Virus record (IMG/VR): IMGVR_UViG_3300017963_000231
Location: 22,829 to 86,828 of that record
From: a virus
DNA: 64,000 bases
Reading direction: 5' to 3' (one strand)
Shown: positions 1 through 64,000 of the stretch, piece by piece
Numbering within the stretch: the first letter of the stretch is position 1
How the letters are laid out: each line of letters starts with the position of its first letter
The notes under the pieces: generated by a model
Seen by the model: only the letters and a program-made list of their open reading frames with translations
Database searches by the model: none
Told to the model about the DNA's origin: nothing
Program-made: the position numbers and the translations under genes

Positions 1-465
1 CGGTTTTGCATTGGATATCAACCCATTCTTTGGTATGTAAAGAATACTCGGGAGTACACATTTAATTATGGTGCTCAGCAACGGGTATCTACGGCGGCGC
101 TACCATGGGGCCGTCAAAATAACTCTCATTCTATAAAGGACATTTGGGATGATATTCCATTTATATCAGGAGGGTGCATGGCTTCAAAAGAGGCTATCCT
201 AGAGCCTGGAACGAAGAGAAAAGCCCATCCTGCTCAAATGCCGCTGGCGTTGGCAGAGCGGATGCTTCTTTATGCATCGAATGAAGGGGATGTGATACTG
301 GACCCGTTCATGGGGAGTGGGACGGTTCCTTTTGCTTGTAAGGTTTTAAGGAGAAGGTGTATTGGGGTTGAGAAATATCGTTCTTATTATGATTTGATTC
401 TAAGCCGTCTTGATGCCCTGGAGAATGAGATTAAGCGGTCTCCTGAAGAAGAGGTAGGGGAATGA
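1..465 (+). CDS. DNA methyltransferase (N6-A/N4-C family), C-terminal part; 5' end outside the window
   Basis: Frame open from base 1; HPAQMP and VILDPFMGSGT SAM-binding motif, then GVE. Confidence 0.9.
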   Translation, partial: RFCIGYQPILWYVKNTREYTFNYGAQQRVSTAALPWGRQNNSHSIKDIWDDIPFISGGCMASKEAILEPGTKRKAHPAQMPLALAERMLLYASNEGDVILDPFMGSGTVPFACKVLRRRCIGVEKYRSYYDLILSRLDALENEIKRSPEEEVGE

Positions 466-1907
466 AGCTAGGGTCATGGCTTGGGTTGAAGGTGGGGACG
501 GAGATTTCGGAAGATCAGGCCCGAGAAATCCGAGATAGCTTGACGTTCAAAATCTTTCAGTACATGGCTAAGGATGGTGATGATCCGGAAATTGTAGTGG
601 GGTTCAAGGAAGATGAGGATATGCTTTGGATTCCACGGATGGCGATGTGGGATAAGAAGTTGAGGGGTATTCTTAAGGATCTTCCTATGGCGATGCCTGA
701 TTCATCCACGGTGTTCACCTATCCCAAAATCCCGCCAGAACGGCTCCAGATTAATTCTGAGGCCCTGGAAGGCTTTCGGACAAGGGGTGAGCAAGTCAGG
801 CTCATAGAGGGGTTTCTGAAAAGCCCGTGTATCACGCAAAGCATGGGAGGGATACTGCAATCGCCGCCGGGATCGGGTAAGACGGTTATGGGTTCGGAGA
901 TCATAGCAAGACTCGGGATGCGGACGGTTATTCTTGTTCACAAGGAGTTCCTTTTTAGGCAGTGGATTCAGGCTCTTGCGTTGGTATGCCCGGACGTGAC
1001 TGTATCAGTAGTGCGGGGGGTGAAAAAGGTAAAAAAAGCCGATATCACAATTGCCATGATTCAGACGCTCATTTCCGAGAAGTTCCAACAACGGGCTCCG
1101 GATTGGTTTTGGAGGCATTATGGCGTGGTTGCTTGCGATGAAATCCATCGATACGGTGCGAGACGTTGGAGTGAGTGCCTTACCATGTTCGATGCTCCTC
1201 TGCGGATAGGGTTTACGGCTACTCCAAGGAGGAAGGACGGGACTACGAGAATTTTCAAGTGTCATATCGGCCCGGTGGTGGTTGAGGGTAAGAATTTGCT
1301 CTTGACTCCAAAGATCAAGAGGGTGCTTTATAACGGCTCATATCAGGTGCAACCTTGGATGAGAGAGAAAGGCCGGGATGGGAAATTGGGGAGGATCAAG
1401 AGGCCGTTTTTGGAGAAGCTGATTGTGGCTAAGAAAGATCGAGATGCCTTAATTGCTCGTCAGGTGGTATCGGCTTGGAAGGCTGGGCGTAAAGTGATGG
1501 TGATGACATCGAGGCGGGAGCATGCTGAAACGCTTAAGAAGATTACGGAGACGCTGGCCAAGGCTGAGGGGTGCGGGTCTCCCAAGGCGTATTTATATTA
1601 TGGGCAGATGAAGAAAAAGGAGTATGAGGAAGCCGAGGATCACGCGGATATTATTTTCGGGACGTACCAGATGGCACAGGAGGGGCTCGATGTTCCGAGA
1701 ATGGATGTTATGGTCTTGGCGATGCCGAGGTCTGATGTGGAACAAACGATTGGCAGAGTATTACGGGACCATCCGCATAAGCCAACTCCGGTGGTAGTGG
1801 ATGTGATCGATAGGAATATCTCTGATTGCATAGAGTTATTTAATGGTCCCCGGCGAGGAACGTACATTAAGTATAAAGCCAGTGTGGAGAGAGTAGAGAA
1901 AACTTGA
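462..1907 (+). CDS. Superfamily 2 (DExH) helicase
   Basis: SPPGSGKT Walker A, DEIH, TAT, QEGLDVP and QTIGRVLR motifs. Confidence 0.92.
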   Translation: MKLGSWLGLKVGTEISEDQAREIRDSLTFKIFQYMAKDGDDPEIVVGFKEDEDMLWIPRMAMWDKKLRGILKDLPMAMPDSSTVFTYPKIPPERLQINSEALEGFRTRGEQVRLIEGFLKSPCITQSMGGILQSPPGSGKTVMGSEIIARLGMRTVILVHKEFLFRQWIQALALVCPDVTVSVVRGVKKVKKADITIAMIQTLISEKFQQRAPDWFWRHYGVVACDEIHRYGARRWSECLTMFDAPLRIGFTATPRRKDGTTRIFKCHIGPVVVEGKNLLLTPKIKRVLYNGSYQVQPWMREKGRDGKLGRIKRPFLEKLIVAKKDRDALIARQVVSAWKAGRKVMVMTSRREHAETLKKITETLAKAEGCGSPKAYLYYGQMKKKEYEEAEDHADIIFGTYQMAQEGLDVPRMDVMVLAMPRSDVEQTIGRVLRDHPHKPTPVVVDVIDRNISDCIELFNGPRRGTYIKYKASVERVEKT

Positions 1908-1932
1908 CAAAGTTTTTTATATGTGTTATCTT
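1904..1932 (+). promoter_or_regulatory. sigma70-type promoter
   Basis: TTGACA-17 nt-TATCTT. Confidence 0.55.
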
Positions 1933-1946
1933 TAATTGTCAAGGGG

Positions 1947-2426
1947 GTGATTGATTTGAATAGTGAACGGAAGTATCAAAGAGACTATTACGAGAAAAAC
2001 AAAGAGGAAATTCTGCGGAAGCGGAGGGAAAAGTACCAAGGTGATGCGGAATATCGAGCGAAAGTAATGGAGCGGGCTAGGAAATATCGAAAAAAGCAAT
2101 GTCCTTTGACTGAGATTCGAGGTAGAAAAAAGGGTCCGCTTCCTCCGGTTCGAGTTAATGCTAAGTCGGGAAAGCTGGTACAAGCCTACTCTACTGGCTA
2201 TGTGGCCGATAAGTTGGGAATTACTATGCAGACTCTCCGGAAGTGGGTTCGGAAAGGGAAGATACCTGAAACTCCTTATTGGATTTCTACTGGACGGGTC
2301 TGGACTCAGCGAATGGTTAATGCAATGATAAAGGCTAAGGGTGCTTGCCGGAGTACGGGAGGCACGAGATCCAAGAACTACTTTTCTCAGGTAAGAGAAT
2401 CGTGGCCTTGGGATGAAATGAAATAA
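1947..2426 (+). CDS. Basic HTH (MerR/excisionase-like) DNA-binding protein; start uncertain (1947 GTG or 1956 TTG)
   Basis: YSTGYVADKLGITMQTLRKWVRKGKIP HTH pattern; the promoter overlaps the track's 1923 start. Confidence 0.65.
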   Translation: MIDLNSERKYQRDYYEKNKEEILRKRREKYQGDAEYRAKVMERARKYRKKQCPLTEIRGRKKGPLPPVRVNAKSGKLVQAYSTGYVADKLGITMQTLRKWVRKGKIPETPYWISTGRVWTQRMVNAMIKAKGACRSTGGTRSKNYFSQVRESWPWDEMK

Positions 2427-2437
2427 GGAGGTCTAAG

Positions 2438-2767
2438 ATGGCTGAAACAAAGAAAAAGATCAAGGAGATGGGGAAAGTAACCGTTACTCGAACCATGCTT
2501 AAGGCGGGAGTAGAAGAGAAAACGCATGATAAGGAAGAGGAGATCGAAATCACGCCTTTTGTGACTGAGCCCGCGAAAATTGCCGTATCCAAGGGGTTGA
2601 CCTTGAATCTCGGGAATTACCGTTCGGCTCGTATCGATGTATCAGTGGCTATCCCTTGCTATGTGGAAGAGGTAGGGGAAGTTATTGAGCAAGTCAATAA
2701 CCTAGTTGAGGCTCGGGTGATCATGGAAAGGGATTCGGTTCTGAAGGCTGGAAAGAAAGATGCCTGA
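2438..2767 (+). CDS. Hypothetical phage protein
   Basis: Strong RBS (AAGGAGG); in operon with the recombinase. Confidence 0.8.
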   Translation: MAETKKKIKEMGKVTVTRTMLKAGVEEKTHDKEEEIEITPFVTEPAKIAVSKGLTLNLGNYRSARIDVSVAIPCYVEEVGEVIEQVNNLVEARVIMERDSVLKAGKKDA

Positions 2768-3917
2768 TGATCCCAAGCCAAAGACACTTTCGGAGGTTCT
2801 GACGGGTCTTAAGAAGCGGCATGGCGACGGGATTGTTTGTACTCCTTCAGAATCGAGAATATCTTCGCTCGTTCCCCGGTTGTCTACTGGCGTTTTCATG
2901 CTGGATTGGGCTACCGGGGGCGGGTTCCCTATTGGCCGGTTTGTTATGATCAAAGGCGATGAGGGGGCGGGGAAATCGACTATCGCCCTTCGGGTCATAA
3001 CGGCGGCTCAACAAACTTGCCGGTATTGTTACGCCACTTTTGATCCGGAAGCAAAAAGTTTTCCTCATGCATCAGATTGTGAGTGGGAGAAGCATGATGA
3101 TGAGAGTACCACTATGCGAGTGGTCTATGTGGATATTGAGGGGACATTTCTGAATTCTTGGGCTCAAACGGTGGGGGTCGATCTTGGAGACATGCATTTG
3201 AGCCAGCCTGAGATGGCAGAGCAAGCGATTGACATCATTCAGGAGCTTTTGGTTGAGGGTGTTGTTGATCTTGTGGTGCTGGATTCAGTGGCCAGTATGA
3301 GCAATCAAGCGGAACTTTCCAAGTCAGTTGAGGATACCATTGTCGGGAAGGGCGCGATGTTGATGAATCGAGCTTTCCGGGAGTGGGGAGCGGCAATGAA
3401 TCGTTCGGCGCTCGTTACCGGTCGAAAGCCCATGTTCATTTTCATTAATCAGGTTCGAGAGAAGCCGGGAGTTCTTTGGGGGTCTCCTGAAACAGTGCCC
3501 GGTGGGAAGCATCAACTTTTTGCGCCTTCTTTGATTGTCAGGATTCGCTCGAAAACGCCGGACATGAGTAAAGGGACTATACCAAGGCCCTTGCGGTGGA
3601 ATAATGCTTTTACGGTCGAGAAGAGTAAGGTGGGTCCGCCTAAATTGAAGGGAGAATATCAGACTGCGGCAGTGAGTTTTGATGGATTTATTCAGGGCGA
3701 TGTTCTGGATTTTGATACCGTTTTGAAATTTGCTAAGGAAACGGAAGTTTTGGTCCAGGATAAGAAAAAGTGGGTCTATACTCCATCAGGTCTTGTTGGC
3801 CTTAAAAAGGAGTATAGGGTTCAAGGTGATGCCGTAGAAGATTGGATTAAAGATAAAGCTCTTTATGACAAGGTGAAGCGGATTGTATTGAGGAGGGCAT
3901 TGCTTGCCTTATCGTGA
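2760..3917 (+). CDS. recA: RecA/UvsX-like recombinase
   Basis: STG..LD.A.GGGFP.GR, GDEGAGKST Walker A, VVLDSVAS, FINQVREK and PETVPGG motifs. Confidence 0.9.
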   Translation: MPDDPKPKTLSEVLTGLKKRHGDGIVCTPSESRISSLVPRLSTGVFMLDWATGGGFPIGRFVMIKGDEGAGKSTIALRVITAAQQTCRYCYATFDPEAKSFPHASDCEWEKHDDESTTMRVVYVDIEGTFLNSWAQTVGVDLGDMHLSQPEMAEQAIDIIQELLVEGVVDLVVLDSVASMSNQAELSKSVEDTIVGKGAMLMNRAFREWGAAMNRSALVTGRKPMFIFINQVREKPGVLWGSPETVPGGKHQLFAPSLIVRIRSKTPDMSKGTIPRPLRWNNAFTVEKSKVGPPKLKGEYQTAAVSFDGFIQGDVLDFDTVLKFAKETEVLVQDKKKWVYTPSGLVGLKKEYRVQGDAVEDWIKDKALYDKVKRIVLRRALLALS

Positions 3918-4383
3918 CACATGGGGTCGTTCGAGACGGGCTTATGATCATCTCGGGATCGTGGTTGAATCCGAAGCTGAGTTGATAAAATTGCTTCTCA
4001 CGTATGAGGGCGAGGTTAATAGACGGTTCTCCGGCATTTATTCATCGGTTTTGAGTGAGTGCCCAAATGATGGGGAGTTTAAGTCTGATCTTTCTCATCG
4101 AGTAAGAAGCATGTGGGAGGCTAATTTTGCCCGTTGGATGCGGTTTCATCAGATACCTTATGACTATGAGTGTTTTCGATTCCGGCTCAATAATGGGATG
4201 AATTATGTTCCAGATTTTCGGGCATGTCCGTCTGGAATATGGATTGAGGTTAAGGGTATTTGGATGCAGGGGGCCAAAGAGAAGGTGCATCAGTTCATGG
4301 ATGAGTATCCTAATCATCGGATCATCGTATTGGATGAGGAGTATTACCGGATGCTGACTCCGGTTCCAGGATGGGGAAAATGA
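3904..4383 (+). CDS. PD-(D/E)xK endonuclease; start uncertain
   Basis: RSMWEANFAR...YDYE...YVPDF...WIEVKG. Confidence 0.75.
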   Translation: MPYRDTWGRSRRAYDHLGIVVESEAELIKLLLTYEGEVNRRFSGIYSSVLSECPNDGEFKSDLSHRVRSMWEANFARWMRFHQIPYDYECFRFRLNNGMNYVPDFRACPSGIWIEVKGIWMQGAKEKVHQFMDEYPNHRIIVLDEEYYRMLTPVPGWGK

Positions 4384-4589
4384 AAAAAGAGTTGATTCAG
4401 GAGTTCATAGGTGGTAATATAGGCATGTGCAAATATTTGCGGCCTAGTTTTGAATGTGCTAATGATTGCGATGATGATTGTGATAGTTTGGGTATTTGCA
4501 GGGGGTTTGATGGGGTAGTGGTGTACCGTTGCGAGTATTACGGTTATACCATGATGTGTAGGTTTAATAGTTGTCCGTGTTTGAAGTGA
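4380..4589 (+). CDS. Small Cys-rich protein
   Basis: ATGA overlap with the upstream gene; many Cys. Confidence 0.5.
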   Translation: MKKELIQEFIGGNIGMCKYLRPSFECANDCDDDCDSLGICRGFDGVVVYRCEYYGYTMMCRFNSCPCLK

Positions 4590-4602
4590 GGAGGGCTGAG
4601 TA

Positions 4603-5514
4603 ATGGCATTAGGCGATTTGGTAGCAGGGATGGATGTTGAGGAGGAAGAGGCTCCTCGTGATGTTGGTTCAATTTTTCTTTCCGATCTCACTAATTCAAT
4701 TCAAGTAGCTCAACCGTTGGGTCGGTTGGTCAATTACCATGTAACTGAGATTCGTGATATGTGCCCACGCCGGGCGGCTTGGGTCCGTTGGTTTTCGTCT
4801 CAAGGGGCGGCATGGAAGCGGCAGACTCCGGCGGCTTTGCGGGTGACTTTTGATATTGGTCATTTTGCCCATGATTGGGTGACAAGTAAGTATCTTCGGA
4901 ATATGAATTCTGAGCGGTTTTATTTTGATATTGATAATACGGAGGTTCCCGTTACGCTTGACGTGGAAGGGGTCACTTTGGCCGGAAGCATGGATGCGTT
5001 GATCCGAGATGTGAGAGAGGAAGAGACGATTGGGTTAGAATTGAAAACAATCAGTGTAGATCAATTTAATAAAATGAGGGTTGCCAAAATCGATCACCGG
5101 TTTCAGGTTTATCTTTACATGCTCATGACTGGCATTAGGAAGTTCTTAATACTTTATATCGCGAAGCAATATCCCAAGGAATCATCTCCATTTAAGGTGT
5201 TTACAATTGATTTGGAGGATCCAAAAATTCTGAAAGAGTACGAGCAAGCTAAAAGGGAGATGGAAACCAAGTTGTTTTCTATTGGCGAGTGGCTTTTGAG
5301 TTCGGTTACATTTCCTGATAAGAAGAAGCAATGCAAGGATGAGTTTTGCCATGAGGCCATAAATTGTTTTTTTCAGGACGTGTGTTACCGAAAGAAAAAT
5401 TTGGTTGGTTTGTGTGTGGAATCTAAGGCGGCTACTATGGAACTTAAGGCGAAAGATATTGATCTTAGCCAATATGTGGAGGGGGGAGGATGGCCTTTCT
5501 TGGATTGGATTTAA
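4603..5514 (+). CDS. Cas4-like PD-(D/E)xK exonuclease
   Basis: N-terminal CPR, G..AH, GSMD, ELKT, Q...YM and a C-terminal Cys cluster. Confidence 0.8.
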   Translation: MALGDLVAGMDVEEEEAPRDVGSIFLSDLTNSIQVAQPLGRLVNYHVTEIRDMCPRRAAWVRWFSSQGAAWKRQTPAALRVTFDIGHFAHDWVTSKYLRNMNSERFYFDIDNTEVPVTLDVEGVTLAGSMDALIRDVREEETIGLELKTISVDQFNKMRVAKIDHRFQVYLYMLMTGIRKFLILYIAKQYPKESSPFKVFTIDLEDPKILKEYEQAKREMETKLFSIGEWLLSSVTFPDKKKQCKDEFCHEAINCFFQDVCYRKKNLVGLCVESKAATMELKAKDIDLSQYVEGGGWPFLDWI

Positions 5515-6095
5515 GTCTCACGAGCACGGGAATTGTGATTCTCTCGAAGTCAGGGGCTCTTTTGCATAGTAGTGCTTATGGGTACGGGCTTAAGAAGGCC
5601 GGGACTGACGATGAGATTAAGCGACTCTTGGATATAACTAATCGAATTGAATCCGTTGTTTCTGAGTTTCCCATTGAGTGTGTAGGGATCGAGGATTATG
5701 CGTACCGGAGGGCGGGCAGTGGTTCTCAGATTACCCGTCAGGCTGAATTGACAGGCGTTGTCAAGACTACTCTTTATCAATACCGGCTCAAGATTTTCGT
5801 GGTCGGTATATCGCAAGGGAGGAAGATTACGTTTGAGTGCCCGGTTGGCGTGTCTAATGCCGAACGTAAAGAGGGCATGGACATAAAGACAAAAGTGATG
5901 GAGTTGGTTAAAACTAAATATGGGTTGGATTTTGAGACTACTGATGAAGCTGATGCTTTTGTTCTTGCGGAGGCAGTACGGAAGCTGATTGTTCCTGGAA
6001 ACCCGTCTCCAGAGGCATTGAAAGAGCTTCAGAAACTAGAGAGGCGGCAGAAGGGGGCTCCCATTATCAAGAAAGGAGGTAAGCGTGGCAAATAG
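5490..6095 (+). CDS. RuvC-like Holliday junction resolvase
   Basis: LGLDLSLTSTG, IED and DEADAFVLA acidic motifs. Confidence 0.88.
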   Translation: MAFLGLDLSLTSTGIVILSKSGALLHSSAYGYGLKKAGTDDEIKRLLDITNRIESVVSEFPIECVGIEDYAYRRAGSGSQITRQAELTGVVKTTLYQYRLKIFVVGISQGRKITFECPVGVSNAERKEGMDIKTKVMELVKTKYGLDFETTDEADAFVLAEAVRKLIVPGNPSPEALKELQKLERRQKGAPIIKKGGKRGK

Positions 6096-6384
6096 CGTTA
6101 CGGTATCGGGGATGGTAGTAACTCCCGTTCATGAATTGAAAACTCTTTTTGATCATGACTATTTGAATTTCCGTGTAAAAGCGGATGCGGGAAAGGGGTC
6201 GGATATTTTTGTGACGGTCAATGTTTATAGTTATACGCAAATTAAGCTGGCTAAGGATCGAGGACTTAAAAAAGGAGATAGGGTGTGGGTTCAAGGTGAA
6301 CTCATGGCACGCATGACAAATGATTCCGGGCATGACGTAATTGAGGTCCGGGCATTGCAGTTGGATCCAGTTAAGGAGGTTTGA
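6085..6384 (+). CDS. Single-stranded DNA-binding protein (OB fold)
   Basis: NSVTVSG...LKKGDRVWVQGEL pattern. Confidence 0.75.
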   Translation: MANSVTVSGMVVTPVHELKTLFDHDYLNFRVKADAGKGSDIFVTVNVYSYTQIKLAKDRGLKKGDRVWVQGELMARMTNDSGHDVIEVRALQLDPVKEV

Positions 6385-6385
6385 G

Positions 6386-7462
6386 ATGGTTGAAGGTCTT
6401 GAAGATTTTGAGGTAATGGAAAGCGATATTGATGATGCAATTATTGCTGAGGGGGCTGATGCTCTTGATTTTAAGACGGCAGTGATGGAGCTTACGGCTG
6501 AGGAAAAGGACGCTCTTCGGCAGGAAATCAAGGATATTGTGGAGGGAATTGATACCAATATCCTGAAGCTGGGGGGATGTCTCTATAAGGTTCTTGGGTC
6601 CAAATCTTTCCTGGATTGGGGGTTCGAGACTTTTGATGAGTACGCGGAATATGAGGTAAAGCGTAAACGGCGGTGGTGTGAATATATCATGGGGGTCTGG
6701 TATGCCATCACATTTAAGATTCAGAGCGATGAAATCAGGGATCGACTGATAGCGATGGGGACTTCCAAGGCTGGGAGACTCGCGCCTCATATTACCGAGG
6801 AGAATGCTCAAGAGCTTTTGGATGAGGTTGAGACTCTAACCGTGGCCGAAACGGAAGGCCATCTCAGGAAACGCCGCCGGAAAGAAAAGGGGCTACCGGA
6901 GGAGAAAGAAGAGCTTCGGAAGGTGCAACTAGAGTTAACTGTATCACAACGGGACGTGATGAAGTCCGCGTTGGAGGTGGCTCGGGCCGTGGCGGGGGTC
7001 AATGGGACCGGGGAGCAACTTTCGCTGATTTGTACTGAGTTCCTTTCTTCGCATTCGGCTCCTGGGTTGGCTAAAGAGGAGTTGATTGCGGCTCATGTAG
7101 ACGGACTCAAGACGCTTACGGGGTGTAATTACGAGCCTTCAGTTGGCGGGGATATCCTGGCGGTTCTCATGCAAGAGGGGATGAGTAATCCTGAAGGTAT
7201 TAGGTCGAAGATTAAATCGACCGTGAAAGGTCCGCTTACATTGAAAGAGTTTGTGATATTCATGGAAAGTGGAGAGTTTCCGTCCACCGTGGCGACAATG
7301 ACTCCACCGATACCGGCTCCGGATCCGGAGGCATGGGGCGATGAAGAAAGTGATTCGGCAAGTGAGGAGAGCCCGAACGAGGAGATTTCGGGCGATGGTG
7401 GTGAGGTCCAGGATGAGGAGATGGATGAAGAGGGAACTGATGGAGAACTAGAAGATGAGTAG
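6386..7462 (+). CDS. Hypothetical protein with acidic C-terminus
   Basis: RBS AAGGAGG before ATG 6386; long ORF. Confidence 0.8.
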   Translation: MVEGLEDFEVMESDIDDAIIAEGADALDFKTAVMELTAEEKDALRQEIKDIVEGIDTNILKLGGCLYKVLGSKSFLDWGFETFDEYAEYEVKRKRRWCEYIMGVWYAITFKIQSDEIRDRLIAMGTSKAGRLAPHITEENAQELLDEVETLTVAETEGHLRKRRRKEKGLPEEKEELRKVQLELTVSQRDVMKSALEVARAVAGVNGTGEQLSLICTEFLSSHSAPGLAKEELIAAHVDGLKTLTGCNYEPSVGGDILAVLMQEGMSNPEGIRSKIKSTVKGPLTLKEFVIFMESGEFPSTVATMTPPIPAPDPEAWGDEESDSASEESPNEEISGDGGEVQDEEMDEEGTDGELEDE

Positions 7463-7651
7463 ATGGAAAGCCGGGTTTTACCAGTGGCTATCTTTTAGGT
7501 TGCCTCCTACTCTCGTGTATTTTACTGCGATTAGGCTAATGGCTCACGTAACTACGCATTAATACTCAACATATAATGTGAGTGATGCGCGTGCTTTGGA
7601 TGTTATACAATCTTGGGAGGATTTTTTTCAGATTTATGGTGAAAAAAGTTC

Positions 7652-7680
7652 TTGACAAACGGGAATAGACCGGTTATAAT
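7652..7680 (+). promoter_or_regulatory. Perfect-consensus sigma70 promoter
   Basis: TTGACA-17 nt-TATAAT with an upstream A tract. Confidence 0.88.
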
Positions 7681-7689
7681 GCGTTTAGT

Positions 7690-8160
7690 TCATTGAGGAC
7701 AAGGTTCATTGATAATTAGGTAGGCTTTCAATCGAGGGCGGTCATAAAAATGACCCGTGATGGAAACACAAGGCTAAGGCAGGTCCGACAAACCTTTGAT
7801 CCATCGAGATGAGAGACGGCCATCTCTCGTAGGGACCGTTGGAGAGGGATACTCCAAGGCCGCTTTCGATTGAAGGTCTACCTATAAGGTATTCAGATAG
7901 ATGGTCTAAGAAGGCCCTTATCCGGTTTCCCGATAACAAGGGTAGAAATTTATTCCGGATTTGTAGGAGGATTCAAGTTCCTTCAGTCTATTTGAATTAA
8001 CCATGATGACTTGGCTTTCCTGGCTCGGGAAAGTGGTAAGGGCCATTCGATCAGACCTTAAATTTCACGGAGCACTAAGTCATTCGCATGGACGGGTGAT
8101 TTAGGTGGATAACTAGGTTTGTGGTTGATAGTGAGGACCGGGAGTGGGAATCCCCGGCAA
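7690..8160 (+). ncRNA. Candidate large structured non-coding RNA (ends approximate)
   Basis: No + strand ORF of 60 aa or more until near the 3' end; long helices 7717-7741/7860-7884 and 7891-7902/7986-7997 whose non-Watson-Crick positions are all G-U; a third stem at 8001-8014/8075-8091; several internal hairpins. Confidence 0.7.
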
Positions 8161-8188
8161 GTCAAGTGGTGAATGGAGGGAATTTTTT

Positions 8189-8377
8189 ATGGAATTCAAT
8201 AAGCACAACAATGACTTAGTACGTAGGTTAAAGGTTCGCAAGGAGGAGTTCGAGGAGGAGAAGGAGATGCTCCTGAATCATCCTGGCGTTACTGAGGAAG
8301 GGCTAAAAATCACTTTGGCTTGGTTGGATCCTATGCTTGAGGATCTGGAGAATAAAATCAGGGGGTTAGAGGGATGA
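8189..8377 (+). CDS. Small helical hypothetical protein
   Basis: RBS GGAGG before ATG 8189; ATGA coupling to the next gene. Confidence 0.65.
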   Translation: MEFNKHNNDLVRRLKVRKEEFEEEKEMLLNHPGVTEEGLKITLAWLDPMLEDLENKIRGLEG

Positions 8378-8898
8378 CGGGTGGCGGTGTAGTCAAGGAA
8401 AAGGTTTTCATTGAAAAGGTTTTCATTGTTCACATGATTGGAAATCCTACTGATTTTCATGGGAATAAGACTAATTTTCTCAATCTTGTGGAACGGGTTA
8501 AGAAGATTGATGAGGTTAGAGGGTCTAGTTTTGCAGATATCGTGGAGCATTGCATCAAAGTGAAGCAAAGTCTTATCGAATCACGGCATGGAGTGCCCAT
8601 TAATGGAGTTACGGTGGTAATGGCTCCAGGAATGGAGCATTTTGCCATTTCGATTTGTAGTGGGATGGATCAGTTTAGCAGGAAAGTAGGCCGTCTCTTG
8701 GCTTTGAATCGGTTGGCGAATAAATTTGGAGTTCTGACCATGCGACCTAAGAAACGGGTGTATTATGAAGGATATCTGATCCTGATGCCTCCGAATAACT
8801 TCTTGGCCGATGAGGCTACCAAAAGAATCAAAATTCCCGATATTCGGGAGGAGTTGGCGTGGCTGGGGGTGTGGGATGGAGAAGAATCAGGCCGTTGA
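8374..8898 (+). CDS. Hypothetical protein
   Basis: Coupled ORF. Confidence 0.7.
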   Translation: MTGGGVVKEKVFIEKVFIVHMIGNPTDFHGNKTNFLNLVERVKKIDEVRGSSFADIVEHCIKVKQSLIESRHGVPINGVTVVMAPGMEHFAISICSGMDQFSRKVGRLLALNRLANKFGVLTMRPKKRVYYEGYLILMPPNNFLADEATKRIKIPDIREELAWLGVWDGEESGR

Positions 8899-9082
8899 GA
8901 AGCAGTGTTGTTTTATTTGTGAGAAACCGTCGAATTGTCATTGGAAATGCGATTGGTTTGACGGTTATTTTGATTGCAGTGGTAAGGTTCCTTGTGGGTC
9001 GTGTCGAAAGTTTAAGCGGTGTGAACCTTTAATTAAGGTTTGTGTTGTAAGTGACGATAATAAGTCAGTTTTACCAATTTGA
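8876..9082 (+). CDS. Small Cys-rich (Zn-binding) protein
   Basis: CCFIC, CHWKC and CGSCRKFKRC. Confidence 0.55.
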   Translation: MEKNQAVEKQCCFICEKPSNCHWKCDWFDGYFDCSGKVPCGSCRKFKRCEPLIKVCVVSDDNKSVLPI

Positions 9083-9099
9083 AAAAGGAGGTCTAAGGA

Positions 9100-9876
9100 A
9101 TGAAAGAGGCTAAGGTAGGAATGATCGATCTCGGAAATACCGGGATGGATGTAGGGTCTGAGCTTTATGATATTTGGCGGGTGAAGATCAAACTTCGGAA
9201 TGTGGTTTACGGCGGGGTGCCCAAGGATCCGAAAATAATTCAGAAGTGGATTGATGAGAAGATCAAGAAGGCCATTAAGGCCGGGCATGACATCACGCCG
9301 GAAATCGCGGAGGAAGAGCGGAAAAGGATCATGGAGACTCTGAATCTGGATGAGGACTCTAAGTGGTGCGGGTTCAAGGATATCTATCAGGGCGAAGAGG
9401 TTGGGCCGTATCTGGACGGCTACAATTTCAAGGCGATGATCCGAGAAGGGGCTACTCAAACCGGAGCCATGCTCCTTCGGTTCTCAAATAACCGGGGACT
9501 TCGCCAGCATTATCAGCATGGGATGCATGTCAAGGCAGGGGACGGCAAAAGCGATATTATCAGGTTGGGTAAGGTGGATGGTCAAGAAGAGTTTGTGGGC
9601 CATGTCAAGACTCCTCAAGGCGAAAAATCCATCCTTTCTCGGCATGATTATGTGGGATCGAGGGAACTTGAATTCCAGGTTTGGAGCCTCGCGGTAGGTA
9701 TCCTGGATGATGAATTGTTGGCCACCATCTTGAAGGCTACTCAGGAGATTGGACTTGGGGCTTGCCGGTCCAGGGAGTTGAGCAAGTTCGATCTTGTGGA
9801 GATGGAGCGGATTCAGGTAGGGAAGATCGACCATTTTCTCAAGATGAAGGCCAAGAAAGGGAAAAAAGACGCATAA
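9100..9876 (+). CDS. Solo Cas7/RAMP-like RNA-binding protein
   Basis: N-terminal strand RVKIKLRNVVYGG, PYLDGYNFKAMIREGA (like the P.ipg.s.KG.lR motif of Cas7/Csm3) and C-terminal G-loop GLGACRSRELSKF; RBS AAGGAGG. Confidence 0.75.
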   Translation: MKEAKVGMIDLGNTGMDVGSELYDIWRVKIKLRNVVYGGVPKDPKIIQKWIDEKIKKAIKAGHDITPEIAEEERKRIMETLNLDEDSKWCGFKDIYQGEEVGPYLDGYNFKAMIREGATQTGAMLLRFSNNRGLRQHYQHGMHVKAGDGKSDIIRLGKVDGQEEFVGHVKTPQGEKSILSRHDYVGSRELEFQVWSLAVGILDDELLATILKATQEIGLGACRSRELSKFDLVEMERIQVGKIDHFLKMKAKKGKKDA

Positions 9877-9881
9877 TGTGC

Positions 9882-10000
9882 GGAGATTTTCCCACAAGGA
9901 GTATGGTTTTTTCAGGCGGATGATTTTAACGCTTTCGGGATCATTTTAGCGTGAGGGGATTCATTTCCGATTTTTGTGGATGATTGGGCTTCTTGTGGGA
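9882..10000 (+). repeat. Degenerate GGA-headed repeats with about 20-nt period
   Basis: GGA at 9898, 9918, 9938, 9957, 9978 and 9998, several followed by T(G/C)ATT. Confidence 0.5.
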
Positions 10001-10094
10001 AGTGGAGGGTCAACTTAGAGTTGACGGGAGTTATCGGCCCCTCCCGGCTGAGAATGACTTTGAAACGGCGGGGTTTCAGGGTAATTTGATCTTT

Positions 10095-10572
10095 GACAAT
10101 TCAGTGGGACAAGTCAGGCTAGATCAGTACAAATCATGGGGACTTATCTACTCTGTGCAATACTACTCAGTTCAAATCGAGAGGACTTTTCCTTGCGCTA
10201 CCTATCGGAACGGCAAGACTGATCCAGTCATCTCAACTTATATCAAATCGGAGCGACTTTGCGTTACCAGTCCACTCAGGTCGTTATGACTCATCGGATC
10301 ATCTCAACTCGTGTCTAGAGGACCAATCAGCTAGAGGCAAATCGGAACGTATCCATGGGACTAATCTAATCAAATCTGTTCTGAGAGACTACACTATACA
10401 ACGCACTACGAAACGGTATGACCACTCATGACGGAGCAAGGCGAAGCTATGCCCAGGGACTTATCTAATCAAATCTGTTCTGAGAGACTAGGCACTTCAT
10501 TACCTATCATTGTGACATATCAATTCGATTCCAGGGGACATATCAAACCGCTACTGATCGATACGGAGGGAC
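10095..10572 (+). repeat. Pentamer-periodic array: 15 units of GAC-(NNNNC)n-NNNNN plus a terminal GAC; candidate guide-RNA array
   Basis: All GAC-to-GAC distances equal 3+5k nt; 68 of 71 internal pentamers end in C (hand count). Confidence 0.92.
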
Positions 10573-10577
10573 AAAAT

Positions 10578-11165
10578 ATGAAATTAATGGTTTGCAATAA
10601 ATGCGGAGATGTGATTTTTCCTCGCGGGGAAGCGGGGATATGGAAGTGGTGTATTTGCGGAAACATTGGAGGCATGTACGAGGACGGGTTGAAGTTTCTT
10701 GTGGCGATTGACGATCCGGATTATGCTCGGGTTGTGGGGATCGATAACAATGTTCTCGTAGGGAACTGTGACTTAGGGGAGATATGGAAGCAAAAGCCGG
10801 GTGATCCAGCTTCCGGACGTAACCTGAAGGAGATATCCATTACCGAGGCCAGACGGGTTTACGGGTACTCTGGAGAGGCTTCGGATACTCTTGTGATCGA
10901 CTTGGCTAAGGTGGTAGGGGTAGTTCCATCTGATTCGAGCCCGTGCTTTTCGGAAATGGTGTTCCATCTTGTCATGAAGGCTGATCGTATTAATAGGGAG
11001 AGGCTCAGAGCTATCTTCCCTATTTATGTTCAAATGGTGGATAGATTCCAGCTTAAAGACGGGGTTATCGCTCATCCTCAGCATCCGGAGATGGGGTTTT
11101 ATGAGCCTTGCGGGGATAAGGGCTATCAGTGGCGATATCCTTTAGATACGGAGATAAGCAAGTAA
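10578..11165 (+). CDS. Zn-finger-containing hypothetical protein
   Basis: RBS GGAGG at the array end; CNKC...CICG. Confidence 0.75.
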   Translation: MKLMVCNKCGDVIFPRGEAGIWKWCICGNIGGMYEDGLKFLVAIDDPDYARVVGIDNNVLVGNCDLGEIWKQKPGDPASGRNLKEISITEARRVYGYSGEASDTLVIDLAKVVGVVPSDSSPCFSEMVFHLVMKADRINRERLRAIFPIYVQMVDRFQLKDGVIAHPQHPEMGFYEPCGDKGYQWRYPLDTEISK

Positions 11166-11169
11166 AAAC

Positions 11170-11196
11170 GGGGGCTTCGGCCCCCTAAATTTTTTT
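11170..11196 (+). terminator. Intrinsic terminator
   Basis: GGGGGC-TTCG-GCCCCC followed by a T-rich tract. Confidence 0.75.
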
Positions 11197-11235
11197 CATT
11201 TTTTTCTTGACAAACGGTTTTATAGGTGTTATACT
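11188..11235 (+). promoter_or_regulatory. Repeated strong promoter (copy 1)
   Basis: T tracts, then TTGACA(11207)-17 nt-TATACT. Confidence 0.88.
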
Positions 11236-11302
11236 AGATTTTACAATCGAATAACGGGAAACAAGCAAGGCAAGACGTTAAGGAAATAAGGAGGGGAGCA
11301 AA

Positions 11303-11473
11303 ATGAAAAGCATCAAGGAATTAGAGATAGACATCATCGAGGCGGAAGAGGCCATCGAGATGGAAAATAACCCTGAAATGATCCAGTTTTGGGAAGAGGA
11401 AATCAAAGACACAAAGGCGTTGATCGATGAGATCCAGTGGGCTCTTCACATGGTTCCGGCGGTCACAAAGTAA
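11303..11473 (+). CDS. Small acidic protein (56 aa, not in the ORF track)
   Basis: RBS AAGGAGG; MKSIKELEIDII...PAVTK. Confidence 0.7.
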   Translation: MKSIKELEIDIIEAEEAIEMENNPEMIQFWEEEIKDTKALIDEIQWALHMVPAVTK

Positions 11474-11487
11474 GGAGGGAAAGTAGG

Positions 11488-12330
11488 ATGGCTGAAGCTA
11501 AGGCAAGTGAGAAAAGGTTGGTTCCGGCCCTAATCGATGGGTATGTGGACTTTCCTTGGATGAAAATCCTGGATGATGGTATCGAGCATAATGATCGAGT
11601 TTTGCTCGTTGGCCATTGCGGGGTTGGAAAGACCAGTTCCGTTGAGCAATTGGCGGCTCGCGGGAATTATGAGTGCCGTCGGGTCAATCTGAATGGGCAA
11701 ACTACCATTTCTGATATGGTGGGCCAGTGGATTGCCAAGGACGGTGAGACGGTGTGGGTTGATGGGATCGTTCCTCAAGCGATGAAGAACGGCCAGTGGC
11801 TCATTCTGGATGAGATCGATTTCGCGATGCCGGAGATTCTGGCAGTGCTCCATTCCGTGCTGGAAGATGATGGATTCCTTGTTCTGGCGGAAAAAGATGC
11901 TGAGGTTGTACGGGCTCATAAGGATTTCAGGGTAATTGCTACTGCCAATAGCATTGGGGCCGATGCCGTGGATCGGGGCCTTTATCAGGGAACTCAGGTG
12001 ATGAATGAGGCGTTTCTTGATCGATGGTCTTGTGTACTCAAGATTGGATGGCCCCCGCAAGAGATTGAGGCTTCCATCCTGGAAAAGCGGGTCAAGGGGC
12101 TCCCTACTTCCGTGGCGGTCCTGATTGTCCGGATTGCTACGGACCTTCGAGGGGCTTTGGAGAAAAATGAGATCATGACCACGTTTTCTCCTCGAAAGTG
12201 CCTCCAGTTGGCGGAAAAGGCCGTGAGGTATGGGGAGGTCATGCGGGCGGCTCAGGTAACAATTTTCAATAAGCAACCCGATGAGGAACGCAAGGTTTTT
12301 GAGGCAGTGTTTCAGCGGTGGTTGGGATAA
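11488..12330 (+). CDS. MoxR/CbbQ/CobS-type AAA+ ATPase
   Basis: GHCGVGKT, LILDEIDFA, IATAN, YQGTQVMNEAFLDRW and FSPR. Confidence 0.9.
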   Translation: MAEAKASEKRLVPALIDGYVDFPWMKILDDGIEHNDRVLLVGHCGVGKTSSVEQLAARGNYECRRVNLNGQTTISDMVGQWIAKDGETVWVDGIVPQAMKNGQWLILDEIDFAMPEILAVLHSVLEDDGFLVLAEKDAEVVRAHKDFRVIATANSIGADAVDRGLYQGTQVMNEAFLDRWSCVLKIGWPPQEIEASILEKRVKGLPTSVAVLIVRIATDLRGALEKNEIMTTFSPRKCLQLAEKAVRYGEVMRAAQVTIFNKQPDEERKVFEAVFQRWLG

Positions 12331-12336
12331 GGAGGG

Positions 12337-12792
12337 GTGATCATGACTACCAAGGTAATAGAGGATAAAGGTGTGGCCGTTTTGAGGCAAGGTAAAGAGA
12401 CTTACAAGGTTCTGATCGATCCAAATAACAATGAGGTCAAAGCGGTCCACATTTCCGGTCCCGGCATGGAAAAGACCTTCAGTAAAGGTACTCGGAGTGA
12501 TCTTTATTCGGCTATCAAACTGGCGAAAGACGTGGTGGCTGAGAAGGTTAAGGACGGATGGGTAAGTAAGGAAACCAATTTTGGTTCCCTTGTGGAAGAT
12601 GTCTACAATATGGGCCTTGATAACGTATCAAAAGCCTCTAAAAAGAAAGGTAAAAAAGGGAAATACGTTATCGAGGAAGTGAAAGACAATGTTCCTCCTC
12701 CCCCTCCCTCGATCAAGGATCTTTTCAAGATGACTCCAGTGGATATCAGTAAGCTGGCGAAAAGTGAGCTTGAAAAAGTGGCTCGGAAGTAA
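12337..12792 (+). CDS. Hypothetical protein
   Basis: RBS AAGGAGG; Lys-rich. Confidence 0.7.
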   Translation: MIMTTKVIEDKGVAVLRQGKETYKVLIDPNNNEVKAVHISGPGMEKTFSKGTRSDLYSAIKLAKDVVAEKVKDGWVSKETNFGSLVEDVYNMGLDNVSKASKKKGKKGKYVIEEVKDNVPPPPPSIKDLFKMTPVDISKLAKSELEKVARK

Positions 12793-12801
12793 GAAAAATT
12801 C

Positions 12802-12830
12802 TTGACAAACTATTTTATAGGTGCTATACT
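12802..12830 (+). promoter_or_regulatory. Repeated strong promoter (copy 2)
   Basis: TTGACA-17 nt-TATACT. Confidence 0.85.
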
Positions 12831-12863
12831 AGGTTTTATCGTTAAGTCAAGGAGGGAAACAAA

Positions 12864-14786
12864 ATGGAATCGGCCTTAGCAAAAGTAGCGAAAATCATGG
12901 CAAGGGAATACGGGTTGAATGTCCGGTTCACCGGGTCCGGGGCTTGCGTTAACCTTAAAACCAAGGAGATGCAACTTCCGGCCCTGGATGATCCGGTCAT
13001 TTTTGAGACCATTTCCGGGTATTTGGACCATGAGGTTGCTCATGTAAGGTTTACGGATATCGTTCCGTCAATTAAGGATTCTCTGACCATGGATCTTTTC
13101 CGGGTGTTGGAGGATGTGAGGGTTGATCGGGATATGGGCAATCTTTACACCGGCTCCCATAAGAATATCGGGCGGACTCGGAAGGCCGTGTATGAGGCTC
13201 TTTTCACGGAAGCCAATGACCTAAATGAGATGTTCTGGATGGATATTCTGGAAATGACTTCGGGCCGGATGGAGTTCGATGAAATGGGTCCGATGGCTCA
13301 GGAAGCCGTTCTCAAAGCCCTTGATCTTTTCATGGGTCTGGATGAGATAAAGACCACGGCTGATTGTGTAAGCCTTTGCGAGAAGATTGCCAAGCGGTGG
13401 AGGGATACCGATGCCAATCCTACTCCTCAGCCGTCTCCTGGAGGCTCTGAGGAGGAGCAAGAGGGGGATAGTGATGGTTCCTCTGATTCTGGCGGTCAGG
13501 GGGATTCTGAGGGCGACTCAAAGGAAGGATCTAAGGGGGGATCAAAGAAAAAAGGCAAGAAGGGCTCGAAAAAAGAGGGAGAGGAAGATAAGGACGGTGA
13601 GGGCAAGAAAAAAGGCAAGGGAAAAAAGAAGGGCGAGGGCAAGAAAAAAGATAAGAAGGGCGATAAAACGGGAGATGTAGACTCTCCTGATGCGAATAGC
13701 AACAAGCATGCTCCGAAGGATGGAGGAACGGAAGCGGCGGGTATCCGGCGGGAGGATGTGGATATCGCCATTATTCGGGATTACGATAAACTGGATTTGA
13801 TCGATCCTGAAAAAGCGTTGGATCACGGGATCAATAAGATCATAAACGCTCAGGTCAAGAAGTGTGCGAATGATGTTCATATCCCTTTTACCACGGAATA
13901 TGATGTGGTTAAAGACGATTCAAAATCCCGGAACACGATAAAAGAGAAAGCCATAAGGGAGGAAGTTAAAAGTACCGTTGGAGTGTTGATCAGGCGGCTT
14001 CAGATGGTTCTTTTGGCTCGGGATCGGGCAAGGGATCGGTTTGAGCTTGATCGGGGTAGGATCGATTCGAGGAGGCTTCATCAGCTTATCCATAAAACGT
14101 CTAATCGAGTGTTTAAGACTCGGGTAGAGGCCGAAACCGAGAGTACCGCCGTTTATCTCTTAGTTGATTGCTCGGGTTCGATGGGAGGAAAGAAAATTAT
14201 AGCGGCTCAGAAGGCGGCTTGCGCGTTTTCAGCTTGTCTCGATCAGCTTGGGATTGTGCATGAAGTAGGTAGTTTTCAGTGTGTCAAGTCTGAGGAGATA
14301 AGAAATGCGTTCGAACAATACATTGAGGCTAACGGCATGGATTGTTATGATTCTCCGTTTAATAGGTATTATGAAATCCTTTCTCATAGCATTGTAAAGC
14401 GATTTGATCAGCCTTTTGCGCAAGGGGCTTTCGCGAATTTAATGGCGGGGTGTAACAATTGTGACGGTGAATCCGTGAGGGTAGCGGCTCGTCTTTTGGC
14501 TCAGAGGCCGGAAAAACGTAAGATTCTTATGGTGTTTTCGGACGGGATGCCTAGTTGTTATTCGGACCATGATTTGCTCCATAAGGATCTTAAAAAGGCC
14601 GTGAAGGAAATCATGGATGCCGGGATTGAGACTATTGGGGTCGGGATCAGGACCAGTGCTCCAAAGATGTTTTATCCTGATTGGATTCTGATCGATGATA
14701 TAACGACTCTTCCTACGGAAGTGATCAGTCAGCTTGAGAAGTTACTCTTTAATGGGATGATCGGGAAAAAGCGGAGGGTAGCGTGA
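12864..14786 (+). CDS. CobT-like protein: N-terminal HEXXH domain, charged linker, C-terminal VWA domain
   Basis: DHEVAH...LEDVRV; DCSGSM MIDAS motif; MVFSDGMP. Confidence 0.88.
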   Translation: MESALAKVAKIMAREYGLNVRFTGSGACVNLKTKEMQLPALDDPVIFETISGYLDHEVAHVRFTDIVPSIKDSLTMDLFRVLEDVRVDRDMGNLYTGSHKNIGRTRKAVYEALFTEANDLNEMFWMDILEMTSGRMEFDEMGPMAQEAVLKALDLFMGLDEIKTTADCVSLCEKIAKRWRDTDANPTPQPSPGGSEEEQEGDSDGSSDSGGQGDSEGDSKEGSKGGSKKKGKKGSKKEGEEDKDGEGKKKGKGKKKGEGKKKDKKGDKTGDVDSPDANSNKHAPKDGGTEAAGIRREDVDIAIIRDYDKLDLIDPEKALDHGINKIINAQVKKCANDVHIPFTTEYDVVKDDSKSRNTIKEKAIREEVKSTVGVLIRRLQMVLLARDRARDRFELDRGRIDSRRLHQLIHKTSNRVFKTRVEAETESTAVYLLVDCSGSMGGKKIIAAQKAACAFSACLDQLGIVHEVGSFQCVKSEEIRNAFEQYIEANGMDCYDSPFNRYYEILSHSIVKRFDQPFAQGAFANLMAGCNNCDGESVRVAARLLAQRPEKRKILMVFSDGMPSCYSDHDLLHKDLKKAVKEIMDAGIETIGVGIRTSAPKMFYPDWILIDDITTLPTEVISQLEKLLFNGMIGKKRRVA

Positions 14787-15334
14787 AAGGAATTGAAGGA
14801 CATCCTTGGAAGAGGTCTGCTCCTTCAAAGCCTAAAGATGTTGATGACAAAATTGATTTCGGGGCGATGAAGGGGCGAAGGGTGAGTGATCTTACGGGTA
14901 GGGAAGCATGGTATGCTCGGAATGTGATCCTATCTAATCCGGAGCTTGAGCCTGAATGGGGAGATGCCGTCCGTAGCCACATGGAAGTTATCGGGGTAGA
15001 TCTTAGATGGCGTGAGGATACTCCCGTTGATGTACCGTTTGAGATTATTGATAAGTATTCTCTTAATTTTCTCGGGAGGTTCATCCAATATTATCGAAAG
15101 ACGATTGATAATGGGGATCCTCAAGGATTTGTAACTTTTATTGGGCTGGAGATTTGGCGGGCTTTTGAAAATTATCAGTCTTTAAAAAATCCGTTATTTA
15201 GTACGTTTAGGGCTAGATGTGAAGGGTTGATTTGGACTCTTCGATATACCGGGGCTATCATTGTACCTTATGATGTGGAGGATGGGTTTGCGTTGGGTCC
15301 GAATATTGAGGATGAAGAAGCAATTCTATTTTAG
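14783..15334 (+). CDS. Hypothetical protein
   Basis: GTGA-coupled ORF. Confidence 0.7.
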   Translation: MKGIEGHPWKRSAPSKPKDVDDKIDFGAMKGRRVSDLTGREAWYARNVILSNPELEPEWGDAVRSHMEVIGVDLRWREDTPVDVPFEIIDKYSLNFLGRFIQYYRKTIDNGDPQGFVTFIGLEIWRAFENYQSLKNPLFSTFRARCEGLIWTLRYTGAIIVPYDVEDGFALGPNIEDEEAILF

Positions 15335-15580
15335 ATGAAAGGGAAAAAATATAAGGGTTTAACTGAGAAGCAATGGCGGACTCTTTTGCATCCAGGGATG
15401 CGAACGGGTAAGTTCCATCCTCAAGATTATAAGGAGAAAGCGACGTGCGGGCAATTGACCAAAAAGGGGTTGATTGAGTTTCGGGAGTGGAGGGATGGAA
15501 ATAATTACAAGAGGGATGGATATGCTTTGACGGTGGCCGGGTTAAATATGGTACTGGCTGAACTTATCCCAGGAAAGTAG
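15335..15580 (+). CDS. Small protein, possible winged helix
   Basis: QLTKKGLIE...YALTVAG pattern. Confidence 0.55.
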   Translation: MKGKKYKGLTEKQWRTLLHPGMRTGKFHPQDYKEKATCGQLTKKGLIEFREWRDGNNYKRDGYALTVAGLNMVLAELIPGK

Positions 15581-15583
15581 AGG

Positions 15584-15613
15584 TTGACAAGCGGTATAAA
15601 GGTGTGTCATAAT
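15584..15613 (+). promoter_or_regulatory. sigma70-type promoter
   Basis: TTGACA-18 nt-CATAAT with extended TG. Confidence 0.6.
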
Positions 15614-15632
15614 CTTACTGTGAGGATACGCC

Positions 15633-16697
15633 ATGGCGTTTGAGGTCGCGAGGATCAAAGAGAAGGAACGCTTGAGAATGACCGTCAAGGATCTTGAAGA
15701 TTCGGTACGGTGTCAGGGGTGCAAGATTTATCCAATTTGCGGGGGTTGGGGAGAGTTCGATGATTCGCGGTGGTGTACTCAAGAATGTGAGTGGTGCCGG
15801 GCTATATGTTGTCGATCTCCCAAGGCAAAAGAATCTATAAAGCAATTAAATGGACTCGGGATTCAAAATGTGAAGTGGGTTCCATTTGAGGTTGATCTTC
15901 CTCCTATTATTCCGCAACTTAATGCCCATTCTTTCGGGGTTTACCATCCAGCTTATGGGATATCAGCTAAAAAATTGTTCTATCCAACGACCGGGGGTTG
16001 GTCTAAGGAGAAGAATCTAAGGAAGCGATTTGGTATTCCTTCAGAGAGTAAGATTGTACTCTCGTTTTCCGTTAAAGATGTGATTTTAGATACTTGGGCT
16101 CATTTTCTTGATGAAGCGTGTGAACGTTTAGCTGAGTATGACATTGATTATGTAACGGCAATGAATTTTTCGATATATCGTAATTATCCTCCTCTTGATC
16201 GGCTTGTGAGTTTGAGAAGGAGGTTTTATACGATGGAACGTTTGCAGAATCATGGGATTAAGGTGATTCCAAGTATTGGTTGGGTTAGGGAAATTGATCT
16301 GAAGCGACAGGCTAGGTGGTGCCGTGAGAATAAGCCTTCGATGGTTTCTTATAACATGACCATGATTCGAGCCAGACCGGGAAATTCTGATTGGGAACCG
16401 GAGATGGATCAACTTCGCAAATTTCGCGAGTGGTGTGGGTATCCCGTCAAGTTTTTAATGACCGGAGCAAGCGGACCATCCAGAATTAAGGGACTTGTGA
16501 CTGATTTGGATGGAGTTATATTTTATGATACCAAGACATATCGATTTGCGGAGTTCCATCGTAAGGTATGGGACCTGGATTGGGATAAATCAGTCTCGGT
16601 AAAAGATATGTTTTCTCAGAACTTAGAGTATTCTAGTTGGGTTTATGATTTGACTTTGGAGGATAAAGAAGATCAACGGAGGGAAGCAAATGGGTGA
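15633..16697 (+). CDS. DUF4417-like protein with Cys-rich N-terminus
   Basis: AMNFSIYRNYP...LQNHGIKVIPSIGW resembles the DUF4417 PDFS.Y.D.P...Q..GI.VIP...W pattern. Confidence 0.65.
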   Translation: MAFEVARIKEKERLRMTVKDLEDSVRCQGCKIYPICGGWGEFDDSRWCTQECEWCRAICCRSPKAKESIKQLNGLGIQNVKWVPFEVDLPPIIPQLNAHSFGVYHPAYGISAKKLFYPTTGGWSKEKNLRKRFGIPSESKIVLSFSVKDVILDTWAHFLDEACERLAEYDIDYVTAMNFSIYRNYPPLDRLVSLRRRFYTMERLQNHGIKVIPSIGWVREIDLKRQARWCRENKPSMVSYNMTMIRARPGNSDWEPEMDQLRKFREWCGYPVKFLMTGASGPSRIKGLVTDLDGVIFYDTKTYRFAEFHRKVWDLDWDKSVSVKDMFSQNLEYSSWVYDLTLEDKEDQRREANG

Positions 16698-17223
16698 TGC
16701 AAGGGCCGGTGGGGGAGGTGGCGGGGCCGGAGTGACTTCCGGACTCGTTATCACAAGTGGGGTTGTGGATGCCAGCATTCGAGACGTGAACAATCGATTT
16801 GGGTTCGAGCAACCGCGAGGAACGCGAGAATCAGATGAAGGTGTTTTAAGTCATGTTGGAGCGACTCAAGGAGCCTCTACTCAGTTCCAGAGGGTAAATC
16901 AGCCTAATGCTAGGGTAACAACTCGTTCGGAGCGAATAACGGCGGCTCAGGCCGAATCCGGGCAATCTTCAACTCGATTGACAACTAGGATCACGGGAAC
17001 ACGGGGGGATTCGGAAGTCACTATCAGGTCAGAGGGTCCACGGGCAGGGCAAGCGAACGGGCCTCGGGTTGATAGCGTGCGTGTTACAGCTCGGGCTCGT
17101 GGCCGAAACATGGATCCAATTACTCGAAGGCCCAATGAATCAGCCAATTCTTTTCGGGGGCGGGTGCGGAATGGCGTGAGCACTTTCTTTGATCGAACGG
17201 CGCTCAAAACCGTGGAGGATTAA
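16690..17223 (+). CDS. MGD-(Gly)n N-terminal family protein 1, Arg-rich
   Basis: Begins MGDARAGGGGGGAG. Confidence 0.8.
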   Translation: MGDARAGGGGGGAGVTSGLVITSGVVDASIRDVNNRFGFEQPRGTRESDEGVLSHVGATQGASTQFQRVNQPNARVTTRSERITAAQAESGQSSTRLTTRITGTRGDSEVTIRSEGPRAGQANGPRVDSVRVTARARGRNMDPITRRPNESANSFRGRVRNGVSTFFDRTALKTVED

Positions 17224-17226
17224 ATA

Positions 17227-17739
17227 ATGGGTATGGTCAGGGATAGTTTCAATAATTGGCTCCGGAAAACGAAAGTGATGACTAAAAACCTTTCTAGAGG
17301 AATGGGTTTGGCTTGGCCTTACTATGATCCGGGTGAGATAAAATTTATGCGGGGGATCAGAAAGGTGGAAGAGGAAAAACGAGATGGTCTCTACGGGAGT
17401 TCGGTTCTCAGGTCCAAGGTTATAGCCTTAAATCCCAAGGTTCTCAGGAGAGATGGGCTTATGTGGGCAACGTCGGCTCTGCATGAGGCGGAACACGGGA
17501 TCAATGGGACTGATGAAGGCCCGGCTACTACCAGAGAGTTCAACTTTCTTGGAAAGGTCTATAAGGATTGTATGCGAAGGCGTGATAGGTCAGGGGCAAC
17601 CAAGGCGATGAAGGCCGCGATAATTGCCATGCGGCAACGGAAACGTATGTGCGAGCCTAAAGTGAAGAAGGATGACCACAATCTTTTGACGCGGTATGGG
17701 TTCTCGGATAAGGCCGCTTCGACCATAATGGAGGCGTAA
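17227..17739 (+). CDS. Putative zincin-type metallopeptidase
   Basis: SALHEAEH followed by DEGPA. Confidence 0.55.
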   Translation: MGMVRDSFNNWLRKTKVMTKNLSRGMGLAWPYYDPGEIKFMRGIRKVEEEKRDGLYGSSVLRSKVIALNPKVLRRDGLMWATSALHEAEHGINGTDEGPATTREFNFLGKVYKDCMRRRDRSGATKAMKAAIIAMRQRKRMCEPKVKKDDHNLLTRYGFSDKAASTIMEA

Positions 17740-17740
17740 A

Positions 17741-17917
17741 ATGAAAGAGCACACTAAAATTTCACCGGAATTGGAGAAGGAAATTGGGGATATTGTGGAT
17801 GAGGACATCCAGAAGGTGATTGAGGAAGAGGGAACTATCGAAAAGGATGTATCTCTTTTTGGGCTCAAGATGAATAATATCTTGGGTCTTAAGTCGCGGA
17901 AAAGGAAACGGTTATGA
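17741..17917 (+). CDS. Small protein (58 aa, not in the track)
   Basis: RBS GGAGG; MKEHTKISPELE... Confidence 0.6.
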   Translation: MKEHTKISPELEKEIGDIVDEDIQKVIEEEGTIEKDVSLFGLKMNNILGLKSRKRKRL

Positions 17918-18012
17918 TCTTGAAACACTGTACCCGTTGCGGGTACGATACTTGGCATTCATTGGAAGGTGAATGTCAGATGTGCGAAAAACGGAAAAAA
18001 AGGAGGAAATAA
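17914..18012 (+). CDS. Zn-ribbon microprotein (32 aa)
   Basis: ATGA coupling; CTRC...CQMC and a basic tail. Confidence 0.5.
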   Translation: MILKHCTRCGYDTWHSLEGECQMCEKRKKRRK

Positions 18013-18013
18013 A

Positions 18014-18367
18014 ATGGGTGATGCAAGAGGAGGAGGCGGTGGAGGAGGCGGCGGTGCCGCTCGTGGCGCTACTTTTGGGGGTTCCGCGCAACTTGGAGCC
18101 GTGGCGGCAGGGCTTAATAGTGAAGTTCGACCGATGACCACTGCGCGAGTAACGAGGGATAATAATGTTCGGGTTGGTAACGGGGAACGGAGTATTCAGC
18201 TTTCCAGGGCCAATGAGGATGAGATGATTCGACGGGTTGGGGGGATGGGTCCGGGTGATACTCTTACCATTGCTAATCCTCAATCTCGGGTCTTTACGAG
18301 CATGAATGTTGGACAAGCTCAACGGGTACGCCGTTCAATTCTTGAGGCTCGGAGACGGCGAGGCTAA
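18014..18367 (+). CDS. MGD-(Gly)n family protein 2
   Basis: RBS AGGAGG; MGDARGGGGGGGGGAA. Confidence 0.8.
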   Translation: MGDARGGGGGGGGGAARGATFGGSAQLGAVAAGLNSEVRPMTTARVTRDNNVRVGNGERSIQLSRANEDEMIRRVGGMGPGDTLTIANPQSRVFTSMNVGQAQRVRRSILEARRRRG

Positions 18368-18369
18368 TA

Positions 18370-18498
18370 ATGGGCGACGGTATTGGTGGTGGGGCCGGAG
18401 GAGGGGGTGCTCTTGTTGATCAAGGTACTCAAACCATTCCGATCTCGGAACTTTACGATGTGACTGAGAAGATTACGCCGAAAGCTCGCAACTGGTAA
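18370..18498 (+). CDS. MGD-(Gly)n family protein 3 (42 aa; possibly frameshifted and extending to 18557)
   Basis: MGDGIGGGAGGGGAL; the -1 frame is open 18468-18557. Confidence 0.6.
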   Translation: MGDGIGGGAGGGGALVDQGTQTIPISELYDVTEKITPKARNW

Positions 18499-18556
18499 AT
18501 GAACTCTTGGGTCGTCCTTCTCGCAAGGAATCAAGGGAAAAGAAAAGGAAAAAGTA

Positions 18557-18826
18557 ATGTTTGTCAATGATTTTGAATGCTCCAAGTGCGGGGTGATCTC
18601 CGAGATTATGACTAATTCTCGGGTAGATCAAGCGGAGTGTCCAGAGTGTGGCGGTGTAGCCTCTAAGATTTTTACCAAGGCCCCTGATTATCACATGAGT
18701 ATCGATACATTCATGGAGCATCAGAGGGGGCATCTCGGGCCAAAGATTAAGAAGTCGATGGAAAAGGAAGCCAGACTCAAGCAGGAGGTAGAGAGGGCAA
18801 GAAGGACTGTAAGAGGAGGGCAATGA
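18557..18826 (+). CDS. FmdB-type Zn-ribbon protein
   Basis: DFECSKCG...ECPECGG. Confidence 0.75.
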   Translation: MFVNDFECSKCGVISEIMTNSRVDQAECPECGGVASKIFTKAPDYHMSIDTFMEHQRGHLGPKIKKSMEKEARLKQEVERARRTVRGGQ

Positions 18827-18827
18827 C

Positions 18828-19442
18828 ATGAGTGCATTGGTCGATAGTGTTTTGAGTTTTATCGATAGTGTGGCATTGCCAAATGAGGATTGGCGTATCG
18901 ATGTTGAGCATGACAAGGCGGAAGGTTTCGTTGTACTCATGGCGGTAAGTGAGTTCGGGAAGGGGCAGTGCCTAACGTTTGCTTGCATGGAAGAGATAGT
19001 ATATTCGTACCCCGGTAAGGAAGCGGATTTCTGGAGTTATGCTTTAGAGAAGCTATACGATAACATCAGGGATGATAATTTGAATAGATTGCGGGAAAAG
19101 TACGATATTTTTATTGGACCGGAGATTGCTCGGGAGCTTCATGCTATGAGGAGTACGGCTCGGTATCAGGAATTGTTAACTCCTCTTGATGGGGTTGAAC
19201 CCATTTTGGCATTCGGGGATGGTGTTGGGGATCAGGAAATGATGGAGGCTTACAATTTTAATCTTGCTAATGGCGGTAGCCTTGCTGATTTTATTTGGAT
19301 TGTAGATAAAGGTAAGCAATTGACAATTTCTTTGGTTTATAAGCCATTTGAGTTGATTGTTCTTCATCTGGATGATGTGGTTGATAAGAGATCATGGGAG
19401 GTGCTTGAGCCTGAGTACACTTCCCTGAAAGTACACTATTAG
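18828..19442 (+). CDS. Hypothetical protein
   Basis: RBS GAGGAGG; tight packing. Confidence 0.7.
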   Translation: MSALVDSVLSFIDSVALPNEDWRIDVEHDKAEGFVVLMAVSEFGKGQCLTFACMEEIVYSYPGKEADFWSYALEKLYDNIRDDNLNRLREKYDIFIGPEIARELHAMRSTARYQELLTPLDGVEPILAFGDGVGDQEMMEAYNFNLANGGSLADFIWIVDKGKQLTISLVYKPFELIVLHLDDVVDKRSWEVLEPEYTSLKVHY

Positions 19443-19455
19443 CAAGAGGAAGTGG

Positions 19456-19605
19456 ATGAAATTAGATAAATCAGAGGCCAAGGTTGTAGCGGAACTTCTT
19501 GACGCATGCCGAGCCTCAGGGGCCTGTAACTCTTGCGTTAATCGCAAGGAATGCAACTCGATCAAAAAGAAGTTGATCGAGGGTGAGACTCAAACGGGGG
19601 AATGA
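19456..19605 (+). CDS. Small Cys-containing protein (49 aa)
   Basis: Fills the gap; C...CNSC...C. Confidence 0.5.
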   Translation: MKLDKSEAKVVAELLDACRASGACNSCVNRKECNSIKKKLIEGETQTGE

Positions 19606-19608
19606 GTT

Positions 19609-20325
19609 ATGGAGTATAAGAAATTTTTAATTCCGGTGAGCATAGAGGCCGATTTTTTGGATGAGGCGTGGTTTTTGGCTCTTCAATCCATGTTTATAGA
19701 TGGTCGGGTGTATCAGATAGATCAAGGGTCATTTGAGGGCCATCGGCGGTTGGAACTTGATTTTGTGACGATCAATATCAAGCATCCTGGGGAAGGCAAT
19801 CTTATTCCGGTGATTCCGGAGGGCATGGCTAGGGTGACGGCTCCCGCTTCTCCGGAGCATGTCAATTCTTACTATTCTTACCTAATGTCAGCCGATAAAG
19901 CTGAGTATGAGCAATATACTTACGGTGAGCGGATTGTAGGCGGGGTGAATCAGGTAGAAAAGATAATTGAGCGGTTCCGTAAGTACGGAGAGGGGACCAA
20001 TCAGTGTTGCATGGCAGTAGCGAGGCCGGAAGATATTGAATTGACAGACCCGCCTTGCCTTCGGATGATCGATTGCCGAATGATGTATGGCCAACTCCAT
20101 TTCATCGTTTATTTCCGCTCTTGGGATTTATGGGGAGGTCTCCCGTCGAATTTGGCGGGTATCCAGACCCTCAAGGCCATTATGGCAGACTCAATTGGAT
20201 GTGGGGACGGGGAGATCATCGCTTGCTCGAAAGGGCTCCATCTCTATGACATGGCTTGGGAGCAAGCCGCGATTCGGACCTATAAGATCGAGCAATACAA
20301 CCATTTGATGAAGTTTTTGGGGTAA
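19609..20325 (+). CDS. thyA: Thymidylate synthase family protein (short ThyA-type)
   Basis: YTYGER, DPPCL, FRSWD..GGLPSN and LHLY motifs. Confidence 0.85.
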   Translation: MEYKKFLIPVSIEADFLDEAWFLALQSMFIDGRVYQIDQGSFEGHRRLELDFVTINIKHPGEGNLIPVIPEGMARVTAPASPEHVNSYYSYLMSADKAEYEQYTYGERIVGGVNQVEKIIERFRKYGEGTNQCCMAVARPEDIELTDPPCLRMIDCRMMYGQLHFIVYFRSWDLWGGLPSNLAGIQTLKAIMADSIGCGDGEIIACSKGLHLYDMAWEQAAIRTYKIEQYNHLMKFLG

Positions 20326-20327
20326 TC

Positions 20328-21122
20328 ATGATTCATTTTGGTAGTTATAAGGACGTGATTTCGGAGTTAGATGACTCCAGCGTGGATTTGATTCTTACTG
20401 ATCCACCTTATGGGACTACTGATTTAAGTTTTGATGACGGGACAACGGAGGGATGGTTCCTTGATTGTGAACGGGTGCTCAAAGATACTGGGTATCTAAT
20501 CAGTTTCGGGCCGGAAGATCTTTTAATGGAGATCGGAATTCATTTTCAGAGCCGGTTCCGCGTATCTTGGGTGAAAAGCCTTCCTTTTATGCAACTGAAG
20601 GGGGCGAAAAAACCTAGTTCTCATCACGAATTGATAGGTGTTTTTTGTAAAAAAGAGGCAAAAGTAAAGGATTTGCCGTGGAATGTAGTGAAACGTAAAG
20701 GTGATCCTTACCTAAAGAAGCAGAATAGCCGTAAGTCCAAAAGGGAGGGAAAGGATCAAATTGATCGGAGAGGGTTTAACACTGCTAATTTTATATCTGA
20801 AAACGCCGGGTATCGCCTTCAGACGGATGTAATTAAGGCTCCGAATAAGCCAACCATGAAGCATGTTGAGCGAACTCCCCATCCGACTCAGAAGCCCTTG
20901 ACGCTACTGATACCATTGATTGCTTGGGTGACCAATCCGGGTGACGTGGTACTCGATCCATTTTGCGGATCGGGTGGAACGGGAATAGCATCGAAACTGT
21001 TATCTAGGGAGTTCATTGGAATTGAACTCGATCCATTTTATGTCGGGCTGGCCGAAGCTAGAATAAAAGACTATGAAAGATTCAGTTACGCACTGGAGGA
21101 TTACATATTAGATGAAAGCTAA
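20328..21122 (+). CDS. DNA methyltransferase, beta-class N6-A/N4-C
   Basis: TDPPY before HPTQKP and LDPFCGSG. Confidence 0.92.
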   Translation: MIHFGSYKDVISELDDSSVDLILTDPPYGTTDLSFDDGTTEGWFLDCERVLKDTGYLISFGPEDLLMEIGIHFQSRFRVSWVKSLPFMQLKGAKKPSSHHELIGVFCKKEAKVKDLPWNVVKRKGDPYLKKQNSRKSKREGKDQIDRRGFNTANFISENAGYRLQTDVIKAPNKPTMKHVERTPHPTQKPLTLLIPLIAWVTNPGDVVLDPFCGSGGTGIASKLLSREFIGIELDPFYVGLAEARIKDYERFSYALEDYILDES

Positions 21123-21408
21123 GAGAGTTACGCTGGATATTTGGATACCATTCATCCCAATTCCGGGGAGATGGGATGATCGAATGGTGAACTATGTTTG
21201 TTACGGGTCGTTTGATGGGTTCCGACGGTGGTTTCCTACGGTGTTCCAGTATCTTTACATCAGGTCTAAGTGGTTTCGTGATCAGATAGCCAGGGGGATG
21301 GATACTCGGGCTTCTATCGCGGAAATCAGGGGGAATGAGAATAAGGCCATTCCGGCGTTGGATGAATTTTGGGGGAAGTCATGCGAAGAGGACTCAGATT
21401 TAAATTAA
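21112..21408 (+). CDS. Hypothetical protein
   Basis: Coupled ORF. Confidence 0.6.
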   Translation: MKAKRVTLDIWIPFIPIPGRWDDRMVNYVCYGSFDGFRRWFPTVFQYLYIRSKWFRDQIARGMDTRASIAEIRGNENKAIPALDEFWGKSCEEDSDLN

Positions 21409-21989
21409 TGAGGGTAGCAGTTTTGGGGTATGCAGTATTGCAGGGGGCGTGTGCTCCATCGGAAAGTGCGAATGATGAGTATATTCCCGGTATCTATCAA
21501 GTGTCTGTTCCTGGGGATGAGCCTGGAGTTCTTCTCATAGGGCAGTCCAATTGTGTTGGGTTTGATTTGGCATGGGATGGGCCAGAGCGGTTTGATATTT
21601 TTGCATTGCCGGGGTCTAAGATCGAGAAATGGGATCCGCCGGATACGGCTTTGTTTCGGGAAGTCGATCATCTTCTTGCGGAGAGGCCCTACAAGGCCGT
21701 GATTTGGTTCCAGGGCGAGAGTGATGGGGTAGATATCCAATCGGCTCGGCTTTACCATGATCGGCTTGAGGAGCTACTCTCGCATATCTTGATCCATAGT
21801 CCGGTGATCCTCGTGACAACTCACGGGACACCATATTCGGATATGGTTAACGGGGCGAAGGGTGAACTTAGTAAGGAGTATGAAGGGGTTTACATGGTGG
21901 ATTCATCGGATTTGCCTCGAAGGGATAGTATGCATCTGACGATTGATGGAAAACTTGAACTGGTAGATAGGTTTAGGTTATACTATTAA
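21408..21989 (+). CDS. SGNH hydrolase (sialate O-acetylesterase-like), probable lipoprotein
   Basis: IGQSN, WFQGESD and DSMH motifs; short hydrophobic N-terminus ending LQGAC. Confidence 0.78.
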   Translation: MRVAVLGYAVLQGACAPSESANDEYIPGIYQVSVPGDEPGVLLIGQSNCVGFDLAWDGPERFDIFALPGSKIEKWDPPDTALFREVDHLLAERPYKAVIWFQGESDGVDIQSARLYHDRLEELLSHILIHSPVILVTTHGTPYSDMVNGAKGELSKEYEGVYMVDSSDLPRRDSMHLTIDGKLELVDRFRLYY

Positions 21990-22085
21990 AGTAGGTCGTG
22001 AGGTTTAAGATGCATAATTATGCGTGTAGTTGTCGGATAATAGAATATTAGGGGGCGAATTTGTCTTACCTAGAGGGGGTAGGTT

Positions 22086-22949
22086 GTGAGTGGTCGGATA
22101 CGATTAACGGAAGGTTTTCGGAGGTTGCGGCGGTCAAGGAGATTCCATGATATCCATGCTCTTATAGTGGCCGGGGTAGCATGTAATGAAATCGCGAGGA
22201 AGATTCAGATGGAGTGGCGGGAGATGAACACGGTATCCCAAGCAACGTTGGCAAAGCAACTGGAGAGGTATCGTAAGTCCCTGGAGGTAGGGGGGTTGGC
22301 TCCCCATGAGATTCCGGAAGAGGCCCGAAAGGCCAGGGGGGGTATCCTGGGTTCGGCGCTGGAAAAAGGGGGGTGGGCAGTATATGATGCGGAAACGTCC
22401 TCATCTAAGGTGGATGAAGATCCGTACAAAGGTCGGACTAAGGCAGAGATCGAGCAAGCATCTTCAGGTGATTTGGCGAGGATGGTTGAAAAAGAGAAGG
22501 CAATCCCTACTGACGGGGCGGTAGATGTAAAGGAGGGGCTATCCAAGCTACTCGATATTCAGATGGCTCGAATCGCGATGGAGGTAAAGAATGAAGAGAG
22601 TATAGGGAAGCTCATGCCGGGGACGGGGTTAGAAATCAACGTAGCCAAGGATATACTCAAGTCTCTCCATGTGGTGCAGGGGGATCTAGGGTTGACTCAC
22701 AAGGAACCTGATCAGCTATCAGTAGGTATAGGGATCGGTCCTTCCAAGGATTTGACGGAAGCATTGTCTAAGTCTGGATTATTAAAGACTATTTCTGACA
22801 AAAACTCCCGAAAACGTATTTTAAAAGCGCTTCAGGGGGAGACCCCTCTAGGGGGGCAGACATTTTTGCCTGAAATGTCGGAAAATGCGGAAAATGAGGA
22901 TGATGTGGTCCAAGTAGTTGAAAATAAAGGAGGAAATGGGGATGGATAA
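22086..22949 (+). CDS. Hypothetical protein, candidate terminase small subunit
   Basis: N-terminal HTH-like segment, helical body and position upstream of TerL; function inferred. Confidence 0.45.
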   Translation: MSGRIRLTEGFRRLRRSRRFHDIHALIVAGVACNEIARKIQMEWREMNTVSQATLAKQLERYRKSLEVGGLAPHEIPEEARKARGGILGSALEKGGWAVYDAETSSSKVDEDPYKGRTKAEIEQASSGDLARMVEKEKAIPTDGAVDVKEGLSKLLDIQMARIAMEVKNEESIGKLMPGTGLEINVAKDILKSLHVVQGDLGLTHKEPDQLSVGIGIGPSKDLTEALSKSGLLKTISDKNSRKRILKALQGETPLGGQTFLPEMSENAENEDDVVQVVENKGGNGDG

Positions 22950-23169
22950 GAGTTGCATAAACTGCGATTTTAATTATAGTTGTGATGCTAGGTTAAAAGG
23001 GAAGTTTGAGCCTTCCTTTTGCCAGGAGTTCTCTATCAATATCGATCAGGATGATGAAAAAGGGAATCGGGAGCGGGCAGAGCAATGCAAGTTCTTTGTC
23101 CCAAGGGGAGGGGACCGGAGTAAGGTGCCGGATCGGGAGCGGTGGTATGAGAAAGATAGTATCGCATAA
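22936..23169 (+). CDS. Small Cys-containing protein
   Basis: RBS AGGAGG; CINC...C. Confidence 0.55.
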   Translation: MGMDKSCINCDFNYSCDARLKGKFEPSFCQEFSINIDQDDEKGNRERAEQCKFFVPRGGDRSKVPDRERWYEKDSIA

Positions 23170-23249
23170 ATGTGCGAAGCTCTTGAGTAAGGATATGGAG
23201 CGGTGCATTGCTGAAAAGGTCGGGGATGAGAGTAAGGGAGAAAAGTAAA

Positions 23250-23729
23250 ATGGGAGATGGGAAAGGCGCAGGTGGTGGTGGAGGTCAAATAATGAATGTT
23301 ACCGGTAAATCCGGGGATGTTGTTAGAGAGGAGGTATCACAATTTATACGTCGCAATACCGAAATAGATAATCCATACATGACAACGCAAGGACTTGGGA
23401 CTGGCGTTAATTCTGGGTTGACGGCGGATTTTTTGCAAAGTCAACTTGATCCTGGGGCTAAGGTGACAGTCACTACTCGCAGTGTGGATTCGGCTATCGG
23501 TAAGAATGGAAAGTTATCTGGTCCTGGAAAGTCTTTTGTGACTACTATCAGTGGGGGCGGGGTAGATGTCAGTGTGATAACATCTCAAGCCGGGCAAATT
23601 CGATCTAGTCGGATTAAACGAGTTCCTCGTTTGTATACAAGAGTCGAAGGAGGGGAGGGCGGAGGAAAATCTTTTCTCGGGTTCCCTGCCACGAGTATTT
23701 TTCAGACGGTTACTGGTAAACTCAACTAG
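23250..23729 (+). CDS. MGD-(Gly)n family protein 4
   Basis: RBS AAGGGAG; MGDGKGAGGGGGQ. Confidence 0.78.
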   Translation: MGDGKGAGGGGGQIMNVTGKSGDVVREEVSQFIRRNTEIDNPYMTTQGLGTGVNSGLTADFLQSQLDPGAKVTVTTRSVDSAIGKNGKLSGPGKSFVTTISGGGVDVSVITSQAGQIRSSRIKRVPRLYTRVEGGEGGGKSFLGFPATSIFQTVTGKLN

Positions 23730-23762
23730 AGGGAATAATGAACACCAAAAATAAAAAGGGGA

Positions 23763-24020
23763 ATGATGGTGAAACTTCAGAGTAAGGACAGGGAACGCCA
23801 TGCCGAAACAATCATGACGGTAGAGAAAAGGGCGGTTGCTTGCTATGATTGTGTGAAACTCACTTTGCTGAAAGACCTATGCTCACCGGCGGGTAGTCTG
23901 GATTTGACCTGCCCGGATTGCACGAAAAAGCGAGAGGCCGGGAAGATTGTCCTTTTTCTTATTTCGATGCTTGGGATCATGAGAATTGTACGCAAGGATG
24001 GGCGGTGCAAGATGATATGA
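23763..24020 (+). CDS. Small Zn-binding protein
   Basis: CYDC...CPDC. Confidence 0.5.
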   Translation: MMVKLQSKDRERHAETIMTVEKRAVACYDCVKLTLLKDLCSPAGSLDLTCPDCTKKREAGKIVLFLISMLGIMRIVRKDGRCKMI

Positions 24021-24113
24021 TGTGGTGTTATCCGGGTAGTTCGGCATGTCCACGGTTCGATGAGGGGGCTTTATCTGGCGGGATTCGTGATCTTCTAGGT
24101 AGGGAGTAGGGCG

Positions 24114-24308
24114 ATGATAGCTGATGTGATATGCGAGAATGATCTTTGTTTACATAACAATGGTCATGGTGGATGCCGGGCATTGGGGATCAAGTTGGAA
24201 GTGAAAATGGTGGGGAAAAATAATTGTGTTTTGGCGTGTTCTAAGTACAAACTTGACCCACGGGATGAAGGTAAATTGAGTGATGGGAAAGATGATGAAA
24301 AACAATAA
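24114..24308 (+). CDS. Small Cys-motif protein
   Basis: VICENDLCLHN...C...C. Confidence 0.55.
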   Translation: MIADVICENDLCLHNNGHGGCRALGIKLEVKMVGKNNCVLACSKYKLDPRDEGKLSDGKDDEKQ

Positions 24309-24408
24309 GTTATATACCGCATATATAGTGAAAATTAATGTGTAATGCATATCTATGCAGGGAAAATTACCGCATTGTGTGCGTAATTTTTCCCGAGGAG
24401 GGTTGAAA

Positions 24409-24957
24409 ATGGGTGACGGGAAGGGAGGCGGCGCTGGCGGTGGAGGTACTGCGGCGGCAGTTGGCGGGAAAGAGGGACTCCGGGAACTGGATCAGGTTCT
24501 TCGAGGGGCGGAATCTTATTCAGGGACGATCTTGGCCGAGCAGGAAAGTCAGTATTTAGGTGGTTTCGGTCCGGTCCGGCGGTCAGGTCCGGCTCCTTGG
24601 GATCGGTTTAATTTCAGGTCTCAACCGAACGGCAATTTGGGCGGGATCCGGAGAAATGACCGGATTGTGATCACGGGCCAGGGTTTCGGCAGTAGGAGGG
24701 ATCCGCCAAGTCGATGGGTAACCGGTCCGGCTCGTGTCACTTCGGTTCGAGGGCGTGGGGATGGTCGAACGGTGACGGTTTCACCTATCGGGAATTGGTC
24801 TCGCCATCGGTCGATTACCCTGAATACGGCTCCTGCCAGGGCTCCGGGGCAGAGATTTACCACTTCTCCCCAATCGAGTGAGGTCAGGACTAGTCCAAAT
24901 ACTCCGGCTCGAAGGAGAGGGGTGACGGTGATGACGGTAACGGGGAGGGCTGAGTGA
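24409..24957 (+). CDS. MGD-(Gly)n family protein 5, Arg-rich
   Basis: RBS GAGGAGG; MGDGKGGGAGGGGTAA; GTGA overlap with TerL. Confidence 0.8.
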   Translation: MGDGKGGGAGGGGTAAAVGGKEGLRELDQVLRGAESYSGTILAEQESQYLGGFGPVRRSGPAPWDRFNFRSQPNGNLGGIRRNDRIVITGQGFGSRRDPPSRWVTGPARVTSVRGRGDGRTVTVSPIGNWSRHRSITLNTAPARAPGQRFTTSPQSSEVRTSPNTPARRRGVTVMTVTGRAE

Positions 24958-26744
24958 GTTTATCCAGTGAGGAGCAAGAACTTTTACGCCAGATTGTGGA
25001 GGAGTTCGACGATCACGGTGAGAGTTCTACGCTCGAACTCCTGCTTGGGATGGATTTTGATTACATCCTTCCCGATATGGAGACGTTCCTTCTTGACCCT
25101 TATTACATGGGACAGACCGGAAAATCCATATACCCAAAGCTCCTGGATGATTTAATTGAAATCTTTGAGGACGGCCCATTCATTGAGATCCATCTGACTG
25201 GAGGCATTGGATGGGGAAAGAGCACGATTGCTGAATTTATCATGGCTCGGATGATTGCGGAGTGCTGGGTTTATAAAGATCCGGCTACTGCATTCGGGCT
25301 CATGCCAGGGTCTACGATCTCATTTATGAATATTTCCGTGAGTGAGGGCCAAGCCCGGAGGGTCATTTTCAAGGGGTTATACCAAAAACTTACCAGATCT
25401 CCCTTTTTTCAGGAGTGTTGTCGTCCGGATCCGAAAGTTGTGACGGAACTTCGGTTCCCCAAGAATCTTTGGATGGCTCCTTTGGCTTCGACGGATAATT
25501 CTGCTTTAGGACTCGATATTTGGGGCGGGATCATGGATGAGGCCAATTTTATGGCCGTGGTGGAGAAATCCAAAGCCGCCGGACGGGGGAATAAGCGGTT
25601 TGATCTTGCGGAGAACATCTATTATACCATCCAGCGACGGATGAAGTCTCGATTTATGGAGGCTGGCACTATTCCAGGGAAGCTCGTGATTGTTTCATCC
25701 AAGAATTATCCCAATACTTTCATGGAAAGGCGGATGAAGGAGGTAAGGGATATGGAGGAACAGGGGGTTTTTATACGTGATTATGCCACTTGGGAGCCCA
25801 AACCTTCGAGAATTTATTGTGGGGATACTTTCCCAGTGGAAGTTGGAGATGTGGCCAATGTTTCTCGTATTTTGACCCTGGAGCAAGCGGAAAAGGCCCA
25901 TGGAAAGGTTATTGATGTACCAGTGGAGTTCCGGAAAGACTTCGAGAAGGATATCGATCAGGCTATTCGGGATTTGGCTGGGGTTGCGACGGCTACAATT
26001 AACCCATATTTCAAGGATTTTCGGAAGATTACTACTGCGATTGACTCTCGGAGACATCCATTTACGGCTGAAAGCACTAATTTGCAGGATGGGGCGGGGT
26101 TTATTCAAGATTCGCTTGTGGAAATGGACCCAAGAACCAAGAAAACTATCCCTCGAATATCCCCGACTGAGCCCCGATGGGTGCATGTGGACCCGTCTTT
26201 GTCAGGGGATGCTACGGGAATTGCGATGGGGCATGTGGCCGGTCTTGTGGAGATCGAGAGGAAAGATGACGATACGGAGCGGTGGACTATTGAAGAGGCT
26301 CCGTTGATTTGCATTGATTTTATGCTCCGGGTTGTCCCACCGGTTGGCGGTGAGATTCAGTTTCGGAATGTGAGGCAGTTGGTTTATTCTCTTACTGAGA
26401 TGGGTTTTTTGATCAAGGGGGTATCGGCTGATAGTTATCAATCAGCGGAATCAATGCAACATTACCAGTATCGAGGATATCAGACGGCTCGATTTAGCGT
26501 AGAGCGTGAGGATGCCTATAAATTGCTCAAGGATGCGTTTTACGAAGGTCGGGTGAAGATGTATGAATATCCACCGGTGATCGGTGAATTAAGGCAGTTG
26601 GAGTTTGATAAATCTTCGGGTAAAATTGATCACCCGGCTGGCGGGACAAAGGATGTTTCTGATGCCGTTTGCGGTGTGGTGGTGGGATTGATGAGGTATA
26701 TGGTCGTGAAAAGTAAAACTAACTTTGGGGTACAGGTGTTTTGA
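24954..26744 (+). CDS. terL: Terminase large subunit
   Basis: GGIGWGKS Walker A, IMDE Walker B, HVDPSLSGDATG and DHP..G.KDVSDA nuclease motifs. Confidence 0.92.
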   Translation: MSLSSEEQELLRQIVEEFDDHGESSTLELLLGMDFDYILPDMETFLLDPYYMGQTGKSIYPKLLDDLIEIFEDGPFIEIHLTGGIGWGKSTIAEFIMARMIAECWVYKDPATAFGLMPGSTISFMNISVSEGQARRVIFKGLYQKLTRSPFFQECCRPDPKVVTELRFPKNLWMAPLASTDNSALGLDIWGGIMDEANFMAVVEKSKAAGRGNKRFDLAENIYYTIQRRMKSRFMEAGTIPGKLVIVSSKNYPNTFMERRMKEVRDMEEQGVFIRDYATWEPKPSRIYCGDTFPVEVGDVANVSRILTLEQAEKAHGKVIDVPVEFRKDFEKDIDQAIRDLAGVATATINPYFKDFRKITTAIDSRRHPFTAESTNLQDGAGFIQDSLVEMDPRTKKTIPRISPTEPRWVHVDPSLSGDATGIAMGHVAGLVEIERKDDDTERWTIEEAPLICIDFMLRVVPPVGGEIQFRNVRQLVYSLTEMGFLIKGVSADSYQSAESMQHYQYRGYQTARFSVEREDAYKLLKDAFYEGRVKMYEYPPVIGELRQLEFDKSSGKIDHPAGGTKDVSDAVCGVVVGLMRYMVVKSKTNFGVQVF

Positions 26745-27046
26745 TGCCTACTTGGGAAGATGAAATAAAGTCTAGAAATCTGGCCCGGAAACTTCGGGAG
26801 CAAGAGGAGGCTCGAAAAGAGGCTCTTGAGGAGACCCGGAAATGCGGCAATTGTGGGGCAGACGTTAAAATGGGGGATAATTTTTGCTGGAAATGTGGCA
26901 ATTCCCTTGAAGGATCCTGGATTAAGGAATGTAAGGGTTGCCATCGGCTTTTCAAAACTATCCGGCCCAAGGATCGGGAGTATTGTAATCGATGTGAAGG
27001 GGAAGCTCGGAAGAAGGCTAATTCAGGTGGGCTTATTCGGTATTAG
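26741..27046 (+). CDS. Double Zn-ribbon protein
   Basis: CGNC, CWKC, CKGC and CNRC. Confidence 0.65.
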   Translation: MMPTWEDEIKSRNLARKLREQEEARKEALEETRKCGNCGADVKMGDNFCWKCGNSLEGSWIKECKGCHRLFKTIRPKDREYCNRCEGEARKKANSGGLIRY

Positions 27047-27055
27047 GAGGCAATT

Positions 27056-28726
27056 ATGGCTGATAAAAAAACAAGACGTGGTTCGAGGGGCGGAAAAAAG
27101 ATCAAAGAGCAGCGGGTTGTGAATCAAGAAGAGGGCGTGGTGGTAAAAGTCCTTGAGTTCGGGGGTGATGACGCTTTGCCGGATCGTGGGGAATCAAAGC
27201 AGTTAACTCCTGATGTGTTCGAGGTAGTCATAAAAGATGGTCAGGCTATTCGACCACTTTATGATCCCCTTCTTTGGGCGACGCTTCTGGAGCAGGATGT
27301 TCGCCTTTTCCGGTGCGTGACGGCCATGGCATTGAATACTGTGGGGTCCGGATGGGAGCTTTCGGCTCGATATGATTCAAAGGAATTTGTGGAGGAGAAC
27401 AAGGAAAACATCAAAAAAGAGCGGGCGGAAATCATGCCTTTGTTCAAGTATCCGAATTCAGAGTATTCCTTTGAGGAAATGATGCAGATGATCAAGACTG
27501 ATGAGGAGGCCGAAGGTCAAGGTTACATGGAGGTGTCTCGGGACAATAAAGGTCAGATCGATGGTCTTTATCATGCTCCCGGTCACACAATCAGGGTTTT
27601 GGCCGAGAAAAAGGGATTTTTGCAGATGAGGACCAATCTCGGGTCGGATTCCTATGTTTTTTCTCCGGGGAAAACGGCTGAGGATAGTATTCAAAAGGTG
27701 TATTTTAAGAATTTCGGGGATAAACGAGCGATTGATAATCGCACGGGGGGTGAAGCTAAGGGCGCTCTTGCTCCGGAATTTCGGGCAAATGAACTCATTC
27801 AGTTCAAAATTTATACTCCTCGGAGCTCATTTTATGGGATTCCGAGAGTAGTAGCGGCGGCTCCTGCCATATCCGGTAATCGACTGGCTCAGTTGCGGAA
27901 TGTTTCGTTCTTTGAGAATGATGCTACTCCCCGGTTGGCAGTTATTGTAGAAGGTGGAAATTTGGATACATCTTCCGTCAAGATGATAGAGAACTTTATT
28001 GAAGCTCGTGGGAAAGGCCCAATGAATTTTGGCAGAGTAATGGTCCTTCAACCGCAATCACAAGAGGCCGTTCCTGGGGCTGAGAGTAAGGCTAAAATCA
28101 CACTGATGCCGCTAACTGTGGGTGTAACGGAGGATGCGAGTTTTACCCGATATCTAGTTTTGAATTCGGAGATGGTTCGTGAGGCATTTGGGATTGGCAA
28201 GATTTTCTTGGGGACGGCTGATGATGTGAATCGAGCTACTGCTTTGACGATGAAGCAAGTGACCATGGAGCAAGTATTTGAGCCTGAAATCAAGAGGTAC
28301 GAGCATAGATTGGATATTACCGTTATGCGTGATCTTGGAGCGAAGTACACGCAACTCAGATTTACCCGGCCCAAGATGACGGACCTTTCTTCGGATGCTC
28401 AGGCTTACGGGGTTCTTGCGGCGGCTGGGGGAATTACGCCTAATGACATCAAGGAACTTCTTGGCCAGGATCCATTTGCGGCAGAGTGGGGTAATACTCC
28501 AATTCCTCTTATTAAGATGGGTCTTTTGGAAGGCCGCGAAGTTCCGGCTGATTTCGCGGATGGTCCTGATAGTGGTGGGGAGGGTAATGCCTCAATCGAG
28601 CAAGAAATTGCACGAGCTACCAAGTTGTTTGGGGAAGCTACGGGGTTTTCCGGAACTTTGGATCTAATAGCTAATGGTGATCCTCAAGAAGTGGTGCATA
28701 AGTTACGGGCATTAGTGGAAAAGTAG
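27056..28726 (+). CDS. Portal protein
   Basis: G.GYMEV.R, FYGIP, FFEN.ATP and ITPNDIKE motifs; position after TerL. Confidence 0.92.
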   Translation: MADKKTRRGSRGGKKIKEQRVVNQEEGVVVKVLEFGGDDALPDRGESKQLTPDVFEVVIKDGQAIRPLYDPLLWATLLEQDVRLFRCVTAMALNTVGSGWELSARYDSKEFVEENKENIKKERAEIMPLFKYPNSEYSFEEMMQMIKTDEEAEGQGYMEVSRDNKGQIDGLYHAPGHTIRVLAEKKGFLQMRTNLGSDSYVFSPGKTAEDSIQKVYFKNFGDKRAIDNRTGGEAKGALAPEFRANELIQFKIYTPRSSFYGIPRVVAAAPAISGNRLAQLRNVSFFENDATPRLAVIVEGGNLDTSSVKMIENFIEARGKGPMNFGRVMVLQPQSQEAVPGAESKAKITLMPLTVGVTEDASFTRYLVLNSEMVREAFGIGKIFLGTADDVNRATALTMKQVTMEQVFEPEIKRYEHRLDITVMRDLGAKYTQLRFTRPKMTDLSSDAQAYGVLAAAGGITPNDIKELLGQDPFAAEWGNTPIPLIKMGLLEGREVPADFADGPDSGGEGNASIEQEIARATKLFGEATGFSGTLDLIANGDPQEVVHKLRALVEK

Positions 28727-28729
28727 CAC

Positions 28730-28758
28730 TTGACAAGTCGGTATATTTATGTTTTACT
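28730..28758 (+). promoter_or_regulatory. sigma70-type promoter
   Basis: TTGACA-17 nt-TTTACT. Confidence 0.55.
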
Positions 28759-28806
28759 CAATAATGAAAGGTTGAAGGGCCTTTCCAACCAAAGGAGGAT
28801 AAAGAC

Positions 28807-28980
28807 ATGGCAAAGAATCAAGCGGGATTGACTGGACCAATCGGTGGGACTGCCAAGCGGACTTCTGCGGTGATCGACACTGGAAAGCAGAATAACGATC
28901 CGATGGCTTCTCCGGATTCCAAATCCAGCATGAAAACTCCCAATCTGACTGCTCGCAAGCAACGCCGGATGGCAGAGTAA
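28807..28980 (+). CDS. Small basic protein (57 aa, not in the track)
   Basis: RBS AGGAGG; MAKNQAGLTGPIGG... Confidence 0.65.
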   Translation: MAKNQAGLTGPIGGTAKRTSAVIDTGKQNNDPMASPDSKSSMKTPNLTARKQRRMAE

Positions 28981-28993
28981 GGGGGGCGGGGCC

Positions 28994-29191
28994 ATGGCCC
29001 GTAGGAATGATAAGTTCCTGCGTCAAGCAACGGAAGCTATTGCTTCTAATGCCAAACCGGGTTTCCATGGCGAAGTCACCGTCCAGGTGAAAATTCAGAA
29101 TGGGGTTATCCAGAGTGGTCATGTAGAGAAGTCTACTCGGGTGTCCCGGCAAGGGAACACTACGTTAGTAGAAAAGATCAAACTGGATTGA
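28994..29191 (+). CDS. Small protein (DUF2292-like)
   Basis: FHGEVTVQVKIQNGVI pattern. Confidence 0.55.
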   Translation: MARRNDKFLRQATEAIASNAKPGFHGEVTVQVKIQNGVIQSGHVEKSTRVSRQGNTTLVEKIKLD

Positions 29192-29227
29192 GCTAGTCGG
29201 TATTAGCCGGGCCTCATGGTATCAGGC

Positions 29228-29267
29228 AAGCCGCTAAGGGGTTATTATGCCCTTTAGCGGCTTTTTT
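29228..29267 (+). terminator. Intrinsic terminator
   Basis: AAGCCGCTAAGGGG / CCCTTTAGCGGCTT stem followed by a T run. Confidence 0.8.
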
Positions 29268-29281
29268 ATTTGGGGGTCAAT

Positions 29282-32200
29282 ATGGAGCTTGATAAATCCT
29301 TTGAATTCGGGTTAACGGTTTGTAAGGCCCGGAGGGATGAAGAGGGCCGGATGATTGTTACGGGTTATGGTTCTGATACCATGACTGATGGGCATAAAGA
29401 GAAGTTTGATACTCACGCCATTAAGGGAATGCTGGATGCAGTTCGGAACGGCGTTCCTCTCATGACTTCACACAAGGATTCGTTTGGGTTTGGAGAATCG
29501 TTCGATGGTCGGATTGTTCCCCTGGATAGCGGGGAGGTCGGGCTTGAGGTTGATTTTCTTTTGAAAGAGAAGTACCCGCAAGCGACGGATCTTTTTGAGG
29601 CTATTCAAAGCGGAAAGTGTGATCAGCAACTTTCCGTTGGCGGGAAATTGAATATGTCCAATCCTCGGGCCGCTTACCTTCTTAGGGACGGTACTAAGGT
29701 ACTTCATGATTTTGATTTGGATCATTTTTGCACGACTCGGCCTAAAAAGGCGGCGAATCCTCGAACTCATTTTAAGGCCGCAATGTTTGAATCCCTGGAA
29801 AAGGATGGGATGACCGATGAGGTCTGGAAAACATTGGAGGTAGATGATTCTGAGGCTGAAAGGCTGGCTCAGGTGGGGGGAAGCATCGAGAAATTTCTGA
29901 TGCTCAGTCCTTCCATGGATTCGCCTATGACGGGGAGTGTTAATCGGGAAGATGATCCGCTTGGCGGTAATGACAGGTCTTTTGAGGATTTGCCGTCGTT
30001 TAAGCAAATGCGTGATGCTGGGTACAATGCTTACCACGTTCCGCTTTATTGGGAGGGTCATCCCGTTCAACTGGCGATGCGTGATGTTCGGATGGATCGG
30101 AAAAAGTGCTTGGAGAATGTCGGGCGGTATAAATTCGATGAGATTGAACCGATGGTACGAGCCAGTGGGGTAAAAAACCCGGTGGTAGATAGTAAAGGGA
30201 TGATTTCTCTTTACGGCGATTATAGTAATGTCGGGAATATGGATGATCGACCGGTCGGTAAAGATCCTACGGGAAAACGGGCCGTTCGGTATTATCGAAT
30301 GTTCCCGTCGGCAATAAACAATGACGGTGAACTGGAATATGATGATCTTGGGCGACTGAAAGGTGGCGGATTCTTGTTCATGAAGGATGGGCGAAAAGTC
30401 CCCGGTGAGGATGATTACTCCCCCTTCTGGAGAGTTCCTTCCATGACGGAAGCACAAGTCTTGATCCCGGATGCCGTGGCCAAATTGGCGGAAACCACTG
30501 AAAAGTCTGATCTTGAGGATACGGTGGAGAAGAGCATTAATCTTACCCGAACTTTGCTTATGCCCTTGTCCCTGCGGAAAATCAAGCTCAGGACTAAACC
30601 CACGGATGACCATTCTCATGAGTTGAGGCTTTTCCTTGATTCCTCTGGCAAGGTAGTTGACGGATATACCTTTGACGGCGGATCATCCTTTGCTCATGGC
30701 CGGAGGGCTCAGGCTACTCAGGATATGAATGACCGTGAATCGTTCCGGCTTCGCCATGACCACGTTCATATCGTAGTGTTTACGGGAGGCAAGGCCGTTC
30801 TTGCCGAAGCCTTGGGGCATACTCATGAGTACGAGTTGCCTGAAATGGAAAAGGAGACAAGCGAAATGGAGTTTCACAAAGAGAAGGTACGGCATAGGAC
30901 CGTGAATAGCGGCGGCTACTTTGCCGTGGGCGAGAAGGGCATTGGAGCGGAGGTCTATGAGGAAGCTCCTAAATCCGCTGATCTTACTCAGACGGGTCAA
31001 AGTTCCTATGCACTTCTCTTGGAGAGTGAACACGGACAGCACATTCGCCAGCTTGGGAAGATTTCCAGGGCAGAGGCTCAGAAGATGGCTCTTGGGGCCG
31101 TCAAGCCTGAAGGTGGGAAAGTGGTAGTTGGTCGGTCGATTGGCCGTCTCAATAATCGCAATCTCTACCGGATGCTTTCAGAGTTCTCTCCGGCGGACGG
31201 GAAAGAGGAGGCTGAAAAGGCGGTGCCTTTCCGGTCTTACCCACTTTCGGGTAACCGGCGGTGGTCTTTTACGGCGAATGAAGGGAATGCGATTCTCAAT
31301 CAGTTCGGCGGTGAGGATTCAGAAAGAGCGTGGAAGGCTTACGAGAATGCTCATGCGTGGTACAACTCGGATGCTGGTAATGGTACTCCTCGAACTAAGG
31401 GAGCCTATGCTTTGCCTCATCACAAGCTGGAAGATGGTTCTATGCGAACCTTCCCCGGCGGTGTGATTGCGGCTATGGCGGCTTTGAATGGTGCGAGAGG
31501 CGGTGTTACTCGCATTCCGGCGAATGAGAGGCAAGGGGTTTATAACCATCTTTCTCAGCACTATCGTCAAATGGATATGACTCCCCCGGATTTGCGGGGA
31601 GCCAAGGAAGGTTATAAGGAAGATATCGGGGTTGGCGAGACTGACTCTGAGTATCTGGATCAATTCATCAATTTCCATAAGGAGCAAGGAGTAGATCTTG
31701 ATTGGCTTCCTGCTTTTATGGATGAGTTTTCAAAAAGTGAAGAGGAGGTAGACAAGATGGGCGGTGAGGAAAAGAAAAAGGATGAGACCACTGCTCCTCC
31801 CGTAGAGGAGACTGCGGTGGACGAAACTACGGATGATAAGGAAACTGAGGCTCCGAAAGAGGAAGCCAAGCAAGAGGAAACCGTGGAAACCAAGACTGAT
31901 ACCGGACTTCTGGAGAAGTTTATGGTGGGTCTTGGGCTGAAAAAGGCTCCCAATCCGAAGGTTGAGCGCACACTGACTCTGATGGAATCGGCTCAAGATG
32001 CTCTTGAGGGCGTGGAAATCGGGGAAGATGATGCCGCTCCCTTGATCGGACAAATGGCCAAGCTCGTTTCCATGGTCAAGGCCGGGGTAGAGGCGGGAAA
32101 GATCGACCTGGATGATCTTCCTGCTCGCGATGCTCGGTTGCTCAAGGCGTTCCTGGATGGGAATCCGGTGGAGGCTCCGAAAGAGGCTCCGAAACCTACT

Positions 32201-32653
32201 CCCAAAGAAGAGGAGCCCGAAGAAACCGATGAGAAAGCGGAATCTGCGGAGATCGATTACGATAAATTGGCCGATAAATTGGCTGAGAAGTTCGATCTCA
32301 AGCCGAAAGAAGCGGGTGAGGATGCCGGTGATGCTCCCAAGGAAGAGGAAGCTCCCGAGGATTCTCAAGATGAGGATAAAGAGGAGGAGACGGATACCAA
32401 AGAGAAGTCCGCTCCGGAAGATACTGGAACAGTTGAGAAATCTGAGCAGGACGATGCTCTTGCCCAAATACTCAACGGTCTCAATGATCTTTCGAGCCGG
32501 ATTGAGAAGGTTGAGAATGTCTCCGGTGTGAGCAAGTCTTTGGACGGCCAGGAAGGTGGCAAAAAGAAACCCGGTAAGGGTATCTTCTCAGGAGCCATCC
32601 CCCACGTTCACAAGGCTCGCCAGATTCAGGAAGCCAAAAAGCAGGGCAAGTAA
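29282..32653 (+). CDS. Multidomain prohead protease / scaffold protein
   Basis: N-terminal HK97-type protease motifs (H, QLSVGG, PAN-like AANP); acidic C-terminal scaffold; between portal and capsid. Confidence 0.82.
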   Translation: MELDKSFEFGLTVCKARRDEEGRMIVTGYGSDTMTDGHKEKFDTHAIKGMLDAVRNGVPLMTSHKDSFGFGESFDGRIVPLDSGEVGLEVDFLLKEKYPQATDLFEAIQSGKCDQQLSVGGKLNMSNPRAAYLLRDGTKVLHDFDLDHFCTTRPKKAANPRTHFKAAMFESLEKDGMTDEVWKTLEVDDSEAERLAQVGGSIEKFLMLSPSMDSPMTGSVNREDDPLGGNDRSFEDLPSFKQMRDAGYNAYHVPLYWEGHPVQLAMRDVRMDRKKCLENVGRYKFDEIEPMVRASGVKNPVVDSKGMISLYGDYSNVGNMDDRPVGKDPTGKRAVRYYRMFPSAINNDGELEYDDLGRLKGGGFLFMKDGRKVPGEDDYSPFWRVPSMTEAQVLIPDAVAKLAETTEKSDLEDTVEKSINLTRTLLMPLSLRKIKLRTKPTDDHSHELRLFLDSSGKVVDGYTFDGGSSFAHGRRAQATQDMNDRESFRLRHDHVHIVVFTGGKAVLAEALGHTHEYELPEMEKETSEMEFHKEKVRHRTVNSGGYFAVGEKGIGAEVYEEAPKSADLTQTGQSSYALLLESEHGQHIRQLGKISRAEAQKMALGAVKPEGGKVVVGRSIGRLNNRNLYRMLSEFSPADGKEEAEKAVPFRSYPLSGNRRWSFTANEGNAILNQFGGEDSERAWKAYENAHAWYNSDAGNGTPRTKGAYALPHHKLEDGSMRTFPGGVIAAMAALNGARGGVTRIPANERQGVYNHLSQHYRQMDMTPPDLRGAKEGYKEDIGVGETDSEYLDQFINFHKEQGVDLDWLPAFMDEFSKSEEEVDKMGGEEKKKDETTAPPVEETAVDETTDDKETEAPKEEAKQEETVETKTDTGLLEKFMVGLGLKKAPNPKVERTLTLMESAQDALEGVEIGEDDAAPLIGQMAKLVSMVKAGVEAGKIDLDDLPARDARLLKAFLDGNPVEAPKEAPKPTPKEEEPEETDEKAESAEIDYDKLADKLAEKFDLKPKEAGEDAGDAPKEEEAPEDSQDEDKEEETDTKEKSAPEDTGTVEKSEQDDALAQILNGLNDLSSRIEKVENVSGVSKSLDGQEGGKKKPGKGIFSGAIPHVHKARQIQEAKKQGK

Positions 32654-32684
32654 CCCTGGACAAATAAAGTAGGAGGAAAAAATC

Positions 32685-33986
32685 ATGTCGATTAACGAAG
32701 AACTCATTGAAAAAACTCTTGAAAGCGGCGATTTTTTTGCCGGTGGGGAGATTAACCCTACTCAGCAAGCGGAATTCGTTCGGCTGGTCAAGGATTTTTC
32801 GGTAATGTTGAGCATGGTCCGTTTTGTGGATATGCCGACTAAACGTTATCTCATTGACAAGATCCATCTTGGGGAGCCCATCACGCGGGGTATTGCGGAG
32901 AATACCAATGCGATGACCAACCTGATTTCCCCGAAGATGAATCAGATCGAGCTTACCACGAGCAAGATCAAGACTGCTTATGCCATCACCACTGAGGCCC
33001 TTCAGGTTGCCCTTAATCAGGAGGATCTTGAGGATACTGTGCTGGAAATGGTGACTAAGCGGTATTCAACTGACGTGGAGATTCTCGCCATTTCGGGCGA
33101 TGACACCGTGACCGGTACTACTCCTTACGATGAACTGATCAAGGTTCTCGATGGATGGGACAAGATCACTGATGACGCTCAGGTGGTGGATGCCGCTGGC
33201 GCAACCATTTCCAAGGCGGTGTTCACTGAGGCTCTGCGGACCATGCCTCAGCAATATCTCCAGGATCCTGATCTTCGGTTCCTGATGTCCAGGATGACCA
33301 ATATCGATTGGATGGATGAGATTGCGGATCGGGAAACGTCCTTGGGTGATGCGGCTTACCGGGGTGACGCGGCTGGTATGATGGGTGTTCCGGCTTCCAT
33401 CGTTCCTCTGATCCCCTCGAACAAGCCCGTTGCCGTGGCGGCGGCTACTCCAGCTATCGTGGTCGGCGCTCAGTATGGTCCTTTTGAGATTGTCACTGGA
33501 TCGAATGATCTGATCAACCTGGATATCGACAATGCCGGTGCCCACGAAGTTACCCTGACTCAAGGGGTGTGGGAGGCTATCCGGATTGCGGCCCAACTCA
33601 ACGCGGATGCTACTTTTGCGGCTAATGGCCTTGTGGCTTCTGACAATGATGGGCGGCTTCAACTGGCCTCTTCGACTACGGGTGCGACTTCGGAGATTGA
33701 TATCCAGGCGACTTCAACTCCGGGACAGTCGGCTTATGCCGCGCTCGGTTTGACCATTGCCGCTACTACGGGTGCCGCCGCTGGTTCGGGTTCTCTTAAT
33801 GAGGGAACTCTCATTTGGCTGGCCAACCCGATGAACTTCATCTTCGGGATGCTGGATTCGACTCGCGTATTCTCCGAGTTCAACAAGGATTATGATCGTG
33901 TTGAGGTCGTGATGTATAACGAGGTTGCGGTACAAGTGGAAAATCTGGAATCCATCGTGAAGGTCACGAATATCGCCCGCAAGTAA
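32685..33986 (+). CDS. Major capsid protein
   Basis: GEINPTQQAEFVRLV...DVEILAISGD pattern; strong RBS; position. Confidence 0.88.
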   Translation: MSINEELIEKTLESGDFFAGGEINPTQQAEFVRLVKDFSVMLSMVRFVDMPTKRYLIDKIHLGEPITRGIAENTNAMTNLISPKMNQIELTTSKIKTAYAITTEALQVALNQEDLEDTVLEMVTKRYSTDVEILAISGDDTVTGTTPYDELIKVLDGWDKITDDAQVVDAAGATISKAVFTEALRTMPQQYLQDPDLRFLMSRMTNIDWMDEIADRETSLGDAAYRGDAAGMMGVPASIVPLIPSNKPVAVAAATPAIVVGAQYGPFEIVTGSNDLINLDIDNAGAHEVTLTQGVWEAIRIAAQLNADATFAANGLVASDNDGRLQLASSTTGATSEIDIQATSTPGQSAYAALGLTIAATTGAAAGSGSLNEGTLIWLANPMNFIFGMLDSTRVFSEFNKDYDRVEVVMYNEVAVQVENLESIVKVTNIARK

Positions 33987-34010
33987 GCGGACGATGATTA
34001 GGGGGTAGTC

Positions 34011-34466
34011 ATGGCGAAATTTGATCTAGTGATGGATCAGAGCAAACGAGTGGCTTGCCCGTCCGGTCGAAAGTATTACTTTGTCGCCGGGTATCCGCTG
34101 GATATTCTGGACGATGGGGATAAGGAATTTTTGAGAGGCCAACCGGATTTTTTTCTGGAAGTGGCTGATCAAGGTAAAGTTCCGGCTACACCGGATAAGG
34201 AGGAGGGGTCTCCCCCGCAATCGGCCCCTCCTCCTGCCCCTAAAAAGGGGAAGGCGGCTAAACCCAAAAAGAAAAAGAGGACTTATGACCTGGATAAGCT
34301 GGATGCTGATCGGGTTATCGAAGATGAACTTCTAGCGAAGAATTCTGATGGTCCTTGGAATTGCCCGATCTGCGGACGCAAGAATATCAAGACTAAAAGT
34401 GGGTTGCGGGCTCATGTAGGGTCTACTAAATGTGTGGAAGCGGCGAGGGAAAAGCTAAGTGAGTAA
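34011..34466 (+). CDS. Head-associated hypothetical protein with C-terminal Zn finger
   Basis: CPICG...LRAH...C. Confidence 0.65.
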   Translation: MAKFDLVMDQSKRVACPSGRKYYFVAGYPLDILDDGDKEFLRGQPDFFLEVADQGKVPATPDKEEGSPPQSAPPPAPKKGKAAKPKKKKRTYDLDKLDADRVIEDELLAKNSDGPWNCPICGRKNIKTKSGLRAHVGSTKCVEAAREKLSE

Positions 34467-35415
34467 GTACATGACATTGGCGAGACTCCGGGGGTTGGGT
34501 ATTACGGTTGCCCAACTCTCGGATGCTCTTGCTTTAGAGCTTATCAAGAATGTGTCGGATTCTCTTGATGCGCTTACTCAGCAAGTTTTCTCTCCTCAGC
34601 TTGAGATTCATCGGACAGATGGGAATAAAAGCCGGTTGACCCATCATCGTAGCTTGCTTCCGATATTGAAGGTGTTTTCGCTCAATGTGGATGTGGATAA
34701 GAATCGATCTAACTATTGGGATGAACATAGGTACATTTTCGGAAGGAATCTGCAAAACGGTAGTTATGACTTGACGCGGTATGAAATATCTTCGGATACC
34801 AAGTATCGGCTTCTTTCACTTTTGGCGGGAGAGTTTCCGCTTGGGGTTGAGAATGTTCTTATTAATGGGGTATTCGGGTTTCTCGAAAATCGGAAGGCAT
34901 TTCAGACCGAATTAAGTGCGGAATTGGCGATGGGGGATACGGTAGTGTCAGTGGCGGAAACGTCTAATAGCACTGGACGTATCGAGGTTGGCGATTTTGT
35001 ATTGGTTGAGATTGAGGCGGCTACGGGTGAGGCTCCGGCTCTTACCTATGTCGATATTGTTCAATCTATATCTGCAACTAACCTGACCGTTGATGCCGTG
35101 CAAGATCAGGCCGGTCTCCCCGTAGCCGTGGGAGTAAAAGTCTACTCATTCGGGGCTTTTCCAGGTCCGTTGGTAGAGGTAATGGATGCTTTACTACTTC
35201 GGGCTTGGGATGATTCACCTTGGAATCCAAATGGTTCGGGAAGTACAGATAAACGATTGCTGAGTGAAAAAGTCGATAATTATAGCTATCAACTGGAATC
35301 GGAATCAGTAGCGGCAAGTCGGGCCGGGGGTTACGGTCTAATAACTGGTAGTGTGAGGTTGGATAAAGTGCTCCAACAATATTGCCGTCCTGGGGGGTTT
35401 GTGGGGTATGTCTAG
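34459..35415 (+). CDS. Head-tail adaptor
   Basis: SEKVDNYSY...DKVLQQY C-terminal motif; position. Confidence 0.7.
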   Translation: MSKYMTLARLRGLGITVAQLSDALALELIKNVSDSLDALTQQVFSPQLEIHRTDGNKSRLTHHRSLLPILKVFSLNVDVDKNRSNYWDEHRYIFGRNLQNGSYDLTRYEISSDTKYRLLSLLAGEFPLGVENVLINGVFGFLENRKAFQTELSAELAMGDTVVSVAETSNSTGRIEVGDFVLVEIEAATGEAPALTYVDIVQSISATNLTVDAVQDQAGLPVAVGVKVYSFGAFPGPLVEVMDALLLRAWDDSPWNPNGSGSTDKRLLSEKVDNYSYQLESESVAASRAGGYGLITGSVRLDKVLQQYCRPGGFVGYV

Positions 35416-35869
35416 ACGGCCTCTTAGATGGAACCCAATGCCCGTTCGGATCAAGGTACTTTCGGACGGATCTGCCGGGGGTGCCGCCGGAGATAAGATT
35501 ATCGATGAGGTATTTGGAGAGGTTTTAGGAGGGGCCAGAACACCATTCGATTCAACTTTGGATCTTCAGGCTCAAGTGGTTTACAAGGCTCATGATAAGC
35601 GTGATCCAGTTATTGCCGGGGATCAGGATGTTGGAGACGGTCATCTTTGCTTTATTTTGGAGTACCTGGAAAGTGTAGGTCTTGATCCGCTTGGGAGTGG
35701 AGACAAGATTAAAAAAGGGGATCGAATCATTGAAATCGCTGGGGAAACGACGGATTACCGTATTATTGAGATGCGACCGGCTGGGCATATAAAAACGGCT
35801 GATATCAAGCCGATGCTTTGGCTGGCGTATTTTGAGTTTCCAGCGGATGTTCATTCAAGGGTGGTTTAA
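35408..35869 (+). CDS. Putative head closure protein
   Basis: IKKGDRI...YRIIEMRP; position. Confidence 0.6.
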   Translation: MSRRPLRWNPMPVRIKVLSDGSAGGAAGDKIIDEVFGEVLGGARTPFDSTLDLQAQVVYKAHDKRDPVIAGDQDVGDGHLCFILEYLESVGLDPLGSGDKIKKGDRIIEIAGETTDYRIIEMRPAGHIKTADIKPMLWLAYFEFPADVHSRVV

Positions 35870-35870
35870 G

Positions 35871-36170
35871 ATGGCGATACAAAGAAAGCATGTGGCGGCT
35901 GGAAGCCAATTTAACGATGTGTTTGATTTTCAGTCCGGGTCTGATGTGGAGGTCAAGAGGGTATCTCTTCAAATGGGGAGTGAATCCAAGAATGTGACCG
36001 TGACTATCGTGGATAAGTACGGAGCACAATTCGCGAAACTCTACGAGAAGTTGGCCATGACGAATTTAACTGTGGATCTGATAGGGAGCATTCCTTTGGG
36101 TCCGGATGAGAAGATAAAGGTGGTGACAACTGGAGCCACGTCGGAAATGTTCGCTACCGTGATTTTTTAA
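35871..36170 (+). CDS. Small beta-rich virion protein
   Basis: Tight packing in the structural operon. Confidence 0.6.
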   Translation: MAIQRKHVAAGSQFNDVFDFQSGSDVEVKRVSLQMGSESKNVTVTIVDKYGAQFAKLYEKLAMTNLTVDLIGSIPLGPDEKIKVVTTGATSEMFATVIF

Positions 36171-36179
36171 GGTGACGCT

Positions 36180-37883
36180 ATGGAAGGCTTTTTCAATTAC
36201 ATAGTGATCGAGGACGGGGTTCCAGTAGCCATTGGTTCCGGTGGTGGGTCTGGCGGAATTGAGTTCCGCGATGAAGGTATCAGCCAAGGCTCGGCGGCGA
36301 TTATGAATGTTGTGGGTGCCGGAGCCGGGGTTAGTATTTCAGGTGGTGTTGCTACTCTTAATGTGGGTGGTGCCTCTGGAACTATTGAAGTGCAGAATGA
36401 TGGGGTTAAAGACGGCGATGCCTCCATTCTTGACTTTATTGGAAATGGTGTCAAAACGGCGTTTGCCGCTGGGAAATCTTCATTGGAGTTTCCGGAAATC
36501 CCGTTGGATGTTTTGATGGTTCATCCTAGTTTTACGGATGATAATGATTTGCAACAATATTCGACCGTGGAGGCGGCGATAACCCGAGCTAAGGCTATTA
36601 GGAATCCAGGATCGAGAGAGGTTTTGATTTGGGTTCGAACGGCTATTTATCAGCCTACTGCAAGATGGGATTTACATGATGGCTATGGGATGGTGTTCGA
36701 TCCTATGGTGTCTTTTGATTTTTCGTCCTGGGCCGGGGGCACTACTTTTATCCAGTTTGCGGGGAACACGACTCTTAAGGGAGTGGATTTAACTTACGGA
36801 GCGATTGGTTCTCATCCATTTACTGGAGGAAATCATGTTGAGTGCCTAAGGGCTGATCCCGTAACGGGAAGCCCTACAATTGGATGGCTGGAAAATACTT
36901 GGATATGGGATACTCAGGGAGGAGCTACTTATGGAATTCGGCTTACTTCCGGGGGCGGTTCATTGCCCTTTACTCCCGTATTAGTGGCGCGGAATAACTT
37001 AGTAAGCGTGATTACTTCGGTTGGCGGATTAGTTCAAGAAGGTGATTGGGAGGTGAGGGTTGAAGGAGGAGCCTCAATATTCACTACGGTAGGGGCTTCT
37101 GCCATCAAGCAAGTTGATGTGGGTTCTGATTATCCTGATACTTCCATTAGTATTATGCGGATTCAGGCTTTAGGTGGTGCGGGTGTTTATGATTTTGAGA
37201 AAAGTACCAATGGAACTATCGAGATGAATGGTTCCATTTTAAGGCTTGCGAATACAAATATAAATTGGTTGACTGATATCGCCGGTACTGCTGATGGACC
37301 AATCAACTCAGAGCAAATTCTTCAGTTCGAGTATCCGGATCCTTCTCTTTCCGTTTCTGAGAGGTATTCTCTTAAGTCGGCATTGAATCTGATCGATCAG
37401 GATATTCATGATACTACTCAGGGCCATGATCATGATGGAGTGGGGAGCAAGAGAGTTGATTATGACGATCTAGTAAATCAACCTGAATTCGGAACGGAGT
37501 ATGATAGTGCTGAGGATGATACCGAATCCAATACAACTTCAACTACATTCCAGCAAAAGCTCATTTTGACTACGGGTTCATTGCCCGTAGGAACGTATAG
37601 GATTGGCTATTATTGTGAATTTAAGTCTGACGATGGGGATAATGATGGTGCTGAGGCTCAAGTTGATTTGGATGCAGGGACAATTATAGCGCAAGCGGAT
37701 GTTCAAAATGCACGTCCTTCTTTTTTGGGTACTGCTCAAGGTATGTGGACCGTTTTAGGGGGTGTAAAGGAAGTGACCTTCGGGTCTGCAACTACGCATA
37801 CTATTGAAATAGATTATCGTCAGACGAATTCTAACACTGCAAGGATAAGGCGCGCAAGGATAGAGATCTGGAGGATCAGCTAA
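36180..37883 (+). CDS. Fibre/appendage-like virion protein
   Basis: Gly-rich repeated N-terminal segments, beta-rich body and HDHDG motif. Confidence 0.6.
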   Translation: MEGFFNYIVIEDGVPVAIGSGGGSGGIEFRDEGISQGSAAIMNVVGAGAGVSISGGVATLNVGGASGTIEVQNDGVKDGDASILDFIGNGVKTAFAAGKSSLEFPEIPLDVLMVHPSFTDDNDLQQYSTVEAAITRAKAIRNPGSREVLIWVRTAIYQPTARWDLHDGYGMVFDPMVSFDFSSWAGGTTFIQFAGNTTLKGVDLTYGAIGSHPFTGGNHVECLRADPVTGSPTIGWLENTWIWDTQGGATYGIRLTSGGGSLPFTPVLVARNNLVSVITSVGGLVQEGDWEVRVEGGASIFTTVGASAIKQVDVGSDYPDTSISIMRIQALGGAGVYDFEKSTNGTIEMNGSILRLANTNINWLTDIAGTADGPINSEQILQFEYPDPSLSVSERYSLKSALNLIDQDIHDTTQGHDHDGVGSKRVDYDDLVNQPEFGTEYDSAEDDTESNTTSTTFQQKLILTTGSLPVGTYRIGYYCEFKSDDGDNDGAEAQVDLDAGTIIAQADVQNARPSFLGTAQGMWTVLGGVKEVTFGSATTHTIEIDYRQTNSNTARIRRARIEIWRIS

Positions 37884-38551
37884 TGGCTCAGTATGATTAC
37901 TCTAAAGCGACTGTGAATGTAACTGCTCTGGAGTGGGAAATTCAGAATGATGAGGCTATTTCTAAGGCTCTGGAGAAAGTAAATTGGACGGCTCCTGATT
38001 CTTTGAGCGTGTTTTTTGAAGAAGCCCTTTCCGGTGGAGAAGAAACTGCTCTTGATGCTTTAGTGGCGGCTCATACTGGCGAAGCCCTGAATGTCTACGA
38101 TTGTTGGGATGTAGATAATCAGCGATTCATTGTTGTTAAGGCTAAAACAAAGCCTACTGAATCTCCTGAAGGAGGACCTATTCTGGTAAAGCAGGTGATT
38201 CCTACTATCGATAGAATATCGGTATTGACCATGCCGGCTAATACTGATGAATCCTCTCCCGTTGTTAAATCAAGGGTTGTCATGGATTCAGGGAATTTTA
38301 GGGATGATTCTTGGCTGAAAGTTCTGATGGTAGGCCGTAAGGCCGGTGGGGGATCAGGATATATCAGATTCTATAACTACTCGAAAGCGGTAGAGTTGGC
38401 CGTTGTTGAATTTGATTCGGGCAGTCCAGAAATCAAGGAAGTTATTTTGACCGGATGCCCTGGAACTGATAAATGCATCCTTGAATGTCAGATTTATACC
38501 GATGGAACGGGGACAATGCATGCGTACTCTCTTAGTTTGGAGGCGTTCTAA
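37883..38551 (+). CDS. Hypothetical virion protein
   Basis: TAATG coupling. Confidence 0.65.
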   Translation: MAQYDYSKATVNVTALEWEIQNDEAISKALEKVNWTAPDSLSVFFEEALSGGEETALDALVAAHTGEALNVYDCWDVDNQRFIVVKAKTKPTESPEGGPILVKQVIPTIDRISVLTMPANTDESSPVVKSRVVMDSGNFRDDSWLKVLMVGRKAGGGSGYIRFYNYSKAVELAVVEFDSGSPEIKEVILTGCPGTDKCILECQIYTDGTGTMHAYSLSLEAF

Positions 38552-38709
38552 TGGCGAAAAATTATAGGGTCAGGGTTTATTGTGAGACGGAAGAGGAATG
38601 GAAGTTTGATGATCAGACTGATTTGACACTTGATCCTGATTTTGTTCCGTCTGGATGCGAAGGCCATACGTTGAGAGACTTCACAATTGATGATGAGGAG
38701 GAAGTTTAA
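38551..38709 (+). CDS. Small acidic protein (52 aa, not in the track)
   Basis: TAATG coupling at both ends. Confidence 0.6.
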   Translation: MAKNYRVRVYCETEEEWKFDDQTDLTLDPDFVPSGCEGHTLRDFTIDDEEEV

Positions 38710-39143
38710 TGGCCGTTGAGCAAATAGTAAAAGAGCGGGAATTGATCGATAATAAATGGGTCGTTTCAGAGCGTAAGCTAAATGAGGAATCTGATGCTCC
38801 ATTGGTTTTTAAGACCATTGTATTGGAATCAGGTGGTGGAGAGTTGCAAGCAGTTTTGAAACTGGATGATGACGGGGTTCTCAAACTGGAGCAAGGTGCT
38901 AACACTTATAGGATTTTGGTAACTGGAATTAATTCTCAAAGCGGAGAAGTGGTGTTTGATAATTCGCGGTCGGTTAGGGTCGATTTTCCAAGGAGGTTTA
39001 AGCATTGGCCCGCGATTACATTGACTTTAGCAGATGTGAATAACGCTCCTCCTTATAGGCTTTGGCCAGGGAAAACCGGGTTTACGGTCAGGTTTAAGCA
39101 GAGGTTCACTGGAGTTGTGTGCTGGGTTGCTACGGAGGCATAA
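38709..39143 (+). CDS. Hypothetical protein with lectin-like C-terminus
   Basis: VDFPRRFKHWPAITLT...TGFTV...WVA pattern. Confidence 0.55.
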   Translation: MAVEQIVKERELIDNKWVVSERKLNEESDAPLVFKTIVLESGGGELQAVLKLDDDGVLKLEQGANTYRILVTGINSQSGEVVFDNSRSVRVDFPRRFKHWPAITLTLADVNNAPPYRLWPGKTGFTVRFKQRFTGVVCWVATEA

Positions 39144-39144
39144 G

Positions 39145-39345
39145 ATGTCTTTAGAAATAGTTATAGAAGTCTTGGATGATGAGGATTATGACGGCAATAG
39201 CATTCAGATTAAGAGGGTGATAGTTAATTTGGATGGTGTAAGGGTTCCCATATATTATTCTTTTGAGGTGGATAAATCCGATGCGGAGATAGAAGCGGAG
39301 GTCGAATCAGACCTGAGTGCAAGAGGTTACTCTTGGGGAGAGTAA
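39145..39345 (+). CDS. Small acidic protein
   Basis: RBS GGAGG. Confidence 0.6.
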   Translation: MSLEIVIEVLDDEDYDGNSIQIKRVIVNLDGVRVPIYYSFEVDKSDAEIEAEVESDLSARGYSWGE

Positions 39346-39347
39346 AA

Positions 39348-39734
39348 GTGGAACGACGTATTTTTATTGTTGTTGGGGCCGTTTGTACCACTACGTTGAT
39401 GTTAACTTGTTCGGGCGGTGGGGGTGTTCCGACTCCGGATAGTATTATTTCAGAGAATCTTGAGATAATCCTTAATTACGGCGGTATCCCGGCAGTAATT
39501 CTTCTTTTTGGCTATCTTTATCTTAGGAGCCTCATGAAAGAGTACGGGAGGCAACTCCGGCAAATGCAGGAGCAATTGAATAATCAACAGGTGGCAATGA
39601 ATGTCTTGATTCAAAACAACACGAAAGCACTGACAAGGTTGGGAACGGCTATGATGATGGGTTGCCCTTTCATTAAAAGCCAGATTGATCCCAATGCTAT
39701 CGATTGTGGGGATGGTGATGGGGGAGAAGGGTAA
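39348..39734 (+). CDS. Membrane protein, holin-like
   Basis: TM segment YGGIPAVILLFGYLYL followed by a coiled coil. Confidence 0.5.
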   Translation: MERRIFIVVGAVCTTTLMLTCSGGGGVPTPDSIISENLEIILNYGGIPAVILLFGYLYLRSLMKEYGRQLRQMQEQLNNQQVAMNVLIQNNTKALTRLGTAMMMGCPFIKSQIDPNAIDCGDGDGGEG

Positions 39735-39981
39735 AAAGAGTGGTATCCATCAGGAGACACATGAATTAGTGACGCAAAATTGTGATGCGATGGATATTTT
39801 TGATAGTTTACCGATGGCGAAAGATGCTCCTGATTTAGAGGAGATGATTTGTGGAGAAGAGGCCCCGTTTCCGTCATCAATCACGGAAATTGACGATACT
39901 GATGAGGTCATGCGTTCTGAAAACGGGAGCCGATTTATAAAGGCGCTTAAATGGTGGAGAAGGGATGGGAGTAACGATTAA
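39718..39981 (+). CDS. Hypothetical protein
   Basis: Overlapping ORF filling the gap. Confidence 0.45.
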   Translation: MGEKGKKSGIHQETHELVTQNCDAMDIFDSLPMAKDAPDLEEMICGEEAPFPSSITEIDDTDEVMRSENGSRFIKALKWWRRDGSND

Positions 39982-40435
39982 AAAGTTCGGGCCGTGGGCT
40001 CGATTCACTAATTTCCCTTTGAGGTTGGCGAGGGAGCTTCCGAAGATTGCCGAAATCGGTATTAATCGGGAGGCTCAAGGATTGGCTGATGCCCTTAAAG
40101 CTACCGTTGAAGGGGGTAAGGCCGGTGGTCCTCGTTTGAGTGCCGAGACGGTGGCTCGTAAAGGATCATCCGTCAAACTCGTAGATTCGCATGCTCTGGC
40201 TAATTCATTTACGGTGGAGGGAGTGAAGGCCGGGGGAACGGGTTTTGTGGGGATTAAGGAGGGTACAGGCCATCCGTCGGGGATATCGATGACTGCTTTG
40301 GCGATGATTCATGAATTCGGAACTGCCACAATTCCAGCCAGACCATTTTTGGAGCCCACTTTGAGGAGTGCTGGGCCGAAAATGCTTAACGGCGTAGTGA
40401 AATATTGGCAGAAAGAAGCAAAGAGGGTGTGGTAA
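39965..40435 (+). CDS. Neck / tail-completion protein
   Basis: IHEFGTATIPARPFL motif. Confidence 0.8.
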   Translation: MGVTIKKFGPWARFTNFPLRLARELPKIAEIGINREAQGLADALKATVEGGKAGGPRLSAETVARKGSSVKLVDSHALANSFTVEGVKAGGTGFVGIKEGTGHPSGISMTALAMIHEFGTATIPARPFLEPTLRSAGPKMLNGVVKYWQKEAKRVW

Positions 40436-41664
40436 TGCCTACTTTCACTTGGAGCCCTGATGATCCTGGCGTGGTCCTGGAAAATATGGCCGTGGTGAAT
40501 GGGAAGGCTCGCCTTCTGGCTCAAACGCCGGATGGAGAATATGATTTTCCTGAGCTTAATCCAGACGCTAGTTATCTTCCGATTGGGACCATTGAAATGC
40601 GGAATTTAACTTGGGGTAATATCCAAGATTTCCCTTGGGGCTCGGAGATGGAGTATTCTCAGCCTAATGGATCGACCATTAGGGTGTATTTCTCGATTGA
40701 TGGAGGAGCCACTTATCCTGGGTCTACCACAAGTATCGATACTCTTTATCAATTTTTCTTGGGGTCATTCGAGATGTCGAATCAGTTGAGGTTGAAAGTA
40801 GAGATTACGCCTTCGACTGATGGGAAGGAGACTCCGGAAATCGGACGTATTTTTATGTACGGGGATGCGGAGTACGATGTAGTAGAGGATGCGGTACGGA
40901 CGTTGAGTAAAGTTATCAAAGAAAACGCCAATCCTTATATTCAGTGGTATTTTGCACATACTGGAGGAAGTTCGTTTACGCTTTTGTCTCGATTTGATCC
41001 GACGAATTTGGGCGTTTTTGATGCGAATCGAATGGGAGCGACTCAGAATCTAGTTTCGAGTTATGATCCGGGGACGGGTCTTGTTACGCTTACAACTTCG
41101 GTCCCGGCTGGAACGGAGCTTTTGGTAAGAGGAAGGTTGGCATGGGCCTCAGATATCCAAGAAGAGGGGAAACTTCGAGTGATGGTGAGGCCGGAGCCTG
41201 ATTATGTTAAGTCTCATGCTCCAATGTATGTGATTCGGCATTTGAATAGCTCGAATTATGGGGACGGGGCATTGGCCGGGGATGAGGAGGAGAAGCGGTT
41301 CGGGGTTGGGGAGTTGGCCGGAAGGTTGATTGAGAGGCCGACTCCGGTGGATTTGGTCATTGCCGTCGATTGCGTAGCCTCTCGGGAACAGGAGGCTTAT
41401 GCGATGGCAAGGCAAGTCAGGGATCTTTTCATGCGTGATGATGTGGAGGGTCTCTGGCAGTCTCTCGGGATGGGTTATTACTTTGATATTGTGAACGTGG
41501 TGCCGATTACGGACGTATCCATTCCAGAAGATGAAATCCATGATTTTCAAGTTCGGGCGGTGTTTGGGGGCAAAGAATATCCGTCAACTATTCGTGAAGC
41601 TCCCTTGGCCGAAACAATACAAATTGATGTCAATAACGATGAATTAGTGGAGGTGGAAGGATGA
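40435..41664 (+). CDS. Putative tail terminator with N-terminal extension
   Basis: Position before the sheath; C-terminal pattern typical of terminators. Confidence 0.5.
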   Translation: MPTFTWSPDDPGVVLENMAVVNGKARLLAQTPDGEYDFPELNPDASYLPIGTIEMRNLTWGNIQDFPWGSEMEYSQPNGSTIRVYFSIDGGATYPGSTTSIDTLYQFFLGSFEMSNQLRLKVEITPSTDGKETPEIGRIFMYGDAEYDVVEDAVRTLSKVIKENANPYIQWYFAHTGGSSFTLLSRFDPTNLGVFDANRMGATQNLVSSYDPGTGLVTLTTSVPAGTELLVRGRLAWASDIQEEGKLRVMVRPEPDYVKSHAPMYVIRHLNSSNYGDGALAGDEEEKRFGVGELAGRLIERPTPVDLVIAVDCVASREQEAYAMARQVRDLFMRDDVEGLWQSLGMGYYFDIVNVVPITDVSIPEDEIHDFQVRAVFGGKEYPSTIREAPLAETIQIDVNNDELVEVEG

Positions 41665-41918
41665 GTGTCATTCAGAACCGGTCGAAAATGCTTTTGGCCG
41701 TGAATCTTGGCAAAGGAAAAGCGGTCCATCTTCGGCCAAAGGAGACGGCGGAAGTAACGGATAAGCAACTTTCATTCTCTGAGGTTCGCAAGCATCTTGC
41801 TAAGGGGAGACTGGAAGTTGTGGCGATGGCGAAAGTAAAGTCGCCTTCTAAAAAGAAAGTGGCTCCGGCTCCTCCTGCCGAGGAGAAAAAGCCTTTGGAA
41901 ACAAAGGACAAGGAATAA
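41661..41918 (+). CDS. Small basic protein
   Basis: RBS GGAGG; ATGA overlap. Confidence 0.65.
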   Translation: MSVIQNRSKMLLAVNLGKGKAVHLRPKETAEVTDKQLSFSEVRKHLAKGRLEVVAMAKVKSPSKKKVAPAPPAEEKKPLETKDKE

Positions 41919-41932
41919 GGAGGTAAGGCAAA

Positions 41933-43897
41933 ATGGCTAATGCTCCTGGCGTAAGCATCCGTGAAGTGGATGTTTTTAGGACGGTGGAGGGTGTTCCCGT
42001 TGATGTTGCCGCCGCGTTCGGCATTACTCAAAGGGGACCAGATGATGAGTTGAGGCTTGTGATCAGTCTCGATGACTTCATAAACAAGTATGGTGGATTC
42101 TATGCAGGGTCTTACCTTCCGTATCTAGTGAGAGGCTTTTTTGAGCAAGGCGGAACTGCTCTATACATCGGAAGGTGTGTCGGGTCCGGTGCCGCGAAGG
42201 CTACCGGAGATGCCCTGGCTCAAGGTGGATTGCTGAAAACTGTGGATATCGACGGTAGGCATTTCGGAGAGTACGCCAATTCGATTCTTGTGGACTTTAC
42301 TCGGGTGACAACTGCCCTTTCCACGGCTACTGCCGCCATTGATACGTCTATCGTGGTGGATAGCATTGGGCAGTTCGAGCTTGGGGATGTGATCTACATT
42401 GATGACGGAACCAACACTTACCAAGGGATCGTGGTGGGGCTCGATGCTGGAACCAAGACTATTGATCTTTCCTTGGCCGTGGGGGCGATTTTCGCTATTG
42501 GAGTGGAAGTAAAAACCGCATCCTCCCACCGGGCCAAGACGGCTACCACGTCGGTATTCGCGGCGGCTTCAACTTCCGTCCAGTTTACCGTGTCCAATGC
42601 CTTGAACATCCGGATCGGAGATCTTGTGATGGTCATGGATGGGGATTTGGGCGGTAACTATATGTTTACCGAACTCAAGGTAACTGGCGTGAATGGGTCC
42701 ACAATCTTTGCTGATGTGGAGAATGAGGCGGTATCTGGACTTACCGAGATGCCTATTGGCGCTCCGGTGATTGTCCAGAATTTCAATGTCTATGTTTCCT
42801 ATGAAGGGGCCGTAAAGACGTATTTCCATGTTTCTCTGGAATCGGAGAATCAGGTGGATTATGTTGATGAACGTCTTGGCGGTGATCGGAATGAATCGGA
42901 TCTGATCGAGATGGTGGATTCGGGTAATACCGAGACCGTTGCTTGGAGAGTGCTCCAGTACCCTGCCCCGGTGGGGGTTGGATTGACAGGTGGTGCGGAT
43001 GGTGCGGCTCCTGCGGACATCGACTACCTTGGGACCAATCCGGCCAAGACGTATAAGCACGGCATTCAACTGATGGATGAGAATTACCAGATTGCGACTT
43101 TCGCTATTCCTGGCGTTACCACGGCGGCGACAATTACGGGGGCCGACTCGTATGCCAAGGGGAAGAAGCTGGATTTCGTGGGAGACTGCCCGTTGGCGGC
43201 TGATACTCTCGATGAACTGCTTGAGTTCCGCAATCTGACTCTTGGGATTGATTCTTCCTACTCTGCGATTTATGCTCCGTGGATCAATGAGGAGAATCCT
43301 CTCATTCCTGGGGCTCTTGTGAGCCTTCCCCCGTCGTGCCGTCAGCTTGGGGTACATAGCTCGGTTTCGGCCCGTGAGGGTGTCCATAAGGCTCCGGCGA
43401 ACTATGTTTACTTGAACGTTGTTTCGCTCCAGGCCGATTTCTCGGAGACTGAGCATGGAATCCTGAATGAGGCCGGGGTGAACCTGATTCGGATCTTCCC
43501 TGGGCGTGGTATTCGGGTGTACGGTGCGCGAACTCTCTATTCCGGTAGGGATGGAAAGCAGTTCATCAACGTGCGGAGACTGGCAAACTATGTAGAACGG
43601 TCGATCTCGAATCTGGCGTTTGATTTCACGTTCGACACTATCACGGAAGTTCTTTGGGCGAAGCTCCAGGGCTCTATTGACAGGTTCTTACGCGGACTCT
43701 GGAAAGCTGGGATGCTTTATCCTCGGAATGATTCGACAAAGGCGTTCATGGTGATCATCAATGAGGGTCTGAATCCTCCTGACGTGATCCGTGAGGGTCG
43801 GGTTCGAGGCAAGGTGGCGTTCTCTCCGGCTCCTCCAGCGGAGCGGATTGAGCTTGATGTTGCTCTTTGGGCGGGCAATTCGGAAATCATTGAATAA
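41933..43897 (+). CDS. Contractile tail sheath protein
   Basis: APGVSIREVD, GVHKAPAN, GIRVYGART, FINVRRL and PAERI motifs. Confidence 0.96.
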   Translation: MANAPGVSIREVDVFRTVEGVPVDVAAAFGITQRGPDDELRLVISLDDFINKYGGFYAGSYLPYLVRGFFEQGGTALYIGRCVGSGAAKATGDALAQGGLLKTVDIDGRHFGEYANSILVDFTRVTTALSTATAAIDTSIVVDSIGQFELGDVIYIDDGTNTYQGIVVGLDAGTKTIDLSLAVGAIFAIGVEVKTASSHRAKTATTSVFAAASTSVQFTVSNALNIRIGDLVMVMDGDLGGNYMFTELKVTGVNGSTIFADVENEAVSGLTEMPIGAPVIVQNFNVYVSYEGAVKTYFHVSLESENQVDYVDERLGGDRNESDLIEMVDSGNTETVAWRVLQYPAPVGVGLTGGADGAAPADIDYLGTNPAKTYKHGIQLMDENYQIATFAIPGVTTAATITGADSYAKGKKLDFVGDCPLAADTLDELLEFRNLTLGIDSSYSAIYAPWINEENPLIPGALVSLPPSCRQLGVHSSVSAREGVHKAPANYVYLNVVSLQADFSETEHGILNEAGVNLIRIFPGRGIRVYGARTLYSGRDGKQFINVRRLANYVERSISNLAFDFTFDTITEVLWAKLQGSIDRFLRGLWKAGMLYPRNDSTKAFMVIINEGLNPPDVIREGRVRGKVAFSPAPPAERIELDVALWAGNSEIIE

Positions 43898-43910
43898 GGA
43901 GGCGTGACTT

Positions 43911-44423
43911 ATGGCTGATTACCTATATGGTAAACGAGTAGATCCGTATCGCGGGTTCCGGTTTCGGGTACTGGATGTATCCGGGGCTGAACTCGGCGGG
44001 TTCACCACGATCAGCGGCCTACGGGATGAGACTGAAGTTGTGGAATACCGGGAAGGAAATGACGGCGTGACTGCCCGTAAACTCCCCGGATTCACTTCGG
44101 CGGATAATATCGTCCTGGAGCGCGGACTCAGTGTGAACGAAGAGCTTCAAGACTGGCGGAATCAAGTGTGGAATGCTCAACAAGATGATACTCTTGTGGC
44201 TGATGATGAATTCCGTCGGGATGTGATCGTTCAATTGCTTGATCAGCGGGGAGACGTTGTGAAGCAGTGGAAGATTATTGAGGCTTGGCCCGCCATTTAC
44301 GAAATCGATACGCTGGATGCCATGAATTCGGACGTTCTGATTGAGCGTGTGGAACTGGCAAATGAAGGTCATTACCTGATCCCGACTGCGAACGGATTGG
44401 GTCTGACCACACCGGCTGGATAA
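43911..44423 (+). CDS. Tail tube protein (T4 gp19-like)
   Basis: DPYRGFRFRV, VVEYREG, RKLPG, LERG and AWP. Confidence 0.93.
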   Translation: MADYLYGKRVDPYRGFRFRVLDVSGAELGGFTTISGLRDETEVVEYREGNDGVTARKLPGFTSADNIVLERGLSVNEELQDWRNQVWNAQQDDTLVADDEFRRDVIVQLLDQRGDVVKQWKIIEAWPAIYEIDTLDAMNSDVLIERVELANEGHYLIPTANGLGLTTPAG

Positions 44424-44456
44424 GGGAAAGGTGCCGCATACTATGCGGCCTTTTTC
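44424..44456 (+). terminator. Intrinsic terminator
   Basis: GCCGCATA-C-TATGCGGC stem followed by TTTTT. Confidence 0.75.
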
Positions 44457-44527
44457 TCACGACCACCTTAATTATTGAGCCTTGGCTTGAGGGATTGAGC
44501 ACATTGGCGATAAGTGAGGACAGATGA

Positions 44528-45343
44528 ATGGAAAATAAAGAAAAACAACCTATTAACGTAGATCCGTCCGGAGTGCAACTCTACAAAATGCCCGTAGGGG
44601 AGAGTGAAATAACCCTCCCCTGCGGGTTGCTTATTGAAGGGGAGATTGAGAAATCCGTTAAGATTTCGCCAATGACTGGTAAAGATCGGAAAGACATGGC
44701 GGATCCGGCTCTTCGGAATAATCCTGCGAAGATCATCACGAAAATCCTGAAAAATCGGCTCATCCAGATAGGGGATTTCAAGTTTCCTAGCATTCCGGAT
44801 AAGTTGATTCGGTCACTTTTGGCTGGGGATCGAGATTACCTTTTGATGAAGATTCATCAACTTGGGAATAAAGAGCGGGAGTTTAAGGCCAATATCACTT
44901 GCGAAAAGTGCGGAGAAACTTTTGAGATTCTGATGGATTACGATGAAATTCCCGTCCGGGAGATGGATGAGGATGCTCAAAAGATGATCGATCACGGCAA
45001 GAAGGTCCGGTATTGGGAGTTCATCGATGAGGATTGGGGGATAAACGCTAAATTCCGGTACATTGATGGGACTATCCAAGAATCCGTGGCTCCGAAACTC
45101 CGGCAGAATATTGTGGAAGGGGAGTACATGATATTCGCCAAGATGATTATTGAGTGGAATGGCCTTACCAGTTTGACCGTTAAGCAAATCGAGGATTTCC
45201 CTCGGGTTCTTGTGGAGATGATCGAGAATGTGATGAAGGAACATAAGTTTGGGCCTTCATTTGATACTCAGGCTTTTGTTTGTCCGATGTGCGGGGCGAA
45301 CACGGAAGGGGGTATCGATTTTACATCGTTCTTGTTTCGATAG
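44528..45343 (+). CDS. Tail assembly chaperone / baseplate hub assembly protein
   Basis: LLAGDRDYLL, CEKC and CPMC; position between tube and tape measure. Confidence 0.75.
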   Translation: MENKEKQPINVDPSGVQLYKMPVGESEITLPCGLLIEGEIEKSVKISPMTGKDRKDMADPALRNNPAKIITKILKNRLIQIGDFKFPSIPDKLIRSLLAGDRDYLLMKIHQLGNKEREFKANITCEKCGETFEILMDYDEIPVREMDEDAQKMIDHGKKVRYWEFIDEDWGINAKFRYIDGTIQESVAPKLRQNIVEGEYMIFAKMIIEWNGLTSLTVKQIEDFPRVLVEMIENVMKEHKFGPSFDTQAFVCPMCGANTEGGIDFTSFLFR

Positions 45344-45353
45344 GACAAGCGAT

Positions 45354-45572
45354 GTGGAGTGGGAAGAGATTATTGATAATGTCATTTTTGTCTTGGCTAG
45401 TGAGCTTGGATGGTCCTGGGAGGAACTTTTGAATATGCCTTTACGAGAGTTATTTAACTTTTTCAACATATTCAAAAAGAAGAAAGAGATGGAGCGTGAT
45501 GCAATAGAGGCGGCGAAGCAGAAGAGGGCTTCAAAGGGATCATCCCCACGTCCTTCGCGTGGTAGGAGGTAA
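45354..45572 (+). CDS. Second tail assembly chaperone (own GTG start or +1 frameshift extension)
   Basis: LGWSWEELLNMPLRE pattern. Confidence 0.7.
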   Translation: MEWEEIIDNVIFVLASELGWSWEELLNMPLRELFNFFNIFKKKKEMERDAIEAAKQKRASKGSSPRPSRGRR

Positions 45573-45574
45573 GC

Positions 45575-48500
45575 ATGGCATTCGGCGGCGGTGGAATGGC
45601 TGGATCGGTCGGTCTTGGGTTTGTGATGAGCCTGAAAGACAATGTGACCGGCCCGGCTATGAAAATCCACAAGTCAGTTCTTGCGCTTCAAACGGGTCTA
45701 TCGAGACTGTCCATGGGGTTCGGCCTTCTCGGAGGTGCGATGGCCGGGATGGGCGGTGGAATTGCAATGGGGTTAGCCGGAGGTGTCAAAGCGGCTACGC
45801 GATTTGAAGGGACATTGAAAACTATCCAAGGAATCACGGGGGCGGCATTTGACGATAAGCAATTGGATGCTTTAGGGAGTAGGATTGACCAGATTACATC
45901 TACTCTTCCGATGTCCTCTCAGCAAATGGCAGACGCGATGCAACAAGCCGCTCAACAAGGTCTTGTGTTTGGTAAGACCGGAGAAGAGGCGGCAAAGACT
46001 CTTGAGAGGATCGGTTTTGAGGCCGCTCAGTTATCGGCTATTACGGGAGATATGACGGCGGCAGAAGCTCTTGGCGGAATGGGTGCGACTCTCAAGCAGT
46101 TCAATTTGGATATCTCGGAAAATGCCGGGGCCTTGTCGGATTCGATGGTCATGGTGCGAAATTCAACTAGGGCCACCGTTCCCTGGCTCATGGAAGTCAA
46201 TTCACGGGCGGCGGGTACTGCCAAGACGTTTGGATTGACGGCGGCTGAATTCCAAGGAGTTTCCGGTGTGGTTGCGGACGTTGTGAAGCAACCGCAAGGT
46301 GCCGCGTCCGGTTTGACTATGATTTTCAACTCGATACTCAAGAAATCGGGGAAATTCGCCAAGCTGATGGGGATGGATGTCAAGAGTTTCCAGGCCGCGA
46401 TGATGGAGGAAGGTGGTCCATCGGCAATGTTCCAGGGCATTGTAGGACAACTCAGTAAACTGGATAAATTCCAAAAGGCGGCGATATTTAAGGAACTCGG
46501 GATTGGCGGTCGATTCGCGACTCGGGTAATGAACTCTCTTATCGCGGCGAATGATAAGATGATTGACGGGCAAACTAACCTATCGCTCGTTATTGGTCAG
46601 GCGAATGCGGCATGGTTGGCCGGGATGAGGCGGGGAAATAATCCCAATGCGTTTTATGAGAGGATGAGCAAAACTGCGGGGGCTCTTTTTGCGACTTTCC
46701 AAGGTAACATCGAGAACATCAAAAAGCAGTTGGGAAAAGAACTACTTGTGGCAGTGAAGCCTCTACTGAATGCTTTGATTGGGATTCAGACGGCATTTCT
46801 CGCGATTGAACCCGCTCAGAAGAGGCTTCTTGTGGTTATACTCGGGATTGTCTCTGCGATTCTGACTCTTTCCGGGATGTTGACATTGGTAATTGCGGGA
46901 TTCATGATGTTTGGGACGGTGCTTATTCCGGCGCTTCTTGTGGCGATTCCATTGGTTTTGGGAGTTGCGGCGGCAATCGGAGCAGTAGTCGGAGCACTGT
47001 ACGTGTTCAAAGGTGAAGGGAAATCGGCATTTCAGTTCCTCGGAGATGGTTTCAATTCTTTGATGCTCGGGGCATCTGATTTTATTGGCGGTTTCATTAA
47101 TGCGTGGCGTGGAATGGGAAAGGCTTTTATGGGTCCATGGAAAGAGGCCGGGAGTGCGATATCGAGTGTGATCAATGAGCTTCTTTATACGTTGGGCATT
47201 ACTGGAGAATGGGGTGATACTCTTAAAGACCTTGGGACTATTCTCGGTATAAAAGTAGGGAATGCCATAAAAAGGATAGGGCAAAAATTCAATAAATTTG
47301 TTCAAAAATGGTATCCCTTTATGACGGGATTTGTGTCGAGGATGGAGAAAGCCCGGAAGCCGATTAAGGCTATTGGGATGGCGCTTTTTGATATTTTTGA
47401 GGCTATCGGAAGTCTTGGAAAGCGTGTCCTCGAATTCTTTGGTCTTTGGTCTGATGATGGGCAAGATGCAATGGGTGACATTGCGGGAGGTATTGCCAAA
47501 GGCGAAGCGGCGGCAGATAGGTTCGTTGCTTCTTTGGAGAAGATTGCCGGACGGCTTGAAAAAATAGATGAAAAAATAGATGCAATTGATGTTGAAGGAG
47601 TTTTTAAGGGTGCCGAAGAGGGATTTAAGAAAGGCATTGAACCGTTACGGAAGTTATCCGTCGGGCTTGAAGGGGTGTTCTCTAGTTTGAGTAGGTCGAT
47701 TCAGAGAATCGGGACTCTTTTGGATACGGATATAGGTAAAGGCGTTACGGTAATGGATGGCTTAAACGCCGTGACTTTTGCATTGAATGTGCAATTCGGA
47801 TTGATGGCTCTTGCTTTGAATCAGGTCGCTTTAGCGATTGAGTTGATCGTTATCCATTTGACTTCTATGGGTCAGATTGTGAAAGGAGCGGCTCAATTAT
47901 GGTGGGCGGTTTTTGGTACTGCTTTACCCGCATCCCTACATATTCTGGCTTTAACGGTAAAGCAGATATTTAACAATATTTTAGGGACAGTGGGATCTAT
48001 TTTGCAGGAAGTTGGCGGATTAATTAATAAATTTACGAGTGACCATCCGAAGTTGGCTAAGATGCTTGGGGTTGATCCAAGTGTGGGACAAGGACTTGTT
48101 CTTTGGGGAGAAAGTCTACAAGAAGGTGCAATGGATACGGAGGGGACGGAAAAGAAAATTGCCGCGCTTAAGAAGGAAATCACAGGGGCTTTCGATCCGG
48201 CGATAGAGAGTTTCAAGGAAGCCGGGAAATCCCATCAGTACATGGGGGATGCGTTTAACGATTGGTCTAAGAGAACGGCAGATATTTTGGGGATGAAAGA
48301 ACATAAACCACCTATGGATAAGGTGCCAGGACGGGGAGAATTATTTGGTCCTCCGGCCCCTGCTCCGATGGTGGAGCCTCCTGGATTTGCTAATCTTATG
48401 GATTTCTACAAAGATGCGATGGCCCCGCCAGGGCAAGTTTCCGGTGGGATAAGTGCTGATATGTCGGGAGAGGCGTTGAAATCAGCAATCGCGGCAGTGA

Positions 48501-48667
48501 CCGTCGAACCGGAGGTGGATAATACGGTTAATTTGACAACAACTCAGAATTTCACCGTGCCGATTACTGCCCATCTTCCCGGCGTGGCAGATGCAATTAA
48601 GGGTATGGCCAAGGCAAATAATGTGAGTAAGCGTGAGCAAGTTACTCAGAGTTCGGAGGGGAGCTAA
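45575..48667 (+). CDS. Tape measure protein
   Basis: 1030 aa, Ala/Gly-rich helical with hydrophobic segments; position. Confidence 0.92.
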   Translation: MAFGGGGMAGSVGLGFVMSLKDNVTGPAMKIHKSVLALQTGLSRLSMGFGLLGGAMAGMGGGIAMGLAGGVKAATRFEGTLKTIQGITGAAFDDKQLDALGSRIDQITSTLPMSSQQMADAMQQAAQQGLVFGKTGEEAAKTLERIGFEAAQLSAITGDMTAAEALGGMGATLKQFNLDISENAGALSDSMVMVRNSTRATVPWLMEVNSRAAGTAKTFGLTAAEFQGVSGVVADVVKQPQGAASGLTMIFNSILKKSGKFAKLMGMDVKSFQAAMMEEGGPSAMFQGIVGQLSKLDKFQKAAIFKELGIGGRFATRVMNSLIAANDKMIDGQTNLSLVIGQANAAWLAGMRRGNNPNAFYERMSKTAGALFATFQGNIENIKKQLGKELLVAVKPLLNALIGIQTAFLAIEPAQKRLLVVILGIVSAILTLSGMLTLVIAGFMMFGTVLIPALLVAIPLVLGVAAAIGAVVGALYVFKGEGKSAFQFLGDGFNSLMLGASDFIGGFINAWRGMGKAFMGPWKEAGSAISSVINELLYTLGITGEWGDTLKDLGTILGIKVGNAIKRIGQKFNKFVQKWYPFMTGFVSRMEKARKPIKAIGMALFDIFEAIGSLGKRVLEFFGLWSDDGQDAMGDIAGGIAKGEAAADRFVASLEKIAGRLEKIDEKIDAIDVEGVFKGAEEGFKKGIEPLRKLSVGLEGVFSSLSRSIQRIGTLLDTDIGKGVTVMDGLNAVTFALNVQFGLMALALNQVALAIELIVIHLTSMGQIVKGAAQLWWAVFGTALPASLHILALTVKQIFNNILGTVGSILQEVGGLINKFTSDHPKLAKMLGVDPSVGQGLVLWGESLQEGAMDTEGTEKKIAALKKEITGAFDPAIESFKEAGKSHQYMGDAFNDWSKRTADILGMKEHKPPMDKVPGRGELFGPPAPAPMVEPPGFANLMDFYKDAMAPPGQVSGGISADMSGEALKSAIAAVTVEPEVDNTVNLTTTQNFTVPITAHLPGVADAIKGMAKANNVSKREQVTQSSEGS

Positions 48668-49167
48668 TGGCTGATGCAGATTGGTGGAACAATCCACTAA
48701 AAATTCGGTTCCTGAATCTTCGGACTCGAACGACTCTGACGGGAATTTATAATCCGGAGACTCTAAGGGTATCGGAGCAAGCTGAGTACGCTGAAATTAA
48801 AATTCCGGGGGGTCCGGATTCGTACTATCAGTGGATTAATGGTGGGGCGATGTCTATTCCCTTGACTCTTTTTTTGAATGAGTACGGAGAGGGCATTCAG
48901 AATAGAAGAGGGTATGTGGATGAGGCAATTACGTTCTTTCGGGATGCCATGTCCCCAAAGCCCGTGACGTATGGGGGGCGAATCGTAAAGACTGCTCCAG
49001 ATGTACTCAGGCTCTTTTGGGGGCAAATGACTTTTGGGGAACCCGCTCCGGGACTCAACGTGATTATTGCCGCGATGGATACTGAAATTGTAATGGCGGA
49101 TAAATTTACGATCAAGCCCGTGAGGGCCTTTGTGGATCTCGAATTAAAGAGATTTACGTTTATCTAG
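48667..49167 (+). CDS. Baseplate tube-initiator-like protein
   Basis: YNPETL...YAEIKIPG...LFWG...PVRA.V.LEL pattern. Confidence 0.7.
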   Translation: MADADWWNNPLKIRFLNLRTRTTLTGIYNPETLRVSEQAEYAEIKIPGGPDSYYQWINGGAMSIPLTLFLNEYGEGIQNRRGYVDEAITFFRDAMSPKPVTYGGRIVKTAPDVLRLFWGQMTFGEPAPGLNVIIAAMDTEIVMADKFTIKPVRAFVDLELKRFTFI

Positions 49168-49177
49168 GAGTGGAATC

Positions 49178-49492
49178 ATGCCGGTTTACACGGGATCAAG
49201 ATATCGACTAAGCCGAGTGATCAAGTTTATTCTTGAGGGAAATCTAACGAAGAGGCTTTTGATTAGGTACAACATGCTCAAATCGAGCGTGTTTGAAAAC
49301 GGGAGAGTGGAATTCCTTGATTATGTGGTACAAGAGGGGGATCGTTTTGATAGTCTGGCGGCTACTTACGCCGGGGATGCGACAAAATGGTGGGTCATCG
49401 CAGAGGTGAACGATTTTGTGGGCTTTCCTTTGGATTTGGAGCCAGGGACTAGATTAAGGATTCCTCCGCAGTCCTATTTCGAGGAGGTATAA
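49178..49492 (+). CDS. LysM / tail X baseplate protein
   Basis: YVVQEGDRFDSLAATYAGD..KWWVIAEVN...LRIP. Confidence 0.85.
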   Translation: MPVYTGSRYRLSRVIKFILEGNLTKRLLIRYNMLKSSVFENGRVEFLDYVVQEGDRFDSLAATYAGDATKWWVIAEVNDFVGFPLDLEPGTRLRIPPQSYFEEV

Positions 49493-49493
49493 G

Positions 49494-50870
49494 ATGGCTT
49501 TATTTCGTGAGCAAGTAGATGATACGGGTGAAAATCCAGAAATGGAAAATTTCAATGCTCTTGGAACGCCGGATGAGGAGTTTACGGTGATTAAGGACGT
49601 GAACTCTCCGATCTGCTTCCTGGACTTGAAATTGGACGGTGAGTGGGTTCCGATGGAAGAAATCGGGATTCGGAGACTCGTGACTGAAGTGGAGATAAAT
49701 GATTGTACTGACTGCAAAAAGAAAGAAGGACAGTTGAATTTTTATGATCCGGACGGGAGTTTGATTGAATCAGAACTTCTTTCTGAGGGCCTTGAACTTC
49801 GGATAGGGATGGGCTTTCTTGGGGATGTCAGGAACTTCGGATCATGGGTTGTCAATGAGGTAAATCCGATTATTGGTCCGACTGACTTTCGGCTTGAAAT
49901 GAAATTGCAGTGCCTTTCGTGTTTTATGGATCGGACGGCTGATCTTGCTCGGTATGAAAATATCACGGCGGGGGAGATTGCCAAGCTAGTTGCGGCTAAA
50001 TATGGTTTGGAACCGAGTGTGGCCGATCCAGGAGATGTCATTCCGGAGTTTTCTCAGGCGTATGAATCGGATTGGTCAGTAATGGATAAGCTGGCTCAGT
50101 CTTATGGGTATCATTGGTATGTAGAGGATGATCAGTTGATTTTTCGTCCTCCAGAATCGAAAACTGCAAATTTTGAACTCAACTTCTGGCCCAAGCCAGT
50201 AGAGGGGCAAAATCCGCGCTCGTTCCGTTTTGGGAATCTGGCTTCGGCCCGGTATTCCTGCAAAAAGGATTCTGAGTGCGGGAAATCCTCTTGAAATCAG
50301 AAGTGTGACTCCCAGGTGGGAGCAAGAATTTTCGCAAAAAGCGATGTGTTGAATGACCCGTTTGTCCGGGCTCAGTATGAGTATTTTTCGGAGAACGGTC
50401 AGGATCCTCTCGGATTAGAGGAGTTCTATGGGTATGTGAATCGGGAGACCGGGGAGAATGTGCCTTTTTCTTACTACATGAACTCCATCGATCTTTCGGC
50501 AGGAGGGGCGGCGATATTCTCTACCCGTCTTACTAGTTCCGAACGGCAGTGTAAAGATGGGTGTGGGATTGACGGTGAGTGTTCTTATGGCATTACTCAT
50601 CTTCAGGCCGGGTTGATGATTCCCGTTCTTGGGATTGGGACCAAATATTCTGGTCTTTACGAGCTTTCCAAAGTGCGTCATCGATATGATAGCAATGGAT
50701 ACCATACGTCGTTCGAGGGTAAATGTATAACGCGGGCCAGGGGTAAAGCGGAGTGTGATCCATGTGATCCATGTTGTGGCCCAAGCTACTCGAATAACAC
50801 GCGGTCACAACGGACAGGCCAAAAGTGGAGGACTTCTAAGTTGAGTGTGGATCAGGAGGTCGATGGATGA
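49494..50870 (+). CDS. Baseplate hub (gpD/gp27-like) interrupted by an in-frame TGA at 50292-50294
   Basis: QAYESDWSVMDKLAQSYG in the first half, G.KYSGLYELSKVRH..D.NGY.T.F in the second; both ORFs are in the same frame. Confidence 0.8.
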
Positions 50871-52045
50871 GAATTTATACTGGAGAGAAGGTCAGATACG
50901 TAGGAAAGTATCGAGGCTTTGTTACAAATATCGAGGATCCAGATCAGCAATTCAGGATTAAGGCTATTGTTCCGCAAGTGTTGGGAGAGGTAGAATGTAA
51001 TTGGGCATTGCCGATGCTCCCCGGAGGGCAGAATGATCCAAAGTTACCTGAATTAGATGAGATGGTCTGGATCGAATTCGAGGATGGAGACCCGAATTTC
51101 CCGACGTGGCGAGGGGGGTTTCCGAGTACGGCTCAAGGAGAGAAACCCGTGCCGAGTGAGGCAAGGGGCGAAGATGGGGATACGGTTCTTCCGCCGAGAG
51201 GAACATCTACCAGAACGCTCGCAGATGGAACGGAGCTTGCGGAACCGGCAGTAGCCTATGCAGGGGCCTATGGTGTTGAATCTCGCAAGACTCGGGGCGG
51301 TCAAAGGATCGAGATTGATCCAACTCCGGATGCTCGTAGAATGGCCGTCATGAACGAAGGCAACAACTTTTCGATGGAGTGTAATGAGCAGGGGTGTTAC
51401 CGGCAGAGGGTAAGCCGGTGTGATACGGTGTGTTCCGGGAGTAACTGCCAGACTAATTGTGGATCGTGCCGGTGTGTGAATTGTGGCCCATGTTACACGG
51501 AAAGCCGGAAAGACTGCAATACCGTTTGTAAGGGCAAATCGGGGTTTACCTATAATGGCGATGTTCGAGTGGTGCTTGGAGGAGGGGAAAACCAAGTAAT
51601 CTGTAACGGAGTTTTGGAGATCACCGGATCAGGGCAGTTGAAGCTATCTCTCGGGAGTGCCGTAGGCCAAGCCGTGGCCGGGAATCTTCAGCACGGGGTT
51701 ATGGGAGCCCAAGAGAATGTCATTCTGGAGAACAAGCAGGAAGTTATCGGGAACGCTTCGGCTCGGGCAATCGGGAAATCCGTAGATGTTTTGACCGGTA
51801 AGTATCAGATGAAAGCCTCAACCAATGAAATGAACATGGATGGACTTGCGGTGAGGTTGGGGGATGAGCTTTTGGCTCTAAGTCCATTGCTCAAAGGAAC
51901 GGAAGTCTTGACTCTTTTGAATGCTTTTATTCAGTGGGCAATGACTCATACCCATCCATCTGATGGGGCTCCGGCTACTCCTCCTTGGACGGGAGGACTT
52001 TTAACGCCGGGAGTGCATACATCAAATAAGGTGTTTACGGAATGA
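50867..52045 (+). CDS. Baseplate spike (gpV/gp5-like), Cys-rich
   Basis: GKYRGFVTNIEDP...RIKA.VP, VWIEFEDGDPNFP and C-terminal HTH (HxH) motif. Confidence 0.9.
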   Translation: MRIYTGEKVRYVGKYRGFVTNIEDPDQQFRIKAIVPQVLGEVECNWALPMLPGGQNDPKLPELDEMVWIEFEDGDPNFPTWRGGFPSTAQGEKPVPSEARGEDGDTVLPPRGTSTRTLADGTELAEPAVAYAGAYGVESRKTRGGQRIEIDPTPDARRMAVMNEGNNFSMECNEQGCYRQRVSRCDTVCSGSNCQTNCGSCRCVNCGPCYTESRKDCNTVCKGKSGFTYNGDVRVVLGGGENQVICNGVLEITGSGQLKLSLGSAVGQAVAGNLQHGVMGAQENVILENKQEVIGNASARAIGKSVDVLTGKYQMKASTNEMNMDGLAVRLGDELLALSPLLKGTEVLTLLNAFIQWAMTHTHPSDGAPATPPWTGGLLTPGVHTSNKVFTE

Positions 52046-52203
52046 GCGAAAAACGATCAATGCCACCTATGGTAGCCCGTCTCCGGAAGATCGAGGGGAT
52101 GGTAAAAGAATTGGGTGTCCTTTACAAGCAAGAGGCCGAAAAGAAATTGGCGACTATTGCTAAGATAGAGGAGGTTCGTCGTGGGCGAATGGAAAAAGGT
52201 TGA
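52042..52203 (+). CDS. Small protein (53 aa, not in the track)
   Basis: ATGA overlap; fills the gap. Confidence 0.45.
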   Translation: MSEKRSMPPMVARLRKIEGMVKELGVLYKQEAEKKLATIAKIEEVRRGRMEKG

Positions 52204-53113
52204 TATGGCTGACTTTTATCCCTCCGGGGATATTCAAAGTCTTGCAACGTCAGTGTCCGATGTGGCGGATGATGTAGCGGATGCGTTTAATATCGCGGCT
52301 GATGCGGTTGAGCTTCTGGCTAATTTTTTCGTGGATGAGATTGATCCTATTGCGGCATTGACGGATGTTATTATCGATGAGATTACCAATTTTATTGGAG
52401 ATCTTCGGACGGCGAGTGCTTCCATTTTACCCGTGGTCCCGCAGGATAGGTTTTATCGAGGAGGTATCGAGGGGTTCATTGGGGCCGTGTCTCGATCTTT
52501 CGATGACCGGGCTGATTCGGAGAGGCCCATTCTCTCGCCATCATCTGATACCGTGGGGTACGTCTTTGCTTACGGGGCAACGGATCTAAAAGAACTGTAC
52601 GATGATTTTTTGGGGAGTGCGATTTCGCTTTTCGACCTTGGAGCCCTGGAGGATTGGAAGTTTGCGGCGGATCCTGACTCGGTTCCAAGTCGGGCCGTGA
52701 GGCAAAGCAGTGGTGTTCCTCCGGATTGGGAATCTATCCGGGTGAGTGACGTATTTCCACCTTACGATGACCTTCTCGGGGAACTGGAGAAGGCGGCGAA
52801 GATATTTGGCCGGGGTGATTCAACTCAGGATTTCGTGAGGGATATGGCGGCAACTATTCGAGCGAAGGCTCAGACGTTGGATGCTCTGGCAAGCTACATA
52901 ACATTCTTTGCGAATCAAGTAGAGAACTTGTTTCAGTTGGAGAATATCTGGTATTTGAAGGTCGGTCCTACTCAAGGGATCGAGAATTGGCGACAAGAGC
53001 TTTTGACGGCTTCCAATCGTCCTCCTTACAAAGGGGAGCTATTTTACGTGGCCGGTCTGGCCGTGTTTGCCGGGGGAGCAGATGTTGCTACATTAGAGGA
53101 GTTGCTAGGATGA
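52181..53113 (+). CDS. Hypothetical helical virion protein
   Basis: RBS GAGGAGG; within the baseplate operon. Confidence 0.7.
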   Translation: MGEWKKVDMADFYPSGDIQSLATSVSDVADDVADAFNIAADAVELLANFFVDEIDPIAALTDVIIDEITNFIGDLRTASASILPVVPQDRFYRGGIEGFIGAVSRSFDDRADSERPILSPSSDTVGYVFAYGATDLKELYDDFLGSAISLFDLGALEDWKFAADPDSVPSRAVRQSSGVPPDWESIRVSDVFPPYDDLLGELEKAAKIFGRGDSTQDFVRDMAATIRAKAQTLDALASYITFFANQVENLFQLENIWYLKVGPTQGIENWRQELLTASNRPPYKGELFYVAGLAVFAGGADVATLEELLG

Positions 53114-53496
53114 AAGGTGTAGATCAGGATATATTGCATCAAGTGATCACGGAATTGATGGAAGATGCATCTCCGGACAAGGAGGAGAGGATAGTACAGG
53201 CTATTCGGGATGTGAAGAAAGACTTGTCCTCGAAGCAACGGAATTTCCGGAGCCTGACATCAAAACTGGAGAAGATCGAGGGATTGATTAAGTCGCTTTC
53301 ATCGAACGGCAGTGACGCATCTACCAAGTTGATCATAGAGTTGTTGAAAAAGCGGCGAATATCTCTGGAATCGGATTTGGAAAGTATAAATCTCTCGAAG
53401 ATGGTGAAGAAGCTGGGGTATCTGGAGCAGGAATTGGAATCCGTCAAGGTCAATCAGGACATCATTGAGCAGATAAGGGAGAATTTACATGGCTGA
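53110..53496 (+). CDS. Coiled-coil hypothetical protein
   Basis: ATGA overlap; RBS GAGGAG. Confidence 0.6.
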   Translation: MKGVDQDILHQVITELMEDASPDKEERIVQAIRDVKKDLSSKQRNFRSLTSKLEKIEGLIKSLSSNGSDASTKLIIELLKKRRISLESDLESINLSKMVKKLGYLEQELESVKVNQDIIEQIRENLHG

Positions 53497-53899
53497 TGTT
53501 ATCGGTATAGGTTGGGATTTTCCTTTTAATTTCGATGACAACGGGAGAGTATCTAAGAGTTCGGATCAACCTGATGGTACTTCTTCGCCTTCGGCCTCGA
53601 AGCAACACCTTTATGAGGGACTTTACCAGTTGATTCAAACGGCGATTGGGGAAAGGTTGATGCGGACGAATCTCGGGTGTGGGATTCATGATTTTGTGTT
53701 TGAGGTAAATGATGAGACATTACTTTCGCTCATTCTTTACTATGTTTCGGATGCTATCGCTCGATGGGATTACCGGGTAGATATCATCGGGATTGACGGG
53801 ATAGTGGATCAGGGAACGTTGAAGGCTACTTTGAGTTTCAAAGTGCGGAATACTCAGGAAGTCAACAATTTAGTCATTCCGCTTGTGGAGGGTGTGTAA
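53489..53899 (+). CDS. Baseplate wedge / sheath initiator (gp25/gpW-like)
   Basis: GWDFPF, T.IGERLMR..LGC.I..FVFE. Confidence 0.9.
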   Translation: MADVIGIGWDFPFNFDDNGRVSKSSDQPDGTSSPSASKQHLYEGLYQLIQTAIGERLMRTNLGCGIHDFVFEVNDETLLSLILYYVSDAIARWDYRVDIIGIDGIVDQGTLKATLSFKVRNTQEVNNLVIPLVEGV

Positions 53900-53900
53900 A

Positions 53901-55589
53901 ATGGCGACAAATTTTGTGGAACCGAAAATTGACTACACAAGCAGGGACTTTCCTGCAATTCGGGATGATGCGATAAATTCCATCGCTCAGTTCACTTCGG
54001 AATGGACGGACCATAACCCTGATGATTTTGGGATCGTGCTTGTTGAGCTTTTCGCGGCAATGGGGGATATGCTCAATTGGTACGCGGATAGGCTGACGAA
54101 TGAGAATTACCTTGATTCGGCGGTTTCGCGTCCTTCAGTTTCCAAGCTGATCGCTTTGCTTGGGGAATCGTTTCGAGGTATTCAGTCTGCTATTACAACG
54201 GTACAATTTTCTATCACAACTCCTTTGGGGTATGATTTGACCATTCCGGTCGGGACAAGGATTCGCTCATCTTCCCTAACCAACCCCATTGATTTCGAGA
54301 CGGATGAGGAGACGGTGATTCTAACCGGAAACCTTCTTTCAGGGCTTGTGTCGGCTACTCAGGGGGTAACGTACAATTTGGCTCTTGGAACGGCTGATGG
54401 GTCGCAATTCCAGTCTTACTTAGTTAATCTGGATGACATTCTTGAGGACGATATTGATGTTTACGTGGATGGCATTTTGTGGCCTCGAACTGAATCATTG
54501 GTCCTTCTCGGTGCGACTGAGAGGGGTTGGCAACTTTACAAGGATCCAAACGATGATCTTTATATTCAATTTGGAGATGGGATCAACGGAGCCATTCCTC
54601 CGGCTACCGTAGCCGTGGCGGCTGATGTGCGGCAAAGCGTTGGGTCACAAGGAAACTTAGGAGTTGGGGCAATTACCGTGGTGGTATCGACTTTCCCGGT
54701 TACAGTGGGAGTGACGAATACCGAGCTTGCTTCTGGAGGAGGACCGGCAGAAACGATTGCGGCGGCAAAACGTAGGGCTCCCGCATCATTTCGGACCTTG
54801 GGCCGGGCAGTGTCTTTGGATGATTACTCAACCCTGGCTTTGAACGTGAGTGGGGTAGGGAAAGCCAAGGCGGCTTACGGGGGTGTGGCCCGGATCGATA
54901 TTTACATTGCTCCGGTGGGCGGGGGTGCGGCTTCTCAAGCCCTTTTGGACAACGTAGAGGAGTATTTGGATACCGTTCGAATGGCGGGGGATGGAATCAG
55001 TACCTACTCCGCTACTTATGTGGATATCAACATGACCGGGACCGTAACCGTCCTTTCGGCCTATCGGCAGGAGAGTGTGGAAGAGGAAGTGCTCGCGGCG
55101 ATTAGCGATTATTTTGCGGTGGAGAATCGAGAATTTGGGGACGCGACAACTCCTGAAGGTGATATTCGGATATCTGACGTGTTCAATTTGATCGAGACGG
55201 TGGATGGGGTTGACTTTGTGGAGCTTACTCTTTTAACCCGCGTGGCTGATCCTGAATGGCTATTCGCTTCGGGGGATGCGACGTTCGGGGTAGTCTCGAT
55301 CTCCTCCAACACGATTGAGGAAACTTGGACAGTTGTTTTGAATTCGGCTACAACTTTTACCGTTCGAGGGTCAGTTTCGGGGCTTCAATTGGCTACCGGA
55401 GTTTTCGGTTCGGCTTATACGAGTGATAACGGGGAAGTCACATTTACGATTACTGCGGGAGGTACTCCAATGGCTCCTGGAGATCGAGCGGAATTTAAGG
55501 TTTCTCCTCTTGTGGGTTCCGTGGATATCGATGAAACGGAAATCGCGGCAGAGGGGTCAGTCTCACTTACTTTCACGGGCGGTATCTAA
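53901..55589 (+). CDS. Baseplate J/gp6-like wedge protein
   Basis: IDYTSRDF, WTDHNPDDFG.VLVEL, FGDG.NG.IP and RAVSLDDY. Confidence 0.92.
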   Translation: MATNFVEPKIDYTSRDFPAIRDDAINSIAQFTSEWTDHNPDDFGIVLVELFAAMGDMLNWYADRLTNENYLDSAVSRPSVSKLIALLGESFRGIQSAITTVQFSITTPLGYDLTIPVGTRIRSSSLTNPIDFETDEETVILTGNLLSGLVSATQGVTYNLALGTADGSQFQSYLVNLDDILEDDIDVYVDGILWPRTESLVLLGATERGWQLYKDPNDDLYIQFGDGINGAIPPATVAVAADVRQSVGSQGNLGVGAITVVVSTFPVTVGVTNTELASGGGPAETIAAAKRRAPASFRTLGRAVSLDDYSTLALNVSGVGKAKAAYGGVARIDIYIAPVGGGAASQALLDNVEEYLDTVRMAGDGISTYSATYVDINMTGTVTVLSAYRQESVEEEVLAAISDYFAVENREFGDATTPEGDIRISDVFNLIETVDGVDFVELTLLTRVADPEWLFASGDATFGVVSISSNTIEETWTVVLNSATTFTVRGSVSGLQLATGVFGSAYTSDNGEVTFTITAGGTPMAPGDRAEFKVSPLVGSVDIDETEIAAEGSVSLTFTGGI

Positions 55590-57211
55590 TGGGTGTTTAT
55601 GCAACTGACGTTATAATTCGGCGGGGGATGGAAGGCCCTCAATTGGTACTCTCGTGGACCAATTCTGACGATGCTGGCCTTACGGCAGTGCAAATTCGGA
55701 GAGGTACAAACGGTTACCCTGAATCCATTACGGACGGGATTCAGGTCTATCTTGATAGTTCTCCGGTGGTGAGCGGGGACGATTCTTATGCTGATGTAGC
55801 CGTATCGGGGCAAGTAACGTATTACTATACAATTTTCACGCAAGTTACGGGGGTCTGGTATCATAAGTTTAGTACGCAAAAAAGGGAGTTCCCTCTTGAT
55901 GGTCGGGATTTTCATCTCCGTCTTTGGGAAAGCCTCCCGGCCATCTATCGAAAGCAGGATGAAACTACCAATCAACAAACTCTGACTACTCAGATGGTGG
56001 ATGATGAGTGGTGGAACTATTGGGAAGATCAACTGAAACAATATGGACAGTTGTATCGGTTTCTTAAGATATTTGGTATTCAGTTCGGGGGGATAAGGGA
56101 ACTAATCAAGTATTTTACGGTGTTTTATGATGTGTATAATGTTCGAGATGACCTTCTTCCTTACCTTGCCAATCTGATTGGGGCGAAGATTCTCAGAGGA
56201 GTGTCTCTTCAGAGGCAGAGGTTCCTTATCGCGAATGCGGTAGAGCTTTTTAAGATTCGAGGGACCATTGCCGGGATCGAGCGTTTTGCCGAGGGTAATT
56301 TTCAAACGGAAGTTCTCATTCAGGAATTCGCTTATGATATACTTGAATCCAATCGTGTGGATCGAACTTCCGTAGCCGATGATGACATAGTTCTGAATAA
56401 CTGGAATAGCCCTTGGAACACAATTGATTATGTAGTGGATGGGAGGCAAGGGGAGCAGTGGAGCTATCGAACTATCGGGCTTTATTTTGATGATTGTCTT
56501 GATACTGACATTACTCAGGATATGCTTGATCTTGCCGAGGAGTTCTTTTCAGACTTTTTACCGGGGACCGGGGCATGGTATGCCTTTACTCATTGGGATT
56601 CTCTTTGGTCGGATGAGTTTGTGAATTTCTCCAACTGGACGGAAACGGATCCATCCTCTTCACTTAATGTTGTATCGGAGCAAGCGGTTTTTCTTGTGGC
56701 TAATGGGGCTGGCCCGGCGACTTCTTCTTTGAATCGTGCTCCTGGAATCACGGGGGCAAATGAGTTTGCCCTTGACCTTCCTTTGATGGATTTGATATGG
56801 CCAACAACGGTGACGGGCAGTGATGCTTATGTTGAGATTCGAGCTTCTTGGGGTATTCATTATGTCGCTATTCGACTTTCTTTGATGACTACTGGAGAGA
56901 ATCGCTATTCAGTGATTTACTCTAATTCTGGCGGATCAGGGACGGTGGACTTGGATTTGAGCAGTGCGCCGGATACGGCTCGTTTGAGACTTGAGAGGGG
57001 GCCAAACGGTTTGATTCGAGGTCTTGGGGATGTTGATGAAATAAGAACTATCGTACATCAACTTATTCATTCGGATTATACAAGTGCTCCTACCGATGTT
57101 AAACTGGAATGGAGCGTAGGGACCAACTCAGGTAACTTCCAAGCGAAGTCAGATTGGTTCAAACAATGGGAAGCCCTTGCAGGAGCAACTTGGGTACAAG
57201 TCTATCCGTAG
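55589..57211 (+). CDS. Baseplate/tail protein (P2 gpI-like with extra beta domains)
   Basis: LPAIYR..D, LLPYLANLIG and FKIRGTIAGI. Confidence 0.8.
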   Translation: MGVYATDVIIRRGMEGPQLVLSWTNSDDAGLTAVQIRRGTNGYPESITDGIQVYLDSSPVVSGDDSYADVAVSGQVTYYYTIFTQVTGVWYHKFSTQKREFPLDGRDFHLRLWESLPAIYRKQDETTNQQTLTTQMVDDEWWNYWEDQLKQYGQLYRFLKIFGIQFGGIRELIKYFTVFYDVYNVRDDLLPYLANLIGAKILRGVSLQRQRFLIANAVELFKIRGTIAGIERFAEGNFQTEVLIQEFAYDILESNRVDRTSVADDDIVLNNWNSPWNTIDYVVDGRQGEQWSYRTIGLYFDDCLDTDITQDMLDLAEEFFSDFLPGTGAWYAFTHWDSLWSDEFVNFSNWTETDPSSSLNVVSEQAVFLVANGAGPATSSLNRAPGITGANEFALDLPLMDLIWPTTVTGSDAYVEIRASWGIHYVAIRLSLMTTGENRYSVIYSNSGGSGTVDLDLSSAPDTARLRLERGPNGLIRGLGDVDEIRTIVHQLIHSDYTSAPTDVKLEWSVGTNSGNFQAKSDWFKQWEALAGATWVQVYP

Positions 57212-57220
57212 GAGGATGTC

Positions 57221-60190
57221 ATGGCTGGAAGAACTGGAAGTTATTTTGTCAATATTTTCGCTGAGTCGAAGAGGTATCTCGGGAATTTACTTCAACAAGG
57301 AAAGCCTCTTGTGGACGGGGATTGGAACGATCAATCCGAGAATGAGCAGAAACTCACGCAACGTCCTTTCCAGAAGATGGGGGATCGATTTTATAGTGAT
57401 TCTTTCAAGATTCTCGGGCAAGGGTCCGGTAGTTATTCTGGACCTGACACTTTTAAGATCGATGGCCTCAGTGGGTCTATCGGAGATCCGGAAACATGGG
57501 GCTGGGGATGGATCGGCGGATTACCTGTACGTCTAACCGATGACTGGCTTTATTGGAATGATGCAACGGGTTCATCGTTTGTGGCTTATACCGATCAACA
57601 CCTTGATGAGATGTTCCATCGCTCGTACAATTTGCAGGATTTGGGGAGTAATATTTGGAGGGTGACGGATACATCAGTAGCCTATAAGGCCGGGGAGCTT
57701 GTGGGAAGGACGATCTATCCGAATGCTAAGGATAACTCAGTGAGTGGTGCGCCGGATGGCTACACGATTGTTGCGAATACTGCGAACACCATTGATTTTG
57801 ACACAACTACGGGAGCATCCACAACTCCTCCGGCTTCGGCAGGAGACTATTACATCATTGGGTTAACAACTCCGGCTCCTACTACAACTCGGGATGACGA
57901 AATCTATTTGGATATTCATATTGAGGAATGGAATGGGACGGAAGATTCTGATTTGATCATGCCTATCGGCCCTGGAATTGAGTGTATGAGGCGATTGAAG
58001 CTGGTACAACTTGTTCATGTGATTGAGGACGTTTCAACTCACGGCTCGATGCCAGCGAATTACGTGGATGTTGATGGGAATCAGCATTATACCGTTCTCT
58101 TGGCTTCAATGACGCGAGATGACACCGGAAATATTCCGGACTCTATTTTGACAGATGAACGAGATCCGTGGTTTGGGTCCGGACCTGAAGTGGAAACTGC
58201 AAGGGGGTTGATGAATCAGCTTGAGGAGAGGATTTACCGGACCTACGATCCTGGAACGGGGCTTCCAGTGACGGATGGAGTGATCTTGCCGGACGGTACT
58301 TTGAATCCGCTTGCCGTCGGGGCGGCGATTGACCACGATGATCTTGCGGATATGCCTGATACGGCGGGGTCTCCGGCATTGGCCAACTCTGACCATGATG
58401 CTCGGTATGGTGATGTGACCTATTCGAGTGGACCGGCGGGAGGGCCGAATGATTCAGTGGTTGACGCGGAATCTCATCGTGATGCTATCAACCGCCTTGA
58501 TCAGAATAAGGCTCGGTTACACGGACAGTTGCAGGATGCCGCTTGGAACGCGGTGACTGATCATGATGCTCGATATGGGGGTCTTACTTATTCCGGTGAG
58601 ACTCCAAGTGCCGCGTCTCCTGGAAATGATGTGGTAGCAGATAACGATTCTCATGGGGAAGCCATCAAGGCTTTGGATAGTGCCGTTGGGGATCTTCAAG
58701 AAAATAATCGTCCTAATTTCGTTTCAGCTTTTGAGCAACTTTTTGGGGATGCAGGAGCAGGGAATCTCGTGGTCTCTTCGGATACTGATCTTGGGGCAGT
58801 GCAAGCCGTAGAATATGATAACCTGACCATTAATTCAGGGTTCGAGCTTACGGCTGATGGTCCATGGCTTCATATCGCGGTCAAAGATACTCTGACTATT
58901 CAAACGGGTGGTAGAATTCATCTTCGAGGGGCTGATGGAGGAGATGGCCCGGCAGGGGCTACTCCCGGTGCCGGAGCTATTGGAAAAGGATCGGATGGGG
59001 GCGATGGGGCAGGAGGTGGATTGCAATCAAAAGGCGGTCTTTCCGAATCTCCTTTTGGGAAAGCCGGTAACGATGCTGATGGTACTACTGCGATAGGGAA
59101 CGGTGGAAGTGCTTTTGGGTATGGGTTGGTATTTTCCGGTGGCGGGGGGTCGGGGGGATCAGATAACTCGGCTTCCGGCGGCGGTGGTGCTGGGGGAGGT
59201 GCCGGTGCGAATGGTATTACGGGAGGAGTAGACCTGGACGGGCTTGATGGTGAAAGTGCATTAGGTACTGACTTTGAGACTACAACCCCTATTTTCGATA
59301 AGACTACGGGAAGGGTGATTGCATCGAAGCAGTTTCGTGATACTACCGTAGCGTCTTTTCCGTTAACCGTGAATAAGGGAGATATCCTTTGGGTTATAGG
59401 TAATGCTAATGCTGGATACTACACCGTTGATTATGCTACTGGAAATGATGTTTATATCAATGAAACTTTCCCTTCGACGGGGACAACGGGGGAGCGTTAT
59501 TTGATTTTCCGTCGTTCTCAGGAAATGACTCTCACACAACTCAAGGGGTTACATCGTTTTGTGATTTCCGGCGGACATCTTGGAATAGGTGGCGGTGGTT
59601 CCGGGGGAGCTAGTTCTTTACCGGGTAATGGTTGTGGAGGTGGTGGTGCTGGAGGAGGTGGAATTTACATCGAGGCGAAAAATGTGGTATTTCCCACGGG
59701 TTATTTATTGACGGGATCGACGGGAAGTTGCTTGGCAAACGCTATTTTTCAGGATTTATCTGCCACTTTCCAGACGAATAAGGTGAAAAGAGGAGATATT
59801 TTAGAGATATACACGGCTTCTCCGGCTGATGACAATGTAGCGAAGTATCGAGTTATCGATGTTGTCAGTGAGACACAACTTTTTGTGGAATGTGATTTCA
59901 AGACGGTGACATCTGGAGTTGAGGATTGGCGTATCATTCCAATGGCGATTGACGCTTCCGGTGGTAACGGTGGAGATGGATTTCCCACCGTTCCGGGTAA
60001 TTTCGGCGGTGGTGGCGGTGGGGGCGGCGGAACCGTGTTCATTGTGGCTGACTCTCTGACTACCGTTGATGCTGAGAGGGTAGGCGTATTTGGGGGTGCA
60101 TCTAAAACCCGAGTAGCGGCTGATGTTATTGGGGGATATGGGGGGAATGGTATGAAAGCTATTCTCGATCTCTCGAATTATGATGGGTAA
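57221..60190 (+). CDS. Tail fibre protein, Gly-rich
   Basis: LLQQGKPLVDGDWN N-terminal motif, YLDIH.EE and GGGGxGG tracts. Confidence 0.8.
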   Translation: MAGRTGSYFVNIFAESKRYLGNLLQQGKPLVDGDWNDQSENEQKLTQRPFQKMGDRFYSDSFKILGQGSGSYSGPDTFKIDGLSGSIGDPETWGWGWIGGLPVRLTDDWLYWNDATGSSFVAYTDQHLDEMFHRSYNLQDLGSNIWRVTDTSVAYKAGELVGRTIYPNAKDNSVSGAPDGYTIVANTANTIDFDTTTGASTTPPASAGDYYIIGLTTPAPTTTRDDEIYLDIHIEEWNGTEDSDLIMPIGPGIECMRRLKLVQLVHVIEDVSTHGSMPANYVDVDGNQHYTVLLASMTRDDTGNIPDSILTDERDPWFGSGPEVETARGLMNQLEERIYRTYDPGTGLPVTDGVILPDGTLNPLAVGAAIDHDDLADMPDTAGSPALANSDHDARYGDVTYSSGPAGGPNDSVVDAESHRDAINRLDQNKARLHGQLQDAAWNAVTDHDARYGGLTYSGETPSAASPGNDVVADNDSHGEAIKALDSAVGDLQENNRPNFVSAFEQLFGDAGAGNLVVSSDTDLGAVQAVEYDNLTINSGFELTADGPWLHIAVKDTLTIQTGGRIHLRGADGGDGPAGATPGAGAIGKGSDGGDGAGGGLQSKGGLSESPFGKAGNDADGTTAIGNGGSAFGYGLVFSGGGGSGGSDNSASGGGGAGGGAGANGITGGVDLDGLDGESALGTDFETTTPIFDKTTGRVIASKQFRDTTVASFPLTVNKGDILWVIGNANAGYYTVDYATGNDVYINETFPSTGTTGERYLIFRRSQEMTLTQLKGLHRFVISGGHLGIGGGGSGGASSLPGNGCGGGGAGGGGIYIEAKNVVFPTGYLLTGSTGSCLANAIFQDLSATFQTNKVKRGDILEIYTASPADDNVAKYRVIDVVSETQLFVECDFKTVTSGVEDWRIIPMAIDASGGNGGDGFPTVPGNFGGGGGGGGGTVFIVADSLTTVDAERVGVFGGASKTRVAADVIGGYGGNGMKAILDLSNYDG

Positions 60191-60195
60191 TTCCC

Positions 60196-61113
60196 ATGAA
60201 TTTTCTGATGCAGTTATTGAAACGGTGGTTGGGTGAGCCCCAACCTATTGGGACAGTTGAGAAATTTGCGCAAGAAAAGGGGGATATGAAGATGCTGAAA
60301 AAAGGAGACTCCGGATCTGATGTGGTTGAACTTCAGAAAAAACTCAAAGCTCAGGGATGGTATTTTGATGGAGATACGGGCGGGAACTATGGGCCGCTTA
60401 CGGAGAATGCCGTAGAGGATTTTCAGTTTACTCACATGGGGCCTAAAGGGGAGTGGCTTGATGTTGATGGGATTGCCGGTCCCGATACCTTATGGGCTTT
60501 GGATAATCCTTCAGGCAATGCTCAACGGCATTTTATCGAGGCGATGGTTCCGGAAGGGCTGGAGGGTGCTCGTAAGGATACCCTGGAGGAGGCCCTGAAA
60601 TATTGGCGTGAGGGTGTTCATGAAGTTCCTGACGGGGCTAACTCAGGGGATGGGGTAGACCAATTCATTAAGGGCTACGGAGCCGTCCCGTGGTGCGCTC
60701 TTTTTGTATCCCATGTTGATCGGAAAGCGAACGGATCTTATGCCATCGGGAGACGTGAGGCGGGTACGGCGAACTTTTTCCGAGAAGCTAAGAAACTCGG
60801 GATATTCTTTAAGAAAGGGTCTTATCATCCCATTCCCGGTGATATGTTCATCATGCAGAATAAAGATGCGAACGGGAACTATAAGGGAACGGGACATATC
60901 GGTTTCGTCTTGGCCGTTTCGACCGATGGGAAAACTTATCAGACGATAGAAGGGAATGCTGGAAACCGGGTGAAGGTAGCGGAACGGAGTATTGATGATC
61001 CGAAATTGGAAGGTTGGATCAGGCGATACGGTGATACTCAGAATCCTCCGGCGTTCATTTGGGGGCTTTGCGGAAGGTCTGCCGGAAATATCGATAAAGG
61101 AGGAACTCGATGA
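60196..61113 (+). CDS. Endolysin: peptidoglycan-binding domain plus CHAP domain
   Basis: LKKGDSGSDVVELQ..L, DGIAGPDT; PWCALFVS, GHIGFV and TIEGN. Confidence 0.9.
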   Translation: MNFLMQLLKRWLGEPQPIGTVEKFAQEKGDMKMLKKGDSGSDVVELQKKLKAQGWYFDGDTGGNYGPLTENAVEDFQFTHMGPKGEWLDVDGIAGPDTLWALDNPSGNAQRHFIEAMVPEGLEGARKDTLEEALKYWREGVHEVPDGANSGDGVDQFIKGYGAVPWCALFVSHVDRKANGSYAIGRREAGTANFFREAKKLGIFFKKGSYHPIPGDMFIMQNKDANGNYKGTGHIGFVLAVSTDGKTYQTIEGNAGNRVKVAERSIDDPKLEGWIRRYGDTQNPPAFIWGLCGRSAGNIDKGGTR

Positions 61114-61529
61114 ACAACCACGGGTTAAGGGTAACTGTGCATAAGTGGAGGGAGTTCGTTCAAGCATGGATGCAAAAGCTCCTGGCCACCATTATATCCG
61201 CGAAAGTGATGATCACCATTGTTGTGATCGTGGTATCCTATCAATTGGCGGTGACAAAGCATACTTATGAGATCGTTCTGCAAGGGGACATGGGGCAGAG
61301 TGTGGGAAAGATTACTGCCCCTTACCTTTCCGGGGCCGATTGGGCGAACTTGATAGCTACGGTGATTGTGGCGTTCATCGGGGCTCGGGTCATGCCTCAG
61401 CTTTTGGAATCTATTGGAAATGGCGTTGGCAACGTGTTAAACTCAAATAATGGTAAGGTTAGTAGCAGTGGGGCGAAAACCCCGGAACAAGCTCGGGATA
61501 TCACTATTCCCGAAGAAGATGAGGCATAG
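61110..61529 (+). CDS. Membrane protein, candidate holin
   Basis: Two hydrophobic segments; adjacent to the endolysin. Confidence 0.55.
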   Translation: MNNHGLRVTVHKWREFVQAWMQKLLATIISAKVMITIVVIVVSYQLAVTKHTYEIVLQGDMGQSVGKITAPYLSGADWANLIATVIVAFIGARVMPQLLESIGNGVGNVLNSNNGKVSSSGAKTPEQARDITIPEEDEA

Positions 61530-61541
61530 GAGGAAAGAACA

Positions 61542-61862
61542 ATGCCAGAGGACATGGAACTTCAACAATGGTTGGTAGGGTTGGCGGAAGCTCTTGGGGC
61601 CGCTAATCAAAGTGAGGGGCAGAAGGCTCTTATCGACATGGTGGGGGCTGATGGAAACGGTGGAATCGCCCAGGTGATTGCTGATTATTCCAAGGAGAAC
61701 GGCCTTTCCATGGAAGCTCCCGAGATTCATTTTCTCGTGACCGAGGAAGTGGACGGGGTGCCTGTATCCAAGCGGGTAGGGGTCAAGATCGATGAGCATC
61801 CAATTGTGCTCGGAGTGATCTTCGGAGCAATGCTCACGCTCAGTCTCGGGATCAGTAGCTAA
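61542..61862 (+). CDS. Hypothetical protein with hydrophobic C-terminus
   Basis: RBS AGGAGG. Confidence 0.6.
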   Translation: MPEDMELQQWLVGLAEALGAANQSEGQKALIDMVGADGNGGIAQVIADYSKENGLSMEAPEIHFLVTEEVDGVPVSKRVGVKIDEHPIVLGVIFGAMLTLSLGISS

Positions 61863-61870
61863 CTCGTGGT

Positions 61871-61903
61871 GGGGCAGTGGTGGGAAAAACCTATCACTGC
61901 CCC
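61871..61903 (+). promoter_or_regulatory. Intergenic RNA hairpin
   Basis: GGGGCAGTGGTGGG-AAAAA-CCTATCACTGCCCC, 14 bp including G-U pairs. Confidence 0.55.
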
Positions 61904-61922
61904 TCTATTCGAGGAGGGTAAA

Positions 61923-62813
61923 ATGGATTACTTGATTATTGGCGGGGTATCAATAGGGGTTGTAGTAATTCTCTCAGCTATCGGGGCTTTTATCGTAGCC
62001 AAGGGGAATCCTGGCGTGGCGTTTAAGGTTTGGTTTACATGGGTAAAGAAGTATGGACAGTACGGTCTTATCTTGGCGGCTGGGATATTTGCTGGGTTGA
62101 TATCCGTAGCCTCGAAAAAAGAGATCGATGAGCAAGTGGAAGCTCGTGCTGGGGTAAATGTGAAAGCCGACTCTATCAAAGGTCAAATTGTGGAGGCCAA
62201 TGCGACGGCAAAAGCTGAAATCGCAGTAGCCAAAGCCAAGGATGAAAACAAGAAAAAGGAACTCGAAGAGATTAAAAAGATCGAGGATCCGATGGAACGG
62301 CGGAAACGTCTTACGGAAATGCTTATTCTGGCTCTTGTGGTGGGCATTTTCGTGGGTTGCGCGGCAAAGCAAGCTCAGGAGTACATATCCGCTATCCCCA
62401 AGCCTCTGGACGTATCTGAGTACGTTTCGGCGGCTGAAAAAGCCCCTGAGTTCTTTATTCCGGTGGAAGGGGGGTGTACCTTTGAGAAGCTACCTCTTCC
62501 GGCAGGGCTTTTGACTACGGAAATCGGGCAGAAGATCCAAATTTCAGGGGGTATCTTGATATCAGACTGCAAAGCCGAGCAACTGATTCTTTACCGCCAA
62601 GCGGCTGAGAAGTTTTATGTTGAACGGAATAATGTGGCTCTTGTCTATCAATCCCTGGATCAAGGATGCCGGAATATCGAAACGCTTTATCAGGAACAGT
62701 TGGAAATGGAGACCAATCCCGATTTATGGGAAAGTATCGATTTTGAGGCGGGGTTTGCGGCGGGGGCCGCTACTTGTATTGGGATTACTTACGCGGTGAA
62801 CGACGGGGAGTAA
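61923..62813 (+). CDS. Spanin-like membrane protein with internal lipobox
   Basis: N-terminal TMs, coiled coil and internal MLILALVVGIFVGC; in the lysis cluster. Confidence 0.55.
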   Translation: MDYLIIGGVSIGVVVILSAIGAFIVAKGNPGVAFKVWFTWVKKYGQYGLILAAGIFAGLISVASKKEIDEQVEARAGVNVKADSIKGQIVEANATAKAEIAVAKAKDENKKKELEEIKKIEDPMERRKRLTEMLILALVVGIFVGCAAKQAQEYISAIPKPLDVSEYVSAAEKAPEFFIPVEGGCTFEKLPLPAGLLTTEIGQKIQISGGILISDCKAEQLILYRQAAEKFYVERNNVALVYQSLDQGCRNIETLYQEQLEMETNPDLWESIDFEAGFAAGAATCIGITYAVNDGE

Positions 62814-62890
62814 CAAAACGAGCCGGTTTGTTAACATAACACCTCCCCGTCTTTAGTTTTCCCCTTGTAATTCATTGAAAAGCAAGGGGA

Positions 62891-62939
62891 AAATTTTTTT
62901 CATTTTTTCCTTGACAAACGGCTTTATAGGTGGTATTCT
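62891..62939 (+). promoter_or_regulatory. Repeated strong promoter (copy 3)
   Basis: T tracts, then TTGACA(62911)-17 nt-TATTCT. Confidence 0.85.
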
Positions 62940-63000
62940 ATATATCAAGATGGGAAATCAACACAAGGCAAACGTTAAGTTAGAAACGGAGGGAAACAAG

Positions 63001-63153
63001 ATGAAAAATAGTGATAAAGTGGTTATCGAGATTCTGGAAGGGCTCATCAAGGCGGCTGAGGAAGATACTCCTATCACGGAGTTCGGGAAAGAGTTCAAGG
63101 AAGGCAAAATCCAGGGCATGCAGACCGCTATCACGATTCTGAAGGGGGAGTAA
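63001..63153 (+). CDS. Small protein
   Basis: RBS GGAGG after the promoter. Confidence 0.7.
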   Translation: MKNSDKVVIEILEGLIKAAEEDTPITEFGKEFKEGKIQGMQTAITILKGE

Positions 63154-63154
63154 G

Positions 63155-63337
63155 ATGAAAAAAGCTGATGTAGAGAAACTGAAACTGCGGATGGGGACCT
63201 ATCTGAAACACTACAAAGCGTCATGCGATGAGTACGGAACGGAAGCGGAAAAAAGCGATAACGAACGTCGGAAAGCCGGGGCCAGTGCGATGTATAAGTT
63301 TTTCGTGGAAACTATCAAGGAATTGGAGACGAAATGA
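63155..63337 (+). CDS. Small protein
   Basis: RBS GGGGAG; tight packing. Confidence 0.65.
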   Translation: MKKADVEKLKLRMGTYLKHYKASCDEYGTEAEKSDNERRKAGASAMYKFFVETIKELETK

Positions 63338-63495
63338 GTGATCCTTCTATTGAGGCCCTTCAACGGGCTTGCCGATTCGCCGGGGAAGAGGCTAAAAGGC
63401 ATCGGGAGAAAGGTCGATATATGTTCGAGGCCAAGTCCCTGGACTTAAAATTACGGGCTCGAATCGCTCTTAAGATAGCTTACAAGCTAGGTTAA
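63334..63495 (+). CDS. Small protein (53 aa, not in the track)
   Basis: ATGA overlap; RBS GGAG. Confidence 0.55.
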   Translation: MSDPSIEALQRACRFAGEEAKRHREKGRYMFEAKSLDLKLRARIALKIAYKLG

Positions 63496-63542
63496 ATTTT
63501 TTTCATTTTTTTCTTGACAAACGGTTTTATACCTGCTATACT
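63494..63542 (+). promoter_or_regulatory. Repeated strong promoter (copy 4)
   Basis: T tracts, then TTGACA(63514)-17 nt-TATACT. Confidence 0.87.
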
Positions 63543-63600
63543 AGTTTTCAAGATGGAAGGAACATACAAAAACAAGGCAAACACAAAGAAGGAGAATAAA

Positions 63601-63999
63601 ATGAAAGACGAAATCAAAAAGGCAATCGAGATCACGGTGGAAAAGAAGGTTGAGTGGCTCCACAAGCGGGCGGAAAAGGCCATGACTCTCGGGACTCCGA
63701 TCTGGCTCAATAAGACCACGGCGATGGTCCCGACCGCGAATGAGGATGAGGAGCATTTTTACAAAGTGAACGTAACTCCGGGTCATGAGCATTGCGGATG
63801 CAAGGACTGGAAGTACCGGGGATCGGTGAACGGGATTCCTTGCAAGCATCTGATGCGGGCGATGGCCGAACGGATGGTCAAGGATCAGGAGGCTCAGGCC
63901 GAGAAGCATACTGCGGAGATCATGGCCGAGGCGGATCAGGCGGTGGAAAACGGGGAACTTCCGGCCCATATTCCGGAACATCACGAGATCAACTACTAA
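63601..63999 (+). CDS. SWIM zinc-finger protein
   Basis: YKV...HCGCKDW...PCKH; RBS AAGGAG. Confidence 0.8.
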   Translation: MKDEIKKAIEITVEKKVEWLHKRAEKAMTLGTPIWLNKTTAMVPTANEDEEHFYKVNVTPGHEHCGCKDWKYRGSVNGIPCKHLMRAMAERMVKDQEAQAEKHTAEIMAEADQAVENGELPAHIPEHHEINY

Positions 64000-64000
64000 G

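Follow-up and report, generated by a model that had tools for sequence, protein, structure and literature searches.

By its predicted stability, the RNA of the ~500 nt between a sigma-70-type promoter and the first gene of a phage operon is exceptional, and by that thermodynamic measure the feature is real. The operon that it heads is a non-canonical VIPR-like locus, a system known from 2026 preprints, and the leader itself is probably cis-acting. The reading we favour, with a confidence slightly short of even, is a fast-evolving, cis-acting structured leader that serves the VIPR-like operon as a processing and stability module. The analysed sequence (the window, 64,000 nt) covers positions 22,829–86,828 of IMGVR_UViG_3300017963_000231, an 86.8-kb record estimated to be 67% complete. 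The + strand carries every long ORF of the window, whose GC skew stays strongly positive from end to end. Table 1 lists the features of the locus in window coordinates.

Table 1. Features in and around the structured leader, in coordinates of the 64,000-nt window
Feature	Position	Strand	Remark
PD-(D/E)XK exonuclease	4603–5514		5′ of the leader
RuvC-like resolvase	5490–6095		5′ of the leader
Gene A, 373 aa	6341–7462		function unassigned; gene preceding the promoter
Sigma-70-type promoter, TTGACA-17-TATAAT	7652–7680	+	12/12 consensus matches
Probable transcript 5′ end, 11-nt motif AGTTCATTGAG	7687–7697	+	presumed start ~7 nt past the −10 box
Domain 1	7717–7884	+	closing helix and four inner hairpin arms (ViennaRNA MFE)
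Domain 2	7891–7997	+	cloverleaf-like four-way junction (ViennaRNA MFE)
Domain 3	8000–8170	+	multi-way junction; z −4.19 folded alone
62-aa ORF (ATG 8189) with GGAGGG	8175–8377	+	first gene past the leader; no family match
Gene C, 174 aa	8374–8898	+	in all relatives; no family match
RAMP-fold (Cas7-like), Vipr-like protein, 258 aa	9100–9876	+	from predicted structure and Foldseek
NNNNC pentamer array, non-canonical VIPR-like guide array	10095–10572	+	
Gene E, 195 aa	10578–11165	+	conserved in relatives; possible accessory gene
Intrinsic terminator closing the unit	11170–11195	+	

The initial annotation had described a perfect promoter followed by a gap of about 500 nt in a gene-dense genome, and both descriptions hold: the promoter has all 12 consensus bases, and between the end of gene A and the ATG at 8189 there is no credible ORF. 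This ATG, with a Shine-Dalgarno sequence (GGAGGG) at 8175–8180, is the first credible start 3′ of the promoter. The + strand ORFs within 7687–8188 are one of 53 aa (TTG start, 7839–8000) and one of 33 aa (8003–8104), both without ribosome-binding sites, and the beginning of a GTG frame. No coding remnant was detected in the leader by tblastn with the three gene B proteins (gene B being an optional gene of related loci, see below), which gave nothing below E 0.65. The core of the 11-nt motif at the presumed transcript start, GTTCATTGA, recurs at 7704–7712. We found no intrinsic terminator at 8100–8190, between the leader and the next ORF, and the sole terminator-like site on the + strand of the leader is a weak hairpin (7966–7984) inside domain 2. 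Since no terminator comes before the next ORF, the stretch as drawn is a 5′ leader. The candidate large, multi-domain non-coding RNA of the initial annotation is thus borne out as a strand-biased predicted structure, but not as a separate RNA gene.

The + strand of 7685–8190 has a minimum free energy (MFE) of −184 kcal/mol, as compared to a mean of −148.1 (sd 6.3) for dinucleotide shuffles (z −5.66), and 0 of 100 shuffles are as stable as the leader. The reverse complement has an MFE of −142.1 (z −4.28). We also scanned genome positions 1 to ~72,000 of 86,828 in 572 segments (500 nt each, step 125), with MFE regressed on base composition. Within this first ~72 kb, the segment starting at 7673 ranks first of the 572 in excess stability (residual z −3.73), followed by the segment starting at 7548, which overlaps it.

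The three domains of the ViennaRNA MFE structure largely follow those drawn in the initial annotation. Domain 1 is closed by a predicted helix of 23 bp with four G-U pairs (7717–7739/7862–7884), which becomes the 25-bp helix described earlier once 7740–7741/7860–7861 are included. Its inner hairpins are 7740–7745/7750–7755, 7809–7816/7823–7830 and 7839–7844/7852–7857; hairpins proposed for this domain are in the MFE structure, but the GAGATG/CATCTC one is replaced by a register alternative, the second of those just listed. Domain 2 is closed exactly as proposed, by a 12-bp helix with two G-U pairs (7891–7902/7986–7997), and its hairpin 7966–7984 carries a T-loop-type 7-nt loop (UUCAAGU) and adjoins the 3′ strand of the closing helix. 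For domain 3 the proposed CTTTCC/GGAAAG hairpin is recovered (CUUUCC/GGAAAG, 8014–8022/8026–8034), but the proposed closing helix 8001–8014/8075–8091 is only a competing pairing. The MFE structure closes this domain by 8000–8004/8166–8170 and 8007–8013/8158–8164, and 8005–8013 can pair either with 8158–8164 (MFE) or with 8075–8083.

The fold of the + strand contains 27 G-U pairs and one A·C 1×1 mismatch, versus 10 G-U pairs in the fold of the minus strand. An exclusive tolerance of G-U had been read as a sign of selection on the + strand RNA. The asymmetry is there, but it is supportive and not decisive, because the + strand is rich in G, which favours G-U pairs without any selection.

To place the leader among known RNAs, we searched the whole window with the Rfam 15 families, which gave 0 matches at the gathering threshold; with E up to 10, positions 7450–8400 gave three noise matches, all with E of at least 1.7 and far below gathering. 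The families covered include GOLLD, ROOL, OLE, HEARO, RNase P, group I/II introns, 6S, tmRNA and pRNA. ARAGORN found 0 tRNA or tmRNA genes in the window and 0 in the five related loci (L003–L007). The earlier statement that the RNA could not be matched to tRNA, tmRNA, RNase P or an intron is upheld, and the Rfam search, which had been suggested as a check, yields no confident family for the leader. A blastn search (‘distant’ setting) of 7500–8400 against 50,697 phage records returned nothing, and the leader is single copy in the 86.8-kb record. Of the traits of a MITE-like palindromic insertion, the inverted repeats are present, but there is just this one copy in the record and no match in the phage collection. 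Judged by sequence and covariance-model searches, the leader belongs to no known RNA family.

Pattern searches for the 5′ end of the leader were made in two collections. The −10 box followed by the 11-mer was found in 92 stretches of IMG/VR, which we read as chance occurrences because all of them lack a −35 box at the spacing of a promoter. The −35 box followed by the 11-mer was found in 10 stretches of GTDB genomes; several of these look coding by eye, and four are in Desulfobacterales or Desulfococcaceae MAGs.

Scanning metagenomes with the RAMP alignment identified five related loci (L003–L007), of which L004 and L005 are near-identical, so that four are distinct. No relatives were found in IMG/VR via gene A, gene C or the RAMP alignment, or in GTDB genomes with the RAMP alignment; the gene A alignment gave a single IMG/VR locus at 24% (L111, gene-dense and without a RAMP gene), and the AAA protein a single IMG/VR locus at 32%. 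According to blastp, the loci share the order gene A, promoter, leader, optional gene B, gene C, RAMP gene, array, gene E, and L007 has both a large leader and gene B. The promoter block is kept in L003–L007, and the −35 region and its flank are conserved in all relatives.

What stands in the leader slot varies from one relative to another. L004 and L005 have an unstructured leader of ~70 nt (z 0), L003 has a weakly structured one of ~130 nt (z −2.4), L006 has a near-palindromic hairpin of ~105 nt within a leader of ~150 nt (z −6.12), and L007 has a leader of 440 nt with three predicted domains (z −5.52), next to ~500 nt and three domains in the window. For the leaders of the window, L007 and L006 the + strand scores better than the minus strand, and in L007 the fold of the + strand holds 28 G-U pairs vs 6 for the minus strand. 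The minus strand of the L006 element also folds stably (z −5.67), and R1, a covariance model built on this hairpin, scores its own reverse strand at 49 bits. The large leader is missing in L004/L005 and the leader is weak in L003; the operon thus does not need it. Structure persists while sequence and length vary, which fits selection for structure as such and not for one precise fold.

Two small features are found only in the leaders of the window and L007, which, judged by protein identity, are not mutual closest relatives: the 11-nt AGTTCATTGAG (1060–1070 in L007) and a hairpin with a UUCRANN loop beside a closing stem (7966–7984 in the window, 1453–1471 in L007). T-loop-type hairpins occur seven times on the + strand of the 86.8-kb genome, including two in a tRNA region, and once in L003, in coding sequence (4588–4604). 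Folded alone, the last domain of the L007 leader is predicted to be a cloverleaf with the loop UUCGAUU, a cleaner tRNA-like domain than that of the window, where domain 2 is a four-way junction broadly of that type. The T-arm of L007 gives a partial match to the tmRNA model, with 11.6 bits (E 0.013) as compared to a gathering threshold of 47.

Outside the promoter, the 11-mer and a 22-nt piece found in both L006 and L007 (E 0.003 against a very small database), the leaders do not align with one another. Neither R1 nor R2 (a covariance model of the L007 cloverleaf) has a significant match in other leaders; their best match on the window (6.7 bits, E 9.9) overlaps domain 2. By eye, the 12-bp helix of domain 2 could be equated with the closing helix of L007 domain 2 and of L006 through compensatory changes, an alignment that no tool supports and that we dropped. 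No RNA run was among the sequencing runs listed for this sequence. In the parts that they cover, four DNA runs reveal a near-identical strain with 0 changes in 7687–7852 and three changes upstream, numbers that are too small for a judgement on constraint. Run X2 also yields a 151-nt contig from a diverged relative, which matches 7740–7809 with five differences. By eye, the flanks of this contig suggest that its closing helix is shorter and that another hairpin takes the place of 7806–7830. Helix conservation through compensatory changes is hinted at only by eye, in L006/L007 and in this 151-nt contig.

We then consider the operon that the leader heads. Neither PHROGs nor Pfam has a match for the RAMP protein itself, the 62-aa ORF, or genes C and E. 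The RAMP protein belongs to a family of 537 clusters (E ≤ 0.001), and 6 of 73 family members have weak Pfam matches to Cas6_C or RAMPs. An AlphaFold model built from a 73-sequence alignment reached a pLDDT of 91.6 (an earlier model from a seven-sequence alignment was poor, with 51.9), and its best Foldseek matches in the PDB are Cmr4, Csm3 and type VII Cas7 (E 1e-6 to 1e-4, TM 0.35–0.52). This predicted RAMP fold bears out the earlier proposal that the leader heads the transcription unit of a Cas7-like gene. The array downstream consists of 72 NNNNC pentamers in 13 runs, with RRGAC at run starts and a spacing of mostly 3 nt; it is enriched in C and depleted in G versus the rest of the genome, and the guide units of this clade are without a structured 3′ tail. 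The same array grammar is found in L003, L005 and L006. The next phage promoter begins at 11207, past the terminator that closes the unit.

According to the main text of the preprint that describes them (10.64898/2026.04.26.720920), VIPR systems combine an ancestral RAMP protein encoded by phages (Vipr) with an accessory gene and pentamer-repeat guide RNAs; long intergenic regions flank vipr, alternative repeat forms exist, the guides of the SUSP1 type have a structured 3′ tail, and in SUSP1 one guide RNA lies upstream of the vipr operon. Non-canonical pentamer motifs are reported in a further preprint (10.64898/2026.10.21.760802). The operon studied here has a RAMP-fold protein and, beside the RAMP gene and on its strand, a pentamer array that relatives share; on these two features we assign it as a non-canonical VIPR-like locus. 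With SUSP1 as control (KT454805), YNNGG runs were found flanking two genes on their own strand, and the upstream guide was seen as a run of 12 YNNGG units at 29170–29229. An hmmsearch of the first 50 kb of SUSP1 with the RAMP profile (A3) gave no match, and hhalign of the RAMP profile with the 195-aa protein of SUSP1 gave a weak one (E 0.0029, probability 10.7%, over 115 columns that include the glycine-rich loop).

The locus thus resembles VIPR in being a phage-borne operon with a Cas7-type RAMP-fold protein followed by a 5-nt-periodic array on the same strand, and in the long non-coding stretches that flank the RAMP gene, as in the main text of 10.64898/2026.04.26.720920. It differs in that its array is of the NNNNC type, with runs headed by RRGAC and no structured tails, and in that its RAMP protein is only weakly similar to the Vipr of SUSP1. 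The leader RNA itself has no pentamer repeats and hence is no vrRNA. The passages that we consulted in 10.64898/2026.04.26.720920, 10.64898/2026.10.21.760802 and 10.64898/2026.10.15.759431 describe no large structured leader of a VIPR operon.

Other phage and cellular RNAs provide further comparisons. Structured leaders of early phage operons include lambda pL/N (RNase III hairpin and nutL), the HK022 put RNA, the T7 RNase III sites and the 5′ stabiliser of Bacillus phage SP82. Like these, the leader studied here is untranslated and strongly folded, lies directly 3′ of a strong early-type promoter and before the first gene of its operon, and has predicted duplexes of RNase III substrate length; unlike them, it is two to seven times longer, has three multi-branched domains, and shows no similarity to them in sequence or Rfam. 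GOLLD and ROOL are large RNAs of phages and prophages with Rfam families but no assigned function, conserved with covariation across many genomes. The leader shares with them a length of hundreds of nucleotides, a multi-domain structure and a phage host genome, but matches neither model even at E up to 10, and it has one positional counterpart (L007) for which the same fold is not demonstrable. tRNA-like modules are known from the tRNA-like domain of tmRNA, the Y RNA YrlA, and the RNase P-processed leader RNAs P1 C4 and P4 CI. The leader resembles these in its four-way junction, in which a UUCRANN hairpin abuts the closing stem (7891–7997; 1376–1476 in L007), but it lacks a normal-sized D-loop, a CCA and a free acceptor end; ARAGORN calls nothing, and the leader has no match to the tRNA and tmRNA models at E up to 10.

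From the DNA and its predicted folds, we infer that the leader is transcribed, with the 5′ end given in Table 1, and that it may be processed and have a function. Acting in cis, it would be the first ~500 nt, folded into three self-contained multi-helix domains, of one transcript that would run from ~7687 through the 62-aa ORF, gene C, the RAMP gene, the array and gene E to ~11,170–11,195. The 23–25-bp and 12-bp duplexes might conceivably be entry points for host RNases of the RNase III type, and the cloverleaf with its T-loop-type hairpin, equally conjecturally, for enzymes of the RNase P/Z type. The structured leader may also protect the 5′ end of a transcript that is long and in part untranslated and that would have to deliver the guide array 2.4 kb downstream. 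High structure comes back in the same promoter-proximal slot of related operons, with neither sequence nor length fixed and with presence optional. A cis-acting leader fits this pattern better than a ribozyme does, or a fixed protein scaffold.

Some side observations touch this role. The perfect promoter directly 5′ and the lack of a terminator before the next ORF support reading the stretch as a leader, as does the filling of the same slot by other structured leaders in L007 and L006. The good folding of the minus strand speaks against it, and a length of 500 nt, far beyond what a 5′ stabiliser needs, speaks against a stabilising role.

The leader could instead give rise to a stand-alone, trans-acting structured RNA that is cut from the transcript and acts as a scaffold or processing RNA of the VIPR-like system, or as a tRNA-mimicking decoy against factors of the host or of rivals. 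We regard this as unlikely. Its three autonomous domains, the top rank of the leader in the stability scan, and the cloverleaf-like junction with a T-loop-type hairpin (with the cleaner tRNA-like domain of L007) fit such an RNA, as do the tail-less guide units of this clade, when set against the tailed SUSP1-type guides, and the long intergenic regions at vipr genes (both from the main text of 10.64898/2026.04.26.720920). However, the same RAMP gene and array grammar do without a large RNA in L003 and L004/L005 and go with only a hairpin in L006; the RNA has neither a terminator nor a defined 3′ end; R1 and R2 reveal no conserved fold; and ARAGORN and Rfam detect no tRNA or tmRNA. RNA-RNA pairing between leader and array (duplexfold on whole sequences, a method ill-suited to such lengths) was no better than the best shuffle, a result that we count neither for nor against this reading. 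It is a long shot that this is the first large RNA bearing a tRNA-like module to work with a VIPR-type system, whether in processing, as a scaffold for the tail-less NNNNC guides or as a phage-versus-phage decoy, and to be kept, lost or shrunk by lineage. An explanation at the DNA level, with palindromic MITE-like insertion(s) or recombination scars in a variable intergenic slot and RNA structure as a by-product, we also hold to be improbable. It would account for the inverted repeats (25 bp, 12 bp) that bound each domain, for the four mismatches of the 25-bp repeat being all transitions, for a slot length ranging from 70 to 500 nt among relatives, for the near-perfect palindrome of L006 with its stable minus strand and the reverse-strand score of R1, and for the well-folding minus strand of the leader in the window. 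Against it stand the one copy in the record and none in the phage collection, structure throughout the 500 nt and not confined to the ends, the consistent excess of G-U pairs on the + strand, and a 5′ motif that is conserved exactly at the predicted transcript start.

Two further explanations concern transcription and the origin of the slot. A put-like, cis-acting processive antiterminator would let the polymerase read through the untranslated, C-periodic, G-poor array to gene E. The leader lies directly 3′ of the promoter of a unit with ~700 untranslated nucleotides (9877–10577) before its last gene, the C-enriched and G-depleted array would suit such a role, and put RNAs and boxA-type elements occupy such promoter-proximal places. 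We nevertheless give an antiterminator little chance: relatives carry the same array without such a leader, Rfam shows no similarity to antiterminators, and known put-like elements are several times smaller. Least probable by far is an upstream VIPR guide RNA, for which the SUSP1 arrangement is the precedent (main text of 10.64898/2026.04.26.720920), or a decayed protein gene, as could be suspected from the gene B that relatives carry in this slot. Within 7687–8188 there is no NNNNC run of at least four units and no YNNGG or CCNNR run of at least three, NNNNG runs are at shuffle level, and the lag-5 autocorrelation is 0.235 (background level) versus 0.389 in the array; with 5-nt periodicity absent, we discarded the guide RNA (vrRNA). 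The decayed gene was discarded on the tblastn result given above and on L007, which carries the RNA and gene B together.

VIPR systems were first described in 2026 (main text of 10.64898/2026.04.26.720920). The VIPR-like system downstream is thus of a kind already in print, and the leader RNA, by our searches, is in no known family. An RNA of 500 nt and three domains that heads one of these operons would offer a concrete way to study how long, mostly untranslated VIPR transcripts are stabilised and cut into guides. Should it be no more than a variable structured leader, it would be a modest addition, a case in which selection keeps RNA structure while the sequence is not conserved; if it truly acts in trans with the RAMP protein or the guides, it would be a new component of an RNA-guided system.

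Four segments of domain 3 of the leader RNA (window 8005-8013, 8075-8086, 8093-8104 and 8158-8164) are predicted to enter two mutually exclusive pairing schemes, one being the minimum free energy (MFE) fold and the other the helix proposed in the initial annotation, and these alternative pairings could represent a conformational switch. The 500-nt windows that rank directly after the leader RNA for over-stability in the genome fold scan have residual z values of -2.9 and about -2.7 (for the first and second region in the table, respectively), and both lie within coding regions.

The record carries at least seven clear copies of a phage promoter family in which a T-run and then TTGACAAACG are separated from TATACT by a conserved spacer; the leader that comes next is likewise conserved. 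The leader-RNA promoter has the -35 block in common with this family, whereas its spacer is its own and its -10 element is perfect. In one relative (locus L004), an additional DPBB_1 (lytic transglycosylase-like) gene is found between the operon promoter and gene A. A single tRNA-Gln gene is located outside the window, and directly 5' of it is a minihelix (T-arm and acceptor-like, ending in ACCA), for which ARAGORN made no call.

Around gene C, we observed a tandem duplication of 15 nt near the gene start; a strain variant found in two DNA runs lacks one of the copies, resulting in a 5-aa indel in gene C. The space between gene C and the RAMP gene is taken up by a Cys-rich 90-aa ORF, which also overlaps the last part of gene C but is read in a different frame (no match was found for this ORF in Pfam).

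Locations of features (window numbering unless a locus or record is named)
Feature	Location	Remarks
Promoter-family copies	11207, 12802, 62911, 63514	at least 3 further copies upstream of window
15-nt tandem duplication	8398-8427	
Cys-rich ORF	8810-9082	
RAMP gene	9100-9876	
Pentamer array	10095-10572	downstream of RAMP gene; same strand as genes; runs of NNNNC
Array counterpart	L003 6166-6842	
Array counterpart	L005 1941-2322	
Array counterpart	L006 2842-3977	
Over-stable region, first	28798-29420	
Over-stable region, second	33798-34550	
DPBB_1 gene	L004 2470-2928	
tRNA-Gln	G000:C1:9372-9445	record numbering
Minihelix and tRNA-Gln region	G000:C1:9318-9445	~13.4 kb before window start

The predicted structure of the 258-aa protein encoded by the RAMP gene confidently shows a Cas7-type RAMP fold. 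Its family comprises 537 clusters, and one homologue (28% identity) is encoded by the Microcystis phage Mae-JY09. The pentamer arrays of this locus and of three related metagenome loci (L003, L005 and L006) keep the grammar, not the sequence. RRGAC opens the array runs, and the gap between runs is mostly 3 nt. C at position 5 is invariant through the definition of the runs as NNNNC; in the window, T occupies position 4 in 50% of the pentamers. A search for a minus-strand promoter for the array found none. The NNNNC array is a non-canonical VIPR-like array (VIPR combines a RAMP protein, Vipr, with pentamer-repeat guide RNAs) without structured tails.

Follow-up and report, generated by a model that had tools for sequence, protein, structure and literature searches.

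VIPR systems, which combine the protein Vipr with a vrRNA, were first described in 2026 as a means of RNA-guided silencing (bioRxiv 10.64898/2026.04.26.720920). Type II is known from the Escherichia phage SUSP1 and a Pseudomonas fulva prophage, and as far as the accessible text of the two preprints extends it is the one type for which rules have been established, with GGY/NN as the repeat (bioRxiv 10.64898/2026.04.26.720920, 10.64898/2026.04.26.720927). In SUSP1 Vipr, D177 and W178 read G1 and G2, and R179 contacts the pyrimidine (bioRxiv 10.64898/2026.04.26.720920, 10.64898/2026.04.26.720927). The first report distinguishes seven types, allows 'a related consensus' to GGY/NN and mentions 'staggered' vrRNA arrays in the legend to its Fig. 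S18 (bioRxiv 10.64898/2026.04.26.720920), and the COMPASS preprint gives GAC/NN, CAC/NN, WGT/NN and TGH/NN as non-canonical VIPR repeats (bioRxiv 10.64898/2026.10.21.760802).

We consider it likely that the phage locus analysed here, which lies within a 64-kb stretch of viral DNA (the window), is a VIPR-type RNA-guided system with a divergent, C-anchored dialect. Since its protein family is homologous to Vipr and arrays of the same grammar lie beside homologues of the gene, we read it as a VIPR system in a non-canonical dialect, xHC/NN with T preferred instead of GGY/NN; it is an example of VIPR and no new kind of system. Like the SUSP1 and P. fulva systems, it pairs a phage-borne, stand-alone small RAMP homologue with a non-coding array of 5-nt repeats that adjoins the gene on the gene strand, and each pentamer holds one conserved pyrimidine followed by two variable bases. 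The fixed triplet is G-G-Y in SUSP1 but x-H-C here, the base before C being preferentially T in the window and C in most relatives. SUSP1 arrays comprise 9–16 repeats with their own structured 3' tail, whereas the units in the window have 2–9 pentamers each, abut head to tail, open with GAC and end with a 3-nt linker. The protein is also longer (258 aa versus 195 aa for SUSP1 Vipr), and no shared counterpart of the published VIPR accessory (vap) gene was recognised at the window locus. The COMPASS arrays likewise have a period of 5, lie beside Vipr-like folds and use fixed triplets other than GGY, but the accessible part of that text names no x-T-C or N-C-C triplet and no punctuated units with a 3-mod-5 shift, and GAC, a repeating triplet there, is a mere unit opener in the window. 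The 'staggered' arrays and the printed NNNGG, YNNNG and NNNNG variants share with this locus, as far as the preprint text describes them, spacer-less abutting guides and one or two conserved bases per pentamer. The preliminary description had suggested that the locus could represent a distinct type; its grammar indeed differs from GGY/NN, but the suggestion was only partly right, because non-canonical repeats and abutting arrays are already contained in the accessible parts of these preprints.

The vipr-like gene (positions 9100–9876, + strand) encodes a 258-aa protein that by its sequence is a stand-alone RAMP/Cas7-like protein with the G-loop GLGACRSRELSKFD. Translation of the ORF confirmed the RAMP-like motifs quoted earlier, namely VVYGGVPK, PYLDGYNFKAMIREGA and GLGACRS. 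As a single sequence the protein had no accepted sequence match in Pfam, PHROGs or PDB, and an IMG/VR scan with it, or with an alignment of its close relatives, retrieved no relative; matches to the oxidoreductases 3nx4 and 1o89 (E 7e-4 and 0.026) span 60 residues and were dismissed as chance. A homologue search (E<=1e-3) yielded a family of 444 cluster representatives, which are mostly viral. In hhalign, the family profile A1 (80 sequences) matched the SUSP1-family profile A7 (35 sequences) at 95.9% and E 6e-9; the aligned stretch of 141 columns begins at helix 1 and reaches the G-loop. The likeness to VIPR, which the preliminary description had raised, is borne out by this match and by the systems now in print. 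Since the family HMM found no match in the SUSP1 genome, and hhalign of the family against the single SUSP1 Vipr sequence gave a probability of just 3.7%, the link to SUSP1 Vipr depends on the profile-profile result; judged by these profiles, the two families are homologous. In the profile alignment D177 and W178 of SUSP1 correspond to A221 and C222 of the 258-aa protein, while R179 corresponds to the nearly invariant R223. The G-reading residues are thus replaced and the pyrimidine-contacting arginine of the G-loop is kept, which would be compatible with recognition of the invariant C. A PDB profile search with the family returned seven weak matches, all seven of them CRISPR RAMPs aligned at the G-loop, where the similarity to Csm4 and Cas7 stayed below threshold (E 0.037–0.9). 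Weak matches to Cas6_C were seen in 13 and to RAMPs in 6 of the 80 family members, and an ESM Atlas model (pTM 0.71) had viral hypothetical proteins as its only neighbours. The entry P0199 was considered as the seed X1U2U4 of the VIPR paper and rejected; it is X0TDZ5 and hence provides no direct tie.

The guide array (10095–10572, + strand) is non-coding and consists of 15 head-to-tail units of 13–43 nt. Each unit reads [GAC NN][xHC NN]k plus the 3-nt linker, which has a purine at its middle; parsed alternatively, it is GAC, k pentamers that each end in C, and 5 further bases. The opening GAC triplets start at 10095, 10108, 10141, 10184, 10217, 10255, 10288, 10321, 10359, 10387, 10420, 10458, 10486, 10514 and 10537, and a closing GAC at 10570 lies 5 nt before the start codon of the downstream gene. 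All 15 spacings from GAC to GAC (13 to 43 nt) equal 3 mod 5, and therefore the register is reset by +3 at each GAC. An extra GAC at 10430 is an in-phase pentamer within a unit, and the unit at 10359 is a near-duplicate of that at 10458. Same-base autocorrelation over 10095–10572 reaches 0.391 at lag 5 and 0.378 at lag 10, with neighbouring lags at 0.18–0.23; the lag 5 value of the vipr-like gene itself is 0.247. When every 150-nt segment across the 64 kb was scanned for periodicity (step 25; mean -0.013, sd 0.032), the array proved to have the strongest 5-nt periodicity in the window (peak 0.20, ~6.6 sd), and the top 19 segments all start within 10026–10476. The strict 5-nt phase claimed earlier for these 478 nt therefore stands as a periodicity, but the phase itself is broken at every GAC. 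As had also been proposed, the gene-strand pentamer follows the grammar NNN-D-C: C ends 67 of the 70 internal pentamers and is preceded by T in 44, A in 14, G in 10 and C in 2 cases. The GGY/NN (YNNGG) consensus is absent from the array, and a hand count revealed no apparent depletion of stop codons among the three free bases (~6 observed, ~7 expected). Contigs from four DNA runs are near-identical in the flanks, and parts of the array are without cover in every run; in one low-depth contig, 10351–10652 carries 5 substitutions as well as an insertion of 6 nt, which is too thin as evidence to claim array turnover.

A further proposal was that homologues should be examined for adjacent periodic arrays, and such arrays are present. 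C-phased, GAC-punctuated arrays were found on the sense strand of the gene, within 1.2 kb, at 47 of 59 informative homologue loci, so that both their conservation next to the gene and their polarity relative to it are directly observed. At these loci 575 of 2700 phased runs are opened by GAC (881 of 12102 at internal positions), 169 of 309 GAC-GAC spacings equal 3 mod 5, and the grammar persists beside homologues down to 28% identity. Among close relatives, array length and content vary widely. One contig (L043) carries a type II-like Vipr with GGC/NN arrays and a second Vipr, of the 258-aa family, with a CC/GAC array; the genes and both kinds of array lie on a single strand.

Which strand provides the guide RNA is the point at which the best-surviving alternative departs from our reading. 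The guide could be the minus strand of the same VIPR-type system, transcribed antisense to vipr, with units of the form (NNNNG)n here and (NNNGG)n in the majority of relatives; each unit would end in a conserved, GUC-containing 3' tail. Canonical Vipr reads G's, and the minus strand of the window array offers one G per pentamer; the accessible preprint text gives NNNGG, YNNNG and NNNNG as alternative repeats and places the repeats before an invariable 3' tail (bioRxiv 10.64898/2026.04.26.720920), and the conserved handles of relatives (e.g. L028, L029) would become such tails. The conserved base of these variants is written as G and that of the window's gene strand is C, so that they are possibly the same arrays given on the other strand, and the locus would then be an ordinary member of a variant in print. 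Nevertheless, several pieces of indirect evidence speak for the C-rich sense strand being the RNA, and we regard antisense transcription as unlikely. Of the 25 arrays located upstream of a vipr homologue, 21 end 13–42 nt before its SD-preceded start; this leaves no room for a promoter, and the sense strand must therefore belong to the mRNA leader. Between the window array and the bidirectional terminator-like hairpin at 11170–11185 no minus-strand promoter-like site was detected. The residues that read G in SUSP1 are not retained in the family, the repeats of SUSP1 lie on the same strand as its vipr gene, and in L043 an antisense transcript would have to be wedged among canonical sense-strand arrays. 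In addition, 98 of 100 shuffled sequences fold better than the + strand RNA of the window array (z +2.41, versus 0.12 for the minus strand), and in 18 of 18 arrays the sense strand has the weaker folding energy, the minus-strand RNAs being predicted to fold much more strongly. Rfam identified no family in positions 8000–12000 of the window at E<=1 and none at gathering score in the 59 homologue loci; accordingly, hammerhead-interspersed arrays are absent, and no ribozyme indicates the strand.

Between gene and array lies a leader (9877–10094, + strand) with a T-rich tract, a terminator-like hairpin (10057–10082; fold z-score -2.9) and a conserved motif that ends in the first GAC of the array. 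By eye, a hairpin followed by the motif ...TCTTTGA(C/A)AA also precedes the arrays of the close relatives L003, L005 and L006; a sigma-70 promoter formed by this TTGACA-like motif was rejected, the spacing to -10-like hexamers being inconsistent among relatives (by eye). The leader also contains, in its T-rich tract, repeats with a period of ~20 nt (autocorrelation peaks of 0.35–0.37 at lags 19–21), and these would suit an array that acts as DNA, as a series of phased protein-binding sites (iteron-like, or an origin or packaging region) that happens to neighbour a RAMP-like gene. This possibility appears highly improbable to us. The partner protein is homologous to Vipr, which binds RNA, and the C/G asymmetry tracks the gene strand in 47 of 59 loci, for upstream and downstream arrays alike, which speaks against a DNA site because a double-stranded site has no reason to follow the strand of the gene. 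Moreover, the arrays diverge among close relatives, yet the units that they share keep the two post-C bases, and this is guide-like behaviour. Two further explanations of the array, as low-complexity sequence that arose by chance or as coding sequence, are refuted: the mechanical ORFs 9984–10289 and 10428–11165 overlap it, but coding is incompatible with a period of 5, the periodicity stands ~6.6 sd over the window mean, the GAC spacings are 3 mod 5 in 15 of 15 cases, and the grammar recurs beside homologues with as little as 28% identity.

For a VIPR-type system guided by the sense strand, the Vipr homology and the array grammar are observations; from them we infer how transcription, processing, protein binding, target code and targets might be arranged. 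On the + strand, the vipr-like gene, the array and the downstream ORF would be transcribed together as one unit that ends at the terminator at 11170–11185. Each pentamer of the array RNA would be bound by one Vipr protomer, and by analogy to SUSP1 Vipr a neighbouring pair of protomers may sequester the triplet x-H-C (T preferred), so that the two bases after it stay free. The 3-nt linker at the end of a unit would break the register and GAC would open the next, resulting in ~15 short guides or in short filaments of 2–9 protomers, depending on whether the guides are separated by cleavage at the linker or by mere interruption of the phase. Following the published systems, the free dinucleotides may recognise dsDNA that belongs to a competing phage or element; for each pentamer one target base would be skipped, and binding of the target may silence its transcription. 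A comparable principle is found in class 1 CRISPR systems, whose Cas7 and Csm3 share the RAMP G-loop and the expected polymerisation of one protomer per repeat with periodically sequestered guide bases, although the step is 6 nt there and 5 nt here. The crRNA of these systems has an 8-nt 5' handle, of which the GAC opener is reminiscent. Unlike there, no repeat-spacer array exists here: Tandem Repeats Finder detected no CRISPR-like array in the window, and Pfam Cas1 and Pfam RAMPs are both absent from the whole 86.8-kb IMG/VR virus record. For these two families, the earlier statement that no cas genes are recognisable holds and extends to the entire record.

Going further, we tentatively propose four features that may belong together, though we are rather doubtful that all of them apply jointly. 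This Vipr clade would read the C-rich sense strand through a pyrimidine-anchored x-H-C triplet, with GAC as the 5' opener; one transcript would be cut by a 3-nt register break into many mini-guides of 2–9 protomers; the protein might carry out a Cas6-like self-processing; and the third unfixed base might contribute to reading the target, in which case the code would not be two-read, one-skipped. If this proves true, the locus represents a VIPR type of its own that follows separate design rules, the orientation that the printed NNNGG/NNNNG notation implies needs revising, and the recognition chemistry is unlike the published syn-guanine pockets. This locus and ~47 related loci reveal a clade, large and mostly viral, that has pyrimidine anchors on the gene strand and replaced G-reading residues and that strings its guides head to tail, using a fixed opener and shifting the register. 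Provided that the sense strand is read, Vipr would be retunable to other anchor triplets, which bears on the evolution of the RNA grip of RAMPs and on the building of orthogonal VIPR tools. With 15 guides in 480 nt, the compact array offers a simple test bed.

Guides shared between relatives provide some insight into the code. In a comparison of four A+T-richer close relatives, four guide pairs were found to be common, none of them involving the window's own array, and in these pairs both post-C bases are identical across 5–7 pentamers (mean of the shuffled control 0.05). Of 23 positions in these pairs, the third base differs in 8 and the fourth in 14. Across the whole family, G+C-rich chance matches overwhelmed such a comparison, and only these four relatives were usable. 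When 44 guides (from the window array and three relatives) were searched against 110 kb, comprising the own record and relatives, no clear excess was obtained under any of eight codes. The two-read, one-skipped code gave 19 guides with a match of >=0.9 versus 11 in the shuffled control, and the three-read, one-skipped code a single 14-of-15 match, which is near chance expectation. Under a two-base code each unit specifies 10–18 bases, and since the units are short, specificity would be low. An IMG/VR scan for the longest unit in the two-read, one-skipped pattern hit at least 117 stretches; the 80 loci among the matches listed had a mean of 31% G+C and showed no convergence beyond duplicate phages, and these matches were rejected as natural targets, being at the chance level of AT-rich sequence.

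Directly after the array follows a co-directional 195-aa ORF (10578–11165, + strand) with a Cys-rich, zinc-ribbon-like N-terminus and no Pfam family. Its homologues occur only after the arrays of L003, L005 and L006, and it is possibly an accessory gene. It has no detectable relation to a family of ~175-aa ORFs that precedes vipr at 16 of 53 loci and is absent at the window locus. The 174-aa ORF upstream of the gene in the window (8374–8898, + strand) has no Pfam family either and, like the 195-aa ORF, is conserved in just three close, syntenic relatives. The intrinsic-terminator-like hairpin on the + strand closes the putative unit of gene, array and ORF, and past it, at 11207–11235, lies a sigma-70-like promoter with 11 of 12 consensus matches.

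The locus at 9100-11165 of the window is a real and well-formed VIPR-type locus (phage RNA-guided silencing by a Vipr protein and a vrRNA of 5-nt repeats) that uses a divergent, C-anchored and GAC-punctuated dialect. The window makes up the 3'-terminal 64 kb of a virus record in IMG/VR (86.8 kb, estimated to be 67% complete), and near-identical DNA is contained in sediment and seawater metagenomes. On the + strand the 258-aa vipr-like ORF (9100-9876), which does carry the protein motifs quoted in the preliminary description, is followed by a 218-nt leader and a non-coding guide array (10095-10572). Lags 5 and 10 give same-base autocorrelations of 0.39 and 0.38 in the array, compared to ∼0.2 at other lags. 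When all 150-nt windows of the 64 kb were scored for period 5, the top 19 lay without exception on the array tract, with a peak ∼6.6 sd above the mean of the 64-kb window. Tandem Repeats Finder did not detect the array because only one base is fixed per pentamer. GAC occurs 16 times, and since all 15 spacings (13, 23, 28, 33, 38 or 43 nt) equal 3 modulo 5, the 5-nt phase described earlier as strict holds inside each unit, but not across the array, where every GAC shifts it by +3. The internal pentamers between the GACs end with C in 67 of 70 cases, the preceding base being T (44), A (14), G (10) or C (2), and of the five bases ahead of the next GAC, the fourth is a purine in 14/14 units. Written in the frame of the published VIPR RNAs, with two free bases after each fixed triplet, a unit has the form [GAC NN][xHC NN]k followed by a linker of 3 nt. 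Two units (10359-10386 and 10458-10485) are near-duplicates, one base apart, which suggests that the array may grow by unit duplication. Relative to window positions 10351-10652, a contig of low depth from a different sediment sample has five substitutions and an insertion of 6 nt within the array, while flank-covering contigs of the same sediment run show 1-2 differences per ∼500 nt; these thin data, from one low-depth contig, hint at an array evolving faster than its surroundings.

The 258-aa protein alone gave no convincing match in Pfam, PHROG or PDB, and its ESM Atlas neighbours are viral hypothetical proteins. It has six close relatives (66-70% identity) and belongs to a family for which a threshold of E ≤ 1e-3 retrieved 444 of 1.84 billion cluster representatives. 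In the PDB an 80-sequence family profile matched only CRISPR RAMPs (six Csm4 and one Cas7, E 0.037-0.9), with the matches falling on the glycine-rich loop, and weak matches to Cas6_C and RAMPs were found in 13 and 6 of the 80 members, respectively. As reference we used SUSP1, a type II system with GGY/NN repeats, whose locus was found via its YNNGG repeats and for whose 195-aa Vipr 529 relatives were gathered. Comparison of the family profile with a 35-sequence profile of the SUSP1 Vipr family resulted in a probability of 95.9% (E 6e-9) for a 141-column alignment spanning helix 1 to the G-loop. The family HMM had no match in the SUSP1 genome, and against the single SUSP1 sequence the family profile reached E 0.011 with a probability of only 3.7%. 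In SUSP1 Vipr, D177 and W178 read G1 and G2, and R179 contacts the pyrimidine (10.64898/2026.04.26.720927). The two G-reading residues are aligned opposite A221 and C222 of the window protein, where the family consensus is GLGA-x, whereas the arginine is common to both proteins, R179 being aligned opposite R223, which is nearly invariant in the family.

Periodic arrays next to the homologues, looked for on the basis of the preliminary description, turned out to be frequent. Of 60 assembled loci, 59 offered a flank of ≥400 nt on at least one side, and 47 of these carry strong C-phased runs on the sense strand, that of the vipr-like gene, within 1.2 kb of the gene (only upstream of it in 19, only downstream in 20 and in both flanks in 8). 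When the record of the window phage was divided into 1.2-kb tiles, the array tiles scored 70 and 57 and the next best 16. Five loci have G-phased runs instead; one of them, L043, contains the canonical arrays of a neighbouring gene, and the others are G+C-rich, with no clear G-type array in the two inspected (L066, L067). Neither type of run was present in eight loci, three of them incomplete and another, the close syntenic relative L005, with an array detectable by autocorrelation yet below the run threshold. GAC-punctuated arrays follow the gene on its own strand in the three close relatives with enough downstream DNA as well as in Microcystis phage Mae-JY09, whose homologue has 28% identity. 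Across the family, phased runs open most frequently with GAC (575/2700 vs 881/12102 internal positions), and 169 of 309 GAC-to-GAC spacings equal 3 modulo 5, with peaks at 23, 28, 33, 38 and 43 nt. Ahead of the fixed C, most relatives have another C, the window and L065 have T, and the syntenic L005 and L006 have A; G is rare at this position throughout the family. A search of the 59 loci found no Rfam family in any of them and therefore no hammerhead. L043, an IMG/VR contig of 38.5 kb, harbours two VIPR systems in tandem on one strand (900-3410). A type II-like Vipr (∼1781-2218, profile E 3e-12) flanked by canonical GGC/NN arrays is followed by a Vipr of the window family (2501-3154), a CC/GAC-type array (3169-3320) and a further GGC/NN array, a natural case in which protein type and repeat type are paired.

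Which bases specify a target was addressed with guides shared among the arrays of four close relatives, with shuffled pentamers as control. Both bases right after the C are common to four guide pairs over 5-7 consecutive pentamers (control mean 0.05), a small sample with none from the window array; requiring identity at the other position pairs gave 2, 1, 0, 0 and 0 guide pairs. Within the four pairs, which were picked by the very positions without differences, the third base differs in 8/23, the fourth in 14/23 and the fixed C in 4/23 cases. This pattern would be expected if the dinucleotide after the anchor serves as guide, as in GGY/NN; the third base is partly constrained in the shared guides. 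Natural targets were not found in a local search under eight codes, nor among the matches listed in one IMG/VR target scan.

The guide RNA is quite probably the C-rich sense strand of the array, as judged from several sequence features. In 21 of the 25 loci whose arrays lie upstream, the vipr homologue has its SD-preceded start codon 13-42 nt past the end of the phased tract, which places these arrays in the mRNA leader. In the window, a strong hairpin resembling a bidirectional terminator (11170-11185) closes the unit of gene, array and next ORF, and no minus-strand promoter-like site was found downstream of the array. Twenty nt past the hairpin lies a near-consensus sigma-70-type promoter (11/12 matches, with TG extension); together these elements (11170-11247) mark a predicted operon boundary directly after the locus. 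The SUSP1 repeats are likewise located on the strand of their vipr gene, and both L043 systems have genes and arrays on the same strand. Of 100 dinucleotide shuffles of the + strand array RNA, 98 fold better than the RNA itself (z +2.41; minus strand, z 0.12), and among 18 arrays the weaker folding energy is that of the sense RNA in every case and the higher z-score in 14. A guide from the minus strand, the less likely reading, gains from the resemblance of window-type arrays, on that strand, to NNNGG or NNNNG repeats with a 3' tail, all of which are named in the VIPR paper (10.64898/2026.04.26.720920); the G-reading residues are not retained in the window family, which we counted for the sense strand.

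Phage VIPR systems, named in the preliminary description, are indeed in print, if recently (10.64898/2026.04.26.720920). The suggestion in that description of a possible distinct type holds only as far as a divergent dialect is concerned: the published GGY/NN triplet differs from xHC/NN with GAC opener and 3-nt linker. The VIPR kind itself is already published, as are non-canonical triplets (GAC/NN, CAC/NN, WGT/NN and TGH/NN; 10.64898/2026.10.21.760802) and abutting 'staggered' arrays, mentioned in a legend (10.64898/2026.04.26.720920). In the text passages of the VIPR preprints covered by the search, we found neither an x-H-C anchor on the gene strand, nor a GAC opener with 3-modulo-5 register, nor any mention that the G-reading residues can be lost.

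Upstream of the vipr homologue, 16 of 53 loci (L001, L048, L052, L056, L058, L061, L062, L065, L070-L073, L076, L077, L079, L081) encode a ∼175-aa ORF family (170-215 aa) without Pfam match, whose two BLAST clusters are joined by hhalign (98.5%, E 3e-15). It is a candidate accessory (vap-like) gene of the clade of the window family and was not detectable at the window locus. The flanking ORFs of the window (8374-8898 and 10578-11165) have no Pfam family and are common only to three syntenic relatives. The start codon of the downstream ORF lies 5 nt after the last GAC, and the final array linker also serves as its ribosome-binding site. Between the vipr-like stop codon and the array, the leader (9882-10094) shows a ∼20-nt periodicity (autocorrelation 0.35-0.37 at lags 19-21) and ends with a terminator-like hairpin (10057-10082) and a motif that includes the first GAC. 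This leader may act as an attenuator or provide a signal for processing or nucleation. By eye, a hairpin and a similar motif also precede the arrays of the syntenic L003, L005 and L006. A ∼230-nt non-array element, absent from the window and without Rfam match, is conserved in L003 (∼3910-4140) and L005 (∼1670-1950), where it lies between the conserved pre-array motif and the first of the guide units; a short hairpin is part of the element, and by eye the copies are nearly identical.

What the first reader, a model, noticed from the sequence alone, without database searches (positions are those of the whole stretch)
10095..10572. Array grammar: GAC + (NNNNC)n + purine-rich pentamer, unit lengths always 3+5k
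Seen: GAC occurs at 10095, 10108, 10141, 10184, 10217, 10255, 10288, 10321, 10359, 10387, 10420, 10458, 10486, 10514, 10537 and 10570. Spacings are 13, 33, 43, 33, 38, 33, 33, 38, 28, 33, 38, 28, 28, 23 and 33. Example unit: GAC ttatc tactc tgtgc aatac tactc agttc aaatc gagag. By hand count, 68 of 71 internal pentamers end in C; their 4th base is T 43, A 14, G 10 and C 1. Only 1 of 15 last pentamers ends in C. Inference: the last pentamer plus GAC forms an 8-nt junction (atgggGAC, tgagaGAC, cagggGAC), the same length as a class 1 crRNA 5' handle, and may be a processing or loading signal. There is no long conserved repeat, so CRISPR finders would probably miss it.
Basis: seen in the sequence. 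Interest (0 to 1): 0.92.

Follow-up and report, generated by a model that had tools for sequence, protein, structure and literature searches.

The report
Phage VIPR guide-RNA array, C-anchored type
The five-base-periodic stretch is real and is most likely the guide-RNA array of a VIPR system, a CRISPR-related phage system first described in 2026, written here in an unusual form with one fixed C per five bases and GAC between short guides.

Summary
The array is unique in the 86.8-kb phage genome and far beyond shuffles.

It is not an orphan. The gene just upstream (9100-9876) encodes a small RAMP protein. Its AlphaFold model (pLDDT 92) matches Cas7-type chains such as Cmr4 and Csm3. Its family profile matches the family of the phage SUSP1 Vipr protein (hhalign 96%, E 3.6e-9).

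In 11 of 11 assessable loci, protein identity down to 28%, the same C-phased, GAC-punctuated array follows the gene on the same strand.

This is therefore a VIPR system (bioRxiv 10.64898/2026.04.26.720920). It belongs to a branch with one fixed base per pentamer, short head-to-tail units and no 3' tail.

Still open: which strand makes the RNA (I favour the gene strand, about 3:1), how it is processed, and what it targets. All my target searches were negative.

This scan has already noted the same C-anchored, GAC-punctuated form in several other phage genomes.

The parts
9100..9876 (+). vipr-like gene (P0001, 258 aa): a small RAMP protein with a glycine-rich loop, the probable RNA-binding partner of the array
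   Evidence: No Pfam or PHROG hit. AlphaFold2 with a 102-sequence alignment gives pLDDT 92.2 and pTM 0.85. In Foldseek against PDB, the best chains are from type III Cmr/Csm, type VII and type I effector complexes and have Cas7-like lengths; the best is 6s6b_I at E 1.6e-6, and 74 chains have E<=0.001. BFVD hits include 'Cas system-associated RAMP superfamily protein' at E 3.9e-11. The family profile A2 against the SUSP1-type Vipr profile A3 gives hhalign 96.1%, E 3.6e-9, over 136 columns. The family holds 537 representative clusters at E<=1e-3.
9877..10105 (+). Leader between the gene and the array: hairpins, then the conserved motif TCTTTGACAA at 10090-10099
   Evidence: In an alignment with L001, L003 and L004, TCTTTGA(C/A)AA is the only strongly conserved block. 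One terminator-like hairpin lies on the + strand at 10057-10082; no sigma-70-like promoter was found on either strand. The fold of 9990-10105 is no more stable than shuffles (z -0.20).
10106..10572 (+).
   Evidence: Positions 1-3 of the pentamer carry 1.76-1.88 bits, position 4 is T-biased (0.60), and position 5 is C in 96%. The units at 10359 and 10458 are near-identical copies.
10578..11165 (+). P0002 (195 aa, CxxC...CxC at the N-terminus): the next gene and a candidate accessory gene. Its ribosome-binding site GGAGG is the last purine-rich pentamer of the array
   Evidence: The start at 10578 is supported by homologues in L001, L003 and L004 that align from residue 1. No Pfam or PHROG hit. 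The ESM Atlas gives only a weak lead to DUF7695 (score 0.82). It is not found next to the distant homologues.
8374..8898 (+). P0003 (174 aa): upstream neighbour, conserved in synteny only in the close relatives; role unknown
   Evidence: tblastn hits just upstream of the vipr homologue in L001-L005, at 29-39% identity. No family hit. No upstream neighbour is shared across the distant loci.

Best explanation
The stretch is the guide-RNA (vrRNA) array of a VIPR system, and the gene at 9100-9876 encodes its Vipr-type RAMP protein.

Proposed mechanism, by analogy with the studied type II system of phage SUSP1 (inferred for this locus). The array is transcribed, most likely from the + strand together with its neighbours. 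One Vipr protomer binds each pentamer and holds the invariant C, and partly the base before it, in a pocket. The variable bases are left exposed. Each GAC-delimited unit of about 4-8 pentamers, roughly one turn of the published six-subunit helix, then acts as a short guide. The guide directs the filament to double-stranded DNA of a rival phage, another mobile element or a host gene, and silences it.

GAC, the only motif constant across the whole family, would be the full-strength binding or nucleation site that opens each unit, and perhaps a processing mark.

Shown here: the grammar, its uniqueness, the RAMP fold, homology to the Vipr family, and the conserved gene-array linkage. Inferred: transcription, strand, filament formation, guiding and targets.
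For: Observation.

Protein: the high-confidence model matches Cas7-type RAMPs, and the family profile matches the SUSP1-type Vipr family. The SUSP1 gene used as reference lies between YNNGG repeat tracts on its own strand.

Linkage: the array follows the homologue on the same strand in the window, in 3 of 3 metagenome loci with enough downstream DNA, in Microcystis phage Mae-JY09 (28% identity), and in 6 of 6 IMG/VR loci. Those 6 loci were found through a protein motif alone, independently of the array. Parser scores exceed all 20 shuffles in all 6 arrays tested.

Hypervariability: most units are lineage-specific. Only 5 unit pairs reach 70% identity, against about 0.2 expected.

Literature: VIPR has pentanucleotide repeats with one Vipr protomer per repeat, seven types, alternative repeats NNNGG, YNNNG and NNNNG, and tail-less 'staggered' arrays (sections read). 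Non-canonical GAC/NN and CAC/NN repeats are also reported (passages).

For the + strand:
- In 7 distant loci the array starts between -46 and +65 nt of the vipr stop codon.
- In the window it ends 5 nt before the next start codon, and 36 and 53 nt before it in L003 and L001.
- All credible genes lie on the + strand.
- The G-loop residues that read G1 and G2 in SUSP1 Vipr (D177, W178) are A/S in 94 of 102 members and non-aromatic in the five commonest residues shown, which cover 79 of 102.
- R179, which holds the pyrimidine Y3, is kept in 100 of 102. This fits a fixed C occupying the Y3 place.
Against: No RNA data exist for this stretch, so transcription, strand and ends are unproven.

No promoter-like site was found on either strand.

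No target was found. Own-genome searches matched shuffled controls under three readings. Sixteen decodings against the genome plus five related loci also matched controls.

The A2 profile finds nothing directly in the SUSP1 genome, and hhalign against the single SUSP1 protein gives only 28% probability. Homology therefore rests on the profile-profile result.

Read on the minus strand, the arrays spell NNNNG, YNNNG and NNNGG, exactly the three alternative repeats the VIPR paper lists. This favours the opposite strand.

Units of 4-8 pentamers would give only 8-16 read bases under the published two-bases-per-repeat code, which is little specificity.

Fold z-scores of the sense RNA are inconsistent across 8 loci, from +2.12 to -1.84.

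No accessory (vap) gene could be identified.
Confidence: 0.8

Rival explanations
1. Same VIPR system, but the guide RNA is made from the minus strand, antisense to the vipr gene. Its repeats then read NNNNG with GTC punctuation, and G remains the anchored base as in the published systems.
For: On the minus strand the window reads GNNNN, the L003/L004 arrays read G-T-NNN, and the high-GC relatives read GGNNN. These match the three alternative repeats named in the VIPR paper's methods: NNNNG, YNNNG, NNNGG. On that strand the conserved motif and hairpins at 9990-10105 would lie 3' of the repeat tract, where published vrRNAs carry a tail. No sense-strand promoter was found.
Against: In SUSP1 the repeats lie on the same strand as vipr: 8 matches on the gene strand and 0 on the other. 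In 7 distant loci the array abuts or overlaps the vipr stop codon, and in the window it abuts the next gene's ribosome-binding site. An antisense transcript would therefore need a promoter inside a coding region and would run into vipr. None was found. The G-binding G-loop residues of SUSP1 Vipr are absent from this family. The published non-canonical repeats GAC/NN and CAC/NN end in C.
Confidence: 0.22
2. The array is not a set of guides. It could be a scaffold or decoy RNA coated by the RAMP protein, for example to protect a long untranslated leader or to sequester a host factor. Or it could be a DNA-level binding array for that protein.
For: No target was found under any decoding. The units are short. 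Only the grammar, not the content, is shared between most lineages. The sense RNA is C-rich and G-poor, and folds more weakly than the antisense in 8 of 8 loci.
Against: Positions 1-3 are near maximal entropy while position 5 is fixed, the signature of stored specificity in the published systems. A few units are kept between phages whose proteins are only 66-70% identical. Arrays vary from 279 nt to 2.8 kb, like guide libraries. The homologous system is shown experimentally to be RNA-guided.
Confidence: 0.07
3. A degenerate class 1 CRISPR-like array. The 8-nt junction would be a crRNA 5' handle cut by a Cas6-like activity, and the units would pair contiguously with RNA or DNA targets.
For: The protein's best solved-structure matches are Cas7 chains of type III, VII and I complexes. 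Family members give weak Pfam hits to Cas6_C (6 of 102) and RAMPs (4 of 102). The junction is 8 nt in the window and its close relatives.
Against: The period is 5 nt, not the 6 nt of Cas7 backbones (recalled textbook value; paraphrased). There is no repeat of CRISPR length. Among the ten neighbouring genes tested, none is Cas1, Cas2, Cas5, Cas6 or a large subunit. In distant relatives the junction step is 3 nt. Contiguous matching found nothing.
Confidence: 0.04
4. A chance or compositional pattern with no function.
For: None beyond the fact that high-GC, C-rich tracts raise parser scores in shuffles: the shuffle mean is 27-84 for L006, L008 and L013.
Against: The observed scores exceed every shuffle in all six arrays tested. 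The pattern recurs next to the same gene family in 11 of 11 assessable loci.
Confidence: 0.005

Closest known systems
Type II VIPR system of Escherichia phage SUSP1 (Vipr + vap1 + vrRNAs). Sources: bioRxiv 10.64898/2026.04.26.720920, Results, Discussion, part 1 of Methods and passages read; and 10.64898/2026.04.26.720927, outline and one Results section read
   Same: It is phage-encoded. It has a lone small RAMP protein with a G-loop, related by profile comparison. An adjacent non-coding array has strict 5-nt periodicity, with fixed and hypervariable positions, on the same strand as the gene. There is no CRISPR repeat and no adaptation genes.
   Different: One fixed base per pentamer (C on the gene strand) instead of GGY, and three high-entropy positions instead of two. 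Units hold 3-8 repeats joined head to tail with GAC, instead of 9-16 repeats with a leader and a structured 3' tail of about 30 nt. The G-reading residues D177 and W178 are replaced. The A2 profile does not detect the SUSP1 protein directly. No vap1 homologue was recognised.
Other VIPR types and non-canonical arrays: NNNGG, YNNNG and NNNNG repeats and 'staggered' arrays (10.64898/2026.04.26.720920, methods and the fig. S17/S18 legends only); GAC/NN, CAC/NN, WGT/NN and TGH/NN repeats (10.64898/2026.10.21.760802, passages only)
   Same: The repeat scaffold is degenerate or altered, the guides are tail-less and contiguous, and a Vipr-like fold lies nearby. GAC appears as a fixed trinucleotide.
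   Different: The texts I could read do not describe GAC as punctuation between runs of NNNNC pentamers, a 3-nt or 8-nt phase step, or arrays of up to about 2.8 kb. If they do, nothing here is new except the instance.
Class 1 CRISPR effector backbones (Cas7: Csm3, Cmr4, type VII Cas7, type I Cas7) with crRNA
   Same: The protein fold matches. One protomer binds per RNA segment and a base is periodically held out of the helix (as described for Vipr). The units are about as long as a spacer, 23-43 nt.
   Different: 5-nt rather than 6-nt register. No long repeat, and no Cas5, Cas6, large-subunit or adaptation genes among the neighbours tested. The fixed bases lie inside the 'spacer'.
TIGR-Tas systems (recalled; named together with VIPR in 10.64898/2026.10.21.760802, passages read)
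   Same: A phage-borne, non-CRISPR tandem guide array with short conserved parts.
   Different: TIGR arrays have an 18-nt entropy period and, as I recall, a Nop-domain protein. Here the period is 5 nt, and Pfam finds no domain in the protein.

Membership tests
VIPR (Vipr protein + vrRNA) | A small stand-alone RAMP protein with an RRM core and a glycine-rich loop, homologous to characterised Vipr | tested here: met
   pLDDT 92 model. Cas7-type structural matches at E down to 1.6e-6. The G-loop G-h-G-A-x-R-S...G-K-F is conserved: G218 in 101 of 102, G220 in 99 of 102, R223 in 100 of 102. hhalign against the SUSP1-type family gives 96.1%, E 3.6e-9. The thumb was not examined separately. P0001 is 258 aa, longer than the published ~20 kDa.
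VIPR (Vipr protein + vrRNA) | Non-CRISPR context, mostly in viruses | tested here: met
   The record is a single 86.8-kb virus contig. No tandem repeat is reported at the array. Among 10 neighbouring proteins, the only CRISPR-linked label is a phage-type PD-(D/E)XK exonuclease PHROG. The G-loop motif pattern gives 6 hits in IMG/VR and 0 in 185,579 species genomes.
VIPR (Vipr protein + vrRNA) | A tract of tandem pentanucleotide repeats, with fixed and hypervariable positions, next to vipr | tested here: met
   The same holds in 10 other loci.
VIPR (Vipr protein + vrRNA) | Repeat consensus GGY/NN, or a listed alternative (NNNGG, YNNNG, NNNNG) | tested here: inconclusive
   On the gene strand the repeat is NNN-h-C, which is not listed. 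On the opposite strand it reads NNNNG, which is listed. The strand is unknown.
VIPR (Vipr protein + vrRNA) | vrRNA has 9-16 repeats capped by a conserved, structured 3' tail (type II) | tested here: not met
   Units have 3-8 pentamers and are joined by 3-8 nt with no tail. The paper itself reports tail-less 'staggered' arrays in other types, so this excludes type II architecture, not VIPR membership.
VIPR (Vipr protein + vrRNA) | The RNA is expressed and bound by Vipr | not testable with these tools
   No listed holder of the stretch is an RNA run. Complex prediction does not take RNA.
VIPR (Vipr protein + vrRNA) | Variable bases match natural DNA targets under a gapped (1-nt skip) rule | tested here: inconclusive
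   56 units were tested under 16 decodings against the genome and 5 related loci. Observed matches equalled controls: for positions 1-2 with skip 1, the mean was 0.874 against 0.870. No large database could be searched with decoded patterns.
VIPR (Vipr protein + vrRNA) | An accessory vap gene beside vipr | tested here: inconclusive
   P0003 and P0002 flank the module in the close relatives only. There is no shared neighbour in distant loci and no family assignment.
Class 1 CRISPR-Cas | Direct repeats of more than 20 nt separating spacers, with cas operon genes (Cas5, Cas6, large subunit, Cas1-Cas2) | tested here: not met
   There is no repeat at the array. The only constant motif is GAC. No such genes are among the 10 neighbours tested.
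TIGR-Tas | A fixed-length repeat unit with an 18-nt period and a Nop-domain protein | tested here: not met
   Unit lengths vary from 13 to 43 nt in steps of 5. P0001 has no Pfam domain. The Nop-domain criterion is recalled; the 18-nt period comes.

The most novel reading that the evidence does not exclude
This branch of VIPR uses a different RNA grip and a denser code than the published one. The guide would be sense-strand RNA anchored by a single C per pentamer, sitting in the conserved pyrimidine pocket, with the two G pockets lost. Three or four bases per repeat would then be read instead of two. A full GAC site would nucleate and delimit filaments of about one helical turn. That would make these the shortest natural RAMP guides, packed head to tail in libraries of up to about 100 units.
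Probability: 0.3. Interest if true: 0.7.

Novelty: new member of a known kind. Interest (0 to 1): 0.45.

Why it matters
VIPR systems were described only in 2026, as a possible ancestor of CRISPR and as a very small programmable DNA binder.

This locus and its ten relatives show a branch in which the protein-RNA grip appears to have been rewritten: one fixed C, the G-reading residues replaced, and guides cut down to short GAC-opened units.

If the strand and the reading rule of this branch were worked out, two things would follow. It would show how far the gapped code can vary. It would also give a second, independent rule for programmable recognition.

As it stands, this is a well-supported new example of a published kind, not a new kind.

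Tried and rejected
Rfam found no family in the window or in 11 loci, and no tRNAs were found.

A fixed-window period-5 count missed the array because of the phase steps.

blastn of 9000-12000 against phages found no match.

A single-sequence AlphaFold run was useless (pLDDT 35).

The search for related loci found nothing in viral contigs with P0002, A1, P0010 or P0011.

The Pfam scan of family members and the PDB sequence profile gave only weak RAMP hints: Cas6_C in 6 of 102, and Csm4 at E 0.019.

Cluster look-up gave no names for 10 family members.

Own-genome target searches were at control level for contiguous matching, first 4 of 5 bases, and first 3 of 5 bases. So were the 16 decodings against the genome plus L001-L005.

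No RNA holder was listed for the stretch.

Laying contigs of four DNA runs left 10265-10566 without cover, so it says nothing about array variation.

Promoter and terminator scans were at shuffle level.

The leader fold was not special (z -0.20).

The sense-strand array RNA folds worse than shuffles in the window (z +2.1). This did not hold across 8 loci (z from -1.84 to +2.12), so I do not use it for the strand question.

A full-text search for a recalled 8-nt crRNA handle motif returned only unrelated papers. The resemblance of some junctions to crRNA handles therefore remains a recollection and is not used.

The third VIPR preprint (10.64898/2026.10.15.759431) held none of the six terms I searched.

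Paper searches found nothing relevant.

Figures S17 and S18 and data S4 of the first VIPR paper, and fig. S10 of 10.64898/2026.10.21.760802, may already depict this form.
Full report
**1. The observation**

The region was read directly and parsed by script.
- GAC stands at all 16 claimed positions. One further GAC at 10430 lies in phase inside a pentamer.
- All 15 claimed spacings are of the form 3+5k.
68 of 71 internal pentamers end in C. Their fourth base is T 43, A 14, G 10, C 1. Only 1 of 15 last pentamers ends in C.
- Taking all 17 GACs, 15 of 16 spacings equal 3 mod 5, against a mean of 1.31 and a maximum of 9 in 2000 shuffles.
- A parser that follows the C phase and pays a penalty for any step other than 5 places the array at 10106-10564. 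It has 86 marks, 96.5% of them C, with 72 steps of 5, 11 of 8 and 2 of 3.
- The parser score is 46.0, against 4.2 on average and 6.5 at most in 20 shuffles, and 5.0 when G is followed instead.
- Nothing like it exists elsewhere in the 86,828-bp, single-contig virus genome that holds the window.
- Tandem Repeats Finder and Rfam see nothing there.

**2. Context**
- Nearly all long reading frames lie on the + strand, and G exceeds C on that strand throughout the window.
- The array fills most of a 700-nt gap between a 258-aa gene (9100-9876, P0001) and a 195-aa gene (10578-11165, P0002). The Shine-Dalgarno sequence of P0002 is the array's last purine-rich pentamer.
- Neither protein, nor the upstream P0003, has a Pfam or PHROG family.
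- Further neighbours are ordinary phage genes: a PD-(D/E)XK exonuclease, a RuvC-like resolvase, a MoxR-type AAA ATPase and a CobT-like VWA protein.

**3. The protein**
- P0001 has six close relatives at 66-70% identity. A profile of the seven finds 537 representative clusters at E<=1e-3.
- With a 102-sequence alignment (A2), AlphaFold2 gives a confident model: pLDDT 92.2, pTM 0.85. The earlier single-sequence run failed.
- In Foldseek against PDB, the best matches are all chains of type III Cmr/Csm, type VII and type I effector complexes, with Cas7-like lengths. The best has E 1.6e-6 and TM about 0.4-0.5, and 74 chains have E<=0.001.
- Among predicted viral structures, the best named hit is a 'Cas system-associated RAMP superfamily protein'.
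- Weak sequence signals agree: Cas6_C in 6 of 102 members, RAMPs in 4 of 102, and Csm4 at E 0.019 in PDB, all through the glycine-rich loop.

**4. The gene and the array travel together**
- Five metagenome loci encode close relatives. L001, L003 and L004 have enough downstream DNA, and each carries the same grammar right after the gene. L002 and L005 end too early to tell.
- The only hit in 50,697 phage records is Microcystis phage Mae-JY09 (28% identity, E 3e-14). It has a C-phased array with GAC steps directly after the gene.
- A DNA pattern back-translated from the G-loop motif alone found six IMG/VR contigs. All six have the array starting at the end of the gene. Arrays reach 2.8 kb, and L010 has a second array 5 kb away.
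- That makes 11 of 11 assessable loci, always downstream and on the gene's strand.
- Parser scores exceeded all 20 shuffles in each of the six arrays tested, including the C-rich ones.
- The same motif pattern found nothing in one genome for each of 185,579 prokaryote species. This branch therefore seems to live in free phages.

**5. Grammar across the family**
- Positions 1-3 of the pentamer are near maximal entropy, about 1.75-2.0 bits. Position 4 follows base composition and avoids G. Position 5 is C in 92-100%.
- The phase step almost always ends in GAC in the short arrays: 12 of 13 in the window and 16 of 18 in L001. The share is lower in the long, more irregular ones: 18 of 71 in L008 and 32 of 97 in L013.
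- The bases before GAC are lineage-specific: GgGAC here, GAGAC in L001 and L003, TGCGAC in L009 and L013, TTCGAC in L010 and L012, CCGAC in Mae-JY09.
- In the close relatives the step is 8 nt. In the distant ones it is 3 nt.
- The commonest unit has 5-6 C-ending pentamers.
- Unit content is mostly private to each phage. Only 5 pairs of units between the four close arrays reach 70% identity at positions 1-4, against about 0.2 expected from shuffles, and none involves the window.

**6. What it is**

A literature search led to bioRxiv 10.64898/2026.04.26.720920. I read its Results, Discussion, the first part of Methods, and passages including supplementary legends. It describes VIPR systems:
- a phage-encoded, stand-alone ancestral RAMP (Vipr);
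- vrRNAs made of tandem pentanucleotide repeats (YNNGG);
- the two variable bases of each repeat pair with double-stranded DNA, skipping every third target base;
- the system silences rival mobile elements;
- there are seven types, alternative repeats NNNGG, YNNNG and NNNNG, and tail-less 'staggered' arrays.

The companion structure paper (outline and one section read) shows one protomer per repeat in a helix of six subunits per turn. G1 is read by H17 and D177, G2 by R138 and W178, and the pyrimidine Y3 sits in a pocket with R179.

A third paper (passages) reports 21 clusters of non-canonical repeats, including GAC/NN and CAC/NN.

I tested membership directly.
- In phage SUSP1 the YNNGG tracts flank a 195-aa gene on its own strand.
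- My family profile does not find that gene by itself, and the match to the single protein is weak (28%).
- A 40-sequence profile of its family matches my family at 96.1% probability, E 3.6e-9, over 136 columns that include the G-loop.

So the locus is a VIPR system of a divergent branch.

**7. Which strand?**

This stays open, because no RNA run holds the stretch.

For the gene (+) strand:
- The SUSP1 repeats are on the gene strand.
- In seven distant loci the array begins between -46 and +65 nt of the stop codon.
- In the window, L003 and L001 it ends 5, 36 and 53 nt before the next start codon. This leaves no room for separate or antisense promoters.
- In the aligned G-loop, D177 is replaced by A or S in 94 of 102 members. 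At W178 none of the five commonest residues shown (79 of 102 members) is aromatic. R179 is kept in 100 of 102. This fits a single fixed pyrimidine in the Y3 place and loss of the two G pockets.
- The published non-canonical GAC/NN motif ends in C.

For the minus strand:
- Read there, the arrays spell exactly the three alternative repeats listed in the paper.
- The conserved TCTTTGACAA motif with its hairpins would then be a 3' tail.

Promoter scans and folding statistics decided nothing. I put the + strand at about 3 to 1.

**8. Targets**
- Searches of the phage's own genome matched shuffled controls. The paper also reports no self-targets.
- Sixteen decodings of 56 units against the genome plus five related loci also matched controls.
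- With only 4-8 repeats per unit, the published two-bases-per-repeat rule would give 8-16 read bases. This is one reason to suspect that this branch reads more bases per repeat. That is inference only.

**9. Verdict**

The specific 8-nt-handle idea is not established.

The system belongs to a kind published in 2026. This scan has already flagged the same C-anchored, GAC-punctuated form in several other phages. I checked those unverified notes only in the sense that my own loci show the same grammar.

I file it as a new member of a known kind. The main texts I could read do not describe GAC punctuation or a C anchor. The closed supplements might.

Noticed in passing
window 10090-10099; L001, L003 and L004 leaders: TCTTTGA(C/A)AA is the only strongly conserved block between the vipr stop and the array in four phages whose leaders are otherwise diverged. 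It contains a TTGACA-like hexamer, but no consistent -10 element at a fixed distance.
   Followed up: partly
L001 about 5960-6165; L003 about 1700-1925: L001 and L003 share an extra conserved block of about 200 nt between that motif and the array, ending in a second, similar motif. The window and L004 lack it. It could be a further non-coding RNA or a regulatory insert.
   Followed up: no
window 10359-10386 and 10458-10485: Two units are near-identical copies, differing at one base, so the array grows at least partly by unit duplication.
   Followed up: partly
L010 13945-14542: A second C-phased array lies about 5 kb downstream of the first in this IMG/VR phage, away from the vipr gene.
   Followed up: no
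L001 units 9 and 12; L004 units 16 and 32: Two of the few units shared between phages are also among the few with a pentamer that does not end in C (GGGAA, GGAAA). They may be kept for a special reason, or may carry a small hairpin.
   Followed up: no
whole window: There is a strong and uniform G-over-C skew on the + strand (0.11-0.33 in every 2-kb bin), with essentially all long ORFs on that strand. The array is the local exception: C 24%, G 21%.
   Followed up: no
window 11437-14786: A MoxR-type AAA ATPase (AAA_5, E 1.6e-24) and a CobT-like VWA protein (E 5.3e-26) lie just downstream and are syntenic in L001 and L003. No link to the array was shown.
   Followed up: no
window 4603-6095: A PD-(D/E)XK exonuclease, in a PHROG labelled 'CRISPR/Cas system associated' (Cas4-like), and a RuvC-like resolvase lie 3.5 kb upstream. 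They are probably the phage recombination module, not part of the system.
   Followed up: no

Follow-up and report, generated by a model that had tools for sequence, protein, structure and literature searches.

An in-frame UGA conserved together with a downstream RNA hairpin in the baseplate hub gene of an uncultured sediment phage

Is the baseplate hub of an uncultured sediment phage encoded by two genes, by a broken gene, or by one gene whose internal UGA is decoded? The question arises from a 64,000-nt stretch of a viral record (hereafter the window), in which a hub gene of the gp27/gpD/Mu gp44 type (49494–50870, plus strand) is interrupted in frame by a TGA (table 1). The first of the two resulting ORFs (49494–50294) comprises 266 codons and the TGA, and the second (50316–50870) lies in the same frame at an offset of 822 nt, that is, 3 × 274. 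Translation across the stop reads ...SCKKDSECGKSS*NQKCDSQVG.... A first-pass annotation, made from the letters alone, had considered the two ORFs as halves of one hub and had proposed that the UGA, followed by a SECIS-like hairpin, might encode selenocysteine (Sec).

Table 1. Features of the hub locus and its surroundings, in window positions
Feature	Position	Strand	Basis
LysM protein gene (gpX-like), upstream neighbor	49178–49492	+	Pfam LysM, 22.1 bits
Hub codons 1–266 (N-terminal part)	49494–50291	+	ORF list; gene callers give a 266-aa protein
Conserved RNA element (predicted): closing helix UCUUG/CAAGR, 3-bp hairpin UCA/UGA, 5-bp hairpin	50289–50327	+	RNAalifold, window and L002
In-frame TGA, codon 267	50292–50294	+	Window sequence; same codon and column in L002
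Hub codons 268–458 and terminal TGA (C-terminal part)	50295–50870	+	Unbroken homologs align across
Hairpin UG-A(bulge)-CUCCC-AGGU-GGGAG-CA	50306–50324	+	Starts 11 nt after UGA; identical in L002
GTG, candidate restart codon	50316–50318	+	Gene callers' start of the window's 184-aa ORF; also in L002
GGGAG, Shine–Dalgarno-like 3′ arm of the hairpin	50318–50322	+	5 nt before ATT 50328
ATT where L002-type phages have the ATG start of the 181-aa C-terminal ORF	50328–50330	+	Alignment with L002
Spike gene (gpV/gp5 OB domain), Cys-rich, downstream neighbor	50867–52045	+	Pfam Phage_base_V, E = 3e-14

In profile, fold and gene order, the window hub resembles gp27 of T4, gpD of P2, gp44 of Mu, the R2 pyocin hub and the N-terminal module of VgrG/Afp8/Pvc8, but unlike the gp27, gpD, gp44 and VgrG hubs its gene is broken by a conserved UGA. 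The genes are ordered as tape measure, tube-like, LysM, hub, gpV spike and, farther along, baseplate J. In the window and in two relatives, L001 and L002, the hub has the tape measure/LysM genes on one side and the gpV spike on the other, and the terminal TGA of the window hub overlaps the spike ATG. The N-terminal part matches the PHROG 52 tail protein (E = 2e-14). Pfam Phage_GPD scores 19.1 bits on the N-terminal part and 17.8 bits on the read-through product, both below the cut-off of 30.1; the window hub is a divergent member. A search of the hub profile against PDB sequences gave 13 matches at E ≤ 0.01, with both tube-like domains in one chain. The best match was VgrG 9rce_F (E = 5e-34, profile positions 9–356), and the pyocin R2 hub 6u5h_C (E = 2e-22) and hubs of contractile injection systems (CIS) were also matched.

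The AlphaFold2 model of the read-through product reached a pLDDT of 83.7 and a pTM of 0.81 when built on a 63-sequence alignment, whereas a 6-sequence version was poor (pLDDT 48.6). With this model Foldseek returned 59 matches at E ≤ 0.001, and the matches listed were all hub, VgrG or CIS spike-base proteins, for instance 7aef_q (E = 4e-21), Mu gp44 (1wru, TM 0.72 on target) and the pyocin R2 hub (6u5h_A, TM 0.73 on target). According to the model, the two halves together make up one hub fold. The shared frame, the profile and the model all agree with the first-pass view of one hub divided by a single TGA.

A gene that is open throughout except for one in-frame stop most commonly points to a mistake in sequencing or assembly, or to a pseudogene, here a recent inactivating nonsense mutation in a decaying phage. 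Against an artefact, contigs from four runs in three studies (two of the four runs being possibly the source) have no differing letter at the TGA, and the word depth over it is ~59 and ~56 in two runs. Seven runs are listed as carriers, and no RNA run is among them. The exact 266-aa product is recorded on four contigs, and exact products of the gene on four to five. The sequencing error that the first-pass annotation had left as an alternative was rejected, since the TGA does not vary among the contigs of the four runs and also occurs in L002.

Decay is countered by the comparison with L002, a relative with 66.6% protein and 65.4% DNA identity, which carries the TGA at the identical codon and alignment column. 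Both halves of the gene are under purifying selection in this comparison (pN 0.245 for the N-terminal and 0.23 for the C-terminal part, with pS saturated at 0.75–0.77), and dN/dS of the whole gene is ~0.06, with dS saturated. A pseudogene was rejected on these grounds, and a broken gene or an artefact is considered highly improbable.

The conservation is strongest at the stop itself. No other part of the gene is as well conserved in DNA as the 30 nt that begin with the TGA (28/30 identical between the window and L002, against 65% overall). Synonymous codons are frozen there, 10 of 12 being unchanged, whereas elsewhere the share is 42% (P = 0.004, the highest of 371 windows), and 10 of the next 11 residues are the same. 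These 11 codons remain in frame and resemble the coding sequence of the unbroken homologs (P = 0.002 as an 11-mer against all k-mers of the genome); for the seven codons between the TGA and GTG 50316 the likeness has P = 0.014 against the same background. That the stop is kept as TGA and not as TAA or TAG is mildly informative, because TGA terminates only 34 of the 106 ORFs of the genome. From the retention of TGA and hairpin in so distant a relative we conclude that the stop is deliberate, a feature under selection in a hub gene that works.

The TGA is part of a predicted RNA element whose closing helix takes in the U and the G of the UGA. The RNAalifold consensus, which is based on two DNA sequences, has 13 pairs, no compensatory change and one one-sided change. 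In the region of this element 40 of 45 nt are identical between the window and L002, as compared with 9–35 of 45 at seven other junctions. The three differences within the element fall at unpaired or G-U-tolerant positions, and for this reason most of the conservation near the TGA could be due to RNA structure and nothing else.

The stem with an AGGU loop that the first-pass annotation had described after the UGA was confirmed; its loop begins at 50314, separated from the TGA by a spacer of 19 nt. In ViennaRNA the hairpin has an energy of -9.0 kcal/mol (z = -1.1), and 27 of 200 shuffles fold equally well. Such z-scores are undiscriminating, as the true SECIS of Escherichia coli fdhF has only z = -0.65. 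The energy of the hairpin by itself is not unusual; what is unusual is its nearly base-for-base retention, together with the TGA, in a relative of 65% identity. The hairpin is absent from the outgroup L001 and is a novelty of the TGA-bearing clade. A search of the viral contig collection with the 18-nt hairpin sequence gave no matches.

Does the hairpin act as a SECIS element? The fdhF gene (Sec140) and the window share the succession of UGA, 11 nt and a hairpin in which a single base, nucleotide 17, bulges out and a small apical loop contains GGU. The fdhF hairpin has 17 nt and the loop AGGUCU (AGGTCT in the DNA), in agreement with the AGGU that the first-pass annotation had cited, and the window loop is AGGU. 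In contrast to fdhF, the upper stem of the window has 5 bp instead of 3, which places the GU 2 nt farther from the UGA, and an A bulges out in place of the U. The minimal fdhF element is reportedly defined by 17 nt, a spacing of 11 nt, G23/U24 and a bulged U17.

The bacterial SECIS (bSECIS) consensus, as worded in the available text of its source, comprises a loop of 3–9 nt, a stem of 4–16 bp, a G in the first two loop positions and a distance of 16–37 nt from the UGA, with MFE ≤ -7.5 kcal/mol (PMC13188914). With a 4-nt loop, a 5-bp stem, G at loop position 2, the spacing of 19 nt and the above energy, the hairpin falls within all four constraints. In our own implementation, however, the consensus is also passed by 153 of 600 random TGA triplets of the genome, and it is thus unspecific. 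The Rfam models SECIS_2 to SECIS_5 had no match at E ≤ 10 in 50150–50450, whereas the fdhF control scored 87.1 bits on SECIS_2 and 35.8 bits on SECIS_3; these models rest on few gene families.

The codon itself is set in a clade-specific cysteine cluster, C-x5-C-x4-UGA-x3-C (C256, C262, codon 267 and C271), whose cysteines are all conserved, and the Cys-rich context reported at first sight was thereby substantiated. Cys271 is one of the 11 residues that follow the stop. All 16 Cys of the window hub are conserved in L002, and hubs of this clade, with 16–18 Cys, are unusually Cys-rich compared with those of the nearest unbroken relatives, the outgroups, which have 2–5. The downstream spike has 14 Cys in the window and 3 in L001.

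Among the selenoprotein criteria in the available text of one source are a UGA conserved at a shared position between lineages and, for Sec/Cys pairing, at least two Cys homologs aligned with the UGA and making up more than half of the pairs (PMC1088965). The shared UGA is found in the window and L002, but the pairing with Cys for which the first-pass annotation had advised a check is not: the four unbroken homologs have Ser, Ser, Val and Gly/Lys (alignment-dependent) at this column, i.e., Cys in none, and the codon of L001 is TCC (Ser). The known homologs include no unbroken member of the Cys-rich clade. The phage record (86.8 kb, 67% complete) contains neither a tRNA-Sec nor a SelB wing-3 domain.

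The window is similar to bacterial selenoprotein genes in having a UGA which is conserved between lineages and set among cysteines. It differs from them in that the product is a structural component of the virion and not a redox enzyme, and in that the carrier is a phage. We know of no need for Sec in a hub, which is a structural protein. The terms phage, viral and virus are absent from the available text of a 2026 review on prokaryotic selenoproteomes (PMC13188914), and a recoding review names, in its available text, only two poxvirus selenoproteins (PMC8310308). Among the papers listed by our literature searches, none describes a phage selenoprotein.

Decoding of the UGA as selenocysteine is disfavored because Cys occurs at the column in none of the four homologs, Rfam gives no match, the bSECIS consensus is unspecific and no Sec machinery was found in the record. 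The conserved TGA, the agreement with the bSECIS consensus, the fdhF-like spacing and the cysteine cluster speak for the first-pass proposal; the negative Rfam search and the non-Cys residues at the column, which that annotation had itself listed as a refuting outcome, speak against it. Selenocysteine is retained as a live minority reading, possible but rather unlikely.

A different account is that the hub is truly split, to which we assign somewhat less than an even chance. Termination would occur at UGA 50292 and the C-terminal part would be made by coupled re-initiation. For the restart, L002-type phages would use an AUG 12 codons on, and the window would use AUU 50328 or GUG 50316; the two polypeptides would then associate non-covalently into a normal hub trimer. 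The hairpin would hide the Shine–Dalgarno (SD) sequence and so restrict synthesis of the second part to ribosomes coming directly from the end of the first. In L002 the GGGAG is followed by 5 nt (CAAGG) and an in-frame ATG, 12 codons past the stop, which the gene callers use. Starts in this phage typically have such a spacing: an SD-like motif (score ≥ 4 in our own scheme) precedes 88 of the 106 ORFs of the genome, mostly 5–9 nt ahead of the start. The ATG is kept in all three L002-type variants, and two ORFs (266/265 aa and 184/181 aa) are annotated in every record. Among the gene-called C-terminal products, P0012 begins with V and P0008 with M.

The window, on the contrary, has ATT in place of this ATG, and the 16 nt before GTG 50316 include no GGAG, GAGG or AGGA, just as the first reading had seen no obvious ribosome-binding site there. 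A true split, with two separate genes and their own binding sites, had been named at that stage as evidence against recoding; L002 leans toward it with its SD and in-frame ATG, and the window, with ATT and a GTG lacking an SD, leans away. The start-codon column (M, I, M, V, V, L, of which M, V, V, L belong to the unbroken homologs) behaves as that of an ordinary hydrophobic residue. Moreover, the strand is G-rich and carries GGAG 815 times in 86.8 kb, so that little weight attaches to an SD-like motif close to the stop.

The TGA is located in a low-confidence loop of the model (pLDDT ~55), between strands 249–256 and 269–271, where a chain break should be tolerated. The outgroup residues at the column are ordinary, and the pairing of UG in the closing helix could alone hold the TGA in place. 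Against this, an untranslated spacer would need its frame, Cys271 and its likeness to the homologs to be kept by RNA constraint alone, and the hub is a single chain in every solved homolog and throughout the best 150 of the 4156 family members. The 5′ arm of the hairpin starts 14–17 nt past the stop and, given the footprint sizes of ribosomes, a terminating ribosome would probably not melt it, leaving the SD hidden.

Coupled genes with a hairpin-masked SD and the window have in common the stop, a GGGAG within 33 nt (with an ATG in L002) and the pairing of the SD with CUCCC. In contrast to coupled adjacent genes, the ORFs of the window are halves of one fold, the start codon is unconserved (ATT), and the masking arm is downstream of the stop and not inside the upstream ORF.

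Three further ways past the stop were considered. A ribosome hop, in which the peptidyl-tRNA-Ser leaves UCU 50289–50291 and re-pairs at the in-frame UCC 50310–50312, would skip 18 nt. The UCU immediately before the stop, the synonymous UCC in frame 18 nt on and the nearby hairpin are compatible with it, and it would be a short version of the bypassing system of phage T4 gene 60, although such bypassing is extremely rare. The landing UCC, however, is inside the 5′ arm of the hairpin and not beyond it, and the hop would skip Cys271, which is conserved; we regard it as very improbable. A +1 or -1 frameshift at the stop was rejected on the sequence alone, which contains no slippery heptamer and in which the +1 frame runs into a stop within ~20 codons.

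The third is that TGA is read as sense throughout by the phage or its host (code 4, code 25 or late-gene stop recoding). Stop-codon recoding does occur in some uncultured phages, but the ORFs ending in TGA include the hub gene itself, and among them the hub alone has a long open continuation belonging to the same protein. The sole tRNA in the record is tRNA-Gln(UUG). Genome-wide recoding is effectively refuted by the TGA terminators and the single convincing in-gene TGA, except if a UGA suppressor tRNA is encoded in the third of the genome that the record lacks, and we consider it the most remote of the readings.

Decoding of the UGA into one full-length 458-residue hub is the explanation preferred here, at about even odds; that ribosomes pass the UGA, and which residue they insert, are inferred. 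It is favored because both halves are constrained and synonymous sites are frozen from the TGA onward, because the codons after the stop stay in frame, homolog-like and with a conserved Cys271, and because the restart ATG of L002 is ATT in the window. Read-through in general is disfavored because L002-type phages keep the GGGAG, the 5 nt and the in-frame ATG. Under UGA decoding, a fraction of the ribosomes would decode the codon rather than terminate and so produce the full-length baseplate hub. With the UGA in the A site, the hairpin would be positioned 11 nt downstream, just outside the mRNA entrance of the ribosome, and may act as the stimulator. Host SelB with Sec-tRNA, docked on the AGGU loop, is rated the likeliest decoder, and Sec would then occupy the U of the C-x5-C-x4-U-x3-C cluster (U267), in a surface loop of the cell-puncturing device. 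The fallback is ordinary near-cognate read-through by a Trp- or Cys-tRNA, which we hold to be unlikely.

A parallel is found in the RNA phage Qbeta, in which A1 is made by occasional decoding of a UGA that extends a complete coat protein, without a known stimulatory hairpin. In both cases the product is a low-copy virion protein of a phage, proposed for the window from sequence. The window differs from Qbeta in that its stop is in the middle of a fold and its carrier is a dsDNA myovirus.

Searches for hosts and closer relatives were of limited yield. The hub profile gave 103 pattern matches and no relatives in genome contigs, and tblastn of the hub against cultured phages gave no match. The sheath found, in the same collection of cultured phages, a best match of 31.8% identity, with mixed hosts. 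A host assignment from the capsid profile was rejected: the two loci in genome contigs (one MAG and one Candidatus Binatia, with 42% and 30% identity) were too distant. Capsid relatives exist at 77–83% identity, and their hub genes are not among the six hub matches.

Under the selenocysteine, read-through and split readings alike, the standard annotation as two unnamed ORFs is misleading for this clade. An essential virion gene with a selected internal stop implies that the phage relies on a non-standard translation event for each particle. Should the split be real, the gp27-type fold would be shown to withstand a cut within a domain, the halves being kept coupled by an RNA switch. To our knowledge, hairpin-stimulated read-through is not an established type of recoding in tailed phages, and it would be a new one for them if it proves true here. 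If selenocysteine is inserted, virion assembly would be tied to the selA/B/C/D genes of the host and to selenium, and the hub would be the first selenoprotein with a structural, non-enzymatic role in a bacterial virus.

The ORF starting at 49494 terminates at TGA 50292-50294 (codon 267) and the frame then stays open until TGA 50868-50870, as the first-pass annotation had described; its proposal that the two ORFs are halves of one gpD-like baseplate hub is also upheld. The N-part, preceding the internal TGA, matches PHROG 52 (tail protein, E = 2e-14), and its match to Pfam Phage_GPD is weak (19.1 bits vs a cut-off of 30.1). An alignment of close homologues retrieved 4156 proteins at E <= 0.001 from 1.84 billion representatives (HMMER); among the matches listed, lengths are mostly 330-620 residues and many extend continuously over both halves. 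An alignment of 63 sequences matches solved hubs in a single chain, namely VgrG (9rce_F, E = 5e-34), AlgoCIS 7aef_q, Anabaena CIS 7b5h, and the pyocin R2 hub 6u5h_C (2e-22). The AlphaFold2 model of the read-through product, built from the latter alignment with both parts as one chain, shows a hub fold (pLDDT 83.7, pTM 0.81) which Foldseek relates to 7aef_q (E = 4e-21), Mu gp44 1wru, and 6u5h_A (TM on target 0.72 and 0.73 for the last two). Judged from these profiles and the model, the N-part and the C-part, following the TGA, are one hub.

Features around the interrupted hub gene (window coordinates)
Feature	Position	Strand	Remark
Tape measure gene	45575-48667	+	
CIS-tube-like protein gene	48667-49167	+	
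LysM protein gene	49178-49492	+	
Hub gene	49494-50870	+	between LysM and spike genes
Hairpin UG-A-CUCCC-AGGU-GGGAG-CA	50306-50324	+	
gpV/gp5-type spike gene	50867-52045	+	
Baseplate_J gene	from 53883	+	downstream of spike

Every long ORF of the window (1-64000, bases 22829-86828 of the 86.8-kb IMG/VR record, which is 67% complete by CheckV) is carried by the + strand, and the GC skew, computed per 2 kb, is strongly positive throughout (+0.11 to +0.33) and does not switch at any point. Large ORFs of the structural region without a Pfam match at E <= 0.001 are located at 24954-26744 (596 aa), 29270-32653 (1127 aa), 36180-37883 (567 aa), and 40405-41664 (419 aa). A 640-aa protein (12864-14786) has a CobT C-terminal/VWA domain (E = 5e-26), an unusual phage cargo. 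The major capsid protein (32685-33986) has 47 relatives at E <= 1e-10, six of them 77-83% identical, whereas the hub has only 6; the clade must therefore extend beyond what the hub data reveal. A capsid relative that is 44% identical carries a label giving an Elusimicrobiota MAG as its origin.

The TGA is invariant in contigs of four public runs from three studies of sediment and seawater metagenomes, two of which are possibly the source of the record. Over 401 nt around the site, a single difference occurs, a C>T at 50238 in one of the runs; identical copies of the 266-aa and 184-aa products are recorded on 4-5 contigs. In a search of 5.8 billion proteins, six hub homologues were found, four of them unbroken (430-465 aa). 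Another, P0006 (265 aa), stops at the same alignment column as the N-part; on its contig, L002 (Ga0114919_10004442), the homologous codon is likewise TGA, and the frame continues to a full-length hub (66.6% protein and 65.4% DNA identity). Between the two phages, pN is 0.245 for the N-part and 0.23 for the C-part against a saturated pS of 0.75-0.77 (overall dN/dS ~0.06, given this saturation). It follows that the two parts are both expressed and needed; a pseudogene is excluded, and so is sequencing error, which the conserved TGA also contradicts. Genome-wide TGA recoding was likewise rejected, as 34 of the 106 long ORFs terminate in TGA and the sole tRNA of the record is a tRNA-Gln. The latter (UUG; G000:C1:9372-9445 of the full record) is located 13.4 kb upstream of the window. 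A convincing continuation beyond the terminal TGA is absent from all other TGA-ending ORFs of the record. ORFs 462-1907 and 1923-2426 form a second same-frame pair with just one TGA between them; no Cys context is visible, and they are probably two ordinary genes.

The hairpin was found exactly in the sequence and position first annotated. The 30 nt from the TGA onward are the best-conserved window of the entire hub gene (28/30 identical to L002). In codons 264-278 the same codon is used in 10 of 12 amino-acid-identical positions, compared with 42% elsewhere (binomial P = 0.004), an excess ranking first among 371 sliding windows; pS in codons 268-278 is 0.30 vs 0.75. Upstream of codon 279, 40/45 nt are identical, and seven other junctions of both phages show 9-35/45, some possibly offset by indels. 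The RNAalifold consensus of the two phages comprises a closing helix UCUUG/CAAGR, in which U and G of the UGA are paired, a 3-bp hairpin, and the 5-bp CUCCC/GGGAG hairpin. Within the element, the two phages differ at three positions, either unpaired or with U-A turned into U-G; as none of these changes is compensatory, they provide no covariation evidence. Folding energy is undistinctive (z = -1.1 to -1.4), and equally so for the genuine fdhF SECIS (z = -0.65). The unbroken outgroup contig L001 has neither the TGA (TCC, Ser instead) nor the hairpin. The TGA with its hairpin is a selected, functional feature.

Decoding of the UGA, yielding the full-length hub, has about an even chance of being its function. 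A truly split hub with re-initiation of the C-part is a serious but lesser possibility. In L002, a spacer of 5 nt separates the 3' arm GGGAG from an in-frame ATG, which makes a classic ribosome-binding site; three L002-type variants have this ATG as their annotated start. Motifs resembling a Shine-Dalgarno sequence (SD) precede 88 of the 106 ORFs in the genome to which the window belongs, in most cases at a distance of 5-9 nt. Furthermore, codon 267 belongs in the model to a loop of low confidence (block mean pLDDT 55) that connects strands 249-256 and 269-271, and a chain break in such a flexible loop should be tolerated. However, the window has ATT at the position of this ATG, in an ordinary hydrophobic column (M, V, V, L in outgroups), and GTG 50316 has no SD, in agreement with the first reading. 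With 815 occurrences of GGAG in the 86.8 kb, an SD-like motif close to the stop says little in favour of a split. In addition, the 11 codons past the stop keep the frame and resemble unbroken homologues beyond 99.8% of genome 11-mers (P = 0.002); for the 7 codons ahead of GTG, P is 0.014. The SD-masking arm starts 14-17 nt past the stop, a recoding-stimulator position which, judging from ribosome footprint sizes, would be outside the melting reach of a terminating ribosome. A ribosome hop, an artefact, or a code change are very improbable even jointly.

If the UGA is decoded, selenocysteine (Sec) insertion is the likelier way, although overall it is a minority reading, and near-cognate read-through is somewhat less probable. 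In E. coli fdhF, the UGA is followed by 11 nt and a 17-nt hairpin, GG-U-UGC-AGGUCU-GCA-CC. The phage hairpin shares the 11-nt spacing, the one-base bulge at nucleotide 17, and GGU within the loop, but its upper stem is 2 bp longer. It also fits all four bSECIS constraints quoted in PMC13188914, which counts for Sec. Against it, this consensus is unspecific, since 153 of 600 random TGA triplets of the phage genome pass in our own implementation; a stricter filter, defined only after the hairpin had been seen, passed 1.3%. Rfam SECIS families gave no match to the element at E <= 10 (fdhF, the positive control, 87 bits), and tRNA-Sec and the SelB wing domain are absent from the 67% complete phage record. 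The standard test (PMC1088965) asks whether homologues carry Cys where the UGA stands in the alignment. The Cys/UGA pairing sought since the first-pass annotation did not appear: none of the four unbroken homologues has Cys there (S, S, V, G or K). This is softened, not cured, by the entire Cys cluster being clade-specific, with no unbroken clade member known. The original Sec proposal is partly supported: the bSECIS constraints, the spacing, and the Cys-rich context speak for it, and the homologues, the Rfam search, and the unspecific consensus speak against it.

The window's hub contains 16 Cys, all kept in L002 (18 in total), compared with 2-5 in outgroups, and the spike has 14 and 16 in the TGA-bearing clade vs 3. 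Many of those in hub and spike (window 49494-52045; L002 4001-6555) are in CxxC-like pairs. Around the stop, the motif is C256-x5-C262-x4-TGA-x3-C271, where outgroups have S/T/G, S/V, and I/V; Cys271 is downstream of the stop and upstream of every possible restart. The Cys richness of hub and spike points to a puncturing device that carries metal sites or disulfides.
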